Shown here in pieces: positions 1 through 64,000 of a DNA stretch of 64,000 nt (positions within the stretch are counted from its first letter, which is position 1; each line of letters starts with the position of its first letter). This DNA is from Syntrophorhabdaceae bacterium. GTDB lineage: Bacteria > Desulfobacterota > Syntrophorhabdia > Syntrophorhabdales > Syntrophorhabdaceae. Position numbers and translations under genes: made by a program. The stretch spans positions 2,240,001 through 2,304,000 of the forward strand of contig OY762209.1 of assembly GCA_963665295.1 (NCBI GenBank), read 5' to 3'. Below the pieces are notes generated by a model, which was not told where the DNA came from, did no database searches, and was given only the letters and a program-made list of their open reading frames with translations.

Positions 1-129
1 CTGCATTCTTTGCATTTTTAAAATCCACTTTACATAATTCGAACGGATTTTTAACCCTCCCCGTACCCCTGGTGGCCCCTTTCAAAGCTAAGTGACCGTA
101 ATTGCAGGTTTATCTAATGCAGATCGTTG

Positions 130-144
130 TGGCACGCCATTTGC
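130..144 (+). promoter_or_regulatory. sigma54 (-24/-12) promoter of the first CoA ligase
   Basis: TGGCAC-gccat-TTGC, exact consensus and spacing; a sigma54 activator is encoded nearby. Confidence 0.9.
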
Positions 145-183
145 CTCATAAAGAGACAGTACATATTGAAAAAGGAGGCAGAG

Positions 184-1698
184 ATGGAAAAGGCAGCGAA
201 AAGTCACTTCAATGTAGCGTCAGAGCTTTTGGACCAGAATGCATCCCTTCGGGGAGATAAGGTAGCCATATACTGTGGGGAGCAAAAAATAACCTATAAG
301 GAACTTCAGGAGGGTGTGAACAAATTTGCCAATGTTCTGAAGACCCTGGGGGTAAAACCGACGGAGCGGGTCATGATACTCCTGCCTGATTCCCCCATGT
401 TCTTCTATGCCTTCCTGGGCGCCATCAAATACGGGGCCTGGGCAGTGCCGGTCAACACCATGCTGGTGGAGAGCGATTATGAATACATGCTCGAAAACAG
501 TGAGGCAAGGGTGCTGGTCACCACGAAAGAGGGCAAGGCTGCAAAGATCCGCCCCAACCACCTTTGTTACAAACTCTTCTGCGACAACGGCCTTGAGTCG
601 CTCATGCGCAACGCGCCATCCACCTTCGAACCCTATCCGACCAAGAAAGATGATATCGCCTTCTGGCTGTTCAGTTCGGGAAGCACCGGCAAGCCCAAGG
701 GCACGCCGCACAGGCATATCGATATGGTCCACTCGGCGGACAATTACGGTGCGAAGGTCCTCAATCTTAAGGAAAATGACGTTTGTTTTTCGGTAAGCAA
801 GCTTTTCTTCGCGTACGGCCTCGGAAACGGCATGTTCTTCCCCCTGAGAGCGGGTGCGTCGGTGGTCCAGTTGTCAACCCCTCCAAGCCCGGACAGCGTA
901 CTGGAAACCGTATCGAACTTTAAACCCACCGTATTCTTCGGCGTGCCGACCCAGTACAACTCGGTATTGAAGAAACCGAATATCGCGGATGTCTTTAAAT
1001 CGGTGCGCATGTGCATCTCGGCGGGAGAGGCCCTCCCACCTGAGATATTCAATAAGTGGAAAGAGACGACGGGGCTTGAGATTCTGGACGGGATCGGTTC
1101 GACGGAGGCCCTCCACATCTTTATTTCCAATATGCCGGGCGACGTGAAACCGGGAGCCTCGGGTAGAATAGTGCCGGGCTATGAGGCGAAGATCGTGGAC
1201 GACGTGGGTAATGACATCCCCCCGGGAGAAGCGGGTCACCTCATTATCAGAGGAGAGAGCGTGACCAAAGGCTACTGGAACAGACCGGACGAGAACGCGG
1301 AGAAAGTCCTCCCCGACGGCTGGTTCAAGACAGGGGACATGTACGTGGAGGAAGACGGATACTACACCTATCAGGGCAGAGGGGACGACATGCTCAAGGT
1401 GGGCGGTATCTGGGTATCTCCCGTGGAAATAGAAAACGTGCTTCTCGAACACAAAGCCGTCCATGAAGCCGCCGTAGTAGGACATGACGTGGAAGGCTTA
1501 AGCAAACCTTTCGGATACGTAGCGCTCAACGAGGATTACCGGGACCTGAGCGATGAGGACCTGAGCCGTGAACTGCTGCAATTCGTGAGCGAACGGTTGC
1601 CGAAGTTCAAGTGGTTGAGAGGGGTCTATTTCATCGACGAACTGCCCAAGACGGCGACCGGCAAGATACAGCGGTTTAAACTGAGAAAAGCATCATAA
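184..1698 (+). CDS. Benzoate-CoA ligase family (aromatic acid-CoA ligase)
   Basis: FWLFSSGSTGKPKG, SKLFFAYGLGN, DGIGSTEALHIF, GRGDDMLKVGG and PKTATGKIQR motifs; start set at ATG 184 behind an AAGGAGG RBS. Confidence 0.92.
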   Translation: MEKAAKSHFNVASELLDQNASLRGDKVAIYCGEQKITYKELQEGVNKFANVLKTLGVKPTERVMILLPDSPMFFYAFLGAIKYGAWAVPVNTMLVESDYEYMLENSEARVLVTTKEGKAAKIRPNHLCYKLFCDNGLESLMRNAPSTFEPYPTKKDDIAFWLFSSGSTGKPKGTPHRHIDMVHSADNYGAKVLNLKENDVCFSVSKLFFAYGLGNGMFFPLRAGASVVQLSTPPSPDSVLETVSNFKPTVFFGVPTQYNSVLKKPNIADVFKSVRMCISAGEALPPEIFNKWKETTGLEILDGIGSTEALHIFISNMPGDVKPGASGRIVPGYEAKIVDDVGNDIPPGEAGHLIIRGESVTKGYWNRPDENAEKVLPDGWFKTGDMYVEEDGYYTYQGRGDDMLKVGGIWVSPVEIENVLLEHKAVHEAAVVGHDVEGLSKPFGYVALNEDYRDLSDEDLSRELLQFVSERLPKFKWLRGVYFIDELPKTATGKIQRFKLRKAS

Positions 1699-2066
1699 CC
1701 ATAGAACTGAAAGCGCAAAGCCGCTTACTGGAACAACCCTTCCGTTCCTCCTTCCACAAAAGGAAGGGGGGACGGAAGGCCCATGCACGGTGTTGAGCAG
1801 TCGAGGGGAGACCCCCTACAGCAGATAGAGAGAAGACAGGCGGCGGGGATACCTCCCTCCCCGGGCTGACCATAGGTAGGATCCGCCACCTGCTTCACCC
1901 CGATAAGTCCCATCGAAGGAAGAGCACATGTCCTTGCGGAAGGCCATGGCAAAAGGGCTCGACCACATTGTCGTTACCGGGTGCAACCGGCCGGGGCCGG
2001 AAAAGGAATTGCCCCGGCTCACAGAAAAGACGCGTACGAACAACCCGAGGCCGTTTTCCGGGATTG

Positions 2067-2092
2067 CAATATATATATATATATATATATTG
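2067..2092. repeat. (AT)11 microsatellite, perfect palindrome CA(AT)11TG
   Basis: Directly visible in the intergenic region upstream of the kinase. Confidence 0.95.
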
Positions 2093-2129
2093 GTATTACT
2101 TCCTGGTTCTTACCTATCCTCACCGCATT

Positions 2130-2171
2130 GACAGGACCGCCCCTGAAGGCGTTTTCAGAAGCGGTCCTGTC
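2130..2171. other. Strong hairpin (possible terminator or regulatory structure)
   Basis: GACAGGACCGC ... GCGGTCCTGTC with inner CTGAA/TTCAG pairing. Confidence 0.5.
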
Positions 2172-2320
2172 CAAAACCCGCCCGCCATGGGTCTCCGCAA
2201 TCCCCGCGGGTAAGGGCCTCACCGTCGGAGCAGGGGCAAGGGTGATAAAAAACGGGGTATTTGCCGGTTTCCATGTGGCAAAGCGGGTATCGTTGTGGTA
2301 ACATATAGAGGCTACAACTA

Positions 2321-3853
2321 ATGGATATCGCAGATATTCTCATAAATTACCGGGAAAGTATCATCCGGGAATGGGTGCGCATCCTGCATACCGAGGTAAG
2401 CAAGACTTATTCGGCCCAGGCTCCCGAAACCCTCTTTCTCACCTGTACCGCGGCGTATGACGCCAATTTCAAAGCCTTCGTGAACAGGGATTTTTCCAAG
2501 CTGGACAGGGTTGTCGAGAATATCGGCAGAATACGGTCCAAGGCAGGTTTTTCCCTGTCGGAGGTCCAAAAAGCTTTCGAGCTGTACCGCATCATGCTCA
2601 TGCCCATCCTCATGCGGGAACTGGAGGGGGCTGAGCTTGTGGTGACCCTCGATCACCTGAATGAACTCCTCAGCTATACGATCCACAAGTTCAGCGACTA
2701 CTTCCAGGCCCTCTCGGAGAAGCAGATAAGAGACTATGCCCAGACCCTGGAAATAAAGGTTGCCGAGAGGACGAAGGAACTTGCCGAATCGGAAGACAAG
2801 TACCGGACCCTGGTAGAGGAGATGAGGGATGGCTATGCAGTAAACGAAGACGGGACCATCATCTTCGCCAACAGGGCCTTCTGTGAGATGCACGGATACC
2901 GTCGCCGGGAGGCAATCGGCAGGTGCTATACGGATTTTATCGCCCCCGAGTCTCTTGAAGAGGTAAAGAAGATCTATGAGAGGAGGGACTCAGGGGAATC
3001 AAAGGAACGGTATATCTATTTCCGGCTTCACAAGAACGGGAGCAGGTTCCCTACCGAGAACAGGGTAACCGTGGTGCGTTACCAGGGGAAGGCAGCGGCC
3101 CTCGTGATCTGCTGCGATATCACGGAGAGGATAAGGATAGAGGAACGGATCCGCGAGGCAGAGCATCTCGCTCATATCGGGCAGTTTACCACGTCTCTCG
3201 CCCATGAGATCAGGAACCCCCTTTCCGCGGCCAAGATGGGCATCCAGATGCTCCTCAAGAGCCCTTCCTTCACCGGAAACGACAGGAGACGGCTGGAGAT
3301 CCTTTCCCAGGAGACCTCCAGGCTCGACAACATCGTCACGGAAATGCTCGATTTTGCGAAACCCATAAAGTTCGAATTCGAAGCCTGTTCCATGGTGTCT
3401 CTCATTGAATCCTGCCTTGATGTCATGGAAGGGAAGATCAAGGAAAAGAAGATCAGGGTCCATGAGAAATTCCCGAGGAACCTCCCTTACGTGATGATGG
3501 ATTACGAAAAGATGGAGCAGGTTATTATCAACCTCCTCCTCAACTCCATAGAGGCGGTGAGTGAAGAAGGGGAGATCACCATCGCGGCGGGACGCCTGAG
3601 AGGAAAGAAAGAGGCTATCAGGGTACAGATCGCCGACAACGGGGGCGGTATCCGGGAAGAGGACATGCCCTTCATCTTCGACCCCTTCTTTAGCCGGAAG
3701 GCAAAAGGGACCGGACTGGGGCTTGCGAATGTGAAGAAGATCATAGAAGCGCACGGGGGCAGAATATGGGCGACTCCCTGGGACCAGAGCGGTGTGTGCA
3801 TGAATTTCACCATGTTGCGGGAAATAGACCAGGGTCAGAGACCCGGCGAATAG
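2321..3853 (+). CDS. Cytoplasmic PAS sensor histidine kinase with RsbRD_N-like N-terminus
   Basis: H-box LAHEIRNPL, N-box NLLLNSIEA, DNGGG, FDPFF, GTGLGL; PAS segment; no obvious TM helix. Confidence 0.9.
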   Translation: MDIADILINYRESIIREWVRILHTEVSKTYSAQAPETLFLTCTAAYDANFKAFVNRDFSKLDRVVENIGRIRSKAGFSLSEVQKAFELYRIMLMPILMRELEGAELVVTLDHLNELLSYTIHKFSDYFQALSEKQIRDYAQTLEIKVAERTKELAESEDKYRTLVEEMRDGYAVNEDGTIIFANRAFCEMHGYRRREAIGRCYTDFIAPESLEEVKKIYERRDSGESKERYIYFRLHKNGSRFPTENRVTVVRYQGKAAALVICCDITERIRIEERIREAEHLAHIGQFTTSLAHEIRNPLSAAKMGIQMLLKSPSFTGNDRRRLEILSQETSRLDNIVTEMLDFAKPIKFEFEACSMVSLIESCLDVMEGKIKEKKIRVHEKFPRNLPYVMMDYEKMEQVIINLLLNSIEAVSEEGEITIAAGRLRGKKEAIRVQIADNGGGIREEDMPFIFDPFFSRKAKGTGLGLANVKKIIEAHGGRIWATPWDQSGVCMNFTMLREIDQGQRPGE

Positions 3854-3868
3854 CGAGGTGCTCAACAC

Positions 3869-5257
3869 GTGACATCAGCGCGGATATTGATTGTTGACGA
3901 CGAACCATCCTCCCTGGAACTGCTGGAGGTATACCTCAGGGAGAAAGGCTATGAGGTGAGGTGTGCAAAAGACGGCAAGGAGTGCTTCGAAACCGTGGCG
4001 TCCTTCAAGCCCGACATTCTCGTCCTCGACATCCGCCTGCCCGACGCCGACGGCCTCGAGATACTGAGCCGTTTGAAAGAAAGGGGCAGCGCCGCCCATG
4101 TGATTATCATGACCGCCTTTCATGACATGGCGACCACGATCAAGGCCATGAAACTCGGTGCCTTCGAGTATATCCCGAAACCTATCGATGTGGATGAACT
4201 GGAAGTGGCCATCGGACGGGCCCTTGCCCTGCTGGCGACGAAAAAGATCTCCAGCGGCCTTACCGTAGGGCCTCCGGGAGAATTCGAGGACGGGCAGACC
4301 ATCGGAAAGACGAAGGGCATGAAAGAAATTTTCAAGACTATCGGGATGCTTTCCGGAAACAGGGTAAATGTCCTGATCGAAGGGGAAACCGGCACAGGCA
4401 AGGAGCTTGTGGCGCGGGCCATTCACTTCCATAGCACCTATAAGGACCAGCCGTTCATTGCCATAAACTGCTCCGCCATTGTGGAAAACCTCCTGGAAAG
4501 CGAGCTTTTCGGCCATGAGAAAGGGGCATTCACCGGCGCTATCTCCACGAAGAAGGGCAAATTCGAGCTGGCGGGAGAAGGCACCATTCTCCTCGACGAG
4601 GTGGGAGAGATACCCTTCGAATTACAGGCCAAACTGCTCAGGTTCCTTCAATCGAAGGAGTTTCAGCGTGTGGGTGGAGAGAGGACGCTGAAGTCGAATG
4701 CGCGCGTGCTCGCCGCAACGAACAGGGACCTTATGGCAATGGTGAAGGAAGGCACCTTCAGAGAAGACCTTTACTACCGTCTGAGCGTCGCCAACGTGAA
4801 GGTGCCGCCCCTGAGAGAGAGGAAGACGGATATACCGCTCATCATAGATTACCTTCTGAGAAAGATCAACCGCGACCTCCACAAAGGCATCGAACAGGTG
4901 GAGGAGAACGCCCTCGGCCGCATGCTCGATTACAGTTGGCCCGGAAACGTGAGGGAACTCGAGAATGTCCTTACGAGGGCAGCCATGTATACCCAGGGCC
5001 ATGTCATACTCGATACGGCGATTGCCCTGCTCATCAACAGGGAGAAAGGCGAGGATCGCGCACCCCAGGCCCAGGCAGAGGAAAGTAAAAAGGGCGTTGA
5101 TCCCTACGAGACGGAGAAGGACCGGATCATGAGGATCCTTGACGAGGCACACTGGCATTACGGCAATGCGTGCAAAACCCTCGGCATTTCACGGCCTACC
5201 CTCAACAAGAGGCTGAGGGAGTATGGGATATCGCCCAAACCGCGTAATTATAGCTGA
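3869..5257 (+). CDS. Sigma54-dependent response regulator (NtrC/AtoC family)
   Basis: Receiver ILIVDD...D...KP, GETGTGKE, GAFTGA, WPGNVREL, Fis-type HTH. Confidence 0.95.
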   Translation: MTSARILIVDDEPSSLELLEVYLREKGYEVRCAKDGKECFETVASFKPDILVLDIRLPDADGLEILSRLKERGSAAHVIIMTAFHDMATTIKAMKLGAFEYIPKPIDVDELEVAIGRALALLATKKISSGLTVGPPGEFEDGQTIGKTKGMKEIFKTIGMLSGNRVNVLIEGETGTGKELVARAIHFHSTYKDQPFIAINCSAIVENLLESELFGHEKGAFTGAISTKKGKFELAGEGTILLDEVGEIPFELQAKLLRFLQSKEFQRVGGERTLKSNARVLAATNRDLMAMVKEGTFREDLYYRLSVANVKVPPLRERKTDIPLIIDYLLRKINRDLHKGIEQVEENALGRMLDYSWPGNVRELENVLTRAAMYTQGHVILDTAIALLINREKGEDRAPQAQAEESKKGVDPYETEKDRIMRILDEAHWHYGNACKTLGISRPTLNKRLREYGISPKPRNYS

Positions 5258-5473
5258 TAAAAGACCGTATTACCCCGCGCACCTGTTTGAGGCGCCCGTG
5301 AAGGCGCGCCCCCCGGATGCGGGGCCTCTGCAATTGCTTGTGAATCAGGACACTTTTCATTTTTAAAAACTCCTTTAAATAATCGAAAGTATTTTTAACT
5401 CCCTCCTGCGACGCGACGCTCATCGGCGTGTGCAACATGTTGTAATAATTGTTAAAGACCATGACGGCATCCA

Positions 5474-5488
5474 TGGCACACCATTTGC
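5474..5488 (+). promoter_or_regulatory. sigma54 promoter of the second CoA ligase
   Basis: TGGCAC-accat-TTGC. Confidence 0.88.
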
Positions 5489-5523
5489 GTAAGGATAGGG
5501 ATGGTGCATACAGGGAGCAGGGA

Positions 5524-7068
5524 ATGAGAAGACCGGCGACAGGGAAAAAGAGGTTCAATATTGCCTCGGAACTGTTGGATGAGAATGCAGCCCTCCGGGG
5601 AAAGAAGATTGCCATATTCAGCGGAAAAGAGCGGGTGACCTACAGGCTGGTCCTGGAGAACGTGAACAGGTTCGCCAATGTTCTCAAGACGCTGGGAGTG
5701 AAGCCCATGGAACGGGTCATGGTAGCTCTTTCCGACTCGCCCATGTTCGTGTACGCATTCCTGGGAAGCATAAGGCATGGGGCGTGGCCGGTGCCGGTGA
5801 ACAACATGCTGGAAGAAAGCGACTATGCGTACCTGCTCGAAAACAGCGAAGCCCGGGTGCTCGTCACGGAGAAGGCAAGCAAGGCTGCCAGGACGAGATC
5901 GACGGGCTTCTGCTACAAATTGTTCGCCGACGACGGTCTCGGGCTCCTCATGTACGATGCGGCGGCCCATGGGGAAACATATCCCTCCAGAGAGTCCGAT
6001 ATCGCTTTCTGGCTTTACAGCACGGGGTGCACAGGCAAGCCGAAGGGGGTTCCCCACCGGCATATCGATATGATCCATTCAGCGGACAATTACGCAAAGA
6101 AGGTGCTCAGGATCGGCGAGAGCGATATCCTTTTCTCGGCGAGCAAGCTCCACTTTGCCTATGGGCTCGGCAACGGACTCTATTTCCCTTTCAGGTGCGG
6201 CGCATCCACGGTGTTGGACCCATCCGCGCCAAGCCCCGGGAATATGCTCAGAACGGTTTCCGCCTGCAAGCCGACCGTGTTCTTCGGCGTCCCCGCCCAC
6301 TACAATTCGATATTGAAGAGCGACAATGTGAAGAGCGCTTTCAAATCGGTCCGGGCGTGCATATCCGCAGGAGAGGCGCTGCCTCCCGGTATCTTTTACC
6401 GGTGGAAGGAAGCGACGGGGCTTGAGATCGTGGACGGCATAGGCTCCACCGAGGCCCTGCACATATTCATCTCAAATATGCCGGGTAACGTGAAACCGGG
6501 CACCTCGGGGCGCGTGGTTCCGGGATATGAAGCGAAGGTCGTGGACGATCCCGGCAGGGAACTGCCTCCCGGCAAGACAGGTCACCTTGTCGTCAGGGGA
6601 GAAAGCGTCACCAAAGGGTATTGGAACAAGCCGGAAGAGAGCAAGGAGCAGGTACTCCCGGGTGGCTGGTTCAAGACCGGAGACATGTATACCCAGGAAG
6701 ACGGGTATTTTACCTGTCGGGGAAGAGGGGATGACATGCTCATGGTGGGTAACGCCTGGGTCTCTCCCATGGAGATCGAGAATGTTCTCCTGGAGCATGA
6801 GGCAGTTCACGAAGCCGCGGTGGTGGGCTGTTTTGTGGACGGATTGAGCGAGCCCTTCGGATACGTCTCACTCAACGAAGACTACAGGGACCGGCAGGAT
6901 GAGGATTTGAGCCGCGAACTGCTCCAATTCGTCAGCAAACGATTGCCGGAAAGCAAGTGGCTGAGGGGGGTTCGTTTTATGGATGAACTACCCAAGACTC
7001 CCACAGGGAAGATACAGAGGTTCAAGCTGAAAGACGAACAGCGAAAGGAGGTGACGCTATGCAGGTAA
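5524..7068 (+). CDS. Benzoate-CoA ligase family paralog (divergent A3/A8 motifs)
   Basis: Colinear with 184..1698; start moved to ATG 5524 because the ORF-track start overlaps the sigma54 promoter. Confidence 0.88.
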   Translation: MRRPATGKKRFNIASELLDENAALRGKKIAIFSGKERVTYRLVLENVNRFANVLKTLGVKPMERVMVALSDSPMFVYAFLGSIRHGAWPVPVNNMLEESDYAYLLENSEARVLVTEKASKAARTRSTGFCYKLFADDGLGLLMYDAAAHGETYPSRESDIAFWLYSTGCTGKPKGVPHRHIDMIHSADNYAKKVLRIGESDILFSASKLHFAYGLGNGLYFPFRCGASTVLDPSAPSPGNMLRTVSACKPTVFFGVPAHYNSILKSDNVKSAFKSVRACISAGEALPPGIFYRWKEATGLEIVDGIGSTEALHIFISNMPGNVKPGTSGRVVPGYEAKVVDDPGRELPPGKTGHLVVRGESVTKGYWNKPEESKEQVLPGGWFKTGDMYTQEDGYFTCRGRGDDMLMVGNAWVSPMEIENVLLEHEAVHEAAVVGCFVDGLSEPFGYVSLNEDYRDRQDEDLSRELLQFVSKRLPESKWLRGVRFMDELPKTPTGKIQRFKLKDEQRKEVTLCR

Positions 7069-7488
7069 AACGGTTTGGCGGCGGCGAAAGCTTGACGAAA
7101 ACCATAAGCCTTGAACTGCTCAAGTTCGCGGGTGAAAGGTTGCCGCAGTATGAATGGCTCCGGAAGATCTATCCTCCTGAAAAGGCACCGACCACGGGTG
7201 GGGGAAGACATGGTGAGCCGGATTAGGAGCCTACATAGAGGAGGGGGTGGACGCGTATGGGAAGCGTAACGGTGTACCTTTCATGGACGATGAGTTACCG
7301 GCGTAACCCAGGTAATAGGCAGGGAGAGAAAACGGAGAAGGTACCTCATCCCGCAACTGCCCGTTTGGTTCTGTGTGCTGCTGTGTATGGTTTCCCTTTT
7401 CCGGGAGTGGCGTGAGGCCGCCCCTACATGAGTATCGGCCAGGGAAGATCGTACCGCGTGTAAGACAACATAAAATGGAGGTACCTGA

Positions 7489-8886
7489 ATGACAACACCG
7501 AAGAATGTAACACAGTGGTTAGACAGTCTTGAGCTTAACCGGTTTCATGTGCTCGTCATGTTTCTCGCGGGATTCACCCTTATTTTCGATGGGTATGATT
7601 CTCAGATTATCGCGTACATCATGCCCCAGGTAATGAAGGAGTGGGGTCTCAAGCCTGTTATGGCGGGATCGATTGCGTCATACGGCTTCGGGGGACTCAT
7701 GTGCGGCGCTGCAATCTTCGGCATGATTGCCGACCGCATCGGCCGGAAAGGCGGCCTGATGCTTGCCATTCTCTTTTTCTCAGTCTTCAGCGGACTGGGC
7801 GCTTTTGCCCCCAATTTCAAATCTTTTTGCGTTTTGCGGTTTCTCGCGGGTCTTGGCATGGGCGGGGCAATGCCTATATGTATTGCCATCGTAAGCGAGT
7901 TCGCACCGGCCAGGATCAGGGCAAAATCCGTGACCGCCATGTTTGCGGGTTTTACCACTGGATGGGCGGTGGCAGGAGCCGTCGCCATGGCCATCATTCC
8001 CGCCTACGGCTGGCGAGCCGCACTGTTTATGGGTTTCATACCCATGCTGTTCCTCCCCGTCATGAAGTTCTGGTGCCCTGAGTCGGTCCGTTTTCTCGCG
8101 GGCAGAGGCAAGCTCCAGGAAGCCATCGCCACCATGCGAAGAGTGGAAAGGGCTGCCAAGATTTATCCCATACCATGGACAGAGGCACATTTCACCTTTG
8201 GCACCGGTCCCCAGAAGAAAGGCAAAATGAGAGACATTTTCGGGCGGGGCTTGATCGCCATGACCATCCTTCTCTGGTTTGCCTATTTCTTCAACCTTCT
8301 CGTAACGTATGGACTGTCCACATGGCTCCCCACTCTTCTTGTGAAACAGGGTTTCTCCGTGGTGAAGAGCTACAGCTACGGCTTGATTCAGGCCATAGGG
8401 GCTTCCATCGGCGGGTTTGCATGCGGCTGGATGATGGATAAGTTCGGCAGGAAGGCAGCCCTCTTCATCTGCTACTTCCTGGGAGGATTTGCGGTACTTC
8501 TTTTCGGGACCGTGACGAACACCACGGGCCTCTATATTTACGGCGGTCTTGCGGGCATGCTCATCATCGGGGCCCAGATCGGTATTCAGGTAGTGGCCGG
8601 TGAAGCCTATCCGACCGCCATCAGGACTACCGGGGCCGGGTATGTCATGACCTTCGGGAGAATCGGGGCGATCCTCGCGGGCGTCCTCGGCGGCGTGCTC
8701 GTACAGGCCGGTTTCTCCTTCAAACAGTTCTTTGTTTTCTATGCAATACCCTGTTTCGTCGTGGCCGGCATTTCCCTGCTTTTCAAAGTGAACAAGTCGG
8801 AAGGCCTTGAGCATATCCACGAGAAACTGGTTAGCTCCCACGCCAAGCCGGCTGTGGCTACCGCAAGAATAGACGAGGCCGGCTAA
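7489..8886 (+). CDS. MFS aromatic acid:H+ symporter (AAHS, BenK/PcaK-like)
   Basis: DGYD in TM1, GMIADRIGRK, EFAPARIR, PES, EAYPTAIRTTG; GGAGG RBS. Confidence 0.9.
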   Translation: MTTPKNVTQWLDSLELNRFHVLVMFLAGFTLIFDGYDSQIIAYIMPQVMKEWGLKPVMAGSIASYGFGGLMCGAAIFGMIADRIGRKGGLMLAILFFSVFSGLGAFAPNFKSFCVLRFLAGLGMGGAMPICIAIVSEFAPARIRAKSVTAMFAGFTTGWAVAGAVAMAIIPAYGWRAALFMGFIPMLFLPVMKFWCPESVRFLAGRGKLQEAIATMRRVERAAKIYPIPWTEAHFTFGTGPQKKGKMRDIFGRGLIAMTILLWFAYFFNLLVTYGLSTWLPTLLVKQGFSVVKSYSYGLIQAIGASIGGFACGWMMDKFGRKAALFICYFLGGFAVLLFGTVTNTTGLYIYGGLAGMLIIGAQIGIQVVAGEAYPTAIRTTGAGYVMTFGRIGAILAGVLGGVLVQAGFSFKQFFVFYAIPCFVVAGISLLFKVNKSEGLEHIHEKLVSSHAKPAVATARIDEAG

Positions 8887-9029
8887 CATATATGATGGAT
8901 AGGCGAGCGGAAATACCTTTGCTAACCCCCCTGGGTAGAGTACGCGCTTCCTACTCCTTGTGTTTAACGCAGGCTCCGGAACCCCCGGGGCCTGCCTGAT
9001 GACTGAGTACTCCTTTAGCAGATGTGAGC

Positions 9030-9073
9030 TCAGAGGCCGCTCAACCGGAGAGATCAGGGTGAGCGGCCTCTGA
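9030..9073. terminator. Probable bidirectional terminator hairpin between convergent genes
   Basis: 14-bp stem TCAGAGGCCGCTCA / TGAGCGGCCTCTGA. Confidence 0.6.
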
Positions 9074-9147
9074 CTATTACGCATATGGGCACGGTTTTGG
9101 CCCTCGGGGGCCTGTATCTTATCGTCACGAAATAGGTCGGATGATTG

Positions 9148-9936
9148 TTAGTGGAGTATGCCCCTGGATTCCAGCCACTCCCGGGCATATTGACTACCCA
9201 GCTTTGCGGCGAACCTGAAATCCTTGACCGCGAGACTGTGATCTCCCCTGTTTTCATATATTTCCGCCCGGCTCACATAGGCGTCGGCGTAATCGGGGCT
9301 CAGGGTGATGGCCTCGGTAAAGTCCCGGAGGGCCTGTTCGTCGTCACCCGAGGCGTGGTACGCCTTGCCCCGGTTGTGGTAGGTTTCCGCAAACTCGGGT
9401 CTTGTCCGGATAAACCTGGTGTAGTCGCGTATTGCCTCCTCGTGTTCGCCGAGTGCCTCGTGGGCGTCGCCGCGAATCACATAGGCCCATTCGAATTCCG
9501 GTTTCAGCGTGAGCAGGACCGTATAGTCGTGGACAGCCTGAAGGTAGTCTCCGGTTTTCATGCAGACTATGCCCCGTTTGCCGTAAGTGGCCGCGTCGTC
9601 GGGCTTCAATCCTATGGCATAGGTGTAGTCCCCGATTTCCTTTTCGTGGTCCCCCAGGTTTCCGTATGCGGCGGCACGGTATATATAGAGTTCGATCCGG
9701 TCGGGGCTGAGTGCGATGGCCCGGGTATAATTGTCTGCCGCCTGCCCGTAGTTGCCGAGGACGCGGTAGATGTCTCCCAGGTTCACATAGGCGGTCACAT
9801 AGTCGGAATCGAGTTCCACGGCCCGCGTATAATTGATCACCGCCTGATCGTAGTTCCCTGTTTTTCGGGCCGTATCCCCCCGCTTGTTGTAAGCCTTTGC
9901 GAATTCGTGATTCTTGACTTTGACCATAGGGATCAT
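9148..9936 (-). CDS. Tetratricopeptide repeat protein
   Basis: About seven 34-aa repeats AYxxRGxxY...A..DY..AI.L.P. Confidence 0.9.
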   Translation of the reverse strand: MIPMVKVKNHEFAKAYNKRGDTARKTGNYDQAVINYTRAVELDSDYVTAYVNLGDIYRVLGNYGQAADNYTRAIALSPDRIELYIYRAAAYGNLGDHEKEIGDYTYAIGLKPDDAATYGKRGIVCMKTGDYLQAVHDYTVLLTLKPEFEWAYVIRGDAHEALGEHEEAIRDYTRFIRTRPEFAETYHNRGKAYHASGDDEQALRDFTEAITLSPDYADAYVSRAEIYENRGDHSLAVKDFRFAAKLGSQYAREWLESRGILH

Positions 9937-10120
9937 TGTAAATATCCTGCCCGGAAAAATCCAGTATAAAAGTACCCCCGGAAATAAGGAGCGAAGGGCG
10001 CATAATTACCGATCAGCCCACACTGTGAGCGTGGTGCGACGCAAGCCCTCCTGATTGCGCCACGTGAGCCCCAATAATTGCAATGCCTTTGTAGAGCGAA
10101 GGGTGTATAATTATCCGACG

Positions 10121-10309
10121 GGTTTTATTTAGCTCACACAGTGAGCGAGAAGGGGAGGCTCTACCGGCTTTGCCGGTGGAGGGGGCGACGCAAGCCCCTT
10201 TAGCAGTGGGTGCACAATTATCCCACCGGTTTTATTTAGCTCACACAGTGAGCGAGAAGGGGAGGCTCTACCGGCTTTGCCGGTGGAGGGGGCGACGCAA
10301 GCCCCTTTA
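10121..10309. repeat. Tandem REP-like palindromic element (2 identical 82-bp units, period 107; degenerate third copy near 9988-10050)
   Basis: 10121-10202 equals 10228-10309; internal stems AAGGGG/CCCCTT and CTCTACCGGC-TTT-GCCGGTGGAG. Confidence 0.9.
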
Positions 10310-10310
10310 T

Positions 10311-11873
10311 ATGAAGAAAGCGACAATAGACATCAACTTCGACTTCCGGAAAGCCCTCGATCTCATGGAGAATTCGAAGAGTCATCTCTTCATTACCGGG
10401 AAGGCGGGCACGGGGAAATCGACGCTTCTCGACCATTTCAGGAATACAACCCGCAAGGAAGTGGCCGTACTCGCACCTACGGGCGTGGCAGCCCTCAATG
10501 TCCAGGGTCAGACCATACACTCCTTTTTCGGATTCAAGCCGAGCATTACTCCCGAGAAGGTGAAAAAGGTTTCCGGGGTGGAGGGAGAGATCTTCAAAAA
10601 GTTCGATACTATCATCATTGACGAAGTATCCATGGTCAGGGCGGACCTCCTCGACTGCATCGAAAAGTTTCTGCGTCTGAACGGTCCCTACGGGAAGCAA
10701 TGGTTCGGAGGGGTCCAGATGGTATTCATCGGAGACCTGTACCAGCTTCCGCCCGTGGTGACCTCCTCGGAGAAGGAGATATTCACTCACCGTTACGAGA
10801 CGCCTTATTTTTTCTCCGCCAGGGTTTTCGAGGAGGAGAGCTTTGACATGGAGTTTATCGAGTTGGAGAAGGTATACCGCCAGACCGAGCCGGAATTCAT
10901 TGCCCTTCTGAATGGCATCCGGAACAGGTCCTGCACGGACGGGGACCTGGCGAGGCTGAATCAACGCCACGTGCCCGGCTTTGTCCCCCCTGACGATGCC
11001 TTTTACGTGACCCTCACAAGCACCAACGACCTTGCGGCAGCGCGAAACCTGGAACGCCTCGATTCCCTTCCCGGGAGCCTCGTGCAGTATGATTGTTCGG
11101 TGACGGGAGGGTTCGACAAGTCCTCCCTTCCTACGGAAGAGACGTTAAGGCTCAAGGCAGGTGCCCAGGTGATGCTCGTCAATAACGACAGGAACGGGCG
11201 ATGGGTGAACGGGACCATAGGCAGGATTGCGGATATAGAGAGAAAGAAGGGCGAGGACGACGTGGTGTGGGTAAGTCTTCCCGGCGGGGACGCAATAGAG
11301 GTAACCCCCTACACGTGGGAACTCTTCGAGTACGAATATGACCGGAAGACGAAACATATATCGACGAGGAAGACCGGTTCCTTTACCCAGTATCCCATCC
11401 GCCTGGCCTGGGCGGTCACCATCCACAAGAGCCAGGGCAAGACATTCGACAGGGTTGTCATCGACATAGGCCGCGGCGCCTTTGCCCACGGTCAGGTCTA
11501 CGTGGCCATGAGCCGCTGCACGAGCTTCGAGGGTATTACCCTTGTCAAAGAGATCACGAAGTCCCACATACGCATGGACTGGAGGGTGTCCCGGTTTCTC
11601 ACGCGTTTCCAGTACAGGAAGGCCGACGAGAAGGTAAGTTGCGAGGAGAGGCGGAGGATCATCGAAGACGCGATGAAACGGGGGATGGATCTTGAAATAC
11701 TTTATCTCAAGCCGGACGACACAAAATCCCGCCGCACTATCCGCCCCATCTCCATAGAACAGATGGAATTCAAAGGCAAGACTTTCGAGGGTCTCCGGGC
11801 TTACTGCCTTTTGAGAAAGGGGGAAAGGGCCTTCAGGATCGACAGAATCCTGGAGCTGACCTACACGCTTTGA
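10311..11873 (+). CDS. PIF1-family SF1B helicase with C-terminal WYL domain
   Basis: GKAGTGKS, DEVSM, GDLYQLPPV, LAWAVTIHKSQG, YVAMSR; C-terminal Y...RRTIRP...AYCLLRKGERAFRIDRI. Confidence 0.88.
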   Translation: MKKATIDINFDFRKALDLMENSKSHLFITGKAGTGKSTLLDHFRNTTRKEVAVLAPTGVAALNVQGQTIHSFFGFKPSITPEKVKKVSGVEGEIFKKFDTIIIDEVSMVRADLLDCIEKFLRLNGPYGKQWFGGVQMVFIGDLYQLPPVVTSSEKEIFTHRYETPYFFSARVFEEESFDMEFIELEKVYRQTEPEFIALLNGIRNRSCTDGDLARLNQRHVPGFVPPDDAFYVTLTSTNDLAAARNLERLDSLPGSLVQYDCSVTGGFDKSSLPTEETLRLKAGAQVMLVNNDRNGRWVNGTIGRIADIERKKGEDDVVWVSLPGGDAIEVTPYTWELFEYEYDRKTKHISTRKTGSFTQYPIRLAWAVTIHKSQGKTFDRVVIDIGRGAFAHGQVYVAMSRCTSFEGITLVKEITKSHIRMDWRVSRFLTRFQYRKADEKVSCEERRRIIEDAMKRGMDLEILYLKPDDTKSRRTIRPISIEQMEFKGKTFEGLRAYCLLRKGERAFRIDRILELTYTL

Positions 11874-12262
11874 CCCCGACGAAACAACTAATCAAAAGAA
11901 CGAACGATACCGGGAGACTTGCTCCAGGTTGGCCCCTGATCCAACTGGTCCTTATTTCCGGCATCCACTGATTAAGATATTCTGATTGTGCCGGGCGGAG
12001 TAGGCGGGGGCATTGAGCGAGGGCTTCAGATGTGCCCGGCTGTGAAGGGGTGTGGACCGGAACCGTACTAATGTACGGAGGAGGGCTCGCCCCTTTGCAG
12101 AGGGGTGCATATGGAGTTCTCGTTTAATACCCCCGCCTATCCACCAAAACAGCCTTCTTTTTTCCCATTCCCAACAAACACGGCAAACACCAGGGACTCG
12201 CGCTGCCCGGGGAATATATCCGGTCTGGACAAAGGACCTCCTTCTGTATTTAAATATCCCTT

Positions 12263-14281
12263 TTGACGAAGCCGCAGGTTACACTGGAGGGAAGATTGAC
12301 TACGGAGAAAAGTTATACGGCGGAGGACCTTAAGACCCAGCTCAATGCTTCACAGTTCAGGGCGGTCACTGCCACGGAAGGGCCGGTCCTTGTTATCGCA
12401 GGTGCGGGGAGCGGGAAGACAAGGGTTATCGAGTACAGGTCGCTCTATCTCGTGAGGAAGGGTGTTGAGCCGGAATCGATCCTGCTCCTCACGTTCACCC
12501 GGCGGAGCGCCCATGAGATGATCGAGAGGGCGTCGCGGAACGACGGGCGGTGTGCAAAGATAGACGGCGGCACATTCCATTCTTTTGCGAGCAAGGTTCT
12601 GAGAAGATACAGCACGAACCTCGGCCTCGCAGCCTCGTTCACCATATACGACGAAGGCGATGCGGAGGAGGCGATCCGGCGCTGCTGCAACAAGATGGGA
12701 TATGACCAGGACAAGGAGTTTCCCAAGAAGAACGAGCTTAAGAATGTGTTCAGCCTTTGTATCAACAAGGGGCTGAACGTTGACGACGCGGTCTCGACGG
12801 CATACCAGGACTACGAGGACAGGCTCGACGAGATCAAGACCGTGCAAAAGGAATACGCCCTCTATAAGCGCAAGAACAACTGCGTCGACTACGACGATCT
12901 GCTCGTCTATCTCAAGGTCATCCTTGAAATAGACGAGGTGCGGGAGAGGCTTTCCTCACAATACCGGTACATTATGGTTGACGAATATCAGGACACCAAC
13001 GGCGTCCAGGCCGACATCGTCCGCCTTCTCGCAAAGAAACACGGGAATATCATGGTGGTGGGAGACGACGCGCAGAGCATCTACGGCTTCAGGGGCGCCA
13101 ACCACCTGAATATCCTCGATTTTCCCCGGAAGTTCACGGGTTGCGAGGTAATCAAGCTGGAGGAGAATTACCGTTCCAACCAGCCCATCCTCGACGTGGG
13201 AAACGCAGTCCTTACCAACATGCGTCACAAATTCGACAAACGTCTTGTATCGAGGACGGGGGCTACCGCCGAAAAGCCGACCTTGAGGCGCTTCGACGAT
13301 ATGTACGACGAAGCGGGGTGGGTCGTGGCGAAGGTTCAGGGCTTAAGGGCCGAGGGCATAGAGATGAGAGAGATGGCCGTACTCTTCAGGACCGCCTTTA
13401 CATCCATGCCCCTCCAGGCGGAGCTGATAAAGCGGGGGATAAGATTCAAACTCTTCGGGGGACGGAAATTTTACGAGACGGCCCATGTCCGCGACGTGGT
13501 CTCCTATCTCAGGATCGTGGCGAACCCTACGGACGAACTTGCGTGGCAGAGGGTTCTGCTGCTCCTTCCCGGTATCGGCGTGAGGACCGTGGAAAGGCTC
13601 CTCGGGTTGATCGTCCACTACGACACCCTGTCCGCCATTATCGACAAAGTCTTTGCCCCTTTCTCGTCGGGTCAGAAATCTTCCGACGTTTTTGCCTCCC
13701 TGAAGACGCTCCTCCACTCCATCTCGGGCCCGTCGCTAACGCCCGCCCGGCAGCTCGCGGAGGTCATGACCCATTACGGTCCCATCATGAAGGTAAAGTA
13801 CAAAAAGGACTCCACCAGGGTGAAGGAACTGACCATGCTTCAACACATGGCCGAGAGGTACAAGACCCTGAGGGACTTTCTTGCGGATGTGGCAGTTGAT
13901 CCGGACAAGGACTCGAAAGACGGCGACCTCGAATACCTTACCCTCTCCACCGTCCATTCCGCAAAAGGGCTTGAGTGGGGAAGGGTCTTTTTGATCGGTC
14001 TCGCGGACGGTGTGTTCCCCTCGAACCGGGCCCTTATTGATGGCGATGAGAGCGACGTCGAAGAAGAGAAGAGGCTTTTCTATGTGGCGGTTACAAGGGC
14101 AAAGGACGAGCTTTGTTTCAGTTTCTCACGAAAGACAGGGACGAGCGAGAGGTCGACGAGCAAGGCCTCGAGGTTTCTTGACCCGGACAATGTAAGAGAG
14201 ACCGTGGAATTCAGGCCGGTGAAGACGGCCATCGAGCCCCGGCCCCGCCGATCGGGATATTCGCGATACGGGGGACGGTGA
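12263..14281 (+). CDS. UvrD/PcrA/Rep-family SF1A helicase
   Basis: AGAGSGKT, DEYQD, VGDDAQSIYGFRGA, NYRS, TVHSAKGLEW, YVAVTRA. Confidence 0.93.
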   Translation: MTKPQVTLEGRLTTEKSYTAEDLKTQLNASQFRAVTATEGPVLVIAGAGSGKTRVIEYRSLYLVRKGVEPESILLLTFTRRSAHEMIERASRNDGRCAKIDGGTFHSFASKVLRRYSTNLGLAASFTIYDEGDAEEAIRRCCNKMGYDQDKEFPKKNELKNVFSLCINKGLNVDDAVSTAYQDYEDRLDEIKTVQKEYALYKRKNNCVDYDDLLVYLKVILEIDEVRERLSSQYRYIMVDEYQDTNGVQADIVRLLAKKHGNIMVVGDDAQSIYGFRGANHLNILDFPRKFTGCEVIKLEENYRSNQPILDVGNAVLTNMRHKFDKRLVSRTGATAEKPTLRRFDDMYDEAGWVVAKVQGLRAEGIEMREMAVLFRTAFTSMPLQAELIKRGIRFKLFGGRKFYETAHVRDVVSYLRIVANPTDELAWQRVLLLLPGIGVRTVERLLGLIVHYDTLSAIIDKVFAPFSSGQKSSDVFASLKTLLHSISGPSLTPARQLAEVMTHYGPIMKVKYKKDSTRVKELTMLQHMAERYKTLRDFLADVAVDPDKDSKDGDLEYLTLSTVHSAKGLEWGRVFLIGLADGVFPSNRALIDGDESDVEEEKRLFYVAVTRAKDELCFSFSRKTGTSERSTSKASRFLDPDNVRETVEFRPVKTAIEPRPRRSGYSRYGGR

Positions 14282-14375
14282 GAGACCCGGTTTCTTGGGG
14301 GGCGCTATTCCGCATCCCTCGACAGGTCGGGTTCGGGGGCTTGATTTACGTCGGGGATGTGTTATACATAGGAAT

Positions 14376-14594
14376 ATGAAGAAAGAACCCCCGGAATATG
14401 AAAATGCCCCCCATGAGTCCCCATCCGGCGGCCCCGCCGCTCGGGACAGGGGAGTTGCCGGGCGCCTTACCGTAACCACCGCCATAAGGGCCGCTACGGC
14501 TATCATTGTCTTCGGTGTTCCTCTTGTGGTGGGTACCGCCACAGTGGTTGGTTGCGGAATTTATAAGGCTTACAAACGGCTTACGAGGTCATAA
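14376..14594 (+). CDS. Small hypothetical membrane protein
   Basis: Short ORF with a hydrophobic C-terminal helix; start uncertain. Confidence 0.4.
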   Translation: MKKEPPEYENAPHESPSGGPAARDRGVAGRLTVTTAIRAATAIIVFGVPLVVGTATVVGCGIYKAYKRLTRS

Positions 14595-14606
14595 AGCGGG
14601 TCGTAG

Positions 14607-15602
14607 TCAGACGGCCACGTCCATTCTCTGGGTCGTTCCCGCGGACCCGTCTTCCCTGAGATAAAGGCTGGTCTCCATTATCTTCGCTTCCGTCTGGTTT
14701 TGCGCGTTCTTCAGTTCGAAGGGAGTACTGGCTGTGCCCGTGTAAAGCGCCCCGATGTCGAGGTCCTTAAGCGTCCGGAGTGTCTCGGTTTCAGTCCCTT
14801 TCGTCCAGACACCGAGACGGGAATACACGGAGTCGCCTTCATCGATCCACCCGTTATGGTCTTCGTCATAGGCGGCAAGCTCCCCATACCCGTTGCCCGT
14901 GGCCGGTCCGAAAAGCTCCGAGCCATTGTCTATGGTCCCGTTGCCGTTCTTGTCGAGGGCCAGGAAACCGTTCTGGCCTCCAAGGAGGGGCACGTCCTCT
15001 TCGGTTCCGTCCACGTCGATGTCGAACTTCATCTTCTGTCCTGAAAGGGTGGCTGGACCTGCCCCGAGGTTGACGACAAGGGGGTCCTTCAGCGCGTCTC
15101 CTGCCCTGATGTCCGTGTTCTCCGTCCGGGTGAACGACCGGTCCATCTCAAGGGAAAGGGAAAGGGCGTAATCCTTCCCGTTTGCGGTAACCACGCCGTT
15201 CGCCTCGAAAGAAGTCTGTTCGGTTTCCACATAGGTCTCGGTGGACGTATAGGTGAGACCCCATCCTTGCGTCCCGCCGCGGTTTCCCGTTGTCTCCGAC
15301 GGAACCTGGGACGCCGTCCCGCCGGCCCCGGAAGACACCGCCTTACCGGAAAGGATTTTGATCTCGTGTCCCGTGAGACTGGCTACGAGCCGGGCAAGAA
15401 TCAGCCATTTACCGCTGAGAGTAAGCTCGTCGTCTTCCCCGGAATCCTTTGAAGCGGACCGTTCATAACTCGTAACAGCCGAGTTGACCCGGGAACTCAG
15501 GGAAGCCCTGTTGTCCCATACGGTGAGCTTCTCGGTCTTCTTGCGACTTGCCGTAAGCGCATGAGTTGCTGATAATGATATATTGGATGATTCAACCCTC
15601 AT
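14607..15602 (-). CDS. Conserved hypothetical protein with DPLVxNL motif and Ca-binding-like DxNxNGxID repeats
   Basis: DPLVVNL, LALDKNGNGTIDNGSELFG, YDEDHNGWIDEGD. Confidence 0.75.
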   Translation of the reverse strand: MRVESSNISLSATHALTASRKKTEKLTVWDNRASLSSRVNSAVTSYERSASKDSGEDDELTLSGKWLILARLVASLTGHEIKILSGKAVSSGAGGTASQVPSETTGNRGGTQGWGLTYTSTETYVETEQTSFEANGVVTANGKDYALSLSLEMDRSFTRTENTDIRAGDALKDPLVVNLGAGPATLSGQKMKFDIDVDGTEEDVPLLGGQNGFLALDKNGNGTIDNGSELFGPATGNGYGELAAYDEDHNGWIDEGDSVYSRLGVWTKGTETETLRTLKDLDIGALYTGTASTPFELKNAQNQTEAKIMETSLYLREDGSAGTTQRMDVAV

Positions 15603-15609
15603 AGGAGGT

Positions 15610-15636
15610 TTATCGGTAAAAGGGCGGAAAACTTAA
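15610..15636 (-). promoter_or_regulatory. Putative sigma28 (FliA) promoter
   Basis: Minus strand TTAAGTTT-N11-ACCGATAA versus consensus TAAAGTTT-N11-GCCGATAA. Confidence 0.6.
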
Positions 15637-15746
15637 ATATTTTTTTTATCATCCTGTCTCGCTCGTAGGATTCAACCTGTTCGTACCATGAGGATTGATA
15701 TTGTCAACTTCACCAGTTTCCCGTCATCTGCCGATATGTACGCTAT

Positions 15747-16328
15747 TTAGGCGCCCGGTATAACCTTCGCAATATCCCTGCTCAACGCTGCCAGGATTTT
15801 GCTGTATGCCTGAACCAGCGCCCTGTAATCCGACCCTTGAACCGGTTCGGTGTAACGCGACCTGGTGGAGGCGACTACTTTCTTGTCCTTGTCCGTGACC
15901 GTCCACCAGGCATCGATGAATGCTTTCTCTCCGGGGTTTCCCGTCATGGCAATGATCTGTATGCGGACGCGGTAGTCGGGAGGCTCATGCCCGGTCCATG
16001 GAAACTGGTATGCCCCTCTCGTGCAGACCAACTTGGAAAGGTTCTCGGTAATGACTTGAGAAAAATTGCCCGGCAGAGGTTCGGCCCACTGGTCGAAACC
16101 GGCGTAGTTGATCTCGTTTTCCGATGAGGCGGTCACGATCTGGGACCTCATAAGATAGTGGGGCACTTCTATGGGACCCACGCCGATTGTGGCGCAGCGT
16201 TCATTCGTCCTTGCAGGCATTTCCGGGATGGAGCTCAGCACGTAGAACCTTGTGGCAGGGGAACTCGCGCAACCCGCGATCATGAGGAGCATCACAGCAA
16301 AGGCTGTCGCAGAGAGGAAGTTTTTCAT
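15747..16328 (-). CDS. PqiC-family ABC auxiliary lipoprotein
   Basis: Lipobox IAGC, TRFYVL, P.YL.R.QIV, WAEPL; lies downstream of mlaD. Confidence 0.85.
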   Translation of the reverse strand: MKNFLSATAFAVMLLMIAGCASSPATRFYVLSSIPEMPARTNERCATIGVGPIEVPHYLMRSQIVTASSENEINYAGFDQWAEPLPGNFSQVITENLSKLVCTRGAYQFPWTGHEPPDYRVRIQIIAMTGNPGEKAFIDAWWTVTDKDKKVVASTRSRYTEPVQGSDYRALVQAYSKILAALSRDIAKVIPGA

Positions 16329-17326
16329 TTTGACGCCTCCTTGTTACTTTTCTTTCCGTAGATGAGCATCTCAGGATGCTGGTCGAGGGAATCCGCGAGG
16401 GACCTCACCGATCGCGCCGCCGCCTCAAATTCCTCCAGGGCCTTGATCAGCCGGTACCCCATAGGCGAATCTCCTGCCATGATGCCCTCTGCGTTAGCCA
16501 TTACCGCGTGGGAACTCGTGAGGGCGATTCCCGCCGCGTCCGAGGCCTTGGTGACACTGGCGATAAGGGGCCCGATGTCGCTTTCTATGCGGGATGCCAG
16601 CTTCTTGAATTCCTGGGCGGTCTCGGTAATGTTTGTCCCTGCGGGCCCTACGTGCCGGTCGACATTTCTCACAAGAGCCCTCGCCTCGTCGACCCCGTCT
16701 CTGACGGACCGCAACATGGCAACTGTTTCCGGTGAACTTGCAATCTTCGCGATGGCCGACACCGCGTCCTGGACCTTATTAAGGATGTCCTCTATGGGGA
16801 TCTTTTCGAGCTTCCGCGTCAATTCCTGGATGGGAGTCGGTATGGTGGGGATCTCTTTATATTGTTTCTCTATTCCCGCGAATACCGCCGGCTTGTCCGG
16901 GTGGAAATCGAGAGTTATCATCAACTGGCCCGTAACGATGCTCTGCATTGCCAACTGGCCCCGGAGGCCCTTCTCCACCAACTTTTGAGTAAGACCCGCC
17001 TGTTTCCCGAGGTCCGTTACCGTGCGGCCTTCTACTTCGATTTCCGCCTGTCCCAGTTCCACGATTACAGGAATGTTGGCGGACAGGTCCTTGGGATTGA
17101 AGCTCAGCCTGATCTCCTTCACCTCTCCTATCCTCACGCCCCGGAAGACTACGGGAGAGCCCACGGAGAGGCCCGCCACCGAGCCTTTGAAGAACATGAC
17201 ATATGTGGGCCGGTTCTTGAAAAACTTTCCTGAACCGAGTATGAGGACCGCTGCCACGAGAAGGGCCACGGCGCTTGTCATGAAGATACCTATGACCGTC
17301 TTGTTTGTTTGTGCGCTCATGAGCAT
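16325..17326 (-). CDS. MlaD/MCE domain protein
   Basis: SVAGLSVGSPVVFRGVRIGEV MCE motif, N-terminal TM, helical tail. Confidence 0.9.
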   Translation of the reverse strand: MLMSAQTNKTVIGIFMTSAVALLVAAVLILGSGKFFKNRPTYVMFFKGSVAGLSVGSPVVFRGVRIGEVKEIRLSFNPKDLSANIPVIVELGQAEIEVEGRTVTDLGKQAGLTQKLVEKGLRGQLAMQSIVTGQLMITLDFHPDKPAVFAGIEKQYKEIPTIPTPIQELTRKLEKIPIEDILNKVQDAVSAIAKIASSPETVAMLRSVRDGVDEARALVRNVDRHVGPAGTNITETAQEFKKLASRIESDIGPLIASVTKASDAAGIALTSSHAVMANAEGIMAGDSPMGYRLIKALEEFEAAARSVRSLADSLDQHPEMLIYGKKSNKEASK

Positions 17327-18105
17327 TCACCTTTTCGATTTATTGTGGGGTTATCGCCTCCCCCACGGGTGAGAAAGTTACGTACCTTCGGATCGGTGGA
17401 CTCGGCGAGGAGTCTTTTTGGATCTCCGTGGGCAGTCATGGTCCTCGACTCCACATCGAGGAACACGGAGTTGTTGCCGATGGCGAATATGCTTGCCAGC
17501 TCATGGGTCACGATGACCACCGTGGCCCCGAGGCTGTCCCGGAGTTCGAGTATAAGGTCATCGAGGAGCTTTGCGCTTACGGGATCGAGACCCGCCGAGG
17601 GCTCGTCGAAGAAGAGGATATCGGCGTCCAAGGCCATTGCCCGGGCCAGGCCCGCTCTCTTCTTCATGCCACCGCTTATCTCGGAGGGATAGAAATCCTC
17701 GAAACCCGCGAGACCAACGAGGGCCATCTTGAGGGAGACCATCTTCCTTATCCGGTGAGAATCAAGGTTCGTGTACAATTCGAGTGGAAGGGCCACGTTC
17801 TCCGCGAGGGTCATGGAACTCCACAGGGCGCCGCTCTGGTAAAGTATGCCGAAGCGCTTCATGAGTTCGCGACGCGCGGGCGGCTCAGCGCTCCAGAAGT
17901 CCACACCGTCGTAAAGGACCTGCCCCCTGGAAGGTTCTTTCAGGCCCACCAGCAGTTTGAGCAAGGTGCTTTTGCCGCACCCGCTTCCCCCCATGATGAT
18001 AAATATATCCCCACGATTGATAGTAAAGTTGAGATCTCTCATGAGAATAAAGCTGCCGTAGCCCATATCGAGACCTTTCACTGTAATTACCGCTTTCTTA
18101 TCCAT
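17317..18105 (-). CDS. ABC ATPase, MlaF-like
   Basis: GGSGCGKS, ISGGMKKR, FFDEPSAGLDP. Confidence 0.92.
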   Translation of the reverse strand: MDKKAVITVKGLDMGYGSFILMRDLNFTINRGDIFIIMGGSGCGKSTLLKLLVGLKEPSRGQVLYDGVDFWSAEPPARRELMKRFGILYQSGALWSSMTLAENVALPLELYTNLDSHRIRKMVSLKMALVGLAGFEDFYPSEISGGMKKRAGLARAMALDADILFFDEPSAGLDPVSAKLLDDLILELRDSLGATVVIVTHELASIFAIGNNSVFLDVESRTMTAHGDPKRLLAESTDPKVRNFLTRGGGDNPTINRKGECS

Positions 18106-18112
18106 CTTTCCC

Positions 18113-19300
18113 TCAGAATCCGAGTATGTTGCACATGATCGTGATGATTGCCGTGGCGACTATGATGCTCACGATCCCGGTTACCACTGCCGAAGTGGCG
18201 GCATACCCCACAGCCGAGGCGCTCCGCTCGCACTGCATACCTCGTAAACAGCCGGAGAGAGCTACCAGGACCCCGAACACCGCGCCATGAAAGAGGCCTA
18301 TCCACAGATTGGTAAGGCTCAAGGCCCCCTTCGTCTGGTTGAGATAAACGATGGGGTTGAGATCGAGCATGGTGACGCCCACTATCATGCCCCCCAGGAT
18401 ACCCATGATATCCGCGTAGACACAGAGGAGGGGCATCATGATGGTAAGTGCCAGCATCCGGGGCAGGACGAGAAACTCCATGGGCGTGACGCCCAGGGTC
18501 TTCAAGGCGTCGATCTCCTCGTTTACCTGCATGGTCCCCAGTTGAGCCGCGTAGGCGGCGCCCGTACGGCCCGCCATGATAATCCCCGTCATAATGGCGC
18601 CCATTACCCTCACCATGGCGATACCCACAAGGTCCGCCACATATATCTGGGCGCCGAAGGCCTTGAGCTGTATGGCACCCACGAAGGCGAGGATCAGCCC
18701 TACGAGGAGACTGATCAGGGAGACTATGGGCAATGCCTGGGACCCGCTCTCCTGAAGGAAGAGTATGAGGTCGGACCACCGGAAAGTCGCTCTGCCTGTA
18801 AAGAGGCGAACCACGGAAACGCCCGCGTCGCCGAGGAAGTTCATCACCTCCGCGAGGCTGGTTCCAAGCTGCAAGGTTCCCCCGCCGATCCTGGACATGA
18901 GCGGTTCCTTTGTTGCGCCTTTCTTTGCGCCTGCCCTCTCGGGAACGGCGAGGGCGAGATTCAGGAGACGCCGCGCACCCTCAGGGAGACCGTCCAGTTC
19001 AAAGGCAATTCCTTTGGACATGCAATATTCCTTCACCCCGAGAAGGAAGGTGAGGAGACTGCTGTCCCAATCCGAAAGGGACGCGGTTTCGAAGGTTACC
19101 TTCGCGGCCGCTGGTCCCGCGGCCATCTGCCTTTCCGCCTCCTCGGAGGAAGGCGGGGAGAATTCCGTCTTCCAGGAGCCGGTCAGCCTTAAGACGAGAC
19201 CTCCCCCGGGGGGACTACTGAAGGTGAACCCAGGGGTCCCGCCTTTCACATCGTCTATTCTCTCTTCTCTGCTTGTCGGCACGTTGCCTCCCATCTCCAT
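18113..19300 (-). CDS. MlaE permease with N-terminal STAS-like domain
   Basis: AGRTGAAYAAQLGTMQVNEEIDAL motif. Confidence 0.92.
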   Translation of the reverse strand: MEMGGNVPTSREERIDDVKGGTPGFTFSSPPGGGLVLRLTGSWKTEFSPPSSEEAERQMAAGPAAAKVTFETASLSDWDSSLLTFLLGVKEYCMSKGIAFELDGLPEGARRLLNLALAVPERAGAKKGATKEPLMSRIGGGTLQLGTSLAEVMNFLGDAGVSVVRLFTGRATFRWSDLILFLQESGSQALPIVSLISLLVGLILAFVGAIQLKAFGAQIYVADLVGIAMVRVMGAIMTGIIMAGRTGAAYAAQLGTMQVNEEIDALKTLGVTPMEFLVLPRMLALTIMMPLLCVYADIMGILGGMIVGVTMLDLNPIVYLNQTKGALSLTNLWIGLFHGAVFGVLVALSGCLRGMQCERSASAVGYAATSAVVTGIVSIIVATAIITIMCNILGF

Positions 19301-19365
19301 GGTAACGCTGTCGGGGTATGCCCGGGTTCACCTTTTCACAACAAATATCTGAAGGCTTCTCTTCC

Positions 19366-20040
19366 TTATTGACCTTTCAAGTTATGAGCGTCATCCAGAA
19401 AGGCCTTTAGCCTTCCCGCCCAGAACTTGAAAGCCTCTTCAGCGGAACCCCACTTAGTGAACCTCTCGGTAAATCCTGCAGTCTTTTCATCAACCGCGAC
19501 GGCGACCACGTCATTAGTCATGGAGTCAAGACCCATGACCTCCGCGCTCGTGGCGCCCGAACCCGACCAGGAGCCGACTGCGCCCTTTTTCAGGATGCTG
19601 ATTGCGAGCCCCACGGGGACGACGGAAGTGACGCCGCTCAGTACGGGCCTGCTCTGCTTGATACCGGTTATGGCGAAACGGACTCGCGCTACATCCGGGC
19701 CGGGTTCAGCGACTATAGGATAGGCGTCTTTCAGGGTGTTTACGAGTTCCAGGTCGAACTTGTCCGCCATTTCTTTTAAAAACTGCGGGTCTATACCCTT
19801 GTACTCCGAATCGTCGGCAAAATAGAATATCACGCTGTCGAGCATGACCTTCTTATATTTGGAGAAATCCACGCCGGGCTTGAGCCAGCGCATCTTTGCT
19901 CCGCCTTCGGGTCCGGCCTTCAGGTTCTTGTAGTAGTCGCCGAGAAATCCGGAATAATTGGGATCAGCCGCAAAACCCCCGGAGATCATAAGGGCAAGCC
20001 CTATTACCACTGCCGATGCAATCTGTACTGTTCTTTTCAT
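19366..20040 (-). CDS. DUF3313-family exported protein
   Basis: Signal peptide, SGFLGDY, PGPDVARVRFAIT, DS.T..VVAVAVD. Confidence 0.75.
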   Translation of the reverse strand: MKRTVQIASAVVIGLALMISGGFAADPNYSGFLGDYYKNLKAGPEGGAKMRWLKPGVDFSKYKKVMLDSVIFYFADDSEYKGIDPQFLKEMADKFDLELVNTLKDAYPIVAEPGPDVARVRFAITGIKQSRPVLSGVTSVVPVGLAISILKKGAVGSWSGSGATSAEVMGLDSMTNDVVAVAVDEKTAGFTERFTKWGSAEEAFKFWAGRLKAFLDDAHNLKGQ

Positions 20041-20116
20041 ACATCCTCCTTTTATTTTGCCTGTTACTTACTCCCTCTGCCCTTCAGTTTATGGCCGGAC
20101 AGATAGCCATGTCTTT

Positions 20117-21403
20117 TCAGAACCGGTACCGAAGGGAGCACTGCGCCGCATGGAGATAAGAGTTACGGTATTCGCCTGCCACCGTGCCCGAGAGTGGCCC
20201 CCTGTTCTGGTAAAGGTTGAGAGTGCCTATCCATACCAGTTCATAGGCAAAACCCAGAGAGAGGTGCTCGTTCAAGCCATACTGGGTGCCTATCCCGAAG
20301 CGATACGCCTCCCCCATGGGTACGCTCGCAGTCATATCAGCGCCTTTCACTGCCGAACTGTCATAGGCTGCCCCGAAAAAGAGAAGCCAGGGTTTATCTA
20401 TGAGATACTGTCCTCCCAGGGCGAAGTGCCACGTATCCTTGTAGCTGAGGTCCGTGGTGAGGCTCGTCTGGGAGGCGGAAGAGACGGACACGTCCACTTT
20501 CCCGAACCTCGACCACTGCTGCCAGCCCACATTGCCCATGAACGCCCACCGGTCGTTCAGCTCATGAAAGAAACTGAACATGCCCATCTGGGGGACCCAC
20601 ATGGTCATGTCCACGCTTGCACCCAGGAGGCCCCTGGCCCTCAGGATGGCGTTAAGGAAGGGGCCGGTCCCGTTGAACGTCGGCGTATCCTTAAAGTCAA
20701 GCTTCACCTCCGAGAGGTAGTTGATTCCGAAACGGGTTCTCTTGCCGACCTCGTACAGAAGACCGAGATTTGCGCCATATCCCCAGGTGTTGTCGCTTAC
20801 CTTCAACTGTCCATCCGGCATACCGGGGGCAACATTATTGAGGGCAACCTTCTGCTCCATAGATGCATTCATCATGTTGAGGCCCGCCCCGAGGGATAAC
20901 CGGTCCGTTACCTTGTAGGCAAGTGATGGCTGAACGGTCAGGCCCTGGAGTGTTGCGCTCTGGACAAAGTAGCGTCCCGCCCAGCTGTCACCGTAATCGA
21001 GGCTGAGACCGAAATAACTCAACACCCCTATACCCGCCTTCCAGTCTTCCGAAAGGCTGTGCACATAGTACATATTGCCCGAAGGCAGCCACGCCTTTGT
21101 GTCCCCCGTCGTTCCCGCGACGGTTGTCCGGGAATCGGACGAAAATTTCAAACCCGTGTAAATGCCCTGTACGCCCATAAGGAATTCCGACTTCTTGAGC
21201 CGTGTCATGCCTGCAGGGTTGGTAAAAACCGTGGAGGCGTCGTCGGCCCGTGATGCCCACCCCGCGGCAGCCGTTCCTATTTGAGTGACGCCCACCTCAT
21301 ACATCCCGATGCCACCGGCATTGCCGATGCAGGGGAATATGAGACCACCTGCAAGTACGAAAATAAAAACCTTCAATATACATGTTTTCCTGCTCACTCG
21401 CAC
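20117..21403 (-). CDS. OmpP1/FadL-family outer membrane transporter
   Basis: DAST.F.NPAGM hatch motif, beta-barrel pattern, C-terminal YRF. Confidence 0.9.
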   Translation of the reverse strand: MRVSRKTCILKVFIFVLAGGLIFPCIGNAGGIGMYEVGVTQIGTAAAGWASRADDASTVFTNPAGMTRLKKSEFLMGVQGIYTGLKFSSDSRTTVAGTTGDTKAWLPSGNMYYVHSLSEDWKAGIGVLSYFGLSLDYGDSWAGRYFVQSATLQGLTVQPSLAYKVTDRLSLGAGLNMMNASMEQKVALNNVAPGMPDGQLKVSDNTWGYGANLGLLYEVGKRTRFGINYLSEVKLDFKDTPTFNGTGPFLNAILRARGLLGASVDMTMWVPQMGMFSFFHELNDRWAFMGNVGWQQWSRFGKVDVSVSSASQTSLTTDLSYKDTWHFALGGQYLIDKPWLLFFGAAYDSSAVKGADMTASVPMGEAYRFGIGTQYGLNEHLSLGFAYELVWIGTLNLYQNRGPLSGTVAGEYRNSYLHAAQCSLRYRF

Positions 21404-21457
21404 CTCCGTTCATAGCCCATAAAGTAATACCCCTGAGACTGTTTTCCGGACCCTGCC

Positions 21458-21760
21458 CTACCGGTTTCTCAGAAATTCCACATCAAAGGTCCGCCACTCT
21501 ACCGCCTGGAAACAGGCCCCCATTAATCGATCAATGCGAGAGTCATAGATAAATACTTCGACCCCGGGTAATTAAGGTCGCGCGGCTCCCGCACCACGTT
21601 GAGCCTTCTTTCCCTGGTCTGCGCCCGGCCATGGAACACGTTGATAGGCTTCGGATTGAAATAGGCCGCTTTCACTCTGCCATCTTCCCCTATCTCCTTC
21701 AAGTCAAGAATATATCCGCCGTCGGGTCGAATCCATTTTCCCGTCAGGACTTGAAAACCA
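21458..21760 (-). pseudogene. Frameshifted fragment of a conserved hypothetical protein seen in sulfatase clusters
   Basis: Manual translation GKWIRPDGGYILDLKEIGEDGRVKAAYFNPKPINV...DLNYPGSKY / YD...FQAVEWRTFDVEFLRNR* across a frameshift; no start. Confidence 0.6.
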
Positions 21761-21789
21761 GCATATTGAGATGGGCGTGAATATTCCTT

Positions 21790-21988
21790 GCTTCCTTATG
21801 GGGCACTTCTCATGAGCGTTGAAAAGCACCTGTTTCCCGAGATAGAAACAGCACTCGCAGTCGGGGTTGCCCATGGGCCCTATGGGCTTCGCCACAACGT
21901 GGATGCCCGGCATCGCGCTTTTTGGTGCCCTGTCGGCCTGCCTCTCCTTCACGTCTGTAAGCACCCGGCAATAACCTTCCTTATTCAA
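21790..21988 (-). pseudogene. N-terminal remnant of anaerobic sulfatase maturase (radical SAM)
   Basis: HVVAKPIGPMGNPDCECCFYLGK matches anSME KPxGxxCNLxCxYCFYL with the first Cys lost; truncated soon after. Confidence 0.7.
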
Positions 21989-23492
21989 CTTGTTCTATCT
22001 CCCCCGGCCGCCAGGTCTTGTCGAACCACGGCTCCAACGGGCTATAGAGGCGGAGGATCGTGTTCCATCCCTTGCCGGGGACGGTTTGAATCCAGTTGGC
22101 CTTCCGCCCCGGGGCCTTCGGGCCAAAGTAGATGTCCACGGACCTATCCGCATTGACCACAAGATTCTTGTCCTGACTGCCGATGCTCGGGAACTGTTGG
22201 TCGGTCTGCACCATCGAACGCGCCTGATCATCGTAAACGATCACGGACCAGAAGTTCCCCACCGGGATATCAGGCGGCAGATGCAGCTTATAAGTCTTGC
22301 TTCCGTTCAGGGGGGCGCCCTTCGAATCCATGACCGCCCAGGCATACTGTGAGCCCTGTCCGACCATTTTCTGCTCCATCGCCGGTGTCACACCGGTGGC
22401 GGCGAAGTAATACATGATATAGCCGTCGAAGTTCGTTACGCCGGGCTGTGCCTCAAACTTGTAGCCTCCCAGGAAAGGCAGGCGCCAAGCGCTGTTCTCG
22501 TAGTAGAAATCTTCCTTTTGACGCATCCGGTATGCCACTGCGCGGGCTGTTGCGTCGCCCACCGCCGCGGCTTCAGTGAGGATCTTCTTCATTCGGGCGC
22601 CGGGCGAGAAGGGTTTGCCCTTCTCGATACCTATGGAGGCGTAGAAACCCAGCCGAATGGGATCGAGGGACTCGCTCGGTTCCTCCTGTACAACCTGGTT
22701 GAGAAGCCCCCAGAAGGCATAATCCGCCGGCGCAACCGTGCAGAACGCTTTGCCCGATACATTCACGAAGTTCATGGCCGGAGGGTTGGCGGCTTCGGAC
22801 AGGCGATAGACGCGGGTATATTTCTTTACCAGGTCAACGCCCGGCTTCGTATCCCCGTTCATTACAAAGCTGCGCCAGGGGGCCCAGAGGCTGAAGGTGG
22901 GCGACTTCACCACGAAATAGCCTTTCGGGACCTCGCCTTTGTAGCCGGGGGGCAGGACGAGGAACTTGCCGCCCGCGCCTTTGTCAGGACCTGTGAATCC
23001 GATATCGGCGACCCACCGGAACCACATATCGTTGAGGGCTCCGAGCACCTTCGGCGGCGCTTCGAGCACTACCGGACCGCTTCTCAGGTCAAGCCACATC
23101 CAGGTGTAGGGTGTTTCCGTATTCGGAGTAAGGAATATCGACCGTGAATCCATCCGGTTCTCGAAGATCGGCACGGTAGTGTTGGCCGGGCCCAGCTTGA
23201 GGATCTCATTGCGGTTCGCTGCCTGACTTACGGCCGGCAAAGCCAGGAGGTAGGCCTGCACCGCCCGCTGGAAATCAAGGTTGTCGTAAAGTTTATCCAC
23301 AGTAGCGCTGTCCGGGAATCCGTCGAAAAAGTTCAGCGTGCCGAGGCGGGTCTCCACCTTGTCCGGCGAGGCTATGCCCGGCGGCAGAGGGGTGGTCATC
23401 TTCATTTTCGGCGGCTCTGTCCAACCCGGCACGGCAATGCCGGTCAAGATTAAAGTCATGACAGCCACACTCAGCATCCATGCTCTTTTCAT
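21981..23492 (-). CDS. DUF1254/DUF1214 exported protein
   Basis: LDFQRAVQAYL, TPNTETPY, GPDKGAGGKFL, FWSVIVYD, LRLYSP. Confidence 0.85.
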   Translation of the reverse strand: MKRAWMLSVAVMTLILTGIAVPGWTEPPKMKMTTPLPPGIASPDKVETRLGTLNFFDGFPDSATVDKLYDNLDFQRAVQAYLLALPAVSQAANRNEILKLGPANTTVPIFENRMDSRSIFLTPNTETPYTWMWLDLRSGPVVLEAPPKVLGALNDMWFRWVADIGFTGPDKGAGGKFLVLPPGYKGEVPKGYFVVKSPTFSLWAPWRSFVMNGDTKPGVDLVKKYTRVYRLSEAANPPAMNFVNVSGKAFCTVAPADYAFWGLLNQVVQEEPSESLDPIRLGFYASIGIEKGKPFSPGARMKKILTEAAAVGDATARAVAYRMRQKEDFYYENSAWRLPFLGGYKFEAQPGVTNFDGYIMYYFAATGVTPAMEQKMVGQGSQYAWAVMDSKGAPLNGSKTYKLHLPPDIPVGNFWSVIVYDDQARSMVQTDQQFPSIGSQDKNLVVNADRSVDIYFGPKAPGRKANWIQTVPGKGWNTILRLYSPLEPWFDKTWRPGEIEQVE

Positions 23493-23532
23493 TCGGCTCT
23501 TCTCCTTTCTCTTCCGGCTCGTCGCCTATGGC

Positions 23533-25956
23533 TCAATCTGCCATCGCCTTCTTATGGGCGGCTTCCGCGCGGAGTTTGGTCTCCTCTGCTTTCTCGGCCT
23601 TCTTCGTTTCCCCGATGTCGATGGTGACCTTGGTGATTTTGCCGGTAAATCTATAGGGCGCGGGAATTCCGTAGTTCTCGACGACAGGTGTTTCGTCGTC
23701 CATGCCTACATCAGCGCCTTCATCAGCGGAAAATATCATGGGCTGTGTTCGTTCAATCCGCCCCTGTGCGACCTTTTTGCCGTTAACAAGAATGGTCCCC
23801 ACGCCGCCTTTGCCGAGGCCTCCGCCGTCGTATGCGAATTCATAACGGATCGTTGCTTTTCCCGCAGGTAGAGGGGCGTTGGCGGCGACGGTCTGGCGCT
23901 TCAACCCGAGGAAATTATAGGTGTAGGTGGGTTTGCCGTCCTTCAGGTAGAGACTCCAGCCTCCGAACCGTCCTGCCTGGGCAAGGATTACACCTCTGGC
24001 CCCGCCTTTGGGAATCGTGACCTCGGCGGTGATTGAGTGGGAACGGTTTTTCGTGTTGATGAAAGTGTTTTCGGACATCCCTGCCATGCCCGCGAAGACG
24101 GTGAGTTTTGTACGCCCTGCCATGAGATCGGGTCGCCCGACCAGGGCCGCATTGATGCGCTCGAATACCCGGTCATCGATGGGCAGGACGGTGTACTTCA
24201 CTGCTTCGGCCATAAATATATCCTGCATTTCTTTGAGCTTGTCGGGGTTTTCTTTCGCCAGGTCGTTAGCGAGGCTGAAGTCGGTCCGTGTATCATAGAG
24301 TTCCCACCTATCTTTCAAAAGGGTGGTCCGGGGCTCGCGCTCCCACGCTGCCCGGTGAATGGTGCCGGCAAACCATCCGTCCTGATAGAGGGCGCGGTTT
24401 CCGAAGATCTCGAAGTACTGGGTCAGGTGGCGGTCTTTGGCCTTCGCATCATTGAAGGAATAGAGCATACTGACTCCTTCGATGGGGGTCTGGGGGACGC
24501 CGTTTATCACCTTCGGTTGGGGCAGACCCGCTGCTTCCAGGATCGTGGGGGCAATGTCGATTACGTGGCGCCACTGCGAACGAAGCTCTCCACGTGTTTT
24601 TACCGACTTGGGCCAATGAACGACCAGCCCGTTCCTTGTTCCGCCATAGTTCGACGCTACCTGTTTTGTCCAGGTAAAGGGCGCATCCCCTGCCACGGCC
24701 CACCCCGCCGCATAATGACCGTATGTGGCCGGACCGCCCAGCTGATCATAATGCTTCAGGATGTCCGCCACCTTTTCTTCCACTCCGTTGAAGTAGGTCA
24801 TCTCGTTAAACATGCCGTTCATTCCGCCTTCGGCGCTTGCCCCATTGTCCCCGAGGATATAGAAGATCAGAGTGTTGTCAAGCTGACCCATGGCTGCCAC
24901 GGCATCGACGAGGCGGCCGATCTCGGTATCGGCGTACTCGCCGAAACCTGCGTAAATCTCCATCTGGCGGGTAAAGAGCCTCTTCTCGTCGGCGCTGAGC
25001 TGATCCCAGTCCTTGATGGCCCGGGGCTTGGGCGCGAGTTTTGTGCCCTCGGGCACCACACCCAGTTTGATCTGGCGGGAAAGGGTATCTTCCCGCAGTT
25101 TGTCCCACCCCTGGTCGAACTTACCTTTGTACTTGGCAATCCAGGACTTGGGCACATGGTGCGGCGCATGGGTCGCTCCCGGCGCGAAGTAGATAAAGAA
25201 GGGCCTGTCCGGCGTAAGAGATTTCACGGATTGCATCCAGCCGATCGCCTGATTCGTCATGTCGGTCATGAAGTGATAGTTCGGGTCTTTCGGCACCTCG
25301 ATCTTGGTCATGCCGTCGTAGATTGCGGGCGCCCACTGGTTGGTTTCTCCGCCCATGAAGCCGTAGAATTTGTCGAAACCGCTACGGGTAGGCCAACGGT
25401 CCGTAGGCCCTGAAGGGCTGACTTCCCAGGCAGCAGTCTCATGGTTCTTCCCGAACGCCGCAGTTGTGTAGCCATTATACCGCAGCATCATAGCTAAGGG
25501 CGCCACGCTTTCGGGGCGTTGCCCCGTGTATCCCGGGAAGGCCGTTGAGGTCTCCATGATCGAACCTGTATTATTCATGTGATGGTTGCGCCCCGTGAGA
25601 AGGGCCGCCCTGGTGGGTGAACTGAGGGCAGTGGTATGGAACCTGTTATACTTCAGGCCGTTTTGGGCAAGACGCTCCGCGGTCGGCATGTTGATCGGAC
25701 CGCCAAAGGCGCTCGGCTGGCCGAAACCCATGTCGTCGATAAGGATAATGAGTATGTTCGGGGCGCCGGCAGGCGCTTTCACCTCGAACCGCGGCGGTGG
25801 CGTGGCGTTCCGGACGTCAAGGACGGTACTGTGAGGATATTGGGGTTCGGGAATCGGTAGCGATGTGCGGTCCGGTCCCGCCTGAGCCGCCCCTGTTGCC
25901 GCGCAGACGGCGGTGAGAATAATGGTCATCCCCGCATGTGTCATGCTGCTCTTCAT
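23533..25956 (-). CDS. Arylsulfatase (Ser-type S1 sulfatase)
   Basis: DDMGF, TTALSSPTRAALLTG, GKNH, HAPH, GDNG; signal peptide. Confidence 0.92.
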   Translation of the reverse strand: MKSSMTHAGMTIILTAVCAATGAAQAGPDRTSLPIPEPQYPHSTVLDVRNATPPPRFEVKAPAGAPNILIILIDDMGFGQPSAFGGPINMPTAERLAQNGLKYNRFHTTALSSPTRAALLTGRNHHMNNTGSIMETSTAFPGYTGQRPESVAPLAMMLRYNGYTTAAFGKNHETAAWEVSPSGPTDRWPTRSGFDKFYGFMGGETNQWAPAIYDGMTKIEVPKDPNYHFMTDMTNQAIGWMQSVKSLTPDRPFFIYFAPGATHAPHHVPKSWIAKYKGKFDQGWDKLREDTLSRQIKLGVVPEGTKLAPKPRAIKDWDQLSADEKRLFTRQMEIYAGFGEYADTEIGRLVDAVAAMGQLDNTLIFYILGDNGASAEGGMNGMFNEMTYFNGVEEKVADILKHYDQLGGPATYGHYAAGWAVAGDAPFTWTKQVASNYGGTRNGLVVHWPKSVKTRGELRSQWRHVIDIAPTILEAAGLPQPKVINGVPQTPIEGVSMLYSFNDAKAKDRHLTQYFEIFGNRALYQDGWFAGTIHRAAWEREPRTTLLKDRWELYDTRTDFSLANDLAKENPDKLKEMQDIFMAEAVKYTVLPIDDRVFERINAALVGRPDLMAGRTKLTVFAGMAGMSENTFINTKNRSHSITAEVTIPKGGARGVILAQAGRFGGWSLYLKDGKPTYTYNFLGLKRQTVAANAPLPAGKATIRYEFAYDGGGLGKGGVGTILVNGKKVAQGRIERTQPMIFSADEGADVGMDDETPVVENYGIPAPYRFTGKITKVTIDIGETKKAEKAEETKLRAEAAHKKAMAD

Positions 25957-26041
25957 GATTTTTCTCCGTGTGATTGTGTCGCTCTTTATTTTCTAATGTC
26001 TTTTCATGTCATCGGCAATGTTTGAGGTTGATTTTGTCAAT

Positions 26042-26455
26042 CTATTCCCCTTTGTCGCCCGAAATGGCCCACAGGATGGCGTCGAGGAGCGCCTGATCAT
26101 CGACAGGTTTTCGGAAGAAACCCTCCGCGCCCAGTTGACGTGCATGTTCACGGACGTGTGCGTCATCGCTGGCAGAAACCACAATGACAGGTATCTTTTC
26201 TCCTCTTGCTGCCAGTTCCTGCTGGAGATCGAAGCCTGTGCCGCCTGGCATATTGATGTCCATGAGAATGCACGCGTTTTTCCGCTCTTTCGGTTCCCTG
26301 AGGAAATCTTTTACTGATGAGAATGTTTCCGCTGCGAGGCCGGCCGACCTGAGAAGCCTCCCGAAGGCTTTTCGGACCGATTCGTCGTCGTCGATGACAT
26401 AGATGATGTTCTTTGACAATGGACCCTCCGCCCTTGGCTCGACTTTACCGATCAA
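26042..26455 (-). CDS. Single-domain response regulator
   Basis: YVIDDD, DINMP, FFRKP. Confidence 0.85.
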   Translation of the reverse strand: MIGKVEPRAEGPLSKNIIYVIDDDESVRKAFGRLLRSAGLAAETFSSVKDFLREPKERKNACILMDINMPGGTGFDLQQELAARGEKIPVIVVSASDDAHVREHARQLGAEGFFRKPVDDQALLDAILWAISGDKGE

Positions 26456-26512
26456 TGGAAGCGCCGTAACCGATTTTGTAATCAGAATAATAACGAAGAT
26501 AGGTAAGAGTTT

Positions 26513-26534
26513 CTATAGGACTTTAGTCCTATAG
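26513..26534. promoter_or_regulatory. Palindromic operator, candidate site for the FixJ-like regulator
   Basis: CTATAGGACT-TT-AGTCCTATAG; second copy TAGGACTTTGGTCCTA at 31350-31365. Confidence 0.55.
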
Positions 26535-27164
26535 GGGCCGGCGTGTCGGCTCGATGCCGGCTTTACCGGCGAGGCGGACCAGATCTGCAATCGAGTCGAC
26601 GCGAAGTTTCTCCATGATGTTGTGGCGATGGATCTTAACGGTTTTTTCCGCAATGTTCAGTTTATAGGCAATCTGTTTATTCAACATGCCGGCGATGACG
26701 CAAGGGAGGATTTCCCGTTCTCTCGGAGTGAGTTGTTCCATACGCTTTCGGATGTCGTAGGTTTCAGCACGCCCTTGCCTTATTTCTCTATCCTTTTCAA
26801 GGGCCGCCTTTACCGCTTCCAACATGTCTTTGTCGTCAAAGGGCTTGGTAAGGAAATCGACTGCGCCCCTTTTCATGGCCTGCACGCTCGTGGGAATATC
26901 GCCGTGACCGGTAATGAATATTATGGGCATGGAGTAATCTATCCCGGCAAGGGCTTTCTGTAGATCCAACCCGCTCAAACCCGGCATCTGCACGTCGAGA
27001 ACGATGCAGCCCGTTCCGTCGAAGTTGTCCCTTTCCATAAACTCGCCCGCAGAAGCGAAGGTCTCTACGGCGAACCCCATAGAGTTAAGAAGCCTGGAGA
27101 GGCTCTTGCGGATAGAAATGTTATCGTCGATAACGAAAATGGTGGGTTTCTCTCCGGTTGTCAC
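26529..27164 (-). CDS. FixJ-like response regulator (REC + LuxR HTH)
   Basis: DVQMPG, GHGDIP..VQAMK.GA.DFL.KP, LTPRE...NKQIA...TVKIHR. Confidence 0.92.
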   Translation of the reverse strand: MTTGEKPTIFVIDDNISIRKSLSRLLNSMGFAVETFASAGEFMERDNFDGTGCIVLDVQMPGLSGLDLQKALAGIDYSMPIIFITGHGDIPTSVQAMKRGAVDFLTKPFDDKDMLEAVKAALEKDREIRQGRAETYDIRKRMEQLTPREREILPCVIAGMLNKQIAYKLNIAEKTVKIHRHNIMEKLRVDSIADLVRLAGKAGIEPTRRPL

Positions 27165-30079
27165 AGTCTCCCTCCTGGCGGCAGATCAAAATAGAACGTA
27201 GCGCCGCCTCCCGGATTATTTTCAACCCCGATGTGACCCCCATGGGCTTCGATGATGGAACGGCTGAGGGAAAGTCCCATGCCTAATCCGTTGGGCTTTG
27301 TGGTAAAAAAGGGATCAAATATGCTGTCAAGGTCTTTGGCATCTATGCCGGTCCCGAAGTCGCGGACAGTCACCTCCACTGCCCCGCCGGTGATTTTCCG
27401 CGCTCCCACCACGACTTTTCTGTTCTCCACCGAATCCTGTGGTATGGACTCCAGCGCATTGGTCATTAAATTGACCACCACCTGTTTTATCTGCACCTTG
27501 TCTATGCTGACCTCGGGTAATTCACGACCGAAATCAGTCTCGACTCTTATGTTCCGGATTATGGCCTCGCTGTTCAGGAGAGAGACGGCTTCATTGAGGA
27601 CGTGATCGACGGGAACCAGTTCCAGTCGTCCTTCGTCAGGTTTGACCATCGACCTCAAACTCCGTATGATATCGCCCGCCCTTTTATCGTCGTCGGCAAT
27701 GTCCTGCAATATTTCTCTCAGTTCCGCCGTATCAAGGGTGCCTGCGTCCAGAAACCGGACCGCGGCTCTGGCGTTGCTCAGGATTGACGTGAGAGGCTGA
27801 CTCAGTTCGTGGGCCAGAGAGGCGGTTAACTCCCCCATGCGAAGAAGCCGGTCCATGCGGAGCATTTCCCTCCGTTGGCCGAACACCTCCGCCTCCTCTT
27901 TTCTGCGTTCCGTAATGTCTTTAACCATATGAATAATCCGTGTTACATCCCCTGTGTCGTCAAATATCGGAGTTGCCGAGACGAGGAGCCACAGGCTCCG
28001 TTCTTCATCCCAGAACTTAACCTCCTCGTATCCTTTTGTTTTCATCATCGCAATGACGGGACACACCCTGACAGGCTTGCTTGTTCCGTGCATCAGGGAA
28101 TGGCAACTTTTGCCAAGAATGTCCTCCAGGGGGAGCTTCAGGAAGGCAAGGGTCGCGGCATTAACGTTGACAATCCCACAATCCCGGTCGAGAATCATCA
28201 CCATGTCCGGAATGGAGTCGAAAGTAACCTGCCATTCCCTCGCCGCCAGTCGGATCTTCTCTATCATCCGCTTTCGCTCGGTTATGTCCTTTCCAAAAAC
28301 AGAAATACCGAATACTTCTCCCGATCGCTTCAACAGGTTAAAAGAAAGGAGAAGAGTCCTGGTGCCGGAGCATACTGCATATTCCGTGGTGAAAGGTCCT
28401 TCTCGCAGGGCCCGCAGATAAAATTGACGCCATCTTTCCGCGACGGCTGGGGTGAACGCCCCCTCCACCATATCCTCCGGAGCCATGCCCGGTACAAGAT
28501 GGAGTCCGACACTGCCGAGAAAATAGTCCCTGAGGGCAGAATTGAAGGTAAGGAGACCGAACCTCCCCACATCCACGGACCAGATCATATCGTCCGTGCC
28601 CTCCACAAGCACTGCAACTGTGGACTGGGCCTCGGCAGCGACCTTTTCAGCCTCTTTGCGCTCGGTGATATCCATGGTCGCGCCCATCAGATGTTCCGGT
28701 ATCCCGGAAGCACTCAGGTATCCGCGGCCGCGGGAGCTCAGCCAACGAATACTGCCATCCCGACGGAAGATGCGGTATTCGTTAAGGTAACTCTCCCCCG
28801 AAATCAGAGATTGTTCCACGACGGAGCGGACTTTTTCCCGGTCGTCAGGGTGGCAAAGGGCGAAAACCTTATTTATGTCCACCTCTTCGTCGGCTTCGAA
28901 ACCAAACAGCTCCAGAGCCTTCTCCGTGGCCAGTATACGGCCCGTGTCGGCGTGTAAGACCCACAATCCCGCTCCCGCGGATGCCGCAGCCAGACTCAGG
29001 CGTTCCTCGCTTTCGCGCAAAGCCAGTTCAGACCGTTTCCGGGTCAGAGCGTTGCCGATTACCTGTGCCACAAGTTGCAGCCGTTTCACCAACTCCTCCG
29101 TCCATGGACGTTCTTCCCGCATCATACTGAAATTCAACGCGCCGACGAAGGGCTCGTTCCCTGCCGATAGGGGAAAGGTCAAAATGGACTTGACGCCATA
29201 GTAACGCCACATTTCGCGATCACGGTCCGCCTCGGGAGGTGCTTCTTCCGTGGAAATGGCAATTATCCGGTTCTCCGTCATTTGTTTCAGACTCCAGGGG
29301 AACATATCCTCGGCGCCGGCCCCCTCGGGGAGAGGAGGACCTTCCACGGGACGATGCAGGTGGGTTATAGCCAGGAAGGCCTTGTTCCCTGCCGTCCATT
29401 GCCAGAGGGTCGCAACGTCAAGGTCAAGGTGTTCACAGACCCTTTTCAGGGCGTCATCGATCTCCTCGTCTACCCGGTCGCCGGGGAGATTAACAAAGCG
29501 GCCCGAAAGGTCTGCGAGGAGGGTTTCGAACCGCAAACGCTTCTCCAACTCCAACCGGTCTCGTGCCCGTCCCATGGCGCTTGCGAATATCTTTCCCAAA
29601 AGGCCCAATCGCGGGATGTACTTGATGGGCCAGGCCCTTTCGCCCCGAACTGCATGGATGCCCATAATGGAATCGAGGCGTTCGTCAAGTACTATGGGTA
29701 TGTTGATGCCTGACCGGATGCCCCACTTCCCGAAACTTTCCACATCGGTTCCGGCCTCGGCGGGAAGGTCTTCGAGGGTCGTAAAAAATGAGGTCTCCCG
29801 CTCGTCCACGATCCTTTTGTAGGTCCATGGGAATAGGGAAATGGGGAGGTCGGTTCTGACGGGCAGAGGGGGGACCCCATCCGCAACAACGCCATGGGTG
29901 ATGTACCAGGAGTCATTGTCCGGTGAAACCTTTAAGAAACCGCAGCGATCAACCGAAAAAAATTCGAGCACGCGCCGCAACGCATGCTCAATCTCCTGGT
30001 CTACCTGGCCGGGAGAGACATCAACGAACCGGACTGAGATCTCCGACAGCAATTGTTCAAACCTGAGTTGCTCTTTCAT
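27161..30079 (-). CDS. GAF-GAF-PAS multi-sensor histidine kinase (FixL/TodS-like)
   Basis: LAHELSQPL, NLMTNA, DFGTG, FFTTK, GLGMGL; two GAF-like and several PAS segments. Confidence 0.9.
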   Translation of the reverse strand: MKEQLRFEQLLSEISVRFVDVSPGQVDQEIEHALRRVLEFFSVDRCGFLKVSPDNDSWYITHGVVADGVPPLPVRTDLPISLFPWTYKRIVDERETSFFTTLEDLPAEAGTDVESFGKWGIRSGINIPIVLDERLDSIMGIHAVRGERAWPIKYIPRLGLLGKIFASAMGRARDRLELEKRLRFETLLADLSGRFVNLPGDRVDEEIDDALKRVCEHLDLDVATLWQWTAGNKAFLAITHLHRPVEGPPLPEGAGAEDMFPWSLKQMTENRIIAISTEEAPPEADRDREMWRYYGVKSILTFPLSAGNEPFVGALNFSMMREERPWTEELVKRLQLVAQVIGNALTRKRSELALRESEERLSLAAASAGAGLWVLHADTGRILATEKALELFGFEADEEVDINKVFALCHPDDREKVRSVVEQSLISGESYLNEYRIFRRDGSIRWLSSRGRGYLSASGIPEHLMGATMDITERKEAEKVAAEAQSTVAVLVEGTDDMIWSVDVGRFGLLTFNSALRDYFLGSVGLHLVPGMAPEDMVEGAFTPAVAERWRQFYLRALREGPFTTEYAVCSGTRTLLLSFNLLKRSGEVFGISVFGKDITERKRMIEKIRLAAREWQVTFDSIPDMVMILDRDCGIVNVNAATLAFLKLPLEDILGKSCHSLMHGTSKPVRVCPVIAMMKTKGYEEVKFWDEERSLWLLVSATPIFDDTGDVTRIIHMVKDITERRKEEAEVFGQRREMLRMDRLLRMGELTASLAHELSQPLTSILSNARAAVRFLDAGTLDTAELREILQDIADDDKRAGDIIRSLRSMVKPDEGRLELVPVDHVLNEAVSLLNSEAIIRNIRVETDFGRELPEVSIDKVQIKQVVVNLMTNALESIPQDSVENRKVVVGARKITGGAVEVTVRDFGTGIDAKDLDSIFDPFFTTKPNGLGMGLSLSRSIIEAHGGHIGVENNPGGGATFYFDLPPGGRL

Positions 30080-30578
30080 TATAGCCTTTGTCGGCCTCCT
30101 GCGCGTTCTTCACAACCAGGACTCTGTCGTAATGACAGCCCTGCGAGCCGGCCGATAACCGGCCCGAGAGGGGATGATAACGGAATTATATTATCCGATG
30201 CCCCTACTCGTCAATATTACACTATGATTCGTTTCATTACGCTATTGAGGTTGAATGCCCGTCCCATGACCGGAATATGGGGGAAGGGGAAGGGGGCCAA
30301 CGAGGTTTTTGTCATTATTTCTGATGGGGGATTAACAATGCCGTTCTACTCGTCAATGGTTCACGGAAGATTTGTTCGCATGCCCGGACGGGCCGTAGAA
30401 TTCGGTTTCAACAGTGCGGTAATTCCCGTTCCGGATCCGGGGTGGGGCACGTTTACCGAGGCAGATGATGCGCAGATCAGCCTTTCGTATAGGCCGTTTC
30501 TTCGTCGGGCGCTATCCGGGCAGCACCCGGTTCTTCTATGAACCGGCGGGTTCGATCGATGCCCGCCTGCGCCTTCGC

Positions 30579-31169
30579 CTATGCAGGGGCGTGCGCGGTC
30601 TTTCGCGGGAAGACGAATTTTATCACAATGAGGAAAAAGCCGATCAAGAGGCTGCACACCCCCACCATAGCGGTGAAGAATTGCATCTCGGGAAGGAAAT
30701 AGGTCAATATCGCCCCGAATACGACTGCCACAATACCCATTACCGCTACGACCCTGTTCCACTCCGGCTCCTTGAGAAACCTTATGGCGAGAATCTGGAA
30801 CATTCCGGTGATCAGAAATCTTCCGATGATAAGGTAGGGAAGCAGAATACTTCCAGTATGAACGATCAGAGCGCCAAAGACCACGGGACCTATGAACGTC
30901 AGGCCGGCTATAACCAAAGAGGTAACGCCATCGGCCCTGAAAATCCAGTTTCCTCGGTTCTTCGCCCTGAAGCTGAAGACCAATGCGAGGAGGCCATCGA
31001 TGAAGGTAAAAAGGAAAAAGCTCAGTCCGAGGAAACCCTGATCCGACATGGCCCACTCGAGAACGGCGCAGCCGAACAAGAAAGACGTCGCCCCCCGAAA
31101 CAGGAAAAACTGATTGAAAATGTTCCCTCTCTTACCTGCTGTCGGCGCCATGCTCATTCTCCTTTCCAA
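30579..31169 (-). CDS. HdeD/DUF308-like membrane protein
   Basis: About six TM helices with FRG...LFG and FIDG patterns. Confidence 0.7.
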   Translation of the reverse strand: MERRMSMAPTAGKRGNIFNQFFLFRGATSFLFGCAVLEWAMSDQGFLGLSFFLFTFIDGLLALVFSFRAKNRGNWIFRADGVTSLVIAGLTFIGPVVFGALIVHTGSILLPYLIIGRFLITGMFQILAIRFLKEPEWNRVVAVMGIVAVVFGAILTYFLPEMQFFTAMVGVCSLLIGFFLIVIKFVFPRKTAHAPA

Positions 31170-31365
31170 TTCTGCGATGTTGAATATGCCGGCTCATCTG
31201 CCTGGAATATTGGAGCTTCTCGTCCCTTGAGAGCGGCCTGCTCCGGCTCAACCGCCGGAACATCGACACAACCATCGGCAACGCGTTGCCTCTTCTCCCT
31301 TCACGATACCTCGAATAATAATAATAATAGTTAATTGAGACTATTCATATAGGACTTTGGTCCTA

Positions 31366-32585
31366 GTGTCACATCACACTTGTAATGTCGTATAGTATGA
31401 TATAGAATCTCCTCAAGGGTTAAATTTCACCATGGGGAGGTCCGAATGATAAAATATAGGGTGGTGCTCGAAAAAGAAGAGCGAAAGGAACTTGAAGGCG
31501 TGGTGCAAAAAGGAAATCATAAAGCCCAAAAGGTGCTCAATGCGCTGGTTCTTCTCAATTGCGATCAGGGCCGGTTCCAGGACCACCCGATGAAGAACGA
31601 GGATATATCGGCAGTGTTGCGAATCAGCATGCGTAAGATAGATAGAGTAAAAAAGCGATTCGTGGAAGAAGGACTTGAGACTGCCCTTACCGGACACAAA
31701 GCAGAGCGAGTCTACGAGAAGAAGGCGGATGGCGATTTCGAGGCCCACCTCATTGCCTTGAGCTGTAGCGAACCACCAGAAGGTTTTGCGAGGTGGACCT
31801 TGCGTATGCTCGCGAACCGGGCCGTAGCGCTCAATTATATCGAGAATATCTCCTATGAAACCGTGCGTCGGGTTTTAAAAAAACGAAACAAAACCCTGGA
31901 AGCAGCAAGGATGGGTCATTCCACCGGAGGGCAATGCTGATTTCGTCGCCGCCATGGAGAACGTACTCGATGTATATAAACGCCCGTATGATAAAAGATT
32001 CCCGGTGGTCTGTATGGATGAAACCCCAAGACAACTGATCAAAGAAACGCGTACCCCGATTCCCCGCGCTCCGGGACGGCTCGAGCGTCACGACTACGAA
32101 TACGAGCGATGTGGCGTCTGTACCGTATTTATGGCCAACGAACCATTGGCGGGCACGCGCCTGACCAAGGTATCGGAAAGGAGAACGAAGCGCGACTGGG
32201 CGGAGTTCATCCGGGAACTTTCAGGACGGTATGGAAAGGCCAAAAGGATCACCCTTGTCATGGATAACCTGAACACCCATAAACCCGGCTCTCTTTATGA
32301 AGCCTTTTCTCCCGAAGAGGCCAAACGCATCTGGGACCGCTTTGAATTCGTCTATACTCCCAAACATGGAAGCTGGCTCAATATGGCGGAGATTGAGCTT
32401 AACGTGCTCATTCATCAATGCCTGAGTCGCCGGATCGACACTCTCGCCGAGGTCCACTCCGCCGTGTCTGCCTGGCAGGCCCATCGCGACAATCTCAACG
32501 CAAAGGTGAACTGGCAATTTACTACTAAGGATGCGCGGGTGAAACTTAGGCGACTTTATCCGACATTAGATGAGTGACGTGACAC
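31366..32585 (+). mobile_element. IS630-family element
   Basis: IRs GTGTCACATCAC / GTGACGTGACAC, TA duplication (31364-65, 32586-87), two ORFs joined at TTTTAAAAAAAC. Confidence 0.93.
31446..32577 (+). CDS. IS630 transposase (-1 frameshift at about 31873-31884)
   Basis: HTH ORF 31446-31940 plus DDE ORF (MDE, MDNLNTH, SWLNMAEIE); the -1 frame is open across the junction. Confidence 0.9.
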
Positions 32586-32912
32586 TAGTCACAGATGTTC
32601 CGAGATAAGGATGGGAATACGTTCATTTTCCGGAGAGCGGATAAGGGGGCTGCCATGGGAAGCATAGATGAATGGGTACACAAACTGGACGCTCTGGCAG
32701 AAAAGGGCAAAGAGTTCAGATACGGCATTCATACCGCCTCTGGCGAACTACTTTCGAGCATCTACTCGTGGTCAGGAATCAGAACCGTGCAGTTGGAGAG
32801 ATATTTCGAGGAGTCGGCCCCGGATGAACAGCATTTTCAAAGGATGTTGGAGCTTGCATGGCCTGTGAAAAGCGGAACGTGTCAATGAAAATGAGACACT
32901 TCCATCAGATAT

Positions 32913-33911
32913 TTAGTGTACCCCGCCATCGCTCGTTGATAATGGCTTATTGATCCAGACGGCGTCAGGCAGTGACGCCGGTTTCGGCATCCTCCCCTTG
33001 AACCGTTCCGGATGTTTTTCATACGCAGCCCGCAGTACGTCCGTACGACCTTCAATGATCCTCAACGCTCTTCCATAATGGACGTCCTCGGGGGTGAGAA
33101 GACCTATCCCCGAATGGTAATGCTCGGTATTGTACCAGGGGAAGAATGTCTGGCAAAAGGCCCGGGCATCCTCAATGGAGCCGAACCTTTGAGGGAACTC
33201 GGGCCGGTACTTCATGGTCTTGAACTGAGATTCGGAATAGGGGTTGTCATTACTGACCGAAGGCCTCGAATGGCTCTTGGTGACCCCGAGATCGGCCATG
33301 AGCAGGGCGACGGGTTTCGACGTCATACTCGACCCCCTGTCCGCATGGATCAGGAGCTTACCGGGCTCTATCATTTGCTTCTCGCAGGTCTCCGCGATCA
33401 GTTTGCGAGCAAGGGCGGCAAGTTCCCTGTGGGCCACCATCCACCCCACCACATAGCGGCTGTAGATGTCGAGGATCACATAGAGGTAGTAGTAGGTCCA
33501 TTTTACGGAACCCTTGAGCTTCGTGATATCCCAGCTCCACGCCTCGTTGGGCGCCTTCGCGAGGATCTCCGGTTTTGCGTACCGGGGACGGGAGACCTGC
33601 CTCCTCCTTTCTTTCAGCTCACCTTCTTCTTCAAGGATCCGGTACATGGTGCGCACTGAACAGAGATAGCTCTTCTCGTCCAGGAGGGCCGCGTAGATTT
33701 CCCGGGGTGCTTTATCGATGAAGCGGTCCGAATGAAGGATATCAAGTACATCGTTCCGTTCCCCGAAGGAGAGGGCCAAGGGAGAGAGACGGTTCAAAGG
33801 TTCCTTCTCTTTCGGATGCTGCCACCGGTAAAAGCCCGCACGGGATACGTCGAGGGCGTTGCAGGCAGGGCGGATACCCACTTCATGGGCAAGCGATTGC
33901 GTGATGTTCAT
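32913..33911 (-). CDS. IS3 transposase OrfB (integrase core)
   Basis: WSWDIT, HADRGS, DNPYSESQFKTMK. Confidence 0.92.
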   Translation of the reverse strand: MNITQSLAHEVGIRPACNALDVSRAGFYRWQHPKEKEPLNRLSPLALSFGERNDVLDILHSDRFIDKAPREIYAALLDEKSYLCSVRTMYRILEEEGELKERRRQVSRPRYAKPEILAKAPNEAWSWDITKLKGSVKWTYYYLYVILDIYSRYVVGWMVAHRELAALARKLIAETCEKQMIEPGKLLIHADRGSSMTSKPVALLMADLGVTKSHSRPSVSNDNPYSESQFKTMKYRPEFPQRFGSIEDARAFCQTFFPWYNTEHYHSGIGLLTPEDVHYGRALRIIEGRTDVLRAAYEKHPERFKGRMPKPASLPDAVWINKPLSTSDGGVH

Positions 33912-34305
33912 GACTTCTCCTCGCTCGACCCCTTGAGCAGCTCGGCCACTTTTTTTGGACCTCGATAATGAGCTCCGCCTGTTTCAGTTTATGGGTGAGC
34001 CTCGTGTTCTCCTTTTCCAGTTCGATGGTGCGACGGATAAGGGGATCAGGCTTTTGTGTGACGGGTCCTCTCTTTTTCGGGATGAGGCCCTGGTGAACCT
34101 GACGCCGCCATGAGGTGAGGCTCGATGAATAAAGTCCCTCTCTGCGCAGAAGCGCCCCTATCTCACCCTTCCCGGTACAGTTCTCCACCTCCTTGAGGAT
34201 ACGGAGCTTGTACGCCGCGGTGAATTTCCGGCGAACTGCCTTTTCCGGTACTTCCGGATCGGGGACTACCCTTGGTGATGCCATGACTGATTTCTTTTCT
34301 TCCAC
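33883..34305 (-). CDS. IS3 transposase OrfA
   Basis: RRKFTAAYKLRIL, LLRREGLYSS.L..WR, coiled coil. Confidence 0.88.
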   Translation of the reverse strand: MEEKKSVMASPRVVPDPEVPEKAVRRKFTAAYKLRILKEVENCTGKGEIGALLRREGLYSSSLTSWRRQVHQGLIPKKRGPVTQKPDPLIRRTIELEKENTRLTHKLKQAELIIEVQKKWPSCSRGRARRSHEHHAIACP

Positions 34306-34715
34306 GATCGTTCTTTCCTTCCCGCCCCCAAGAGTCTAAACTATTGGGTGGGAAGTGTCTCACTTATATTGGCACGGAGGGCGGAATACGATCTTCTCCG
34401 CCAGAAACCGGCATCAGTTTCACTGCAAAGGCGGAATGAAATATGGGAACAGGCCATGGGGGACATAAGGGAAATCGTTAGAGTTCGAGTCTCGCAACTG
34501 GTTGAGTGAAAGCAGCGCTGGGCGTCCTTTCTCATTTTGAACTGGTCATTCTGCCTGTCTTACCGTATAACGCTTCCTGCGCGAAAGCGGTAATTCCCAT
34601 CGGAAAGCAGTGTTGTCCTTTTTTCCTGAAAGCGATGAACGATCATTCTGAAGAGAGCGTTCTCCTCCATGTGGCGATCGGACACTGCCCGGTACCCCCA
34701 CCTTGGAATTTGCGA

Positions 34716-34744
34716 TTGACAGTGGTAACCTATTCTGGTAACAT
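34716..34744 (+). promoter_or_regulatory. sigma70 promoter of the five-gene operon
   Basis: TTGACA-17-TAACAT with extended TG, about 90 bp upstream of ATG 34833. Confidence 0.7.
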
Positions 34745-34832
34745 CCGCTTAAGAACACGTTAGGCGATAGAAATAAGACGCAGCTTCGGTCAACAATGGA
34801 AGCCTGAGTTGAATAATGGTCAAGGCAGATGT

Positions 34833-35831
34833 ATGCGTTATTTCGGGTCAAAAGCATCTACGGTAGAGAAAGTTTATGAGCTTATCTCGCGCCGAGTACC
34901 GTCTGGATCATTCTGTGATCCATTTGGTGGCATTGGAGTGGTCGGGTCTTTCTTCAAGAACAAAGGCTACAGCGTCTGGACTGGTGATGCTCTGAGTTTT
35001 GCCTACTATTTCCAAATTGCGCGGATAGAAACCAACGTAATGCCACGCTTCGAGGGTGTCGTTAAAGCCCTGGCGCTGCGAACGCCCAGTGAAATAGCTG
35101 ACCGACTAAATTCCGCGAATCTCTCAGACGGATGGTTCGTGACTGAGTATGCAGAAAAACGACAATTTTTTACCAAAGACAACGCAAGACGCATATACGC
35201 GTGTATGACGTTAATACGTGATTGGGCTCAGGCTGGCAGCCTCAACAAAAAGGAGCATGCAATTCTATTGGCTTCGTTAATCGACAGCATCGATAGAGTC
35301 GCGAATACCGCGGGAACCTATTATGCGTATTTGAAGACGTGGCATGAAAAGGCACTGAGACCATTTCATTTTAGGTTACTTACTCATATCGTAGGGAATG
35401 AAGATTGTCACTGCTTTCTTGGAGATGCCAAGCGTCTTCTGAGCCAGCGGGCCTTTGACATAGTCTATCTTGATCCGCCATACAACGAGCGTTGTTATTC
35501 AAGATACTATCACCTACCAGAGGCAATAGCACGCGATGAGGTATCCGAGGCTCACGGGAAATCGGGAATCATGGAAGGAGAGAAACATGTTTCGGATTTC
35601 AACAAGCATTCGAAGGCTATGGATGCACTAAGGGAGACTCTCCGCAACGCCAGTTTTCGCCTTTTAGTATTTCATTACTCAGACGATGGCCTTATCAACC
35701 CAAGCGATATAAGAGGCATCCTTGGTTCCCGTGGAGAAATTGATGAGTATGTCATAGGTGGTAAAGGTTATACCACGAGACGCGGGCATAGGACTGTAAC
35801 CCACCGCCTTTACCTTGTCAGTAATGAGTAA
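34833..35831 (+). CDS. DNA adenine methyltransferase (D12/FokI-like, alpha motif order)
   Basis: MRYFGSK, DPFGGIGVVG, FFT.DNA, NTAGTYYAYLK, YLDPPYN.R.Y.RYYH. Confidence 0.9.
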   Translation: MRYFGSKASTVEKVYELISRRVPSGSFCDPFGGIGVVGSFFKNKGYSVWTGDALSFAYYFQIARIETNVMPRFEGVVKALALRTPSEIADRLNSANLSDGWFVTEYAEKRQFFTKDNARRIYACMTLIRDWAQAGSLNKKEHAILLASLIDSIDRVANTAGTYYAYLKTWHEKALRPFHFRLLTHIVGNEDCHCFLGDAKRLLSQRAFDIVYLDPPYNERCYSRYYHLPEAIARDEVSEAHGKSGIMEGEKHVSDFNKHSKAMDALRETLRNASFRLLVFHYSDDGLINPSDIRGILGSRGEIDEYVIGGKGYTTRRGHRTVTHRLYLVSNE

Positions 35832-36765
35832 ATTTTTGCCCAGCTGGGACACGGATGATGTCAATACTTTGGTTGATTTCTCCAGGATTGAATTAATCGT
35901 GGCAGACTTAGATGGAACCTTGCTTTCTCCAGGTCAAATGGCGTTATACGAAACGATAAGGAGCCTTAACAGGAGTCTTGGATCCTATGGCGTTGCCTTA
36001 ACTCTGGCGACTGGCCGGAGCCTCTCTGGGGTGCATAACCTGCTCAGTACGCTATCGCTTCGGAAGGGCGTCCCTATAATCCTATATAATGGCAGTCTTG
36101 TGGTGAGGAACAAGACATTCGAAATATTGAGCCGAAAAACCATAGAAACTAACATCTTGCAGGCAATAGTTAATCTTTCCAGCGAATTGGGTGTGCCAGC
36201 GCTTGCGTACTTCTATACCGGCCCAACCAATCAACTGGCCTCATCATCTGATAACATCGAGTATGTGTTAGGCTGGGCAGAGGGAGGCCATGTTAGTCAT
36301 GAGTTTAATGGAATGCGGGTGGACTGGCAGGGTGGGCACAAAATCACCGAGAAAGCTAATCCTTCTGCCATACTGATTGACATTTCAACCAAAGGCGATT
36401 GTGCTCTTGCCATTCTGAGGCGCCTGCAAAAGGTCGTGGGTATTTCTGTTACTCATAGCGGCCAATCTTACCTGGAGATTAGGCCGGCGGATAGCAACAA
36501 AGGCGTGGCACTTGAAATGGCGGCGAGACTCTCTAGGATTGATCGATATAATATTCTGGCGATTGGGGACAACGATAATGATTTGGAAATGCTGAAGTGG
36601 GCTGGTATAGGGGTTGCCGTTGCTGGTTCTTCACCAAATGCTTTGCTCAGTGCAGATTATGTTAGCCGGCATGGGGTGATAGAAGGCGCAATAGAGGTTC
36701 TGCGTGTGGTAAGAAATGCACGACGATACTTCAGGCACATCGCAAAGGAGAGAAACAGTGAGTGA
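35824..36765 (+). CDS. Cof-type HAD hydrolase (C2B cap)
   Basis: DLDGTLL, LATGR, YNG, YLEI...NKG, GDNDNDLEML; overlaps both neighbours. Confidence 0.9.
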   Translation: MSKFLPSWDTDDVNTLVDFSRIELIVADLDGTLLSPGQMALYETIRSLNRSLGSYGVALTLATGRSLSGVHNLLSTLSLRKGVPIILYNGSLVVRNKTFEILSRKTIETNILQAIVNLSSELGVPALAYFYTGPTNQLASSSDNIEYVLGWAEGGHVSHEFNGMRVDWQGGHKITEKANPSAILIDISTKGDCALAILRRLQKVVGISVTHSGQSYLEIRPADSNKGVALEMAARLSRIDRYNILAIGDNDNDLEMLKWAGIGVAVAGSSPNALLSADYVSRHGVIEGAIEVLRVVRNARRYFRHIAKERNSE

Positions 36766-39322
36766 GATTGAACGCTGGGTTAAAGAACTGGAATCCTTCA
36801 AGGACAAATCCGAAAAATACTTCATGACGCAAGCAGAATTCGAAGCTGGATTAGATAGCGTTACTGGATTAGCCGATAGTCCGGTAGATGCCGTTCAGTA
36901 CCATATTGTCGGAAGTGCACCTTTTAACGCTATAGACATAGGTAGGCCAGGCACAGGGGATGCGATGTATGTCGATACAGTTACTATGGCTGATCCCCGC
37001 GGCTCGACATGCAAAACGTCGATTTGGACAAAACGAAATGCAGGAGTTGCGATTCATGCGTCCGCAGCCCTCGCTAAGGATTCTCTTGGCAAGCTAATAA
37101 AGGGGTATTGGAAGCCAGATCTGTTGGACAATAAAGCAAAATTACCTTCGCTCTTGATACCTAGGGCAACGCAAGTACTCGAAGATACAATACTGGACTT
37201 TGCAAAGACACGTGAAAGGACATTTCTTTTCTTTTGTGATCTAGACAAATTTAAATTGGTTAACGACACCTATGGAGAAAATGTGGGTGATCGTGTCATT
37301 TTGGAATTTGCATCAATTATCGAGAGAACTGTGATTCCCAATGCTGTAGCGCTTCACAGAAGCGGTGATGAGTTCATCGTATTTTGCCCCACAGACACTG
37401 TCGAAAGCGCGCTTTTTGTCGCCCACAAGATTATGAGAGAAGTGCGACAATACGACTTTCAAATCGGCAATTTGACAACAGATGTGTCCATTGGCATTAA
37501 AATAGTCGACCGTGAAACTCCTTGGAAGTCGTATAAGGATTTAGAGGATATGGCCGAAAAGGCATTGAAACCTAGCGGTCAAGGAAAGAGGCGTGGTATG
37601 GCCAGGTTTGCTGATGAGGTTGACCAAGTTGGCCTCCCGCTCACGAATGATTTATCTAAGTCGCTAGCCGTTTGTGTCGTGAAAAGCGGCATGGGCGCAG
37701 ATAACCCATTTGTGAGCCCTTGGCTGAACATGATATCGGAGCATGTGGAAATTTCAATCCAGGAAAGCTTCCCGAATATCTCCGGCATAAAAGAAGAGGT
37801 CGATACGATTGTAGACTGGATTAAGCCAAGTGTAGCAGTGGACACATTGCATGCAGGTACCCTTGGAAGCGAAGCGTCCTTGAAACCGTATTTTTCTCCA
37901 ATTGATATGGCGTTGGCAACAGCCCACGGAGTTTTTCGGGCGAGCCTGATGTCGGGCAATCAATCATTTAAAGACAAGAGCCTCAAGATATATTTTGATA
38001 GCAGTCAAGGCGCCTGTCAGTTGTGCCTGTGTCCGGATGGTGAAGTAATTATGCAATTTGGGACCGAGCCGTCCAGCTGGCCAGATACCATCGATTTAGG
38101 CGGATTTTTTCGGTCGTATGACGATAAACCCCGAAAAGCAATGGACTCTCGGGCAGCGCTTTTGGTGAAGATAGGGCATTCCAAGTTGGAATTGCCTGTC
38201 GCCATATTTGGAGAGATTATCGTTGTCGATGATCGTCCTACGCAGGGGGGCGGGTTGCCTGATTTTTGGGAAGCCACCATCGCCAGATTGGTTGCCCGCG
38301 TAGAATCCAATGCCAATATAATGGCGGTTTATATACTTGGAGAACATAAGTATGCCGCACAAACGATCGGACTGCTAAGAGATGTCGGGAACTGGGCTGA
38401 GAAAGCTGAGAGTATTGCGTCTAAGACGGGTATGTCCATTCATAGTATTTCTACCGCAGCCAGTCGTCTTAGCGGGAAGATTGTCTTTCCAGAAGACATT
38501 CGCCATCTATGCAATAATCTGATGAGCGTTCTTCTCGGTCGGCGTCTGCTTTATGATGTCATGTTGCCTGTTTTTTCGACAGAGAAATATCGAACCCTCC
38601 ACAGAGAACTGCTCATGGAAGGCATTGCCTTGTTAAGGGAGGACGGGTGTCGTGTGAAGACTATCGCGGAAGCATATCCCGTGGTCCTTGAAATCGCTCG
38701 CAAGGCGTCCCACAAGGCAAGGATCAAAGATCAAGCAGGGATGGAATTAAAAGAGCTTGTGGATTTCAAGGTTCTTCTGACCAACCCAAATCAGGATCTC
38801 GTCCCGTTGTTCTATCAGGAAGAGAAAGATTCTCTAGAGGGGTACTTCACGAGAGAATTTCAAACTGATACTGGTCTTTTCTTGAGTAAATTTAAAGAAG
38901 GAGGACAACTCGATGCGGTATTGACCCATCTTTCTACGCATATTCGTGACTTAAACCATCAGTTTGCCACTCGCAGGGGCATCTTGGTGGTTCCGCATGA
39001 TGTGGAAGAAGGGCATGACATTAGACCTCTGGGATTGATATCTATTCGTATTTTTCCAAGGTTTATGGATAACCGCGTACTCCTATATTACAGTTACACT
39101 TGGCGAACAGTAGAAGCCTTGGTTGGTTTCCCGTATAGCGTTTACGGATCAGTCAGGTTTAGTCAATACCTAACCGAAGAGGTTAAAAGGCGCTTACCCA
39201 GAGAACAGTCTAGACGGATTGAGATGGGGGAAGTGTCATACATAGCTCACAGTTTACATATATTCATGGATGATTATGGCGAAAACATTGCTCGCAGGAT
39301 TGTCGACGATGCCAGTCTCTGA
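36758..39322 (+). CDS. Multidomain protein: GGDEF domain + unknown middle region + divergent thymidylate-synthase-like domain
   Basis: DLDKFKLVNDTYG..VGD and RSGDEF; C-terminal QLDAV...TRR...WRTVE...GFPYS...SLHIF; GTG start behind AAGGAG. Confidence 0.8.
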   Translation: MSEIERWVKELESFKDKSEKYFMTQAEFEAGLDSVTGLADSPVDAVQYHIVGSAPFNAIDIGRPGTGDAMYVDTVTMADPRGSTCKTSIWTKRNAGVAIHASAALAKDSLGKLIKGYWKPDLLDNKAKLPSLLIPRATQVLEDTILDFAKTRERTFLFFCDLDKFKLVNDTYGENVGDRVILEFASIIERTVIPNAVALHRSGDEFIVFCPTDTVESALFVAHKIMREVRQYDFQIGNLTTDVSIGIKIVDRETPWKSYKDLEDMAEKALKPSGQGKRRGMARFADEVDQVGLPLTNDLSKSLAVCVVKSGMGADNPFVSPWLNMISEHVEISIQESFPNISGIKEEVDTIVDWIKPSVAVDTLHAGTLGSEASLKPYFSPIDMALATAHGVFRASLMSGNQSFKDKSLKIYFDSSQGACQLCLCPDGEVIMQFGTEPSSWPDTIDLGGFFRSYDDKPRKAMDSRAALLVKIGHSKLELPVAIFGEIIVVDDRPTQGGGLPDFWEATIARLVARVESNANIMAVYILGEHKYAAQTIGLLRDVGNWAEKAESIASKTGMSIHSISTAASRLSGKIVFPEDIRHLCNNLMSVLLGRRLLYDVMLPVFSTEKYRTLHRELLMEGIALLREDGCRVKTIAEAYPVVLEIARKASHKARIKDQAGMELKELVDFKVLLTNPNQDLVPLFYQEEKDSLEGYFTREFQTDTGLFLSKFKEGGQLDAVLTHLSTHIRDLNHQFATRRGILVVPHDVEEGHDIRPLGLISIRIFPRFMDNRVLLYYSYTWRTVEALVGFPYSVYGSVRFSQYLTEEVKRRLPREQSRRIEMGEVSYIAHSLHIFMDDYGENIARRIVDDASL

Positions 39323-40085
39323 ATTTAGCACATGCATTCTGGTGTGCGATAGAGCGGATTTTGAGTTCTTCGTCTCAAATTCTCTATGTGATGATCGTCC
39401 CTCCGAAGCCAACGGATTATATCTGATTCCGGTTGCGACTGGAATAGAGGAGCTAGAGGCGATACTGAATGCCGTGCCGCAAAGACACGTTCGGCGTTAT
39501 TTGGACCGGTTTTACCTGTGGGGTCATGATAATTCCCCCGATGCTTGGCAACGGATGGTTGATAAATTTTTTGAGCTTATCGCTTATAAATATGAGATAT
39601 TTATTGACGTAGAGCGCAACAGGGAGAACATACGTAATCTATTGCGGTTCTTTCATCAGTTAAGCTACCGAACTCAGCGAGAAGAAATAATTGATTATGG
39701 ATGTGGGACGGGTCTCTCTTTGACGGTCGCAGATGGAGTGAAAAGTAAACTCATTGGGGTGGATAGAAGCCCAGCAATGCGCCATATTGCCCGCAGCAAG
39801 GGAATGACTGTCTGGAGTTTCCGCACGTTGGAGAGCAAGCCCCATAATTCTCTGGCGGGGGCCTTCGCGTCCTATGTTCTGCACCTGTCACCGAGTTTGG
39901 ATGGGATCGGTTTACTTTGGGACCGGATCGAAAAAGGAGGCGTCTTAGTTGCCAATTTCCATAAGAATCAGGGCGTAGAGTGGGTGACTGAGTATCTGCG
40001 ACGTAAGAGGTGTCTATTCGAGAACATTGAACCACCGATAGGTTCTGAGAGGCATGGAGTATACATCGCGTATGTTAAGTCGTAA
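39309..40085 (+). CDS. Class I SAM-dependent methyltransferase
   Basis: IIDYGCGTG, GVDRSPAM, ASYVLH, GGVLV. Confidence 0.85.
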   Translation: MPVSEFSTCILVCDRADFEFFVSNSLCDDRPSEANGLYLIPVATGIEELEAILNAVPQRHVRRYLDRFYLWGHDNSPDAWQRMVDKFFELIAYKYEIFIDVERNRENIRNLLRFFHQLSYRTQREEIIDYGCGTGLSLTVADGVKSKLIGVDRSPAMRHIARSKGMTVWSFRTLESKPHNSLAGAFASYVLHLSPSLDGIGLLWDRIEKGGVLVANFHKNQGVEWVTEYLRRKRCLFENIEPPIGSERHGVYIAYVKS

Positions 40086-41895
40086 AGTGAAGCAGCCAGG
40101 CTTTGTCCAATTCGATAAGTATTCGGATTATTTTACAAACCGGTCCGAATTGGATATTGATTTCGCTAACGCTCGCATCCTAGCAGACATCGGGCTTCTG
40201 CCCCTCTATAAGGTTGGCGAGAAAGAAGTTGTCTTAGTGAATGACTTAGACTCTATTATTCCAATCCTTTCAAAAATGTCCCTATTATACGACACTTCAT
40301 TGTTTGCAGACAGTTTTCTAAGTAAAGGTGGGCCTCTGAAAATTTCTCCGCGCAAAGGTACCATGGTTGATATATTACCGATGAGCTCAAGAATGCAGAT
40401 TGATCCTGTCTTTTATGCGGCAGCTCGAAATCTCATGACCTTCATTTGTAAATTGGTCGATGACTCCGAGACTGAGAATACTACATCGCTTGATTATTTC
40501 CTTCCAGGGCGTGTATCAACGTCATCTGATCAAGTGAGACGCTATATTGAGAGACAGAAACGACGAGCGGACCTCACCTACTTATCACATGCAAGCCAGT
40601 TCGCAAATACGGCCTACTATATGGGGTCGAAGCGCATGTTAAGGGCGTTCCTGGTTGAGGCGATAGCGGAAGTGTTACCCGATGATGGCACGGTTGTCGA
40701 TTTGATGTGTGGCTCCGGTGCTGCTTCGGGAGCCTTCAATAAAGTCTGGAATACGATAGCCTCAGACGCTCAAGAATTTTGTACTACCCTAGCTCTCGTG
40801 CAGGGTGGTGGATTCTCGGCTGGCCAAGCGCAGAAATTGCTGGATCTAATTCTCCCAATCGCTCGTGACCATGCCAATATATTGCGAGGCAAGCTTCTTT
40901 ATTTTCTTCAGTGGGAGGACAGAATCCTTCACGGTGACACCGGGGCCAAATTGCTGTCGGAATACGAAAGATTTGTGATGTCCTTCCCGACCTATCCGCA
41001 CGGAACTGCTCATGGTGGATGGGACCCTCTGCAGGAAGTAGCTATGCGAAAGAAAGACATTCACCTCTACCCCTATTGTCTATTTGTCGCGTACTATGCA
41101 AATTTGTATTTTGGGTTGAGGCAGTCGGTGGAGATCGACAGTTTAAGATATGCACTAGACCAGGTAAAGGACGCGGTAGAAAAACAATGGGGAATGGGAG
41201 CTCTGATCGCGACGCTGAGTTCTTTGGGCACAACTTATGCTGGCCACTTTGCTCAACCTGTAGCAACTTCAACCAGACCTCTCAGTTTGCAGACGTTTTC
41301 AAAGATTTTAGAGATCAGAAGTTTTTCCATAATCCACGAGTTCAGCGTTAGGTTGCTTAGTCTGGCGGCTGAAAGTGAACGATCGAAAAATCCCATTGAG
41401 GTCATACCCGGGAGATGGTCAGACACCATGCCAGTCCTTGACAAAATTCTTGATAATCGCAAGAGAACCCTTGTCTACCTTGACGCGCCATATACCAGAG
41501 AGGAATACAGCCGTTATTATCATATTCTTGAGACCATTGTTTCTTATGGGTACCCTTCCTGTATAGGAGTGGGAAAAATTCCAGACAAACAGGCGAAGGA
41601 AAGGTTTCGTTCGGAGTTCTTTACAAAAGACAAAGCCAAGTTCGAGGCGGCTTTAGTCAAAATCATTGCAGAGGTCTTGAGCCGTGGCTGGATATGCGCT
41701 TGGAGTTATTCAGATTCTGGAAAAGCGAGCATCGTAACAGTTGTCGAGCAAGTACTGGGTAACGTGGACTGTCGCGCTCGGTCATTTTCGGTCCCTTATG
41801 AACATAAATCGCAAGGTGGTAAATCACCCAAGAAAGTGATCGAGTACCTCGTCATATTTCTGCCAGAGGAGACAAAAGGTTCGTTCGACATTTGA
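40054..41895 (+). CDS. Second DNA adenine methyltransferase with N-terminal extension
   Basis: YMGSK, DLMCGSG, GHFAQ, YLDAPY...YSRYYH.LET. Confidence 0.85.
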   Translation: MEYTSRMLSRKVKQPGFVQFDKYSDYFTNRSELDIDFANARILADIGLLPLYKVGEKEVVLVNDLDSIIPILSKMSLLYDTSLFADSFLSKGGPLKISPRKGTMVDILPMSSRMQIDPVFYAAARNLMTFICKLVDDSETENTTSLDYFLPGRVSTSSDQVRRYIERQKRRADLTYLSHASQFANTAYYMGSKRMLRAFLVEAIAEVLPDDGTVVDLMCGSGAASGAFNKVWNTIASDAQEFCTTLALVQGGGFSAGQAQKLLDLILPIARDHANILRGKLLYFLQWEDRILHGDTGAKLLSEYERFVMSFPTYPHGTAHGGWDPLQEVAMRKKDIHLYPYCLFVAYYANLYFGLRQSVEIDSLRYALDQVKDAVEKQWGMGALIATLSSLGTTYAGHFAQPVATSTRPLSLQTFSKILEIRSFSIIHEFSVRLLSLAAESERSKNPIEVIPGRWSDTMPVLDKILDNRKRTLVYLDAPYTREEYSRYYHILETIVSYGYPSCIGVGKIPDKQAKERFRSEFFTKDKAKFEAALVKIIAEVLSRGWICAWSYSDSGKASIVTVVEQVLGNVDCRARSFSVPYEHKSQGGKSPKKVIEYLVIFLPEETKGSFDI

Positions 41896-41967
41896 AGGTC
41901 CTGACAAATGCATAGATGCTTCCCATAATTTACGATCAGGGCCAAAACGTCGCCAGCTCGTTTCATA

Positions 41968-42123
41968 GGGAGGCGATAGGGACGTCCATTGAATGATCAA
42001 ATTATCTGCGGTTTGCAGAAAACTAAAGGTTTAGGCGTCGAAGAAATCCCTAATGATGTCAACCTTTAACTGTTTCTTCCCGAAATCATTGCCGAGTCAA
42101 AGGAGTCCGTGCTCGACTTATAG
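41968..42123. repeat. 156-bp direct repeat, copy 1
   Basis: Matches 57613-57768 with about 8 mismatches by eye; cut by IS1634 at 42124. Confidence 0.9.
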
Positions 42124-43865
42124 CCTGACTTCCCGCCCTATTGTAACGAGGCCGGCCCCCTTACCTCCAGCCTCGCATAAAGTTCCATCTGTTTCTTCGT
42201 CATCTCCCCCACCATGAGACGCTGCCCCGGCACTTCGTAACATTCGATGACATCAAGCTCATCCAGGACTTCCTGCAGCGTGTAATCTTTGAAGAGGTTG
42301 CTCTCCTGCATCTTCCTGGTGATGTGAGATAAGAAGATAAGGGCGATGAACTGGACAAAGAGCTTGCCGTCGAGACTCTGCTCGGAGGAGACGGCAAGCC
42401 TGCGTACGTTCAGCCGTTCCTTCAGGTTCTCGAAGGCCTTCTCCACCAGGTCCTTGTTCCGGTAGATGGTAAGCGCTTCAAGGGGGTCTTTTATTTCGTT
42501 GCTTAGGAGGGCAAAGTATCCGTAATTGCGTTTCGCCTCTATGAGAACCTCTTCTTTGGCAACCACTTTTGTCCCCCGGACCGGCGTACTCTTCACCTCG
42601 AAGTATTTCGCATAGTATTTCTCATGATCCGGATAGCGAGTACCGCGTTCCAGTTCTTCCTGCCAATCAGAGAGACGGGTAGTGAAGGCCAGCTCATCCT
42701 CTAAGGCTCTCTCCGGAGAGAAATACAGATGAAGATACATCCGGCGGTCCTCCGCGAGGGTGTCTCCTTTGTGGGGCCGATCCTGTACATAGTCCCAGGT
42801 GATCGGCAAAGAATAGGCATAGAGCCCATAGGTCTTACTGTAATGGGTGAAGCTCCGCATCTTCTCCCGGACGGGGTCAAGGTGCCTCTCCACGAACGTA
42901 AGGGGCAGCCGTGCGGCAATGAGGAACTTCATATGATGTTTATACAGGTCGTTGATATTGGCCGCACTGTAGAAACCCCGGTCCAGGACCACCTTGATCT
43001 TTTCATAACCCAGGGCGTTCATGTCGCTGAGCAATCTCCTCAATGTCTTCACATCGGGGATGTTGCCCGGGAGCTTCCGGTAATAGAAGGGCAGGCGTGA
43101 CTGCTGTCCGAAGAGGAGTGCAAGGTTGATCTGGGGAAGGTGCTCATGGTCCTTGTTCTTCCCGTAGCGTACCTGCCGCAGGCACTGGGAGTAACTGGAG
43201 ATGGAGGTGCTGTCATAGGCGAGATATTCCTTCTCTACCCGGCGCTTCCCCTGAAGGGTAAAGAACCGCTGTCTTCCTTCCTCGGTGATCGCGGCAAAGA
43301 GGTCGCTACTCCTCTGGGAGGAGATGACCTCCCCATGTGGATGCCAATGAACGTGAGCCCACCGGGGGAAGCGGCTCAAGGGGTTCTTGTCCTCCAATAT
43401 GAGGTAATAGGCGAGGGAGAGGATCTTACGATAGCTATCGGGGAAACAGGTCCTCAAATCCTTTGTCACCCCTATCTCTTCCCCGATACGGTCGAAGAGG
43501 TAGGTGGCCCCATAAAACAACCGGGCAGTCCGGGTGATGGGCACCGGGCCAGGCTTGATCGTCTTTGGCTCCACCTTCTTTTTCCTGGTGGGGATGATTT
43601 CCCCAGTCTCTTCGTCTACCCTTCCGATGCACACACGCTTTGCCCTGGACTGCTTCCTCTCCTTATCCCAGAATGAGACCGATTCATAGGCATACCTGAC
43701 CCCGGTCTTCTTATTGGTCTGATAGACGATCGCCATGCATTCCCTCCTTCATCGTTACAACACTATAACTTGTAACGATGACAAATGCAAGGGGAATCAC
43801 ACCTAATTCTATGTTTATTAATGGGTTAGATGTGTTTCCTCGTTATAATTGCGCGGGAAGTCGGG
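42124..43865 (-). mobile_element. IS1634-family element
   Basis: IRs CCTGACTTCCCGC / GCGGGAAGTCGGG; flanks differ (no target duplication). Confidence 0.88.
42138..43736 (-). CDS. IS1634 transposase
   Basis: YDSTSISS, YGKNKD...LPQINL, DRGFYS, YRNKDLVEKAF..LK. Confidence 0.9.
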   Translation of the reverse strand: MAIVYQTNKKTGVRYAYESVSFWDKERKQSRAKRVCIGRVDEETGEIIPTRKKKVEPKTIKPGPVPITRTARLFYGATYLFDRIGEEIGVTKDLRTCFPDSYRKILSLAYYLILEDKNPLSRFPRWAHVHWHPHGEVISSQRSSDLFAAITEEGRQRFFTLQGKRRVEKEYLAYDSTSISSYSQCLRQVRYGKNKDHEHLPQINLALLFGQQSRLPFYYRKLPGNIPDVKTLRRLLSDMNALGYEKIKVVLDRGFYSAANINDLYKHHMKFLIAARLPLTFVERHLDPVREKMRSFTHYSKTYGLYAYSLPITWDYVQDRPHKGDTLAEDRRMYLHLYFSPERALEDELAFTTRLSDWQEELERGTRYPDHEKYYAKYFEVKSTPVRGTKVVAKEEVLIEAKRNYGYFALLSNEIKDPLEALTIYRNKDLVEKAFENLKERLNVRRLAVSSEQSLDGKLFVQFIALIFLSHITRKMQESNLFKDYTLQEVLDELDVIECYEVPGQRLMVGEMTKKQMELYARLEVRGPASLQ

Positions 43866-44466
43866 TAATTACTGAGCCGAAAGTAGCGATGGGGTTTTGT
43901 TGCATATCTTCATAACGAACAATATGAATGGGAATCAGCGCTTGTTCCTGCCAGCTTTTTACATGGCTCTTCCACGAAAGTAGTTTTTGGCGAAGTTGTC
44001 CTTCTCTTTTGCCGGCAACCTGTGCTTCTTCATTTATTAATAAGTTTAAAGTCGGATCAATCTTGCCGGCCCTGTGGTTGGCATATGATACGCAAACATC
44101 CATTGGATTGCGTACAAAATAAACAGCACATCTGGAAATTTCTTCCGGGAAAAGGGGTTCACCTGTGGCATTCACAGTGTAAGCATCATGTGTTTTTTTG
44201 TAACTTGTTTCTCCTGCGATTTCTGCTTTATGCGATAAGATCCGATACATATCGGGCCGGTAAAAATCGACCTCTTCGGGTGTAAGTTCGAATGGATTCA
44301 GCCCAATTACATCTTCGAAATCAATGGCATTGCCCGAAAGAGGAGTCGATTCAATCTCTTCTAATGATATCGGATCCGGCTTGTTCTTCAGGTAGTTGGC
44401 CAAGAACATTCGGAACCAGGTATTTCCGGATTTGGGGTAGGATACCAGCCAAACAATGTTCTTCAT
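43866..44466 (-). pseudogene. PAPS-dependent sulfotransferase, 3' truncated by IS1634
   Basis: WLVSYPKSGNTW, KTH, VRNPMDVCVS, RYEDM; ORF runs into the IS end. Confidence 0.85.
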
Positions 44467-45296
44467 TGGTCGATCTCTTTTTTAATGCATTTCATGGTTT
44501 CGTAAATATCACAAGAAGCAGGGCGGAAAATTTGGGTGACACGAACGTTACCTGCCAATTTAATTAATTGTTTGAAGTAGGTTTTTTCTGTTTCGGGCAT
44601 TCCCTTTAAGTACATTCTCCGGTAAATCTGACTGCGTAATGCATTGTACTTAAACATCCCGCTGATTTTATTCACTTCGAATGTATCTTTATTGTGTTTG
44701 CAAAGGATGAACAGATGATCTAAGTGAAGTTCAGCCGAAGAAGATTCCTGAATCGGGAGATAGAATTTATTGATGGAAGGTCTGATCATTTCAAGATTAT
44801 TATTCGTAATCTTCAATTTTAGGAGAGAATCGTCCCATAACTTCATTTTGGTTTTTATCGGAATGATAGCGGTTACTGGCCCGTTCATCCGAACAGGTGT
44901 GACATCATCGTTAATAAAACACCCGCCGTTCTGACAGAAAGCAGCCGTTACTGATGATTTACCGGAGCCGGAGTACCCGCAGATTAAGATGCCTTTCCCA
45001 TCGTATTCAAATGAGCAACCGTGGAAAGGCAAAATACCTTGCTGATGCAGTACAGCACCCAATATTGGGCCATTCAGAAAAAGTTTGATGGAAGCCATAT
45101 CTGCGTTTTCATGCGGATGAATAGACACATGATTCCCATCTCTCACGCGAAAGCTCGCGACATGATCAATATTCATTATAAAGTCACTCTCATCTACCTG
45201 AAGATGTGGAAAAGATAAACGTGCATTTGAGAGATTGCCTACTTCTTCACGAGAAAAATTGAGATACTCCAGGGCGACAGGAAAACTAAAATCCAT
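44463..45296 (-). CDS. HPr-kinase-like peptide kinase (lasso-cluster type)
   Basis: LHQQGILPFHG, GYSGSGKSS, NDD, KLWDD. Confidence 0.8.
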   Translation of the reverse strand: MDFSFPVALEYLNFSREEVGNLSNARLSFPHLQVDESDFIMNIDHVASFRVRDGNHVSIHPHENADMASIKLFLNGPILGAVLHQQGILPFHGCSFEYDGKGILICGYSGSGKSSVTAAFCQNGGCFINDDVTPVRMNGPVTAIIPIKTKMKLWDDSLLKLKITNNNLEMIRPSINKFYLPIQESSSAELHLDHLFILCKHNKDTFEVNKISGMFKYNALRSQIYRRMYLKGMPETEKTYFKQLIKLAGNVRVTQIFRPASCDIYETMKCIKKEIDQ

Positions 45297-45563
45297 AAAT
45301 GTACTTTTTTAGGAAGAATAGAAGGTAGAGGAGGTTTTTTAATAGTTTCTCCCGGTAGAATCTTTTGCGCATTTGCAAAATCCGTTCAACCTCGAACACC
45401 AAATCCGGAAAACCTCGAACACCTGATCCGGTGATATCCGAACAGTGAATCCGGAAAACCTCGAACACTTTTTCTCACTCACCGGATTCGGTGTTCGAGT
45501 AAAACGGATTTGTTACCCTCCCTGCCCGACATGATAGACTGCGCCCAAAAACGGAGGGCGCGG

Positions 45564-47111
45564 TTGAAGAAACAGGGGAGGAAATTATCCATGAAGAAAC
45601 TGAAGGAAGTTGCACGGCTGTATCTGGAACTGGGCCTGGGAGTGCGCCCTATCGCCCGGGCATGCAACATCTCCGCGTCCACCGCCTCGGTCTATGTGGA
45701 GAGACTCAAGGGCCTCGGAGCCACGTATGGGCAAATATGTGAGATGGACGAAGACGTTCTCTCAGGACTCCTTTTCCCCAAAGAGGAGAGGGCAACAAAG
45801 GCGCTGCCCGATTTTGACTATCTCACGACGGAACTCAAGAAAAAGAAGGTAACCCTCCAGATCCTTTACGAAGAGTACCGCCAGAACAATCCGGAGGGAT
45901 ATGAGCGGACCCAGTTCTACCACCTCTACCATGAGTGGGCCAAAAGGGCGGACCCCGTGATGCGTCTCACTCATAAGGCGGGAGAGAAGATGTTCGTCGA
46001 CTTCTCCGGAGACAAGGCCCACTACCAGGACGGCGCCACCGGCAAGACGGTTGAAGTCGAGCTCTTCGTCTCCGCACTCGGAGCAAGCTCCTATATATTC
46101 GCCCGGGCTGTTAAGGATCAGACAAAGGAGAGCTTCGTGGAATGCAACGTGAGGGCGCTCAATTACTACGGAGGCTCCCCCGAGTGCATCGTGCCTGACA
46201 ACTTGAAGGCCGGCGTGACCGATGCGTGTTACTATGATCCCGAGATCAACAAGACCTTCGCCGCCATGGCGGAACACTATCATATTGCGGTGCTGCCCAC
46301 GAGAAAGGGGAAAGCGAAGGACAAGGCCAAGGTGGAGAACGCCGTGCTCCAGGCCCAGAGGAGAATCTTGGCGGTACTGAGAAACCGGACGCTCTTCAGT
46401 ATCGGAGAGCTCAATGGCGCCATCCAGGAAGAAACGGAGAAGCTCAACAGAAGACCCATGGCGGTGATAGGCAAGTCCCGGTATGACCTCTTTGTGGAGA
46501 TAGAGAAGCCCGCACTAAAGCCGCTACCGGAAGAACGGTTCGTGATCGCGTCATGGCTTAACGCCACGGTCCATATCGACTACCATGTCGCGGTGGAGAA
46601 GACCTATTACAGCGTGCCCTACACCTTGATCGGCCATGAACTGGATGTGAGGTATACCTCCTCCGTGGTGGAAGTCTACGACCGCGGCAAAAGAGTCGCC
46701 TCTCATATGAGAATCAATAAGGCAGGCGCCTTCGTGACGGAGAACCTCCATATGCCCCGCGAGCACCGGCAATATCTTGAGTGGACGCCCGAGCGCATCA
46801 AGAAATGGGGAGCAAAGATCGGCCCCCATACAAAAGAGTTTATGGACGAGGTCATGGCGCACCGGGACCATCCCGAACAAGGCTTCCGAAGCTGCCTTGG
46901 TATTATCCGCTTATCAAAGACATATTCTCCGGAGCGGGTAGAGAAGGCATGCAAAAGAGCCCTGGAGCTTCAGGCGTATAATTACCGGAGCGTCAAATCT
47001 CTCCTTGAAAAGAATCTCGAGAATCTCACTCCGGCAGAAAGAAAGAACATCGTCCCCCTCCATGACAACATCCGGGGAAAAGACTATTACGGCGAGGTGA
47101 CCCATGATTGA
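45564..47111 (+). CDS. istA: IS21 transposase
   Basis: FVDFSG, VPDNLK, KDKAKVE, YYSVP; TTG start behind GGAGG. Confidence 0.93.
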   Translation: MKKQGRKLSMKKLKEVARLYLELGLGVRPIARACNISASTASVYVERLKGLGATYGQICEMDEDVLSGLLFPKEERATKALPDFDYLTTELKKKKVTLQILYEEYRQNNPEGYERTQFYHLYHEWAKRADPVMRLTHKAGEKMFVDFSGDKAHYQDGATGKTVEVELFVSALGASSYIFARAVKDQTKESFVECNVRALNYYGGSPECIVPDNLKAGVTDACYYDPEINKTFAAMAEHYHIAVLPTRKGKAKDKAKVENAVLQAQRRILAVLRNRTLFSIGELNGAIQEETEKLNRRPMAVIGKSRYDLFVEIEKPALKPLPEERFVIASWLNATVHIDYHVAVEKTYYSVPYTLIGHELDVRYTSSVVEVYDRGKRVASHMRINKAGAFVTENLHMPREHRQYLEWTPERIKKWGAKIGPHTKEFMDEVMAHRDHPEQGFRSCLGIIRLSKTYSPERVEKACKRALELQAYNYRSVKSLLEKNLENLTPAERKNIVPLHDNIRGKDYYGEVTHD

Positions 47112-47862
47112 GGCGATGATCGAGAAGATGCTCCTCATGAGGCTCTTTGGCATGGCGGAGGGGGTGAAAGAGCAGATGTGTGACGCCTACCGTGACCTCG
47201 GCTTCGAGGAGCGATTGGGGATCCTGATCGACAAGGAAAAGCTCTACCGGCAGAACAGCCAGATCAAGAGCCTTCTGTCTCAGGCTCACCTGCGTCACCC
47301 CAACGCCTGCGTTGAGGACATCGACTTCCGGACGAGACGGGGCCTGAGTAAAGAGGCGATGCTCAGGTTCTCCCAGAACGACTGGATAAGGAACTACCAG
47401 AATATTATCGTCATCGGGCCTACCGGTGCGGGGAAGACGTTCCTTGCCTGCGCGTTGGGGAATAGCGCTATACGGCAGGGGATACGGACCCTCTATGTAA
47501 GACTGCCCAGGTTCGTGCAGGACCTTAGGATCGCGAGGGCGGACGGGAGTTATGCGAGGCTCCTTGAACGGATACAGCGGATGAAGCTCCTCATCATCGA
47601 CGACTGGGGAATAAACCCCTTTGCAGACGGGGAGCGGAGGGACATCCTGGAGATCATGGAGGACCGGCACGGGGCCCGCTCCACCATCATCACCACCCAG
47701 TTCCCCATCGACACTTGGCACGACATCATCGGAGACCCGACCCTGGCGGACGCCATATGCGACCGGGTCATCCATAACGCTCACAAGATCATCCTGAAGA
47801 CAGGAGAGGAATCCATGCGGAAAATACATTCGACCTTGACGGAAGGTCGAACACTTTTATAA
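47104..47862 (+). CDS. istB: IS21 helper ATPase
   Basis: GPTGAGKT, LLIIDDWG, ADAICDR. Confidence 0.95.
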   Translation: MIEAMIEKMLLMRLFGMAEGVKEQMCDAYRDLGFEERLGILIDKEKLYRQNSQIKSLLSQAHLRHPNACVEDIDFRTRRGLSKEAMLRFSQNDWIRNYQNIIVIGPTGAGKTFLACALGNSAIRQGIRTLYVRLPRFVQDLRIARADGSYARLLERIQRMKLLIIDDWGINPFADGERRDILEIMEDRHGARSTIITTQFPIDTWHDIIGDPTLADAICDRVIHNAHKIILKTGEESMRKIHSTLTEGRTLL

Positions 47863-47960
47863 AGTAGAGACGGCAGGGAGAGGACTACTGAAACACCGTT
47901 CGGATAAAACCGGATTGAGTGTTCGAAGTGACCGGATTAGCCAGCGCATTAGCTCATTTG

Positions 47961-48113
47961 TTAAGAAAACGAAGTGGTATTTTCTATTGCCCCGGCAATT
48001 TTCGCTGTCTTATCCACATCCAAATCTACAATTTCGGGTGTTACCCATTCTTTTTTCACTTGCTCTTCTTTGTCCATTTTTTGATTCGAATTATTTGTAA
48101 TACGGGCATCCAT
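47961..48113 (-). CDS. Putative lasso-peptide-type RiPP precursor (50 aa)
   Basis: GGAGG RBS; KKEWVTPEIVDLDVDKTA leader (W/YxxP...T-2), short core ending in Ser; sits next to the kinase once IS21 is removed. Confidence 0.7.
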   Translation of the reverse strand: MDARITNNSNQKMDKEEQVKKEWVTPEIVDLDVDKTAKIAGAIENTTSFS

Positions 48114-48532
48114 TATCTTCACCTCCTGGCCTTTGTGAAAAGTTAAAGCACCCTTATTCCAGGGATTGCAAGCTTTTACCAAAGTGCAATTTCTTGTGCC
48201 CCCATACGATTCCAACAGATCAGCACATCTTCCATTTTGGGTTTTGAATGGTAGCACGGAGTGATCCCCCTATTTTGAATCTCATTGACAGGTAAATTTT
48301 ACAACATAAGACTAAGAATAAAGAAAACTCCTTCTATAATAATTGTTGATAAGGTATGCCGATGATTGCGGAAGGGATCTGTCGAAACAGCTTTTGCCTT
48401 GAGAGATTTTAGAAATTGGCGCCTCTTTGGGTCGATACCCCCCCATAGAGGAGGCCGTTTCGGGCATCATTCAGGCAAACCTGTCCTGCGCGCCCCGAAT
48501 GAGCTCCGCTGAATCTTCGATTTCTCAAAGCC

Positions 48533-48720
48533 TTATGCCTGGACATAGTCATCCCAGGCGTATTCCGGGTCCCGATAAAGGTGATCGTCATTGACGGGGA
48601 GTTGGGATACATCGTCCATGACGGCCGGGTCTATCGTTCCGCCTGTGCTGTGCATGCGGACAGGCGGATCATGGATTTTCGGTGGCGGTCTTGCTCTTGC
48701 CAGCCAAAATCCGTCGTCCC
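48533..48720 (-). pseudogene. Probable C-terminal remnant of an IS91-like transposase
   Basis: GFW..RARPPPKIHDPP...DDHLYRDPEYAWDDY resembles Pro/Asp-rich IS91-like tails; no catalytic part present. Confidence 0.45.
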
Positions 48721-48895
48721 CTATGAATGCTTGGCTCAACAATAATCGATGCGCTGTTACGTCGGACATCTTTATGACAAAAATTCTTTGACTATTTCGG
48801 TCCATAGTGTCAGAATTGAACCATCCAGAGAACATATTGGTTCAGCAGAGCTTGCGCGGAAAGTTGTCCGTATATTATACGCTGGGAAGGGCAAA

Positions 48896-50899
48896 ATGAA
48901 GATCAAATCCATGAGAATCAGGAATTTTAAGACTTTTGATGAAGAAGGAATTTTGTTAAGTCTGAAGGATTTGACAGCCTTGGTCGGCGAAAACAGCACG
49001 GGAAAATCAAATGTTCTGGAAGCTCTAGATTTGTTTTTCAATTTTAGTACGTCAAAGATTTCAAGAGAGTCGTTTCATCATGATGATTCCACCAGAGAGA
49101 TTTCAACTGAAGTCAAGTTTGGAATGCTTACTGATATTGAGAAGGAAAAGTTCAAGATTCATCTTAACGAAAAAGAGGAGCTGGAAATAAAGCAGATAAT
49201 AAGATTGAGTTCTGTGGAGGAGGACGAAGAGGATCTGAAGCCAAAGTACCAAGAGAGTAAGCATGGGACCAGATGGGAAGCAGAATCAGAGTGGGCTCGG
49301 TTAGGCCCAAAGCCTCCCACCAAGAACAATATCAAGACTTGGTGGAAGCAGGATCTAAAAATAGGCAATTTTGATTTCAAGAGTCTCTTCGAAAAACAGG
49401 ATGGCGATATTGAACCGCTCGTTTATCAGGTTAAGCTGGAGCAGTTGTGGAATGAACACTTTGACGATATCCCGAAGGAAAAGAGAACCGGAGATGAAAA
49501 AGTTCTTGGGTGGAAAAACAAACTTAAGGGAAATCTACCAAAATATTTCTACATACCGGCAATAAAGGACGTGAACGACGACCTGAAAGTATTAAAGACT
49601 AATCCGTTTGGCGAAATAGTGAGCTGGCTTACTCAGAACATCACGGCAGATATAGAGAGGGATTTCAAAGAAAAGACCGAGCAAATCTTTATGGAGGTGA
49701 TGGGCGCTGTAGACAAAGACAATGAGGGCAAATCAAAGATCGCCTTCTTGAATGAGAAGTTGAATGCTAATCTTGGGGTGAACATTGACTGTAAACTCGA
49801 GTTGAAATTCGGGACTCCGCAGATATCCGATGTAATCTTCCCTTCTCCTCAGCTATATGCCGACGACGGGTATTATTCAATGATCGATCTAAAAGGGAAT
49901 GGCCTGCAAAGGTTATGCGTCATTTCACTACTTCGAACATATAATGACGTAAAGAAGCGGGTGGAGGATGTTGACAGAAACGTCGTAATAGCGATTGAGG
50001 AGCCGGAAATCTATCTGCACCCCCCAATCAAAAGAGCCACCTACAAGCTTTTACGTTCGTTGTCAGAGCAGAGTGATCAGATAATCTATTCGACTCACGA
50101 TAGCTATTTCGTTTCTGTTGAACATTTCGATGAAATCAGATTATTCAACAAAGTCAAAGAAGGAAAACCTGTAACAAAAATCTATGAATTCGGAATAGAG
50201 AAACTGACAAAGTATTATGCCGATCATTACGGGATTAATGTCGATGAAAAAAGTCTGAGGCATCGATTCGCTCATATCTGTGACGAAACGAAAAACGAGG
50301 GTTTTTTTGCAAACAAAGTGGTTTTAATAGAGGGTGAAACCGAAAAATACGCATTGCCTATCTATTTTGATCGTGTTGGATTTGATGTGGACAGCGAAAG
50401 GGTGGCGATAATATCCGCCGGGTCCGTGGACAACATCAGTTACCTCTATCTTATTTTTAATGAATTTCATATCCCTTGCTATGTAATTTTTGATGGCGAT
50501 AAACCCAGCATCGACTATGAGGAATTAAAGAAAAAGGAACGAGAGAAAGAACGACAGGCTATTTTGGGGAAAAGCCGAAGAAACAAGGAGTTGCTGGCAT
50601 TTGTCGGCGAGACCGTTGATAAGGAAGCGAAATTTCTTTTTCCTGTAACTGCCGTAAAAGATACGTACGCTGTTTGGGAGCAAGATTTTGAGCATACATT
50701 TCATAGGCCTGTCGACGTGTATGAGAAAATCAAGGGGGAAGCGACCAATCTCTATGGAACAAAAAGTAAACCCTTGGCGGGAAGACATTTCGCTTCAGAG
50801 CTAGTCGAGAAATATCCGGACAGAATTAGTCCTCATATAAATGAATTGGTCCAAATGATAAGGTCATGCAATTGGAAGAAGTCATGTCTTTTGGAATAG
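48896..50899 (+). CDS. OLD-family ATP-dependent nuclease (ABC ATPase + TOPRIM)
   Basis: IRNFK, GENSTGKS, KGNGLQR, IEEPEIYLHP, STH, LIEGETE, FDGD. Confidence 0.9.
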   Translation: MKIKSMRIRNFKTFDEEGILLSLKDLTALVGENSTGKSNVLEALDLFFNFSTSKISRESFHHDDSTREISTEVKFGMLTDIEKEKFKIHLNEKEELEIKQIIRLSSVEEDEEDLKPKYQESKHGTRWEAESEWARLGPKPPTKNNIKTWWKQDLKIGNFDFKSLFEKQDGDIEPLVYQVKLEQLWNEHFDDIPKEKRTGDEKVLGWKNKLKGNLPKYFYIPAIKDVNDDLKVLKTNPFGEIVSWLTQNITADIERDFKEKTEQIFMEVMGAVDKDNEGKSKIAFLNEKLNANLGVNIDCKLELKFGTPQISDVIFPSPQLYADDGYYSMIDLKGNGLQRLCVISLLRTYNDVKKRVEDVDRNVVIAIEEPEIYLHPPIKRATYKLLRSLSEQSDQIIYSTHDSYFVSVEHFDEIRLFNKVKEGKPVTKIYEFGIEKLTKYYADHYGINVDEKSLRHRFAHICDETKNEGFFANKVVLIEGETEKYALPIYFDRVGFDVDSERVAIISAGSVDNISYLYLIFNEFHIPCYVIFDGDKPSIDYEELKKKEREKERQAILGKSRRNKELLAFVGETVDKEAKFLFPVTAVKDTYAVWEQDFEHTFHRPVDVYEKIKGEATNLYGTKSKPLAGRHFASELVEKYPDRISPHINELVQMIRSCNWKKSCLLE

Positions 50900-51156
50900 C
50901 AATATTTCGGCCAATTGGAAGATGATCTGGCCCATACGGACGTAACTTTTGTCTGACAGAAACTGTGGCAAGAGCCGAGAACAATTTAGTAGATTATCGG
51001 CTTCGAGTCGAAAACACTGAGCCGAGGATTTTTGCTTGAGTTATCTCCTAAGTAGCGCGAAAATTAACTGTCAGAGGCACATGAGCATGAGCAGATTGGT
51101 TCGACGAAATGAAAAAGAACAAGGGCATCACGCCGCTTTAACGGCTATTTATTGCA

Positions 51157-53418
51157 ATGCCTGATTACGATTTTCATACCCTCTCACCTATCGATTTCGA
51201 AAATCTAGTGAGGGATTTGCTGCAGCATGAGTTGTCAATCCGTCTGGAAAGCTTTAAAACGGGAAAGGACAAGGGAATCGATTTTCGACACTCAAGAGAC
51301 AGCGGTTCCTCTCTTATCGTGCAGGCCAAACATTTTGCTGGGACGGGGTATAAAGGACTCTTATCTCAACTCAAGGTTGGCGAGAAACCAAAGATCGAAC
51401 AACTGAGGCCCGAGCGGTACCTGATTGCCACATCTACGCCACTATCCCCTCAAAATAAAGACGAAATAAAGAAGACTCTCTCCCCTTACATAAAGAAGAC
51501 AGAAGATATCTACGGCAGAGATGACCTGAACAATCTACTCGGACGTTTTCCAGAGGTCGAAAGGCAACATTTCAAGCTCTGGTTATCGAGCACAACCGTC
51601 CTCGAAGAGGTCCTGCACGGAAGGATACTCAATCAAACCAGGATTACCTTGGAGGACATAAGGGATAAGGCCCGTATCTACGTGAATAACCAGAGTTTTG
51701 ACAAAGCTCTCACAATGCTGAAGAACTATAATTATGTTGTAATTGCTGGCATCCCTGGGATAGGAAAAACTACTCTAGCGAAAATGCTTGTCCTTCACTA
51801 TCTACGTTCAGGCTACGATTTCATTGATATATCCTACGACATTAGTGAAGCTTACACAGTCCCTGAACATAACAGACCCAGAGTATATCTCTACGATGAT
51901 TTTCTAGGGCGGACTGCCCTGGCCGAAAAACTGAGAAAAAACGAAGATCATAGGCTAAACGATTTTATTTTATCTATAAGAAAGGCCAAGTCATCCAAGC
52001 TTATTCTGACTACCAGGGAGTATATACTTAGCCAAGCCAAAGAAACTTATGAGGTTCTAAACAGCCCACTTTTTGAAAAGCCACAATGCATAGTGGATCT
52101 ATCACAGTACACTCGTCCTATAAAGGCACAAATTCTCTATAATCACCTCTACTTCTCAGCGCTTCCGCCGGAGCACGTTGAGGCCATCGTTCAACAAGTA
52201 ACCTATCTGAATATTATAGATCATCCAAACTATAATCCACGAATAGTTGAGTACATGACTGACCCCATGTGGATTGGGAATTGTCACGCCGCGCAGTACC
52301 CTGCTCTTTTCTTGCAGAATTTGAAGGAGCCTTTTCTCATATGGGAACAAGCCTTTAATCGCCAGTTGACCGATATTGCCAGAGAAACCCTTCTTGTTCT
52401 CGGCACGTTTTACGACGAGATATTCATAGACGACCTCGAGCGTGCGACAAGAGCCTTTTGGTCCCGCCACAGGCCTGACCTTCCCGGGAAAGAATTTCAA
52501 AGAGCTTTGTCGGAATTACAGGGCAACTTTGTTTCTGTGAGACGAAATCACGGTAAAGATATCATTTCATTTCACAATCCCTCCATACAGGATTTTGTCG
52601 AGAAATATTTCGAGAAGAATCCCGATCTTACTATTTCAATTGGAGAAACTGCATGCTTCTTTGAACAATTACAGTGGATGTGCGGACGCTTATCAACCAA
52701 GGAAAACATATGTCAATTGATACCAACCCTACCAACCATGATCGAGACTTTGTTGTTTTCGGAACCATGTACACTTATAAACTATTCAAATGGTCCGCGT
52801 GGACCGATGCACAAGGGAAGAGAGTCGCTTAAGCGGGGACAGAGAATTGGGTTTTTGGTCACACTCTTATCGAAGGATGGATTCGGATTTATTGAGAATA
52901 TTCTAAAGGATACACTCAAACAGATGACGTCCCAGATGTCACAATTAAACCTTTCTACCGATGATCTTTTTGAATTGGTTAAGAGAATAGTGACATTGGA
53001 GTCCCTAGCGGACCTAAAATCGCATTTTTTGGAGGCCGCGAAGGAAAAGCTCTATCTGAGCGCATATTGGATATCGGACCTGACGTGCATCACTGATTTT
53101 TTTGAACTGCTCCCTGAAATGTTTCTTTCGAGTGACAGGGAACGCATTTCTGAAAAAATACGTGATATAGTGCGGGACAACCTCGATACCGATGATCCCC
53201 AATGGCTTTATGATGAGTTGTTCCAACTTGAGGCAATAGAAAAGAAGTTCAGACTTGGCCTCGAACAGCAAATTGCTTCAGTGCAGGATCTGATATCTGA
53301 AGCCGAGGAAAGGTTCCCCGATGAGGATGATGACGACGATCGCCATGGATGGTCGGGCGGATCCCAATCCATAGGCAATAACGAGTTAACAGAAATGTTC
53401 TCCACATTATTGCGATGA
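51157..53418 (+). CDS. Mrr-like restriction endonuclease fused to nSTAND3-type NTPase
   Basis: DFENLVRDLL, D.GID, VQAKH; GIPGIGKTT, YDDFLG, ILTTREYI, ILYNHLY, YNPRIVE. Confidence 0.82.
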   Translation: MPDYDFHTLSPIDFENLVRDLLQHELSIRLESFKTGKDKGIDFRHSRDSGSSLIVQAKHFAGTGYKGLLSQLKVGEKPKIEQLRPERYLIATSTPLSPQNKDEIKKTLSPYIKKTEDIYGRDDLNNLLGRFPEVERQHFKLWLSSTTVLEEVLHGRILNQTRITLEDIRDKARIYVNNQSFDKALTMLKNYNYVVIAGIPGIGKTTLAKMLVLHYLRSGYDFIDISYDISEAYTVPEHNRPRVYLYDDFLGRTALAEKLRKNEDHRLNDFILSIRKAKSSKLILTTREYILSQAKETYEVLNSPLFEKPQCIVDLSQYTRPIKAQILYNHLYFSALPPEHVEAIVQQVTYLNIIDHPNYNPRIVEYMTDPMWIGNCHAAQYPALFLQNLKEPFLIWEQAFNRQLTDIARETLLVLGTFYDEIFIDDLERATRAFWSRHRPDLPGKEFQRALSELQGNFVSVRRNHGKDIISFHNPSIQDFVEKYFEKNPDLTISIGETACFFEQLQWMCGRLSTKENICQLIPTLPTMIETLLFSEPCTLINYSNGPRGPMHKGRESLKRGQRIGFLVTLLSKDGFGFIENILKDTLKQMTSQMSQLNLSTDDLFELVKRIVTLESLADLKSHFLEAAKEKLYLSAYWISDLTCITDFFELLPEMFLSSDRERISEKIRDIVRDNLDTDDPQWLYDELFQLEAIEKKFRLGLEQQIASVQDLISEAEERFPDEDDDDDRHGWSGGSQSIGNNELTEMFSTLLR

Positions 53419-53576
53419 TTTTGCCAATGCTGCAAACGCAATATCTGGAAAGACAAAGTAGCCCCCCGTCACTGGGCAACACTCCCAAAACTATGAATAG
53501 GGTTGTAGCGAAATCTGTATGTTTGTGCCGACCGTAAAGGGCCTCATGAGGGACGACCGTAACAGTTTAGTCCCCC

Positions 53577-55097
53577 TCACGGAGCCCTCGCCCCATTGCG
53601 ATACAGTGCCGCCTGTGCCGTCATGGTATCCGACACCAGGAGCGTCTCCAGGAACTTCCGTGGATCGTTCCCTTGCCTCATGGAAGTAATGATGAGACTC
53701 GGCAGGATACTGTGGGTCTTCAGTCCCGTTGCCGACCGCGTACCGAACATGAGCTTCCTCATGATCACCAGGAAGCGGATCGACTGTTCTGCCTGGTTGT
53801 TGGTAGGTGGTACTCCCGGATAGCGAAGGAACGTGAAGAGAAACTTCCGGTCTTTGCCGGTAAGGAAGGTACGGAGCCCTTCCGCCGGCTTATACTTGAG
53901 GGGCTTTGCACATATCTTCCCGAGGGTTGCTCTCAATTGCTTCTCGATGCGGGGAGCATCTCCCCACTCTCTCTTTCCCTTAAGAAGATCCCCGCCCGCG
54001 GCGCAGGCATCCGAGAAGAGCCTCCCGACCGCATCACAGAACGCCTCCGCTTTTGTATCTCTTGTCTCCATGAGGACGAGCTCCCGGGTCAACTCCCTGG
54101 CCCTGGTGATAAGGTGGGCAAGGCATGTCTGCCTTTCTCTCGCATGAACTCCGTTATACGCGGCATAGCGGTCGGTGATGAGCACCCCGTCGAAGTTGTC
54201 CCCGAGAAGATGTTGAGCCACGTCTGTCGAGCGGTGCCGGTCGATATGGAAGAGGGCAAGATCGGCGTTTCCCGCATACCACGCGTAATGACCGGTCCCG
54301 TCGTTCCTCCATGATGTCTCATCGGCATGAACTATTTCCGAGGCGCGTATCTTCTCCCGGAGGTCTTCATAAAGAGGCGCCCCCCTTTTCGCCGCAGCCC
54401 TGTCAAACCCCACTGCCGAAGCAGGGACAAAGGCAAGGCCGAAGATCTCCCTCATAACTTCCTCTACCTTTCGATAGCTCATACCTATCCTGTACCGCAA
54501 GTATAAGGCAACGGATTTCGTAACCGGTCCGATAGGAGCATTCGGAAGTTCGTCGGGAGCCGCCTTCACCACAGAACGCCCGCAACGGCTACAGTATGCT
54601 TCCTTATGCACATACCGTCTCACCACCGTGCGGGGTCTTATGACAATGTCTTCCTGCACATGCTCACGGATCCCTTCCCCGGGGACAAGAGGGCCTGACC
54701 CGCAATGGGGGCATCGATCGGGAGCGGGCACGTGAACCGTCGCATCCACGCGGGCAGGCTCGGGCCTGAACCACCCGGGGTGTCCGACCGGAGCGCCGCG
54801 CTTCCTCCCTGCCAAAGAGACCGCATGCTCCGGTTTTTTGTTCGCCTTGAACTGTCTTCGATGCAATGCGGTATTCTTCGCCTTCAGTTCCTCGTTCTCC
54901 TTCTCTAAAAGACGGATACGCTTCATGGTGTCATCCAGCCTGTCCCGGAACACATCGATAATCCGAAGATGCTCTTCGTACACCTCATGGGCCCGCTCAT
55001 ATTCTCCAAAGACCCATAGGGTGGAGAGAAAGTTAAGATGGGGGCAATTGTCCTTATAAAGACAATCGTAGCCGTATGGAGGATAGACCCTCTTCAC
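53577..55097 (-). CDS. IS66 transposase (TnpC-like)
   Basis: Coiled coil, CPHCG zinc finger, HADETSW, TDRYAAY, QTCLAH, PTNNQAEQSIR. Confidence 0.92.
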   Translation of the reverse strand: MKRVYPPYGYDCLYKDNCPHLNFLSTLWVFGEYERAHEVYEEHLRIIDVFRDRLDDTMKRIRLLEKENEELKAKNTALHRRQFKANKKPEHAVSLAGRKRGAPVGHPGWFRPEPARVDATVHVPAPDRCPHCGSGPLVPGEGIREHVQEDIVIRPRTVVRRYVHKEAYCSRCGRSVVKAAPDELPNAPIGPVTKSVALYLRYRIGMSYRKVEEVMREIFGLAFVPASAVGFDRAAAKRGAPLYEDLREKIRASEIVHADETSWRNDGTGHYAWYAGNADLALFHIDRHRSTDVAQHLLGDNFDGVLITDRYAAYNGVHARERQTCLAHLITRARELTRELVLMETRDTKAEAFCDAVGRLFSDACAAGGDLLKGKREWGDAPRIEKQLRATLGKICAKPLKYKPAEGLRTFLTGKDRKFLFTFLRYPGVPPTNNQAEQSIRFLVIMRKLMFGTRSATGLKTHSILPSLIITSMRQGNDPRKFLETLLVSDTMTAQAALYRNGARAP

Positions 55098-55384
55098 TCG
55101 CTCTCCTGTTTCAGTATCTCCCAGTTGATCTTAGAAAGCTTCTGTATGAGAAGCCACATCATCTTGTACCGCTTCGTCATCTCCTTCGCCTTCTCGGCAA
55201 TCTGTTTTCTCACATACACGGTTACGGTCTTCCCCTTCACTTTTGTGGTAAGGGAGTGGCCCGTCATGGAAGGGGACTTGGCCACCGTCCCGATAAGGAA
55301 GAAATCCAGCTGTGCGACAATGTCCTCCTTAAGTCTCTCCCGCTGCCTTTTAAGAAGATCGATTTGTTCCATTGAACCCTCCAC
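55094..55384 (-). CDS. IS66-associated small accessory protein (DUF6788-like)
   Basis: Inside the IRs and coupled to the transposase; LT.KV.GKT.T.YV. Confidence 0.65.
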   Translation of the reverse strand: MEGSMEQIDLLKRQRERLKEDIVAQLDFFLIGTVAKSPSMTGHSLTTKVKGKTVTVYVRKQIAEKAKEMTKRYKMMWLLIQKLSKINWEILKQESE

Positions 55385-55523
55385 ATGAGTAGTAGTACTT
55401 CTATTATAATACCATCATGGAACAAGGGAATCAAAGGTGTTGTGCAAATTAGACATAATATTTTGCTGGAAAAAGTTCCGAGAGGACTAAACTGTTACGG
55501 ACGACGTAACAGTTTAGTCCCCC

Positions 55524-57044
55524 TCACGGAGCCCTCGCCCCATTGCGATACAGTGCCGCCTGTGCCGTCATGGTATCCGACACCAGAAGCGTCTCCAGGA
55601 ACTTCCGTGGATCGTTCCCTTGCCTCATGGAAGTAATGATGAGACTCGGCAGGATACTGTGGGTCTTCAGTCCCGTTGCCGACCGCGTACCGAACATGAG
55701 CTTCCTCATGATCACCAGGAAGCGGATCGACTGTTCTGCCTGGTTGTTGGTAGGTGGTACTCCCGGATAGCGAAGGAACGTGAAGAGAAACTTCCGGTCT
55801 TTGCCGGTAAGGAAGGTACGGAGCCCTTCCGCCGGCTTATACTTGAGGGGCTTTGCACATATCTTCCCGAGGGTTGCTCTCAATTGCTTCTCGATGCGGG
55901 GAGCATCTCCCCACTCTCTCTTTCCCTTAAGAAGATCCCCGCCCGCGGCGCAGGCATCCGAGAAGAGCCTCCCGACCGCATCACAGAACGCCTCCGCTTT
56001 TGTATCTCTTGTCTCCATGAGGACGAGCTCCCGGGTCAACTCCCTGGCCCTGGTGATAAGGTGGGCAAGGCATGTCTGCCTTTCTCTCGCATGAACTCCG
56101 TTATACGCGGCATAGCGGTCGGTGATGAGCACCCCGTCGAAGTTGTCCCCGAGAAGATGTTGAGCCACGTCTGTCGAGCGGTGCCGGTCGATATGGAAGA
56201 GGGCAAGATCGGCGTTTCCCGCATACCACGCGTAATGACCGGTCCCGTCGTTCCTCCATGATGTCTCATCGGCATGAACTATTTCCGAGGCGCGTATCTT
56301 CTCCCGGAGGTCTTCATAAAGAGGTGTCCCCCTTTTCGCCGCAGCCCTGTCAAACCCCACTGCCGAAGCAGGGACAAAGGCAAGGCCGAAGATCTCCCTC
56401 ATAACTTCCTCTACCTTTCGATAGCTCATACCTATCCTGTACCGCAAGTATAAGGCAACGGATTTCGTAACCGGTCCGATAGGAGCATTCGGAAGTTCGT
56501 CGGGAGCCGCCTTCACCACAGAACGCCCGCAACGGCTACAGTATGCTTCCTTATGCACATACCGTCTCACCACCGTGCGGGGTCTTATGACAATGTCTTC
56601 CTGCACATGCTCACGGATCCCTTCCCCGGGGACAAGAGGGCCTGACCCGCAATGGGGGCATCGATCGGGAGCGGGCACGTGAACCGTCGCATCCACGCGG
56701 GCAGGCTCGGGCCTGAACCACCCGGGGTGTCCGACCGGAGCGCCGCGCTTCCTCCCTGCCAAAGAGACCGCATGCTCCGGTTTTTTGTTCGCCTTGAACT
56801 GTCTTCGATGCAATGCGGTATTCTTCGCCTTCAGTTCCTCGTTCTCCTTCTCTAAAAGACGGATACGCTTCATGGTGTCATCCAGCCTGTCCCGGAACAC
56901 ATCGATAATCCGAAGATGCTCTTCGTACACCTCATGGGCCCGCTCATATTCTCCAAAGACCCATAGGGTGGAGAGAAAGTTAAGATGGGGGCAATTGTCC
57001 TTATAAAGACAATCGTAGCCGTATGGAGGATAGACCCTCTTCAC
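55524..57044 (-). CDS. IS66 transposase (TnpC-like)
   Basis: Matches copy 1 except KRGAP to KRGTP. Confidence 0.92.
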   Translation of the reverse strand: MKRVYPPYGYDCLYKDNCPHLNFLSTLWVFGEYERAHEVYEEHLRIIDVFRDRLDDTMKRIRLLEKENEELKAKNTALHRRQFKANKKPEHAVSLAGRKRGAPVGHPGWFRPEPARVDATVHVPAPDRCPHCGSGPLVPGEGIREHVQEDIVIRPRTVVRRYVHKEAYCSRCGRSVVKAAPDELPNAPIGPVTKSVALYLRYRIGMSYRKVEEVMREIFGLAFVPASAVGFDRAAAKRGTPLYEDLREKIRASEIVHADETSWRNDGTGHYAWYAGNADLALFHIDRHRSTDVAQHLLGDNFDGVLITDRYAAYNGVHARERQTCLAHLITRARELTRELVLMETRDTKAEAFCDAVGRLFSDACAAGGDLLKGKREWGDAPRIEKQLRATLGKICAKPLKYKPAEGLRTFLTGKDRKFLFTFLRYPGVPPTNNQAEQSIRFLVIMRKLMFGTRSATGLKTHSILPSLIITSMRQGNDPRKFLETLLVSDTMTAQAALYRNGARAP

Positions 57045-57319
57045 TCGCTCTCCTGTTTCAGTATCTCCCAGTTGATCTTAGAAAGCTTCTGTATGAGAAG
57101 CCACATCATCTTGTACCGCTTCGTCATCTCCTTCGCCTTCTCGGCAATCTGTTTTCTCACATACACGGTTACGGTCTTCCCCTTCACTTTTGTGGTAAGG
57201 GAGTGGCCCGTCATGGAAGGGGACTTGGCCACCGTCCCGATAAGGAAGAAATCCAGCTGTGCGACAATGTCCTCCTTAAGTCTCTCCCGCTGCCTTTTAA
57301 GAAGATCGATTTGTTCCAT
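57041..57319 (-). CDS. IS66-associated small accessory protein
   Basis: Same as in copy 1. Confidence 0.65.
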   Translation of the reverse strand: MEQIDLLKRQRERLKEDIVAQLDFFLIGTVAKSPSMTGHSLTTKVKGKTVTVYVRKQIAEKAKEMTKRYKMMWLLIQKLSKINWEILKQESE

Positions 57320-57612
57320 TGAACCCTCCGACTGAGTAGTAGTACTCCTATTATAATACCATCATGGAACAAGGAAATCAAAGGTTTTGTGGAAATTAGA
57401 CATAATATTTTGCTGGAAAAAGTTCCGGGGGGACTAAACTGTTACCGGACGACCGAGGGCCTCATGAGGGACGACCGTAAATAAGTAAATTACTCTTTTC
57501 GCAGAGAAAGGAACGGGGTCAGCCACAGACACGAGACAGACACCGGCCCGTCATTACTCGCTGAGTCAATTTTCCTTTCTGCTAGGGGCTACCGGAATTC
57601 GCCCTTCAATAG

Positions 57613-57768
57613 GGGAGGCGATAGGGGCGTCCATTTAATTATCAAATTATCTGCGGTTTGCAGAAATCCAAAGGTTTAGGCGTCGAAGAAATCCCTAATG
57701 ATGCCGCCCTTTAACTGTTTCTTCCCGAAATCATTGCCGAGTCAAAGGAGTCCGTGCTCGACTTATAG
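57613..57768. repeat. 156-bp direct repeat, copy 2
   Basis: Matches 41968-42123. Confidence 0.9.
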
Positions 57769-57985
57769 GTCAAGTTCACACCAAAGCCCTGTCTCAGCCC
57801 CACGACGATTTCTACGCGAAATGGTTAGTCGTGATACCGCAGCCTATTATTCTCTTCACCGTGAAACCGATCCGCACCGCATGTCAGTCACACAGTCAAC
57901 CTATAGGCTTAAGCAAACAAACGGTGCTTATGCGCGCATGTCGGTCCGGTCCAAAACTTTACTGAAGAGTCCAAAACTTTTTTAA

Positions 57986-60211
57986 CTATACCGGTACTTT
58001 GTGCAAACCTGTAGCTGCCATGATCCGTTCTCGAAGTCTCGTGTATCGTTTCTGGGGTTTGTTGTTTTTTACTGCTATGGCGAGGGCTTTTCTGGTGCCT
58101 ACGAGGACTACGAGTTTCTTTCCCCTTGTGATGCCCGTGTAGAGGAGGTTCCTTTGGAGGAGCATGTAGTGCTGGGTGAGGACGGGTATGACTACCGCGG
58201 GGTATTCGCTGCCCTGGGATTTATGGACGGATATGGCGTAGGCGTGGACGATCTCGTCGAGGTCGATGAACTCATAGGCGGTCGTTTTTCCATCGTAATC
58301 GACGCTTACTTCCTGTACCTCGTTATCTATCTTCACTACCGTGCCGATATCCCCGTTATACACGTCCTTATCGTAGTTGTTCCTTATCTGCATGACCTTG
58401 TCGCCTACCCTCAGGGTCTTGCCTCCCCTTGTAAGTTCGCTTCCCGACGGGTTTAGCTCTTTTTGCAGTTCCACGTTCAGGTTAGCCACACCGGCCACGC
58501 CCCGGTGCATGGGGGTGAGTACCTGGATATCCCTGACCGGGTCAAGGTGGTACCTGAGGGGGATCGTCTCCTTGCAGAGTTTTATGATCTTCGCAAGGGC
58601 TTCTTCGGGTTCTTCCACGGTGAAGAAATAGAAATCGTGGATATGGTCGTCGTCATGGGTGGTTACGGGCATCTGCCCGCTGTTGATCCTGTGGGCGTTC
58701 ACGATAATCATGCTCCGTCTCGATTGCCTGAATATCTCATTGAGTCTTACCGTGGGCAGGCACTCCGCTTCGATGATGTCCTTGAGGACGTTTCCGGGGC
58801 CGACGGAGGGCAACTGGTCTACGTCACCCACGAGGATGAGGGTCGACTTGACGGGGACGGCCTTGAGAAAATGGTGCATGAGAATGGTATCGACCATGGA
58901 CGTCTCGTCGATGATGATGAGGTCAGCTTCAAGGGGATTGGTCTCATTCTTTTTGAAGCTTCCGCCCGAGGGGCTGAATTCGAGGAGACGGTGGATTGTC
59001 TTCGCTTCCTCGCCCGTGGCTTCCGTCATCCTCTTGGCTGCTCTGCCCGTGGGCGCGGCGAGGAGCGTCTTCTGGCCCATCTTGTGGTAGATCCGTATGA
59101 TCGCATTGATGATGGTGGTTTTGCCCGTGCCCGGGCCGCCGGTTACGATCATTACCTTGCTGTTCACGGATGTCCTCAACGCATCGACCTGCTGGGCCGA
59201 GAGGCCGATGCTCAAGTCCTTTTGGACCCATTCTATGGCCTGATCGAGGTTGATAAGCCTCAATTGCTTTGGAAAATCGACGAGGGTCTTGAGACGGTTC
59301 GCGATGCCCGACTCTGAAACGTGGTACTTGGCAAGGTAGACGGGAACGAGGTCGGCTTCCGGAGGGGGCTGACCCGGCAGGACGGCCTGTTTCTCGATGA
59401 CGATTTTTCTCTCGGAGGCGATCTTTTCGAGGGCCGGGGGAATACTGCCCTCCTCCACTTCGAGGACATCGCCGCACTTTTTGACCAGGGGACCGTAGGG
59501 GTAATAGACATGTCCCTCGTCGGCAAGTTCGTGGAGCACGTAGAGGATACCCGCTTCCGCCCTCATGGGTGAATCCTTGGGCACGCCTATCTTTTCCGCG
59601 ATCCTATCGGCGGTAAGGAACCCGATACCGAAGATATCGGTGGCAAGGCGGTAGGGGTTCTCATTGACGATCTTCACCGATTCTTTTCCATACTGTTTGT
59701 ATATCTTTACCGCATAGGTGGGGCTCACGCCCTGGCCCTGGAGGAATATCATCACGTCGCGGATGTCCTTCTGTTCCTCCCAGGCGGTTTTAATCATTTC
59801 GACCCTTTTTTCGCCTATGCCCTGGACTTCCTGGAGCCGCTCGATGCTCTCCTCTATAATTTCGAGGGTCCCTTCCTTGAATTGGGAGACGAGCCTTTTT
59901 GCCATGACGGGGCCGATGCCCTTGATCATGCCGGAGCCGAGATATTTCTCGATCCCCTTTGCCGTTGCGGGAAGGACGGACTGAAAGGAGACGACCTTGA
60001 ACTGCTCGCCATATCGCGGATGGCTGTCCCAGTATCCGCTCACATGGACCATTTCGCCGGGACTGAGGGAGAACAAGGTCCCTACGATGGTGACAAGGCC
60101 GGCCCTTCCCTGGGCCTTCATCTTGGCGATGGTGTAGCCGTTCTCTTCATTGGCATAGGTGACCCGTTCGATCTGACCTTTGATATCGAGATGGGTCCGT
60201 CCTTTTTCCAT
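57986..60211 (-). CDS. recD2: RecD2-like ATP-dependent DNA helicase
   Basis: N-terminal OB-like region, HhH (IKGIG, VQGIG), ENPYRL, GGPGTGKTT, DETSM, HKSQGSEY. Confidence 0.93.
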   Translation of the reverse strand: MEKGRTHLDIKGQIERVTYANEENGYTIAKMKAQGRAGLVTIVGTLFSLSPGEMVHVSGYWDSHPRYGEQFKVVSFQSVLPATAKGIEKYLGSGMIKGIGPVMAKRLVSQFKEGTLEIIEESIERLQEVQGIGEKRVEMIKTAWEEQKDIRDVMIFLQGQGVSPTYAVKIYKQYGKESVKIVNENPYRLATDIFGIGFLTADRIAEKIGVPKDSPMRAEAGILYVLHELADEGHVYYPYGPLVKKCGDVLEVEEGSIPPALEKIASERKIVIEKQAVLPGQPPPEADLVPVYLAKYHVSESGIANRLKTLVDFPKQLRLINLDQAIEWVQKDLSIGLSAQQVDALRTSVNSKVMIVTGGPGTGKTTIINAIIRIYHKMGQKTLLAAPTGRAAKRMTEATGEEAKTIHRLLEFSPSGGSFKKNETNPLEADLIIIDETSMVDTILMHHFLKAVPVKSTLILVGDVDQLPSVGPGNVLKDIIEAECLPTVRLNEIFRQSRRSMIIVNAHRINSGQMPVTTHDDDHIHDFYFFTVEEPEEALAKIIKLCKETIPLRYHLDPVRDIQVLTPMHRGVAGVANLNVELQKELNPSGSELTRGGKTLRVGDKVMQIRNNYDKDVYNGDIGTVVKIDNEVQEVSVDYDGKTTAYEFIDLDEIVHAYAISVHKSQGSEYPAVVIPVLTQHYMLLQRNLLYTGITRGKKLVVLVGTRKALAIAVKNNKPQKRYTRLRERIMAATGLHKVPV

Positions 60212-60502
60212 ACATAATAGTATCTCAATTTACGGACCAATTGAAAGTCTAATCGGGCGTTAGAAAGAGGGGAGAAGAAGGGGGCAGCGGCCTGTTTACG
60301 CCTGTTGGATCCTTTACTTAAGCCGATGTGGTAAATTCATAAAGATCGTTAGTGCCCTTTCGCTCAGAAAAGTGGTATACTATAGTTACGGTCGATCTCA
60401 GCTTCGTTGCTCCGCAGCTACTCGCGGGTCGGCTGATACGAAATACAATCGCCTTTCGACTCCGGACTGATTAACCGCTAAACCTTCTTAGAGGAGTGAC
60501 TG

Positions 60503-60871
60503 ATGTCAAACGTAGCAGAGTTTATTGAAATAAGAGAGAACATAGAGGCACTGGCCAGGCAGATTACCACGTGTCTCGAACAGGTTGTAGTTCAGGATGC
60601 GAGGCAGCATCTCGAAGAAGCAAACAAGCAGTTGGAGGTACTCAAGGGCATGGTCGACAATGATGTTCAGGTGATTGTGTCCGGCCGCCTTTCAAGGCAA
60701 CTGGCGAGCCTGGGAGCCAAGGTCGAAACCATGGCGACGAAGAGGCCGGCCAGAAAGACCCCGGCGGCAACGAAATCGACGGGCGCAAAGACAGCGGGAA
60801 AGAAGTTGAAAACGCCTGCCAAGCCTGCCAGCACGGAGCCTCCCGAGATAGTGGTGTTCGAGCGTCCCTAA
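60503..60871 (+). CDS. Hypothetical helical protein with K/A/P-rich tail
   Basis: GAGGAG RBS, host-like codon usage. Confidence 0.65.
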   Translation: MSNVAEFIEIRENIEALARQITTCLEQVVVQDARQHLEEANKQLEVLKGMVDNDVQVIVSGRLSRQLASLGAKVETMATKRPARKTPAATKSTGAKTAGKKLKTPAKPASTEPPEIVVFERP

Positions 60872-61096
60872 GGTGCAACGAGGCAGGTGAAGCCTCCCTG
60901 CCTGCCATACCTTCATGCTGAGTTTCGTGCTGCGCGCACGGATTCGTGTATTGTTATTTTCTGCTCCTTACGCTACAATAATTATTGTATATGGGGTATT
61001 CGCTCCTGGTGCTGATAAAAATGGGACGCGGCATCTTTTGGCAGGGTTACTCCCAGCCGTGACCCGGTCGTTTACCCTGTTACCATAAACCGGAAG

Positions 61097-63232
61097 ATGA
61101 TCAGACTTAACGATATCGTTGAAGAAATATTAAGATATAACCCCAACGCCGACATACCTATGGTGGAGAAGGCGTATATATTTTCCGCCAAGGCCCATAA
61201 GGGCCAGACGAGGCTGTCGGGAGAGCCCTATCTCATCCATCCCCTGGAAGTTGCCTACACCCTGACGAGAATGAACCTCGACGTGCCGAGCGTGGTCTCC
61301 GGGCTTCTCCACGATACCATCGAAGATTCCTATGTGAGCAAGAAGGAGATCGCGGAGTACTTCGGGAAAGAGATTGCGGAGCTTGTGGACGGGGTGACCA
61401 AGATCAGCAAGATCCAGATGATGACCTCGGAGGACACGAGGGTAGAGAGCTACAGGAAGATGATCCTCGCCATGAGCAAGGATATAAGGGTAATCCTCGT
61501 AAAGCTGGCCGACCGTTACCATAACATGAAGACCCTCAACTTTCTTTCCCGCGAGAAGCAGGTGGAGATCGCGAGGGAGACCCTTGACATCTATGCGCCT
61601 CTTGCCCACAGACTGGGTATAGAGTGGCTCAAAGGGGAACTGGAGGATGAGTCGTTCAAGTACCTCAAGCCCGTGGAATTCGATGTCATAAAAGAAAAGA
61701 TCGCCAAGAAGAAGAGAGAGCGGGACGCATACATCAGCGAGGTGAAGGAACTCATACGGACGAGGCTCGCCGAGGTAGGGGTAAAGGCGGATGTTTCGGG
61801 ACGGGCAAAGAGACTTTACAGCATCTACAAGAAGATGATCCTCGAAGGGGTAAACATCGACGATATCTACGATATTACCGCCTTTCGGATTATGCTCGAT
61901 TCGGTAAACGAGTGTTATGAGACCCTGGGATACGTACACGCGTTCTTCAAGCCCATTCCGGGGAAATTTAACGATTATATAGCCCTTCCCAAGGCAAACA
62001 TGTACCAATCCCTTCATACCAAGGTCGTGGGACCCTACGGAGAAAAGATAGAGATCCAGATAAGGACCCACGAAATGCACAGGCTGGCGGAAGAAGGCAT
62101 CGCGGCCCACTGGAAGTATAAGGAAGGGAAGGTCTTTAACGCGAAAGAGGACAAGATCTTCGCGTGGCTCCGAAGGATCATAGAATGGCAGCAGGAGTTG
62201 AAGGACAGCAAGGAGTTCATGGAGATCTTCAAGATCGATCTCTTCCCCGACGAGGTCTACGTGTTCACCCCGAAGGGCGACGTGAGGGAACTCCCGAGAG
62301 GGGCGACCCCCGTTGATTTTGCCTACGCGATCCACTCCGACCTGGGCCACAAGTGCGTGGGCGCAAAGGTGAACGGCAAACTCGTGCCCCTTCGCTACGT
62401 GCTCAAGAGCGGTGACATAATAGAGATCCAGACCAACCCGACACACAAACCGAGCAAGGACTGGCTGGGCTTTGTGGCCACATCCAAAGCGAAAACGAAA
62501 ATCAGGCAGTGGATAAAGACGGAGCAAAGGGAAAGGAGCATTGAGCTGGGCCGGACCCTTATCGACAAGGAACTCGTGAAGCACGATATGAGCTTTACGA
62601 AGATGATGAAGTCGGGTGACCTCCTTACCATCGCCAAGGAATACAGCTTTGAGACTGAGGAAGACCTTTTCGCGAGTGTAGGTTATGGGCTCTACACGCC
62701 CCTTACCGTGCTCGGCAAGATCATACCGGAAAGCGAGAAACCGAGTAAACTGAAGAGCATCATCAGCACGATCAAGAGGAACCGTGACACTTCGATCAAG
62801 ATCGAAGGCGTTGACGGGCTCGTGGTGAAGCTCGCCCACTGCTGCAATCCCATCCCCGGAGACAAAATCTTCGGTTTCATTACCAGGGGCCGCGGTCTCA
62901 CGGTGCACGTGGACGACTGTCCGAATGTCCATACCTTCGATGACCAGAGGAAGGTGGAGGTATCATGGGAACTCAACAAGGACCTCACATACCCTGTGAA
63001 GCTCCGCATACTGGGGGACGACAGGAAGGGTCTCCTCACTGAAATAAGCAGTATCATGTCGTCTTCGAAGATAAATATCCGGAGCGCCAAGGCCATGTCC
63101 TATCCGGACAGGTCGGCGGCGGCCCTTTACGAAATTGACGTGGGTCACATGTCTCAACTTCAGAAGTTAATGAAATCAATACAGAAAATCAAGGGTATAA
63201 GGACGGTAGAGAGGCTTAGGGGAACAGTGTAG
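61097..63232 (+). CDS. spoT: Bifunctional (p)ppGpp synthetase/hydrolase (RelA/SpoT)
   Basis: HD motif LLHDTIED, YQSLHT, EIQIRT, GIAAHW.YK, TGS, CC.P.PGD, ACT. Confidence 0.95.
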   Translation: MIRLNDIVEEILRYNPNADIPMVEKAYIFSAKAHKGQTRLSGEPYLIHPLEVAYTLTRMNLDVPSVVSGLLHDTIEDSYVSKKEIAEYFGKEIAELVDGVTKISKIQMMTSEDTRVESYRKMILAMSKDIRVILVKLADRYHNMKTLNFLSREKQVEIARETLDIYAPLAHRLGIEWLKGELEDESFKYLKPVEFDVIKEKIAKKKRERDAYISEVKELIRTRLAEVGVKADVSGRAKRLYSIYKKMILEGVNIDDIYDITAFRIMLDSVNECYETLGYVHAFFKPIPGKFNDYIALPKANMYQSLHTKVVGPYGEKIEIQIRTHEMHRLAEEGIAAHWKYKEGKVFNAKEDKIFAWLRRIIEWQQELKDSKEFMEIFKIDLFPDEVYVFTPKGDVRELPRGATPVDFAYAIHSDLGHKCVGAKVNGKLVPLRYVLKSGDIIEIQTNPTHKPSKDWLGFVATSKAKTKIRQWIKTEQRERSIELGRTLIDKELVKHDMSFTKMMKSGDLLTIAKEYSFETEEDLFASVGYGLYTPLTVLGKIIPESEKPSKLKSIISTIKRNRDTSIKIEGVDGLVVKLAHCCNPIPGDKIFGFITRGRGLTVHVDDCPNVHTFDDQRKVEVSWELNKDLTYPVKLRILGDDRKGLLTEISSIMSSSKINIRSAKAMSYPDRSAAALYEIDVGHMSQLQKLMKSIQKIKGIRTVERLRGTV

Positions 63233-63348
63233 GTCCCATGCGGCCCGCCTCCATACCATTACAACGGGGGCGAGACCGGGAAAGCCGAAAACTCCTTTCA
63301 AAGGGGAATTTTGCCTTTTTACTTCAGAGGCTGCCCCGAACACATAAA

Positions 63349-63371
63349 GGACGCCCCTTTGACGGGCGTCC
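63349..63371. terminator. Hairpin between convergent spoT and rpmB
   Basis: GGACGCCC / GGGCGTCC stem. Confidence 0.5.
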
Positions 63372-63412
63372 CATGTTATCGATGAAGGTGTGTGAACGAA
63401 GGCGGTGAGGAA

Positions 63413-63604
63413 TCAGACTGCTTTCTGGAAGTTGCCCTTCTTGATGCACTTGGTGCACATTCTTGTCTTCTTCACTACGCCGTCTTTTACTATCCGAACG
63501 CTCTGCAAATTAGGGAGCCACTCCCTTTTTGTCTTGTTGTGTGCATGGCTTACATTACATCCGACCTGTTTTCCCTTACCGCATATCTCGCAAACTCTTG
63601 CCAT
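63413..63604 (-). CDS. rpmB: 50S ribosomal protein L28
   Basis: [10 protein letters not shown]...[16 protein letters not shown]...CTKCIK. Confidence 0.96.
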
Positions 63605-63684
63605 TCGTGCCTCCCTTTCCTGTTGCTGAAGGATGAATTCTACCCGTATTCACGCCGAAAGTCAACATGTTTTCGCGGGTCCCC

Positions 63685-64000
63685 TTACGGCAGTGCCCCT
63701 TCGCCTGATAGTGTGGCGGTCCTTGGCGAGTCCGGGTCATCCGCTGAAGAGACGGACAGGACGGCGGTTTTCGCCCCCGCGCTGGTGGGCGCAAAGACTA
63801 CCTGGATCGTGCAGGACTTTCCCGCACCCAGTGTCTGACCCGTACACTTGTCCTTGGCCGGGTTGATGAGGAACTGGTCGGCATTTGTGCCGGTCAGTTC
63901 GATGGAGTCTATGGAAAGGGGTTGCTTCCCGTAGGTGGTAAGGTCCTTTAATGTGAAGGTGGCCGACGATGTCTTGGTGGTCTTGGTCTTTGAATACTTC
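63685..64000 (-). CDS. 3' end of a secreted protein with an Ig-like ASH/choice-of-anchor D domain (partial)
   Basis: Manual translation ...LSIDSIELTGTNADQF...CTGQTLGAGKSCTIQVVFAPTSAGAKTAVLSV...TLSGEG*; not in the ORF track. Confidence 0.75.
   Translation of the reverse strand, partial: KYSKTKTTKTSSATFTLKDLTTYGKQPLSIDSIELTGTNADQFLINPAKDKCTGQTLGAGKSCTIQVVFAPTSAGAKTAVLSVSSADDPDSPRTATLSGEGALP

Follow-up and report, generated by a model that had tools for sequence, protein, structure and literature searches.

We propose that five overlapping genes at 34.8-41.9 kb of the window (the 64,000-nucleotide stretch of Syntrophorhabdaceae bacterium contig OY762209.1 analysed here) form one mobile immune cassette acting via a nucleotide alarm, most likely with a trigger similar to that of Metis. 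This is our preferred, yet tentative, reading. PADLOC and a literature search returned no matching described system, and the literature search gave no description of this gene set, which an earlier note on this DNA had put forward as a candidate undescribed system. That note's general reading, an undescribed, nuclease-free and conserved modification-or-defence system, is supported by the analysis reported below.

Gene organization and genomic context

The five genes, referred to as g1 to g5, are all co-oriented on the + strand. The ORF listing gives + strand frames at 34809-35831, 35815-36765, 36716-39322, 39270-40085 and 40054-41895, with no further ORF of at least 200 aa inside the cassette interval. 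At the g1/g2 junction, ATGAGTAA at 35824 combines the g2 ATG with the g1 TAA, and at the g2/g3 junction, GTGAGTGA at 36758 combines an in-frame GTG of g3 with the g2 TGA. An in-frame ATG at 39309 lets g4 overlap the g3 stop at 39322, and g5 starts at 40054, 32 nt upstream of the g4 end. The overlapping, co-oriented arrangement described earlier is thereby borne out. Two further descriptions, of genes left uninterrupted amid IS-rich flanks and of a nuclease-free operon, agree with our results: 0/5 genes are interrupted, and domain and profile searches found no nuclease domain in any of the five.

A promoter is plausible at 34716-34744 (+ strand; TTGACA-17 nt-TAACAT with a TG before the -10 element). 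This site, for which a sigma70 promoter had been claimed, is the best + strand match (10/12, TG-extended), but the region contains 19 such sites versus 11.6 +/- 3.9 in shuffles, and it is to be read as a consensus match only and not as proof.

The DNA is AT-richer than its surroundings, as had been stated, with a GC content of 0.45-0.48 over 35-42 kb versus ~0.53-0.58 across most of the first 30 kb. On the left, the cassette is bounded by an IS3-family element with transposase orfA and orfB (32913..34305, - strand; rve, rve_3, HTH_Tnp_1) and on the right by an IS4-like DDE transposase gene (42138..43736, - strand; PF01609, E 1e-12). In total, the window flanks contain IS630-like, IS3, IS4-like, IS21 and two IS66 elements. 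They also encode an OLD nuclease and an Mrr-nSTAND3 protein, matching the island with OLD and STAND genes that had been proposed. Judged from this sequence context, the five genes are a mobile cassette.

Methylases and phosphatase

The product of g1 (34833..35831, + strand) is a D12-class DNA methylase (Pfam PF02086, E 1.3e-20; PADLOC MTase_II PDLC03287, E 4e-60) with a DPPY motif; F-G-G and D-P-P-Y-N are invariant in 13 sequences. Its listed start is TTG 34809, but homologues open with MRYFGSK, so ATG 34833 is the likely start. The second D12-class methylase, encoded by g5 (40054..41895, + strand), is long (613 aa) and carries an N-terminal extension of ~190 aa; its N-terminal part is an ORF of its own on a Bradyrhizobium plasmid. 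PF02086 is matched with an E-value of 1.8e-7 and in 27/27 members. Motif I reads M-C-G-S-G and motif IV D-A-P-Y, and D216, C219, G220, G222, D238, D477, P479 and Y480 are invariant. By these sequence criteria, the motifs expected of an active D12 DNA methylase are retained in both g1 and g5. PADLOC assigned both to generic MTase_II models and nothing to g2 or g3, in agreement with the expectation that no full system match would be obtained.

For g2 (35824..36765, + strand) the listed start is TTG 35815, and ATG 35824 overlaps the g1 stop. It encodes a Cof-type HAD-IIB phosphatase (Hydrolase_3, PF08282, E 1.9e-40) that scores 134.9 bits with TIGR00099, slightly below the cut-off of 137, and 86.8 bits with TIGR01484 (HAD-IIB), above the cut-off of 41.8. 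The motifs DxDGT, ATGR, K and GDxxND, which we take to be its HAD catalytic motifs, are kept in 34 sequences. The g4 product (39309..40085, + strand; listed start ATG 39270) is a class I SAM-dependent methylase (PF13489, E 1.4e-6, and related families) with a conserved D-x-G-C-G-x-G motif and an uncharacterised N-terminal part of ~110 aa. In six loci g4 and g5 are a single ORF, and g4 is absent from two (L007 and L026).

The central protein g3

The g3 ORF is listed with 868 aa from ATG 36716; the database copy (P0001) has 854 aa, which fits GTG 36758 as the start. The AlphaFold2 (AF2) model has a pLDDT of 92.8 and shows, ahead of the cyclase, an alpha/beta domain followed by a long helix (36758..37114, + strand), with helices and strands across residues 17-132. 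The GGDEF cyclase domain follows at 37115..37615 (+ strand; PF00990, E 1.2e-18). Its catalytic motifs are intact (D175-x-D177, N183, D192 and S-G-D-E-F at 216-220), as they are in 68/68 g3 loci; all family members read xGDEF. PDB profiles matched DosC and PleD (E 1e-24 to 1e-21), and VIA gave Z scores of 16-17 versus GGDEF domains; sequence and fold alike resemble those of diguanylate cyclases.

The middle domain (37616..38632, + strand) was modelled separately (AF2 pLDDT 88.5). It has invariant columns, contains a near-invariant D-D-R-P-x-x-G-G-x-L-P-D-F-W-E loop at residues 505-519, and is found almost only in proteins of ~810-870 aa. Foldseek returned no match at E <= 0.001. The top VIA hit, MtrA (5laa_B; Z 8.9, rmsd 3.4, 131 aligned residues), concerns a Rossmann-like half, and every other row had Z <= 6.1; no clear structural match emerges from the model. 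The middle domain together with the C-terminal part gave no match among the 40 relatives of the host that were searched; by this measure the cassette went undetected in them.

The C-terminal domain (38633..39322, + strand) has a thymidylate synthase (TS) fold according to VIA, Foldseek and hhalign. In sequence it gives a weak match to TIGR03283 (E 8.8e-7, 28.6 bits, cut-off 174.55) and none to Pfam PF00303. Foldseek matched dCMP hydroxymethylase and TS, and VIA retrieved 9iqc_A (Z 19.9, rmsd 2.4, 197 aligned), MilA (5jnh_A, Z 17.8), ThyA (3ix6_B, Z 15.7) and T4 dCMP hydroxymethylase (6l18_A, Z 14.9). The domain thus shares its fold with the TS/dCMP hydroxymethylase superfamily (Z up to 19.9), together with the phosphate-binding Arg-Arg plus Arg and the acidic and His positions; R753, R754, R797, E800 and H848 are invariant. 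It differs from the superfamily in being fused to a cyclase, in escaping PF00303 and in lacking the catalytic cysteine: there is no invariant Cys in 33 sequences, and in an hhalign alignment with the host's own TS the P-P-C of the latter faces I-R-P of g3. A further difference is an invariant Ser at the position of TS Asn177, whose residue sets the choice between dUMP and dCMP according to the available part of PMC13326640. The earlier note had assigned the fold a role in modifying pyrimidine nucleotides; this probably does not hold for a domain devoid of the catalytic Cys, which would therefore bind a nucleotide rather than modify it. Based on sequence and model, the domain is probably a nucleotide-monophosphate sensor.

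Distribution, accessory genes and a putative cyclase specificity residue

The order g1-g2-g3-g4-g5 was collinear in 42/42 fully assessable non-redundant loci, so that the conserved five-gene synteny suggested as a check was found, and in many phyla. Co-occurrence per gene among the loci was 53/53, 58/60, 65/67 and 62/62. This gene order is not a chance grouping. The loci span at least eight phyla, including Armatimonadota, Bacteroidota, Acidobacteriota, Lentisphaerae, Planctomycetota, Actinomycetota and Bacillota, plus one archaeon (Methanoregulaceae), and one locus resides on the Bradyrhizobium plasmid.

About half of the loci with sufficient flank contain an extra gene. In the 41 clusters whose sequence extends at least 1 kb upstream of g1, we counted a patatin phospholipase in 11, a 2TM SLATT protein in 2, a dUTPase in 6, an MT-A70 methylase in 1 (an addition made in one lineage) and none in 21. 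In other genomes, patatin or SLATT genes directly adjoin the cassette. With NF041079 ("CBASS cGAMP-activated phospholipase", cut-off 200), the patatin scores 274.6 bits, and with the PADLOC CBASS phospholipase models it reaches E 1e-87 to 1e-99; for the SLATT proteins, the CBASS 2TM effector models give E 1e-10 to 1e-12. The dUTPase adjoins the cassette in 8 clusters, at three different positions, and is genuine (NF001862 and TIGR00576 above cut-off in 5/6 tested). No effector gene is recognisable at the window's copy. Accessory genes aside, clear matches to known defence genes flank 3/16 genome loci of relatives; the defence-island enrichment that was to be checked is present, but only modestly.

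The column of window residue D192 holds Ser or Thr in 11/14 patatin-linked loci and in 2/39 loci without a detected accessory gene; in both of the latter, the contig ends before the expected patatin position. Most of the patatin-linked Ser/Thr loci come from a single Bacillota-like lineage, so that possibly only one or two evolutionary events are counted. In our alignment, the Hypr GGDEF structure 6d9m has Ser in this column. According to the available part of PMC6456294, Ser at this position allows a GGDEF enzyme to use ATP in addition to GTP, for which a GGDEF rather than a GGEEF motif is needed.

Proposed mechanism and alternatives

According to our proposal, the cassette's own methylases would mark the host chromosome, and methylated mononucleotides would become abundant only once a phage shreds it; the HAD phosphatase would clear their basal trickle and so prevent self-activation. 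A deoxynucleoside monophosphate would be the ligand, with the TS-like domain, perhaps aided by the middle domain, as its receptor. Like TS enzymes, the TS-like domain probably forms dimers, and two cyclase domains would meet as the ligand rises. The cyclase would then make a cyclic dinucleotide that switches on a killing or growth-arresting effector. For the window's g3, c-di-GMP would be expected because of the Asp at the base-reading position; for the phospholipase-linked relatives, cGAMP-like products would be expected because of the Ser/Thr at this position. The output of the window copy may be a core protein or some factor whose gene lies at another place in the genome. Of the three options raised earlier (base modification, a remodelled dNTP pool, or sensing coupled to a signal), the last is favoured, as CBASS-type effectors adjoin the cassette elsewhere.

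Several observations weigh against this reading. The effector argument rests on a minority of loci, since the window copy and 21/41 clusters have no recognisable effector, and the flanks of relatives contain few known defence genes. The cassette also departs from Metis in its HAD subfamily and in having no MisA or MisC homologue. An alarm based on c-di-GMP must avoid cross-talk with the other GGDEF proteins of the host, of which there are 15. N6-methyladenine is the usual product of DPPY methylases, and a methylated adenine has no obvious fit to the TS fold, as this fold normally binds pyrimidines. The recurrent dUTPase points to dUMP/dUTP chemistry, which the methylated-nucleotide model leaves unexplained. 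In a rival reading, the same signalling would be triggered by a phage-derived nucleotide or by pyrimidine metabolism perturbed by the phage. The TS-like pseudoenzyme would then bind dUMP, dCMP or 5-hydroxymethyl/5-hydroxy pyrimidine deoxynucleoside monophosphates, bulk products of many lytic phages, and the methylases would serve in another role. The closest structures (dCMP hydroxylase, dCMP/CMP hydroxymethylases and ThyA) all bind pyrimidine mononucleotides, the dUTPase would tie the system to dUMP/dUTP, and the invariant Ser lies at the dUMP/dCMP selector position (PMC13326640, available part). We nevertheless regard such a trigger as rather unlikely: it assigns no function to the HAD phosphatase or to two or three conserved DNA methylases, and dUMP and dCMP are normal metabolites, so that a high sensor threshold would be needed.

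An RM-like or BREX-like system with signalling in place of a nuclease is unlikely. Here g1 and g4-g5 would methylate host sites, and a methylase complex at unmethylated sites of incoming DNA would activate g3, whose cyclic dinucleotide would set off an abortive response. In keeping with such a system, the operon is nuclease-free and has two paralogous D12 methylases whose motifs are intact, g5 has large extra regions that could read DNA, the cassette is located on mobile elements adjoining other defence genes, and the pairing of methylase and phosphatase recalls PglX and PglZ of BREX. But the mononucleotide-binding TS fold and the dUTPase would have no role, PADLOC finds no BREX, DISARM or other system proteins, and a contact between g3 and the methylases lacks support. 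That the cassette is mobile-element cargo for epigenetic cloaking or host manipulation rather than defence seems improbable. Orphan methylases would shield element DNA from the recipient's restriction systems, and a regulated diguanylate cyclase would adjust host behaviour, e.g. biofilm formation or conjugation; some loci do adjoin a relaxase, TraG coupling protein, ArdC, integrases, resolvases, TniQ or IS elements, the lineage with the added MT-A70 methylase fits, and the canonical Asp of the window g3 is what a c-di-GMP maker would be expected to have. This reading leaves unexplained why, phylum-wide, the HAD, the TS-like sensor and the methylases are so tightly linked in a fixed order, why CBASS-type phospholipase and 2TM effector genes abut the cassette, and why the effector co-varies with the cyclase specificity residue. 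We give very little weight to the reading that the cassette makes a modified nucleotide or nucleoside (base modification, chain terminator or remodelled dNTP pool) by a biosynthetic pathway in which the TS-like domain holds the substrate, g4 methylates and g2 dephosphorylates. A TS fold, a small-molecule-type SAM methylase, a HAD protein and sometimes a dUTPase are typical parts of nucleotide metabolism, but the cysteine nucleophile is missing, g4 is absent from two loci, D12 methylases are DNA enzymes by family, and the strictly conserved GGDEF active site has no place in such a pathway.

Comparison with known systems

Metis, with types I and II and a predicted type III, senses m6dAMP released from Dam-methylated DNA, basal m6dAMP being cleared by a HAD phosphatase; its authors predict systems with their own DNA methylase (bioRxiv 10.1101/2025.11.05.686725, available part). 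As far as this part goes, Metis relies, and the cassette would rely, on DNA adenine methylation and a HAD phosphatase, each has a domain suited to bind a deoxynucleoside monophosphate (in the cassette by its model), and by analogy sensing of genome breakdown products is proposed for the cassette too. On the same basis, the cassette differs in having no homologue of MisA (a PUA-like plus calcineurin-like NAD+ diphosphatase) or MisC, in its Cof-type HAD (PF08282; MisB is reported as PF13419 type), and in its proposed output, a second messenger instead of direct effector activation. Its candidate sensor is a TS fold.

Relatives of the cassette share with CBASS the adjoining effector families (patatin phospholipase and 2TM SLATT) and the implied logic of a nucleotide cyclase signal leading to an abortive effector. 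However, a true GGDEF domain, not a CD-NTase, serves as the cyclase, PADLOC found no Cap2/Cap3 or HORMA/TRIP13 proteins at the cassette, and the window's copy is without an effector gene. Further additions in the core are a TS-fold domain, a HAD phosphatase, a SAM methylase and the two D12 methylases. With the cGAMP-making Hypr GGDEF enzymes (GacA; PDB 6d9m, 5vs9), g3 shares fold and motifs, and the patatin-linked g3 proteins also a Ser/Thr at the Watson-Crick-face residue equivalent to Hypr Ser348 plus GGDEF instead of GGEEF, as far as the available Hypr description extends. Hypr GGDEFs serve in housekeeping signalling and carry receiver or GAF domains, whereas g3 is fused to a TS-fold domain within a mobile methylase cassette and, in the window, has the canonical Asp at this position. 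Panoptes and type III CRISPR systems, according to the available part of PMC12657218, use a palm-domain cyclase of the GGDEF/Cas10 superfamily for immune signalling, as proposed for g3, and sometimes have a 2TM effector. The minimal mCpol of Panoptes is described there as nearly devoid of the GGDEF motif and as making a constitutive decoy signal, in contrast to g3, which is a canonical GGDEF enzyme of large size with several domains, among them candidates for ligand binding. Taken as a whole, the cassette looks like an undescribed anti-phage alarm system.

Organization of the cassette and its genomic setting

The cassette consists of five plus-strand ORFs at 34.8-41.9 kb of the window, and in the ORF listing every pair of neighbours overlaps. 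By family scans, they encode a D12 DNA methylase (g1), a Cof-type HAD-IIB phosphatase (g2), a GGDEF protein whose C-terminal part weakly matches a model of the methanogen-type thymidylate synthase (TS) (g3), a class I SAM methylase (g4) and a second, longer D12 methylase (g5). The g1/g2 junction is ATGAGTAA at 35824 and the g2/g3 junction GTGAGTGA at 36758; an in-frame ATG at 39309 precedes the g3 stop, and the g5 start at 40054 lies within the end of g4. The overlapping five-gene arrangement described in the earlier note is thus borne out exactly at all four junctions. P0001, the database copy of g3 (854 aa), agrees with the GTG start at 36758, and homologues beginning with MRYFGSK indicate that g1 probably starts at ATG 34833. 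As for the promoter proposed upstream, the site at 34716 stands as the best plus-strand candidate, promoter-like by its consensus match only.

With a length of 7.1 kb, the cassette is intact in the window. Its GC content falls to 0.45-0.48, a drop relative to the surroundings that agrees with the AT-richness noticed before. It is bordered by IS3 and IS4-like elements, and copies of IS630, IS21 and IS66 are also near. The description of the operon as nuclease-free holds, as family scans and PADLOC detected no nuclease family in the five proteins. The nearest nucleases are an OLD protein and an Mrr-nSTAND3 protein, 7-10 kb off and past IS elements, which are the OLD and STAND neighbours that had been claimed.

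These two are encoded at 48749-53418 (GC 0.41-0.44): the 716-aa OLD-family nuclease combines AAA_15 with an OLD-like TOPRIM, and the 753-aa protein after it joins Mrr-cat to an nSTAND3 NTPase. They look like a separate defence-gene pair within the same island. Two tandem minus-strand ORFs for 506-aa IS66-family transposases (53577-55097 and 55524-57044) have near-equal Pfam scores and probably represent one IS present in two copies. A pocket with a GC content of 0.41, flanked by the IS4-like and IS21 elements, holds two minus-strand genes that overlap by 4 nt (43843-45296); their products are a 207-aa sulfotransferase and a 277-aa HPr-kinase-C-like protein. Outside the low-GC island, a PIF1-like helicase with a C-terminal WYL domain adjoins a UvrD/Rep helicase (10170-14281), and the two may form another conflict-related pair.

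Conservation and distribution

Genome, metagenome and viral collections were scanned with an alignment of g3 homologues. We found 16 loci in the species-representative genomes, 79 in the metagenomes and one in the viral collection, where a single IMG/VR contig holds the cassette; there was no match among 50,697 records of cultured phages. The five window proteins served as tblastn queries to determine gene presence, and near-identical loci were then merged, which reduced the 96 loci to 82 clusters. Since many of the metagenome contigs are short, the following counts cover only clusters where the place of a gene could be judged. Both g1 (53/53) and g5 (62/62) were in the expected place without exception, g2 was so in 58 of 60 clusters (exceptions L041 and L081/L082, the latter with g2 and g1 inverted) and g4 in 65 of 67 (exceptions L007 and L026). 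Conserved five-gene synteny, which the earlier note had proposed to look for, was found: all 42 clusters with every position assessable are fully collinear, which rules out a chance grouping of unrelated genes.

The named records belong to the Armatimonadota, Bacteroidota, Acidobacteriota, Lentisphaerae, Planctomycetota, Actinomycetota and Bacillota, plus a Methanoregulaceae archaeon; by database-source names, Sorangium, Nitrospira and Verrucomicrobia have it as well. The host carries a single copy of the cassette, and the middle-plus-TS part of g3 had no match in the 40 relatives searched. A profile of the g3 middle domain retrieved 222 of 1.84 billion representative clusters; almost all are proteins 810-870 aa long in which the domain occupies the same position. 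Small cluster number, near-uniform architecture and phylum spread together describe a rare, architecturally fixed and horizontally spread family. Longer fused forms of the middle-plus-TS part were not found, which is weak evidence.

One relative, L102, lies beside a relaxase on the mobilizable plasmid pUSDA123-1 of Bradyrhizobium japonicum USDA 123 (CP126019.1, 342087-357568); here, an IS1380 transposase interrupts g3, and g5 is split into two ORFs, the N-terminal part being annotated as a hypothetical protein. In the locus L034, two resolvase genes with identical Pfam scores (491-1087 on the plus and 8503-9099 on the minus strand) flank the entire cassette in inverted orientation, which suggests that it moves as a discrete unit. 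The cassette is rearranged in L080, L081 and L082, with a dUTPase gene immediately upstream of g3; in L082, g2 and g1 are located downstream of g5 on the opposite strand. The g5 homologues of L003 (13270-15150) and L039 (4336-6153) contain one in-frame stop each and may be pseudogenes or assembly errors.

Methylases and phosphatase

The D12 methylases g1 and g5 are paralogues with a common unusual stretch, R-x-Y-x-x-Y-Y-H-L-x-E-T, after motif IV; motif I and D-P/A-P-Y are retained in both. Against PDB sequences, g1 had no match at E <= 0.01 and g5 only chance antibody rows at E <= 1. In six loci (L006, L067, L074, L083, L087 and L098), g4 and g5 constitute one stop-free ORF, an arrangement indicating that the two proteins would act together. 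All HAD catalytic motifs are kept in g2, an intact Cof/Hydrolase_3-type HAD phosphatase (PF08282) that does not have PF13419 among its matches. Annotation pipelines currently label the genes 'DNA adenine methylase', 'HAD-IIB family hydrolase', 'GGDEF domain-containing protein' and 'methyltransferase', generic names that hide the system.

A diguanylate cyclase-type domain fused to a TS-like domain

The AlphaFold2 model of g3, based on 106 sequences, has a mean pLDDT of 92.8 and a pTM of 0.90. Residues about 134-300 form the cyclase domain, which resembles diguanylate cyclases with VIA structure-comparison scores of Z 16-17. The PF00990 match of g3 scores 67.8 bits (cut-off 23.8), and the family profile matches DosC, PleD and similar proteins at E values of 1e-24 to 1e-21. 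The diguanylate-cyclase motifs are present in g3 (D175-x-D177, N183, D192 and S-G-D-E-F), and the two metal-binding Asp, the base-reading Asn and xGDEF are kept in 68/68 loci. An RxxD inhibitory site, usually located five residues upstream, is not seen in g3. An mCpol/Cas10-like cyclase was considered on account of a precomputed PF22335 match in two homologues, but was rejected, as the sequence and fold matches are diguanylate cyclases; the GGDEF domain is described as a structural relative of mCpol in the accessible part of the Panoptes paper.

According to VIA on the model, and to Foldseek matches as well, residues 640-868 of g3 adopt a thymidylate synthase fold. The best matches were a flavin-dependent dCMP hydroxylase (9iqc_A; Z 19.9, rmsd 2.4, 197 aligned), MilA (5jnh_A; Z 17.8), ThyA (3ix6_B; Z 15.7) and the T4 dCMP hydroxymethylase (6l18_A; Z 14.9); in a profile search of PDB sequences at E <= 10, only chance rows were obtained. 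Invariant residues are Arg-Arg (753-754), Arg797, Glu800 and His848, and we take the arginines to bind phosphate. No Cys is invariant or near-invariant in the 33 sequences. In the hhalign comparison with the archaeal-type TS of the host, I-R-P of g3 faces P-P-C, Glu800 faces an Asp and Ser808 an Asn; this alignment is weak (E 0.006, low probability), yet no register provides a Cys. Against TIGR03283, g3 reaches 28.6 bits, with a cut-off of 174.55. As far as the accessible part of PMC13326640 goes, Cys146 (E. coli) is conserved across TS-superfamily enzymes, hydroxylases included, and Asn177 is the dUMP/dCMP switch. A catalytic thymidylate synthase or hydroxymethylase was considered and rejected, the Cys being absent. 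Given the fold and the kept residues without this Cys, we read the domain as a predicted nucleotide-monophosphate-binding pseudoenzyme.

The host's own TS locus, L101 (G000:C1:2973850-2977089), contains its sole PF00303 match, a weak one (27.8 bits), in the ORF at 910-1767; this ORF encodes the archaeal-type thymidylate synthase with the P-P-C motif.

Between the two domains, residues 300-640 form a middle domain that was folded alone with a pLDDT of 88.5 and holds the most conserved loop of g3, D-D-R-P-x-x-G-G-x-L-P-D-F-W-E. Foldseek retrieved nothing for it at E <= 0.001, and the sole likeness in VIA was a Rossmann-like one to MtrA, which binds cobalamin (Z 8.9), besides generic rows of Z <= 6.1. 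The ESM Atlas gave no usable match for the middle domain or for residues 1-190 of g5.

Candidate effectors and cyclase specificity

We surveyed the neighbours of the relatives by tblastn, further scans and Pfam, the last covering 141 ORFs in the flanks of the 16 genome loci. Four genes recur directly beside the cassette. At least 1 kb of sequence preceding g1 was available for 41 clusters, of which 11 have a patatin phospholipase, six a dUTP diphosphatase, two a SLATT 2TM protein, one an MT-A70 methylase and 21 no recognised neighbour. The patatin gene is always immediately upstream of and co-oriented with the cassette; its product scores 274.6 bits against NF041079, 'CBASS cGAMP-activated phospholipase' (cut-off 200), and matches the phospholipase-effector models of CBASS in PADLOC at E values of 1e-87 to 1e-99. 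The SLATT proteins match CBASS 2TM effector models, and five of six tested dUTPases pass Dut models. The dUTPase gene has three positions: ahead of g1, immediately ahead of g3, or after g5 in convergent orientation. Judged from sequence, such neighbours are hallmarks of a predicted nucleotide-signalling defence with exchangeable effectors. No homologue of the patatin, SLATT, dUTPase or MT-A70 proteins was detected anywhere in the window (tblastn, best E 0.17). Loss of an effector through the IS3 insertion upstream of g1 was considered and rejected, since the window contains no accessory-gene remnant.

Small co-oriented P-loop ATPase/kinase-like ORFs directly downstream of g5 in three loci (L036:7830-8372, L048:3395-3946 and L065:11013-11585) match AAA_28, AAA_17 and AAA_33; those of L048 and L065 are mutually homologous. 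They may represent a further accessory gene. Other defence genes, accessory genes excluded, occur in the flanks of 3/16 genome loci as a raw count: SoFic in L001, a type I RM system with PDC-S18 in L010 and a ParB-methylase in L014. The defence-island enrichment that the earlier note had suggested checking appears modest by this count.

We then scored the GGDEF residue at the Watson-Crick face, Asp192 in the window protein, against the type of linked gene. In the 14 patatin-linked loci this residue is Ser/Thr in 11, Asp in two and Asn in one. For the 39 loci with no accessory gene detected, the counts are two Ser/Thr, 27 Asp, eight Asn and two other residues, and for the ten dUTPase-linked loci nine Asp and one Asn, with no Ser/Thr. 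The two Ser/Thr exceptions lacking an accessory gene are L071, which duplicates the patatin locus L012 in truncated form, and L024, a 3-kb contig without the upstream region. With duplicates merged by hand, Ser/Thr was present in 8/11 patatin clusters. The Hypr GGDEF structure 6d9m has Ser in the same alignment column. According to the accessible part of PMC6456294, Ser at this site pairs with adenine or guanine, leading to cGAMP, whereas Asp drives GTP specificity, and Ser is effective only with a GGDEF, not a GGEEF, motif; the GGDEF type is present throughout the g3 family. If signal and effector function as a pair, a cGAMP-type cyclase next to a phospholipase of the cGAMP type is the expected picture. 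Most of the Ser/Thr loci fall into a single Bacillota-like lineage, and the switch may thus have arisen independently no more than once or twice.

Relation to known systems

In CBASS, the cyclase is a CD-NTase (SMODS-type); g3 is instead a GGDEF protein without a match to any PADLOC family at E <= 0.01. The operon-encoded cyclic-nucleotide effector of CBASS is absent from the window, but present in relatives (patatin, 2TM). Metis (bioRxiv 10.1101/2025.11.05.686725) is the second point of comparison. In the accessible part of this preprint, a lytic phage degrades Dam-methylated host DNA and the m6dAMP released switches on the effector, while a HAD phosphatase clears basal m6dAMP. Defence needs DNA adenine methylation and phage degradation of host DNA, as described there, and the cassette carries two D12 methylases. 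It appears not to be a Metis member: none of the five proteins has a PF00149 or PUA-type family match at E <= 0.01, MisA and MisC are missing by family scan, and the HAD is of another subfamily (PF08282 in g2, PF13419 in MisB, which dephosphorylates m6dAMP according to the same text).

PADLOC v2.0.0 assigned generic MTase models (MTase_II or oMTase) to g1 and g5 and left g2 and g3 without any match; the sole other result was mad2, matched weakly (E 7e-4 and 9e-3) by the parts of g4 and g5 that bind SAM. The earlier note had expected no full match, rightly so. Its statement that no named system has this combination also fits the literature, where we found no description of the cassette in a search that covered the accessible part of the Metis preprint. 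GGDEF domains are mentioned only as rare parts of vWA-MoxR systems in the accessible part of Kaur et al. 2020. The cassette may be new within nucleotide-signalling defence, and more than that if the danger-sensing model is right.

Proposed function

We commit to the reading of a ligand-gated cyclic-dinucleotide alarm, all function being inferred. The TS-like domain, perhaps together with the middle domain, would bind a deoxynucleoside monophosphate, the g3 cyclase would make the signal, and an effector would arrest the cell. For the trigger, we favour a logic analogous to Metis: the methylases would write a mark on host DNA, the HAD phosphatase (g2) would keep the basal level cleared, and the mononucleotide-binding fold would sense a rise. 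As methylases, HAD and mononucleotide fold are all encoded by the cassette itself, every core gene would have a job in this model. It does not account for the dUTPase, for adenine methylases being combined with a fold of the pyrimidine type, or for the lack of an effector in the window and half of the loci. In its full form, a self-sufficient genome-integrity alarm with its own methyl marks, a dead-TS receptor for methylated or abnormal dNMPs from phage-shredded DNA and a GGDEF cyclic-dinucleotide output diversified with the effector, the proposal is a tentative one.

An alternative is a phage-made pyrimidine as the trigger, which we consider unlikely. RM- or BREX-like sensing of unmethylated DNA we regard as quite improbable. 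Type II restriction-modification has an endonuclease beside the methylase, the cassette has none by family scan, and PADLOC detected no signature proteins of BREX, DISARM or MADS (PglZ, BrxC, DrmA-C, Mad1-8) in it. That the cassette is methylome cargo of mobile elements, for which one may point to the plasmid-borne relative, appears very unlikely. Hardly probable at all is a biosynthetic pathway; TS-like and HAD proteins are encoded, and the TS-like one is devoid of the Cys. The alarm remains our reading, and the cassette, being compact (7.1 kb), intact, present in many phyla and absent from PADLOC v2.0.0, is directly testable by cloning.

If the alarm reading is true, this would be the first joining of Metis-type danger sensing with CBASS-type second-messenger signalling, with the first bona fide GGDEF enzyme and the first TS pseudoenzyme in immunity. 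It would also be a natural case of what the Metis authors predict in the accessible part of their text, namely a system installing the DNA mark whose breakdown product it senses. The TS pseudoenzyme would then be a new sensor fold among immune receptors, and an Asp-to-Ser/Thr switch creating a cGAMP synthase would have its counterpart in a cGAMP-activated phospholipase. GGDEF enzymes, well known for regulating bacterial lifestyle, would double as immune signal generators.
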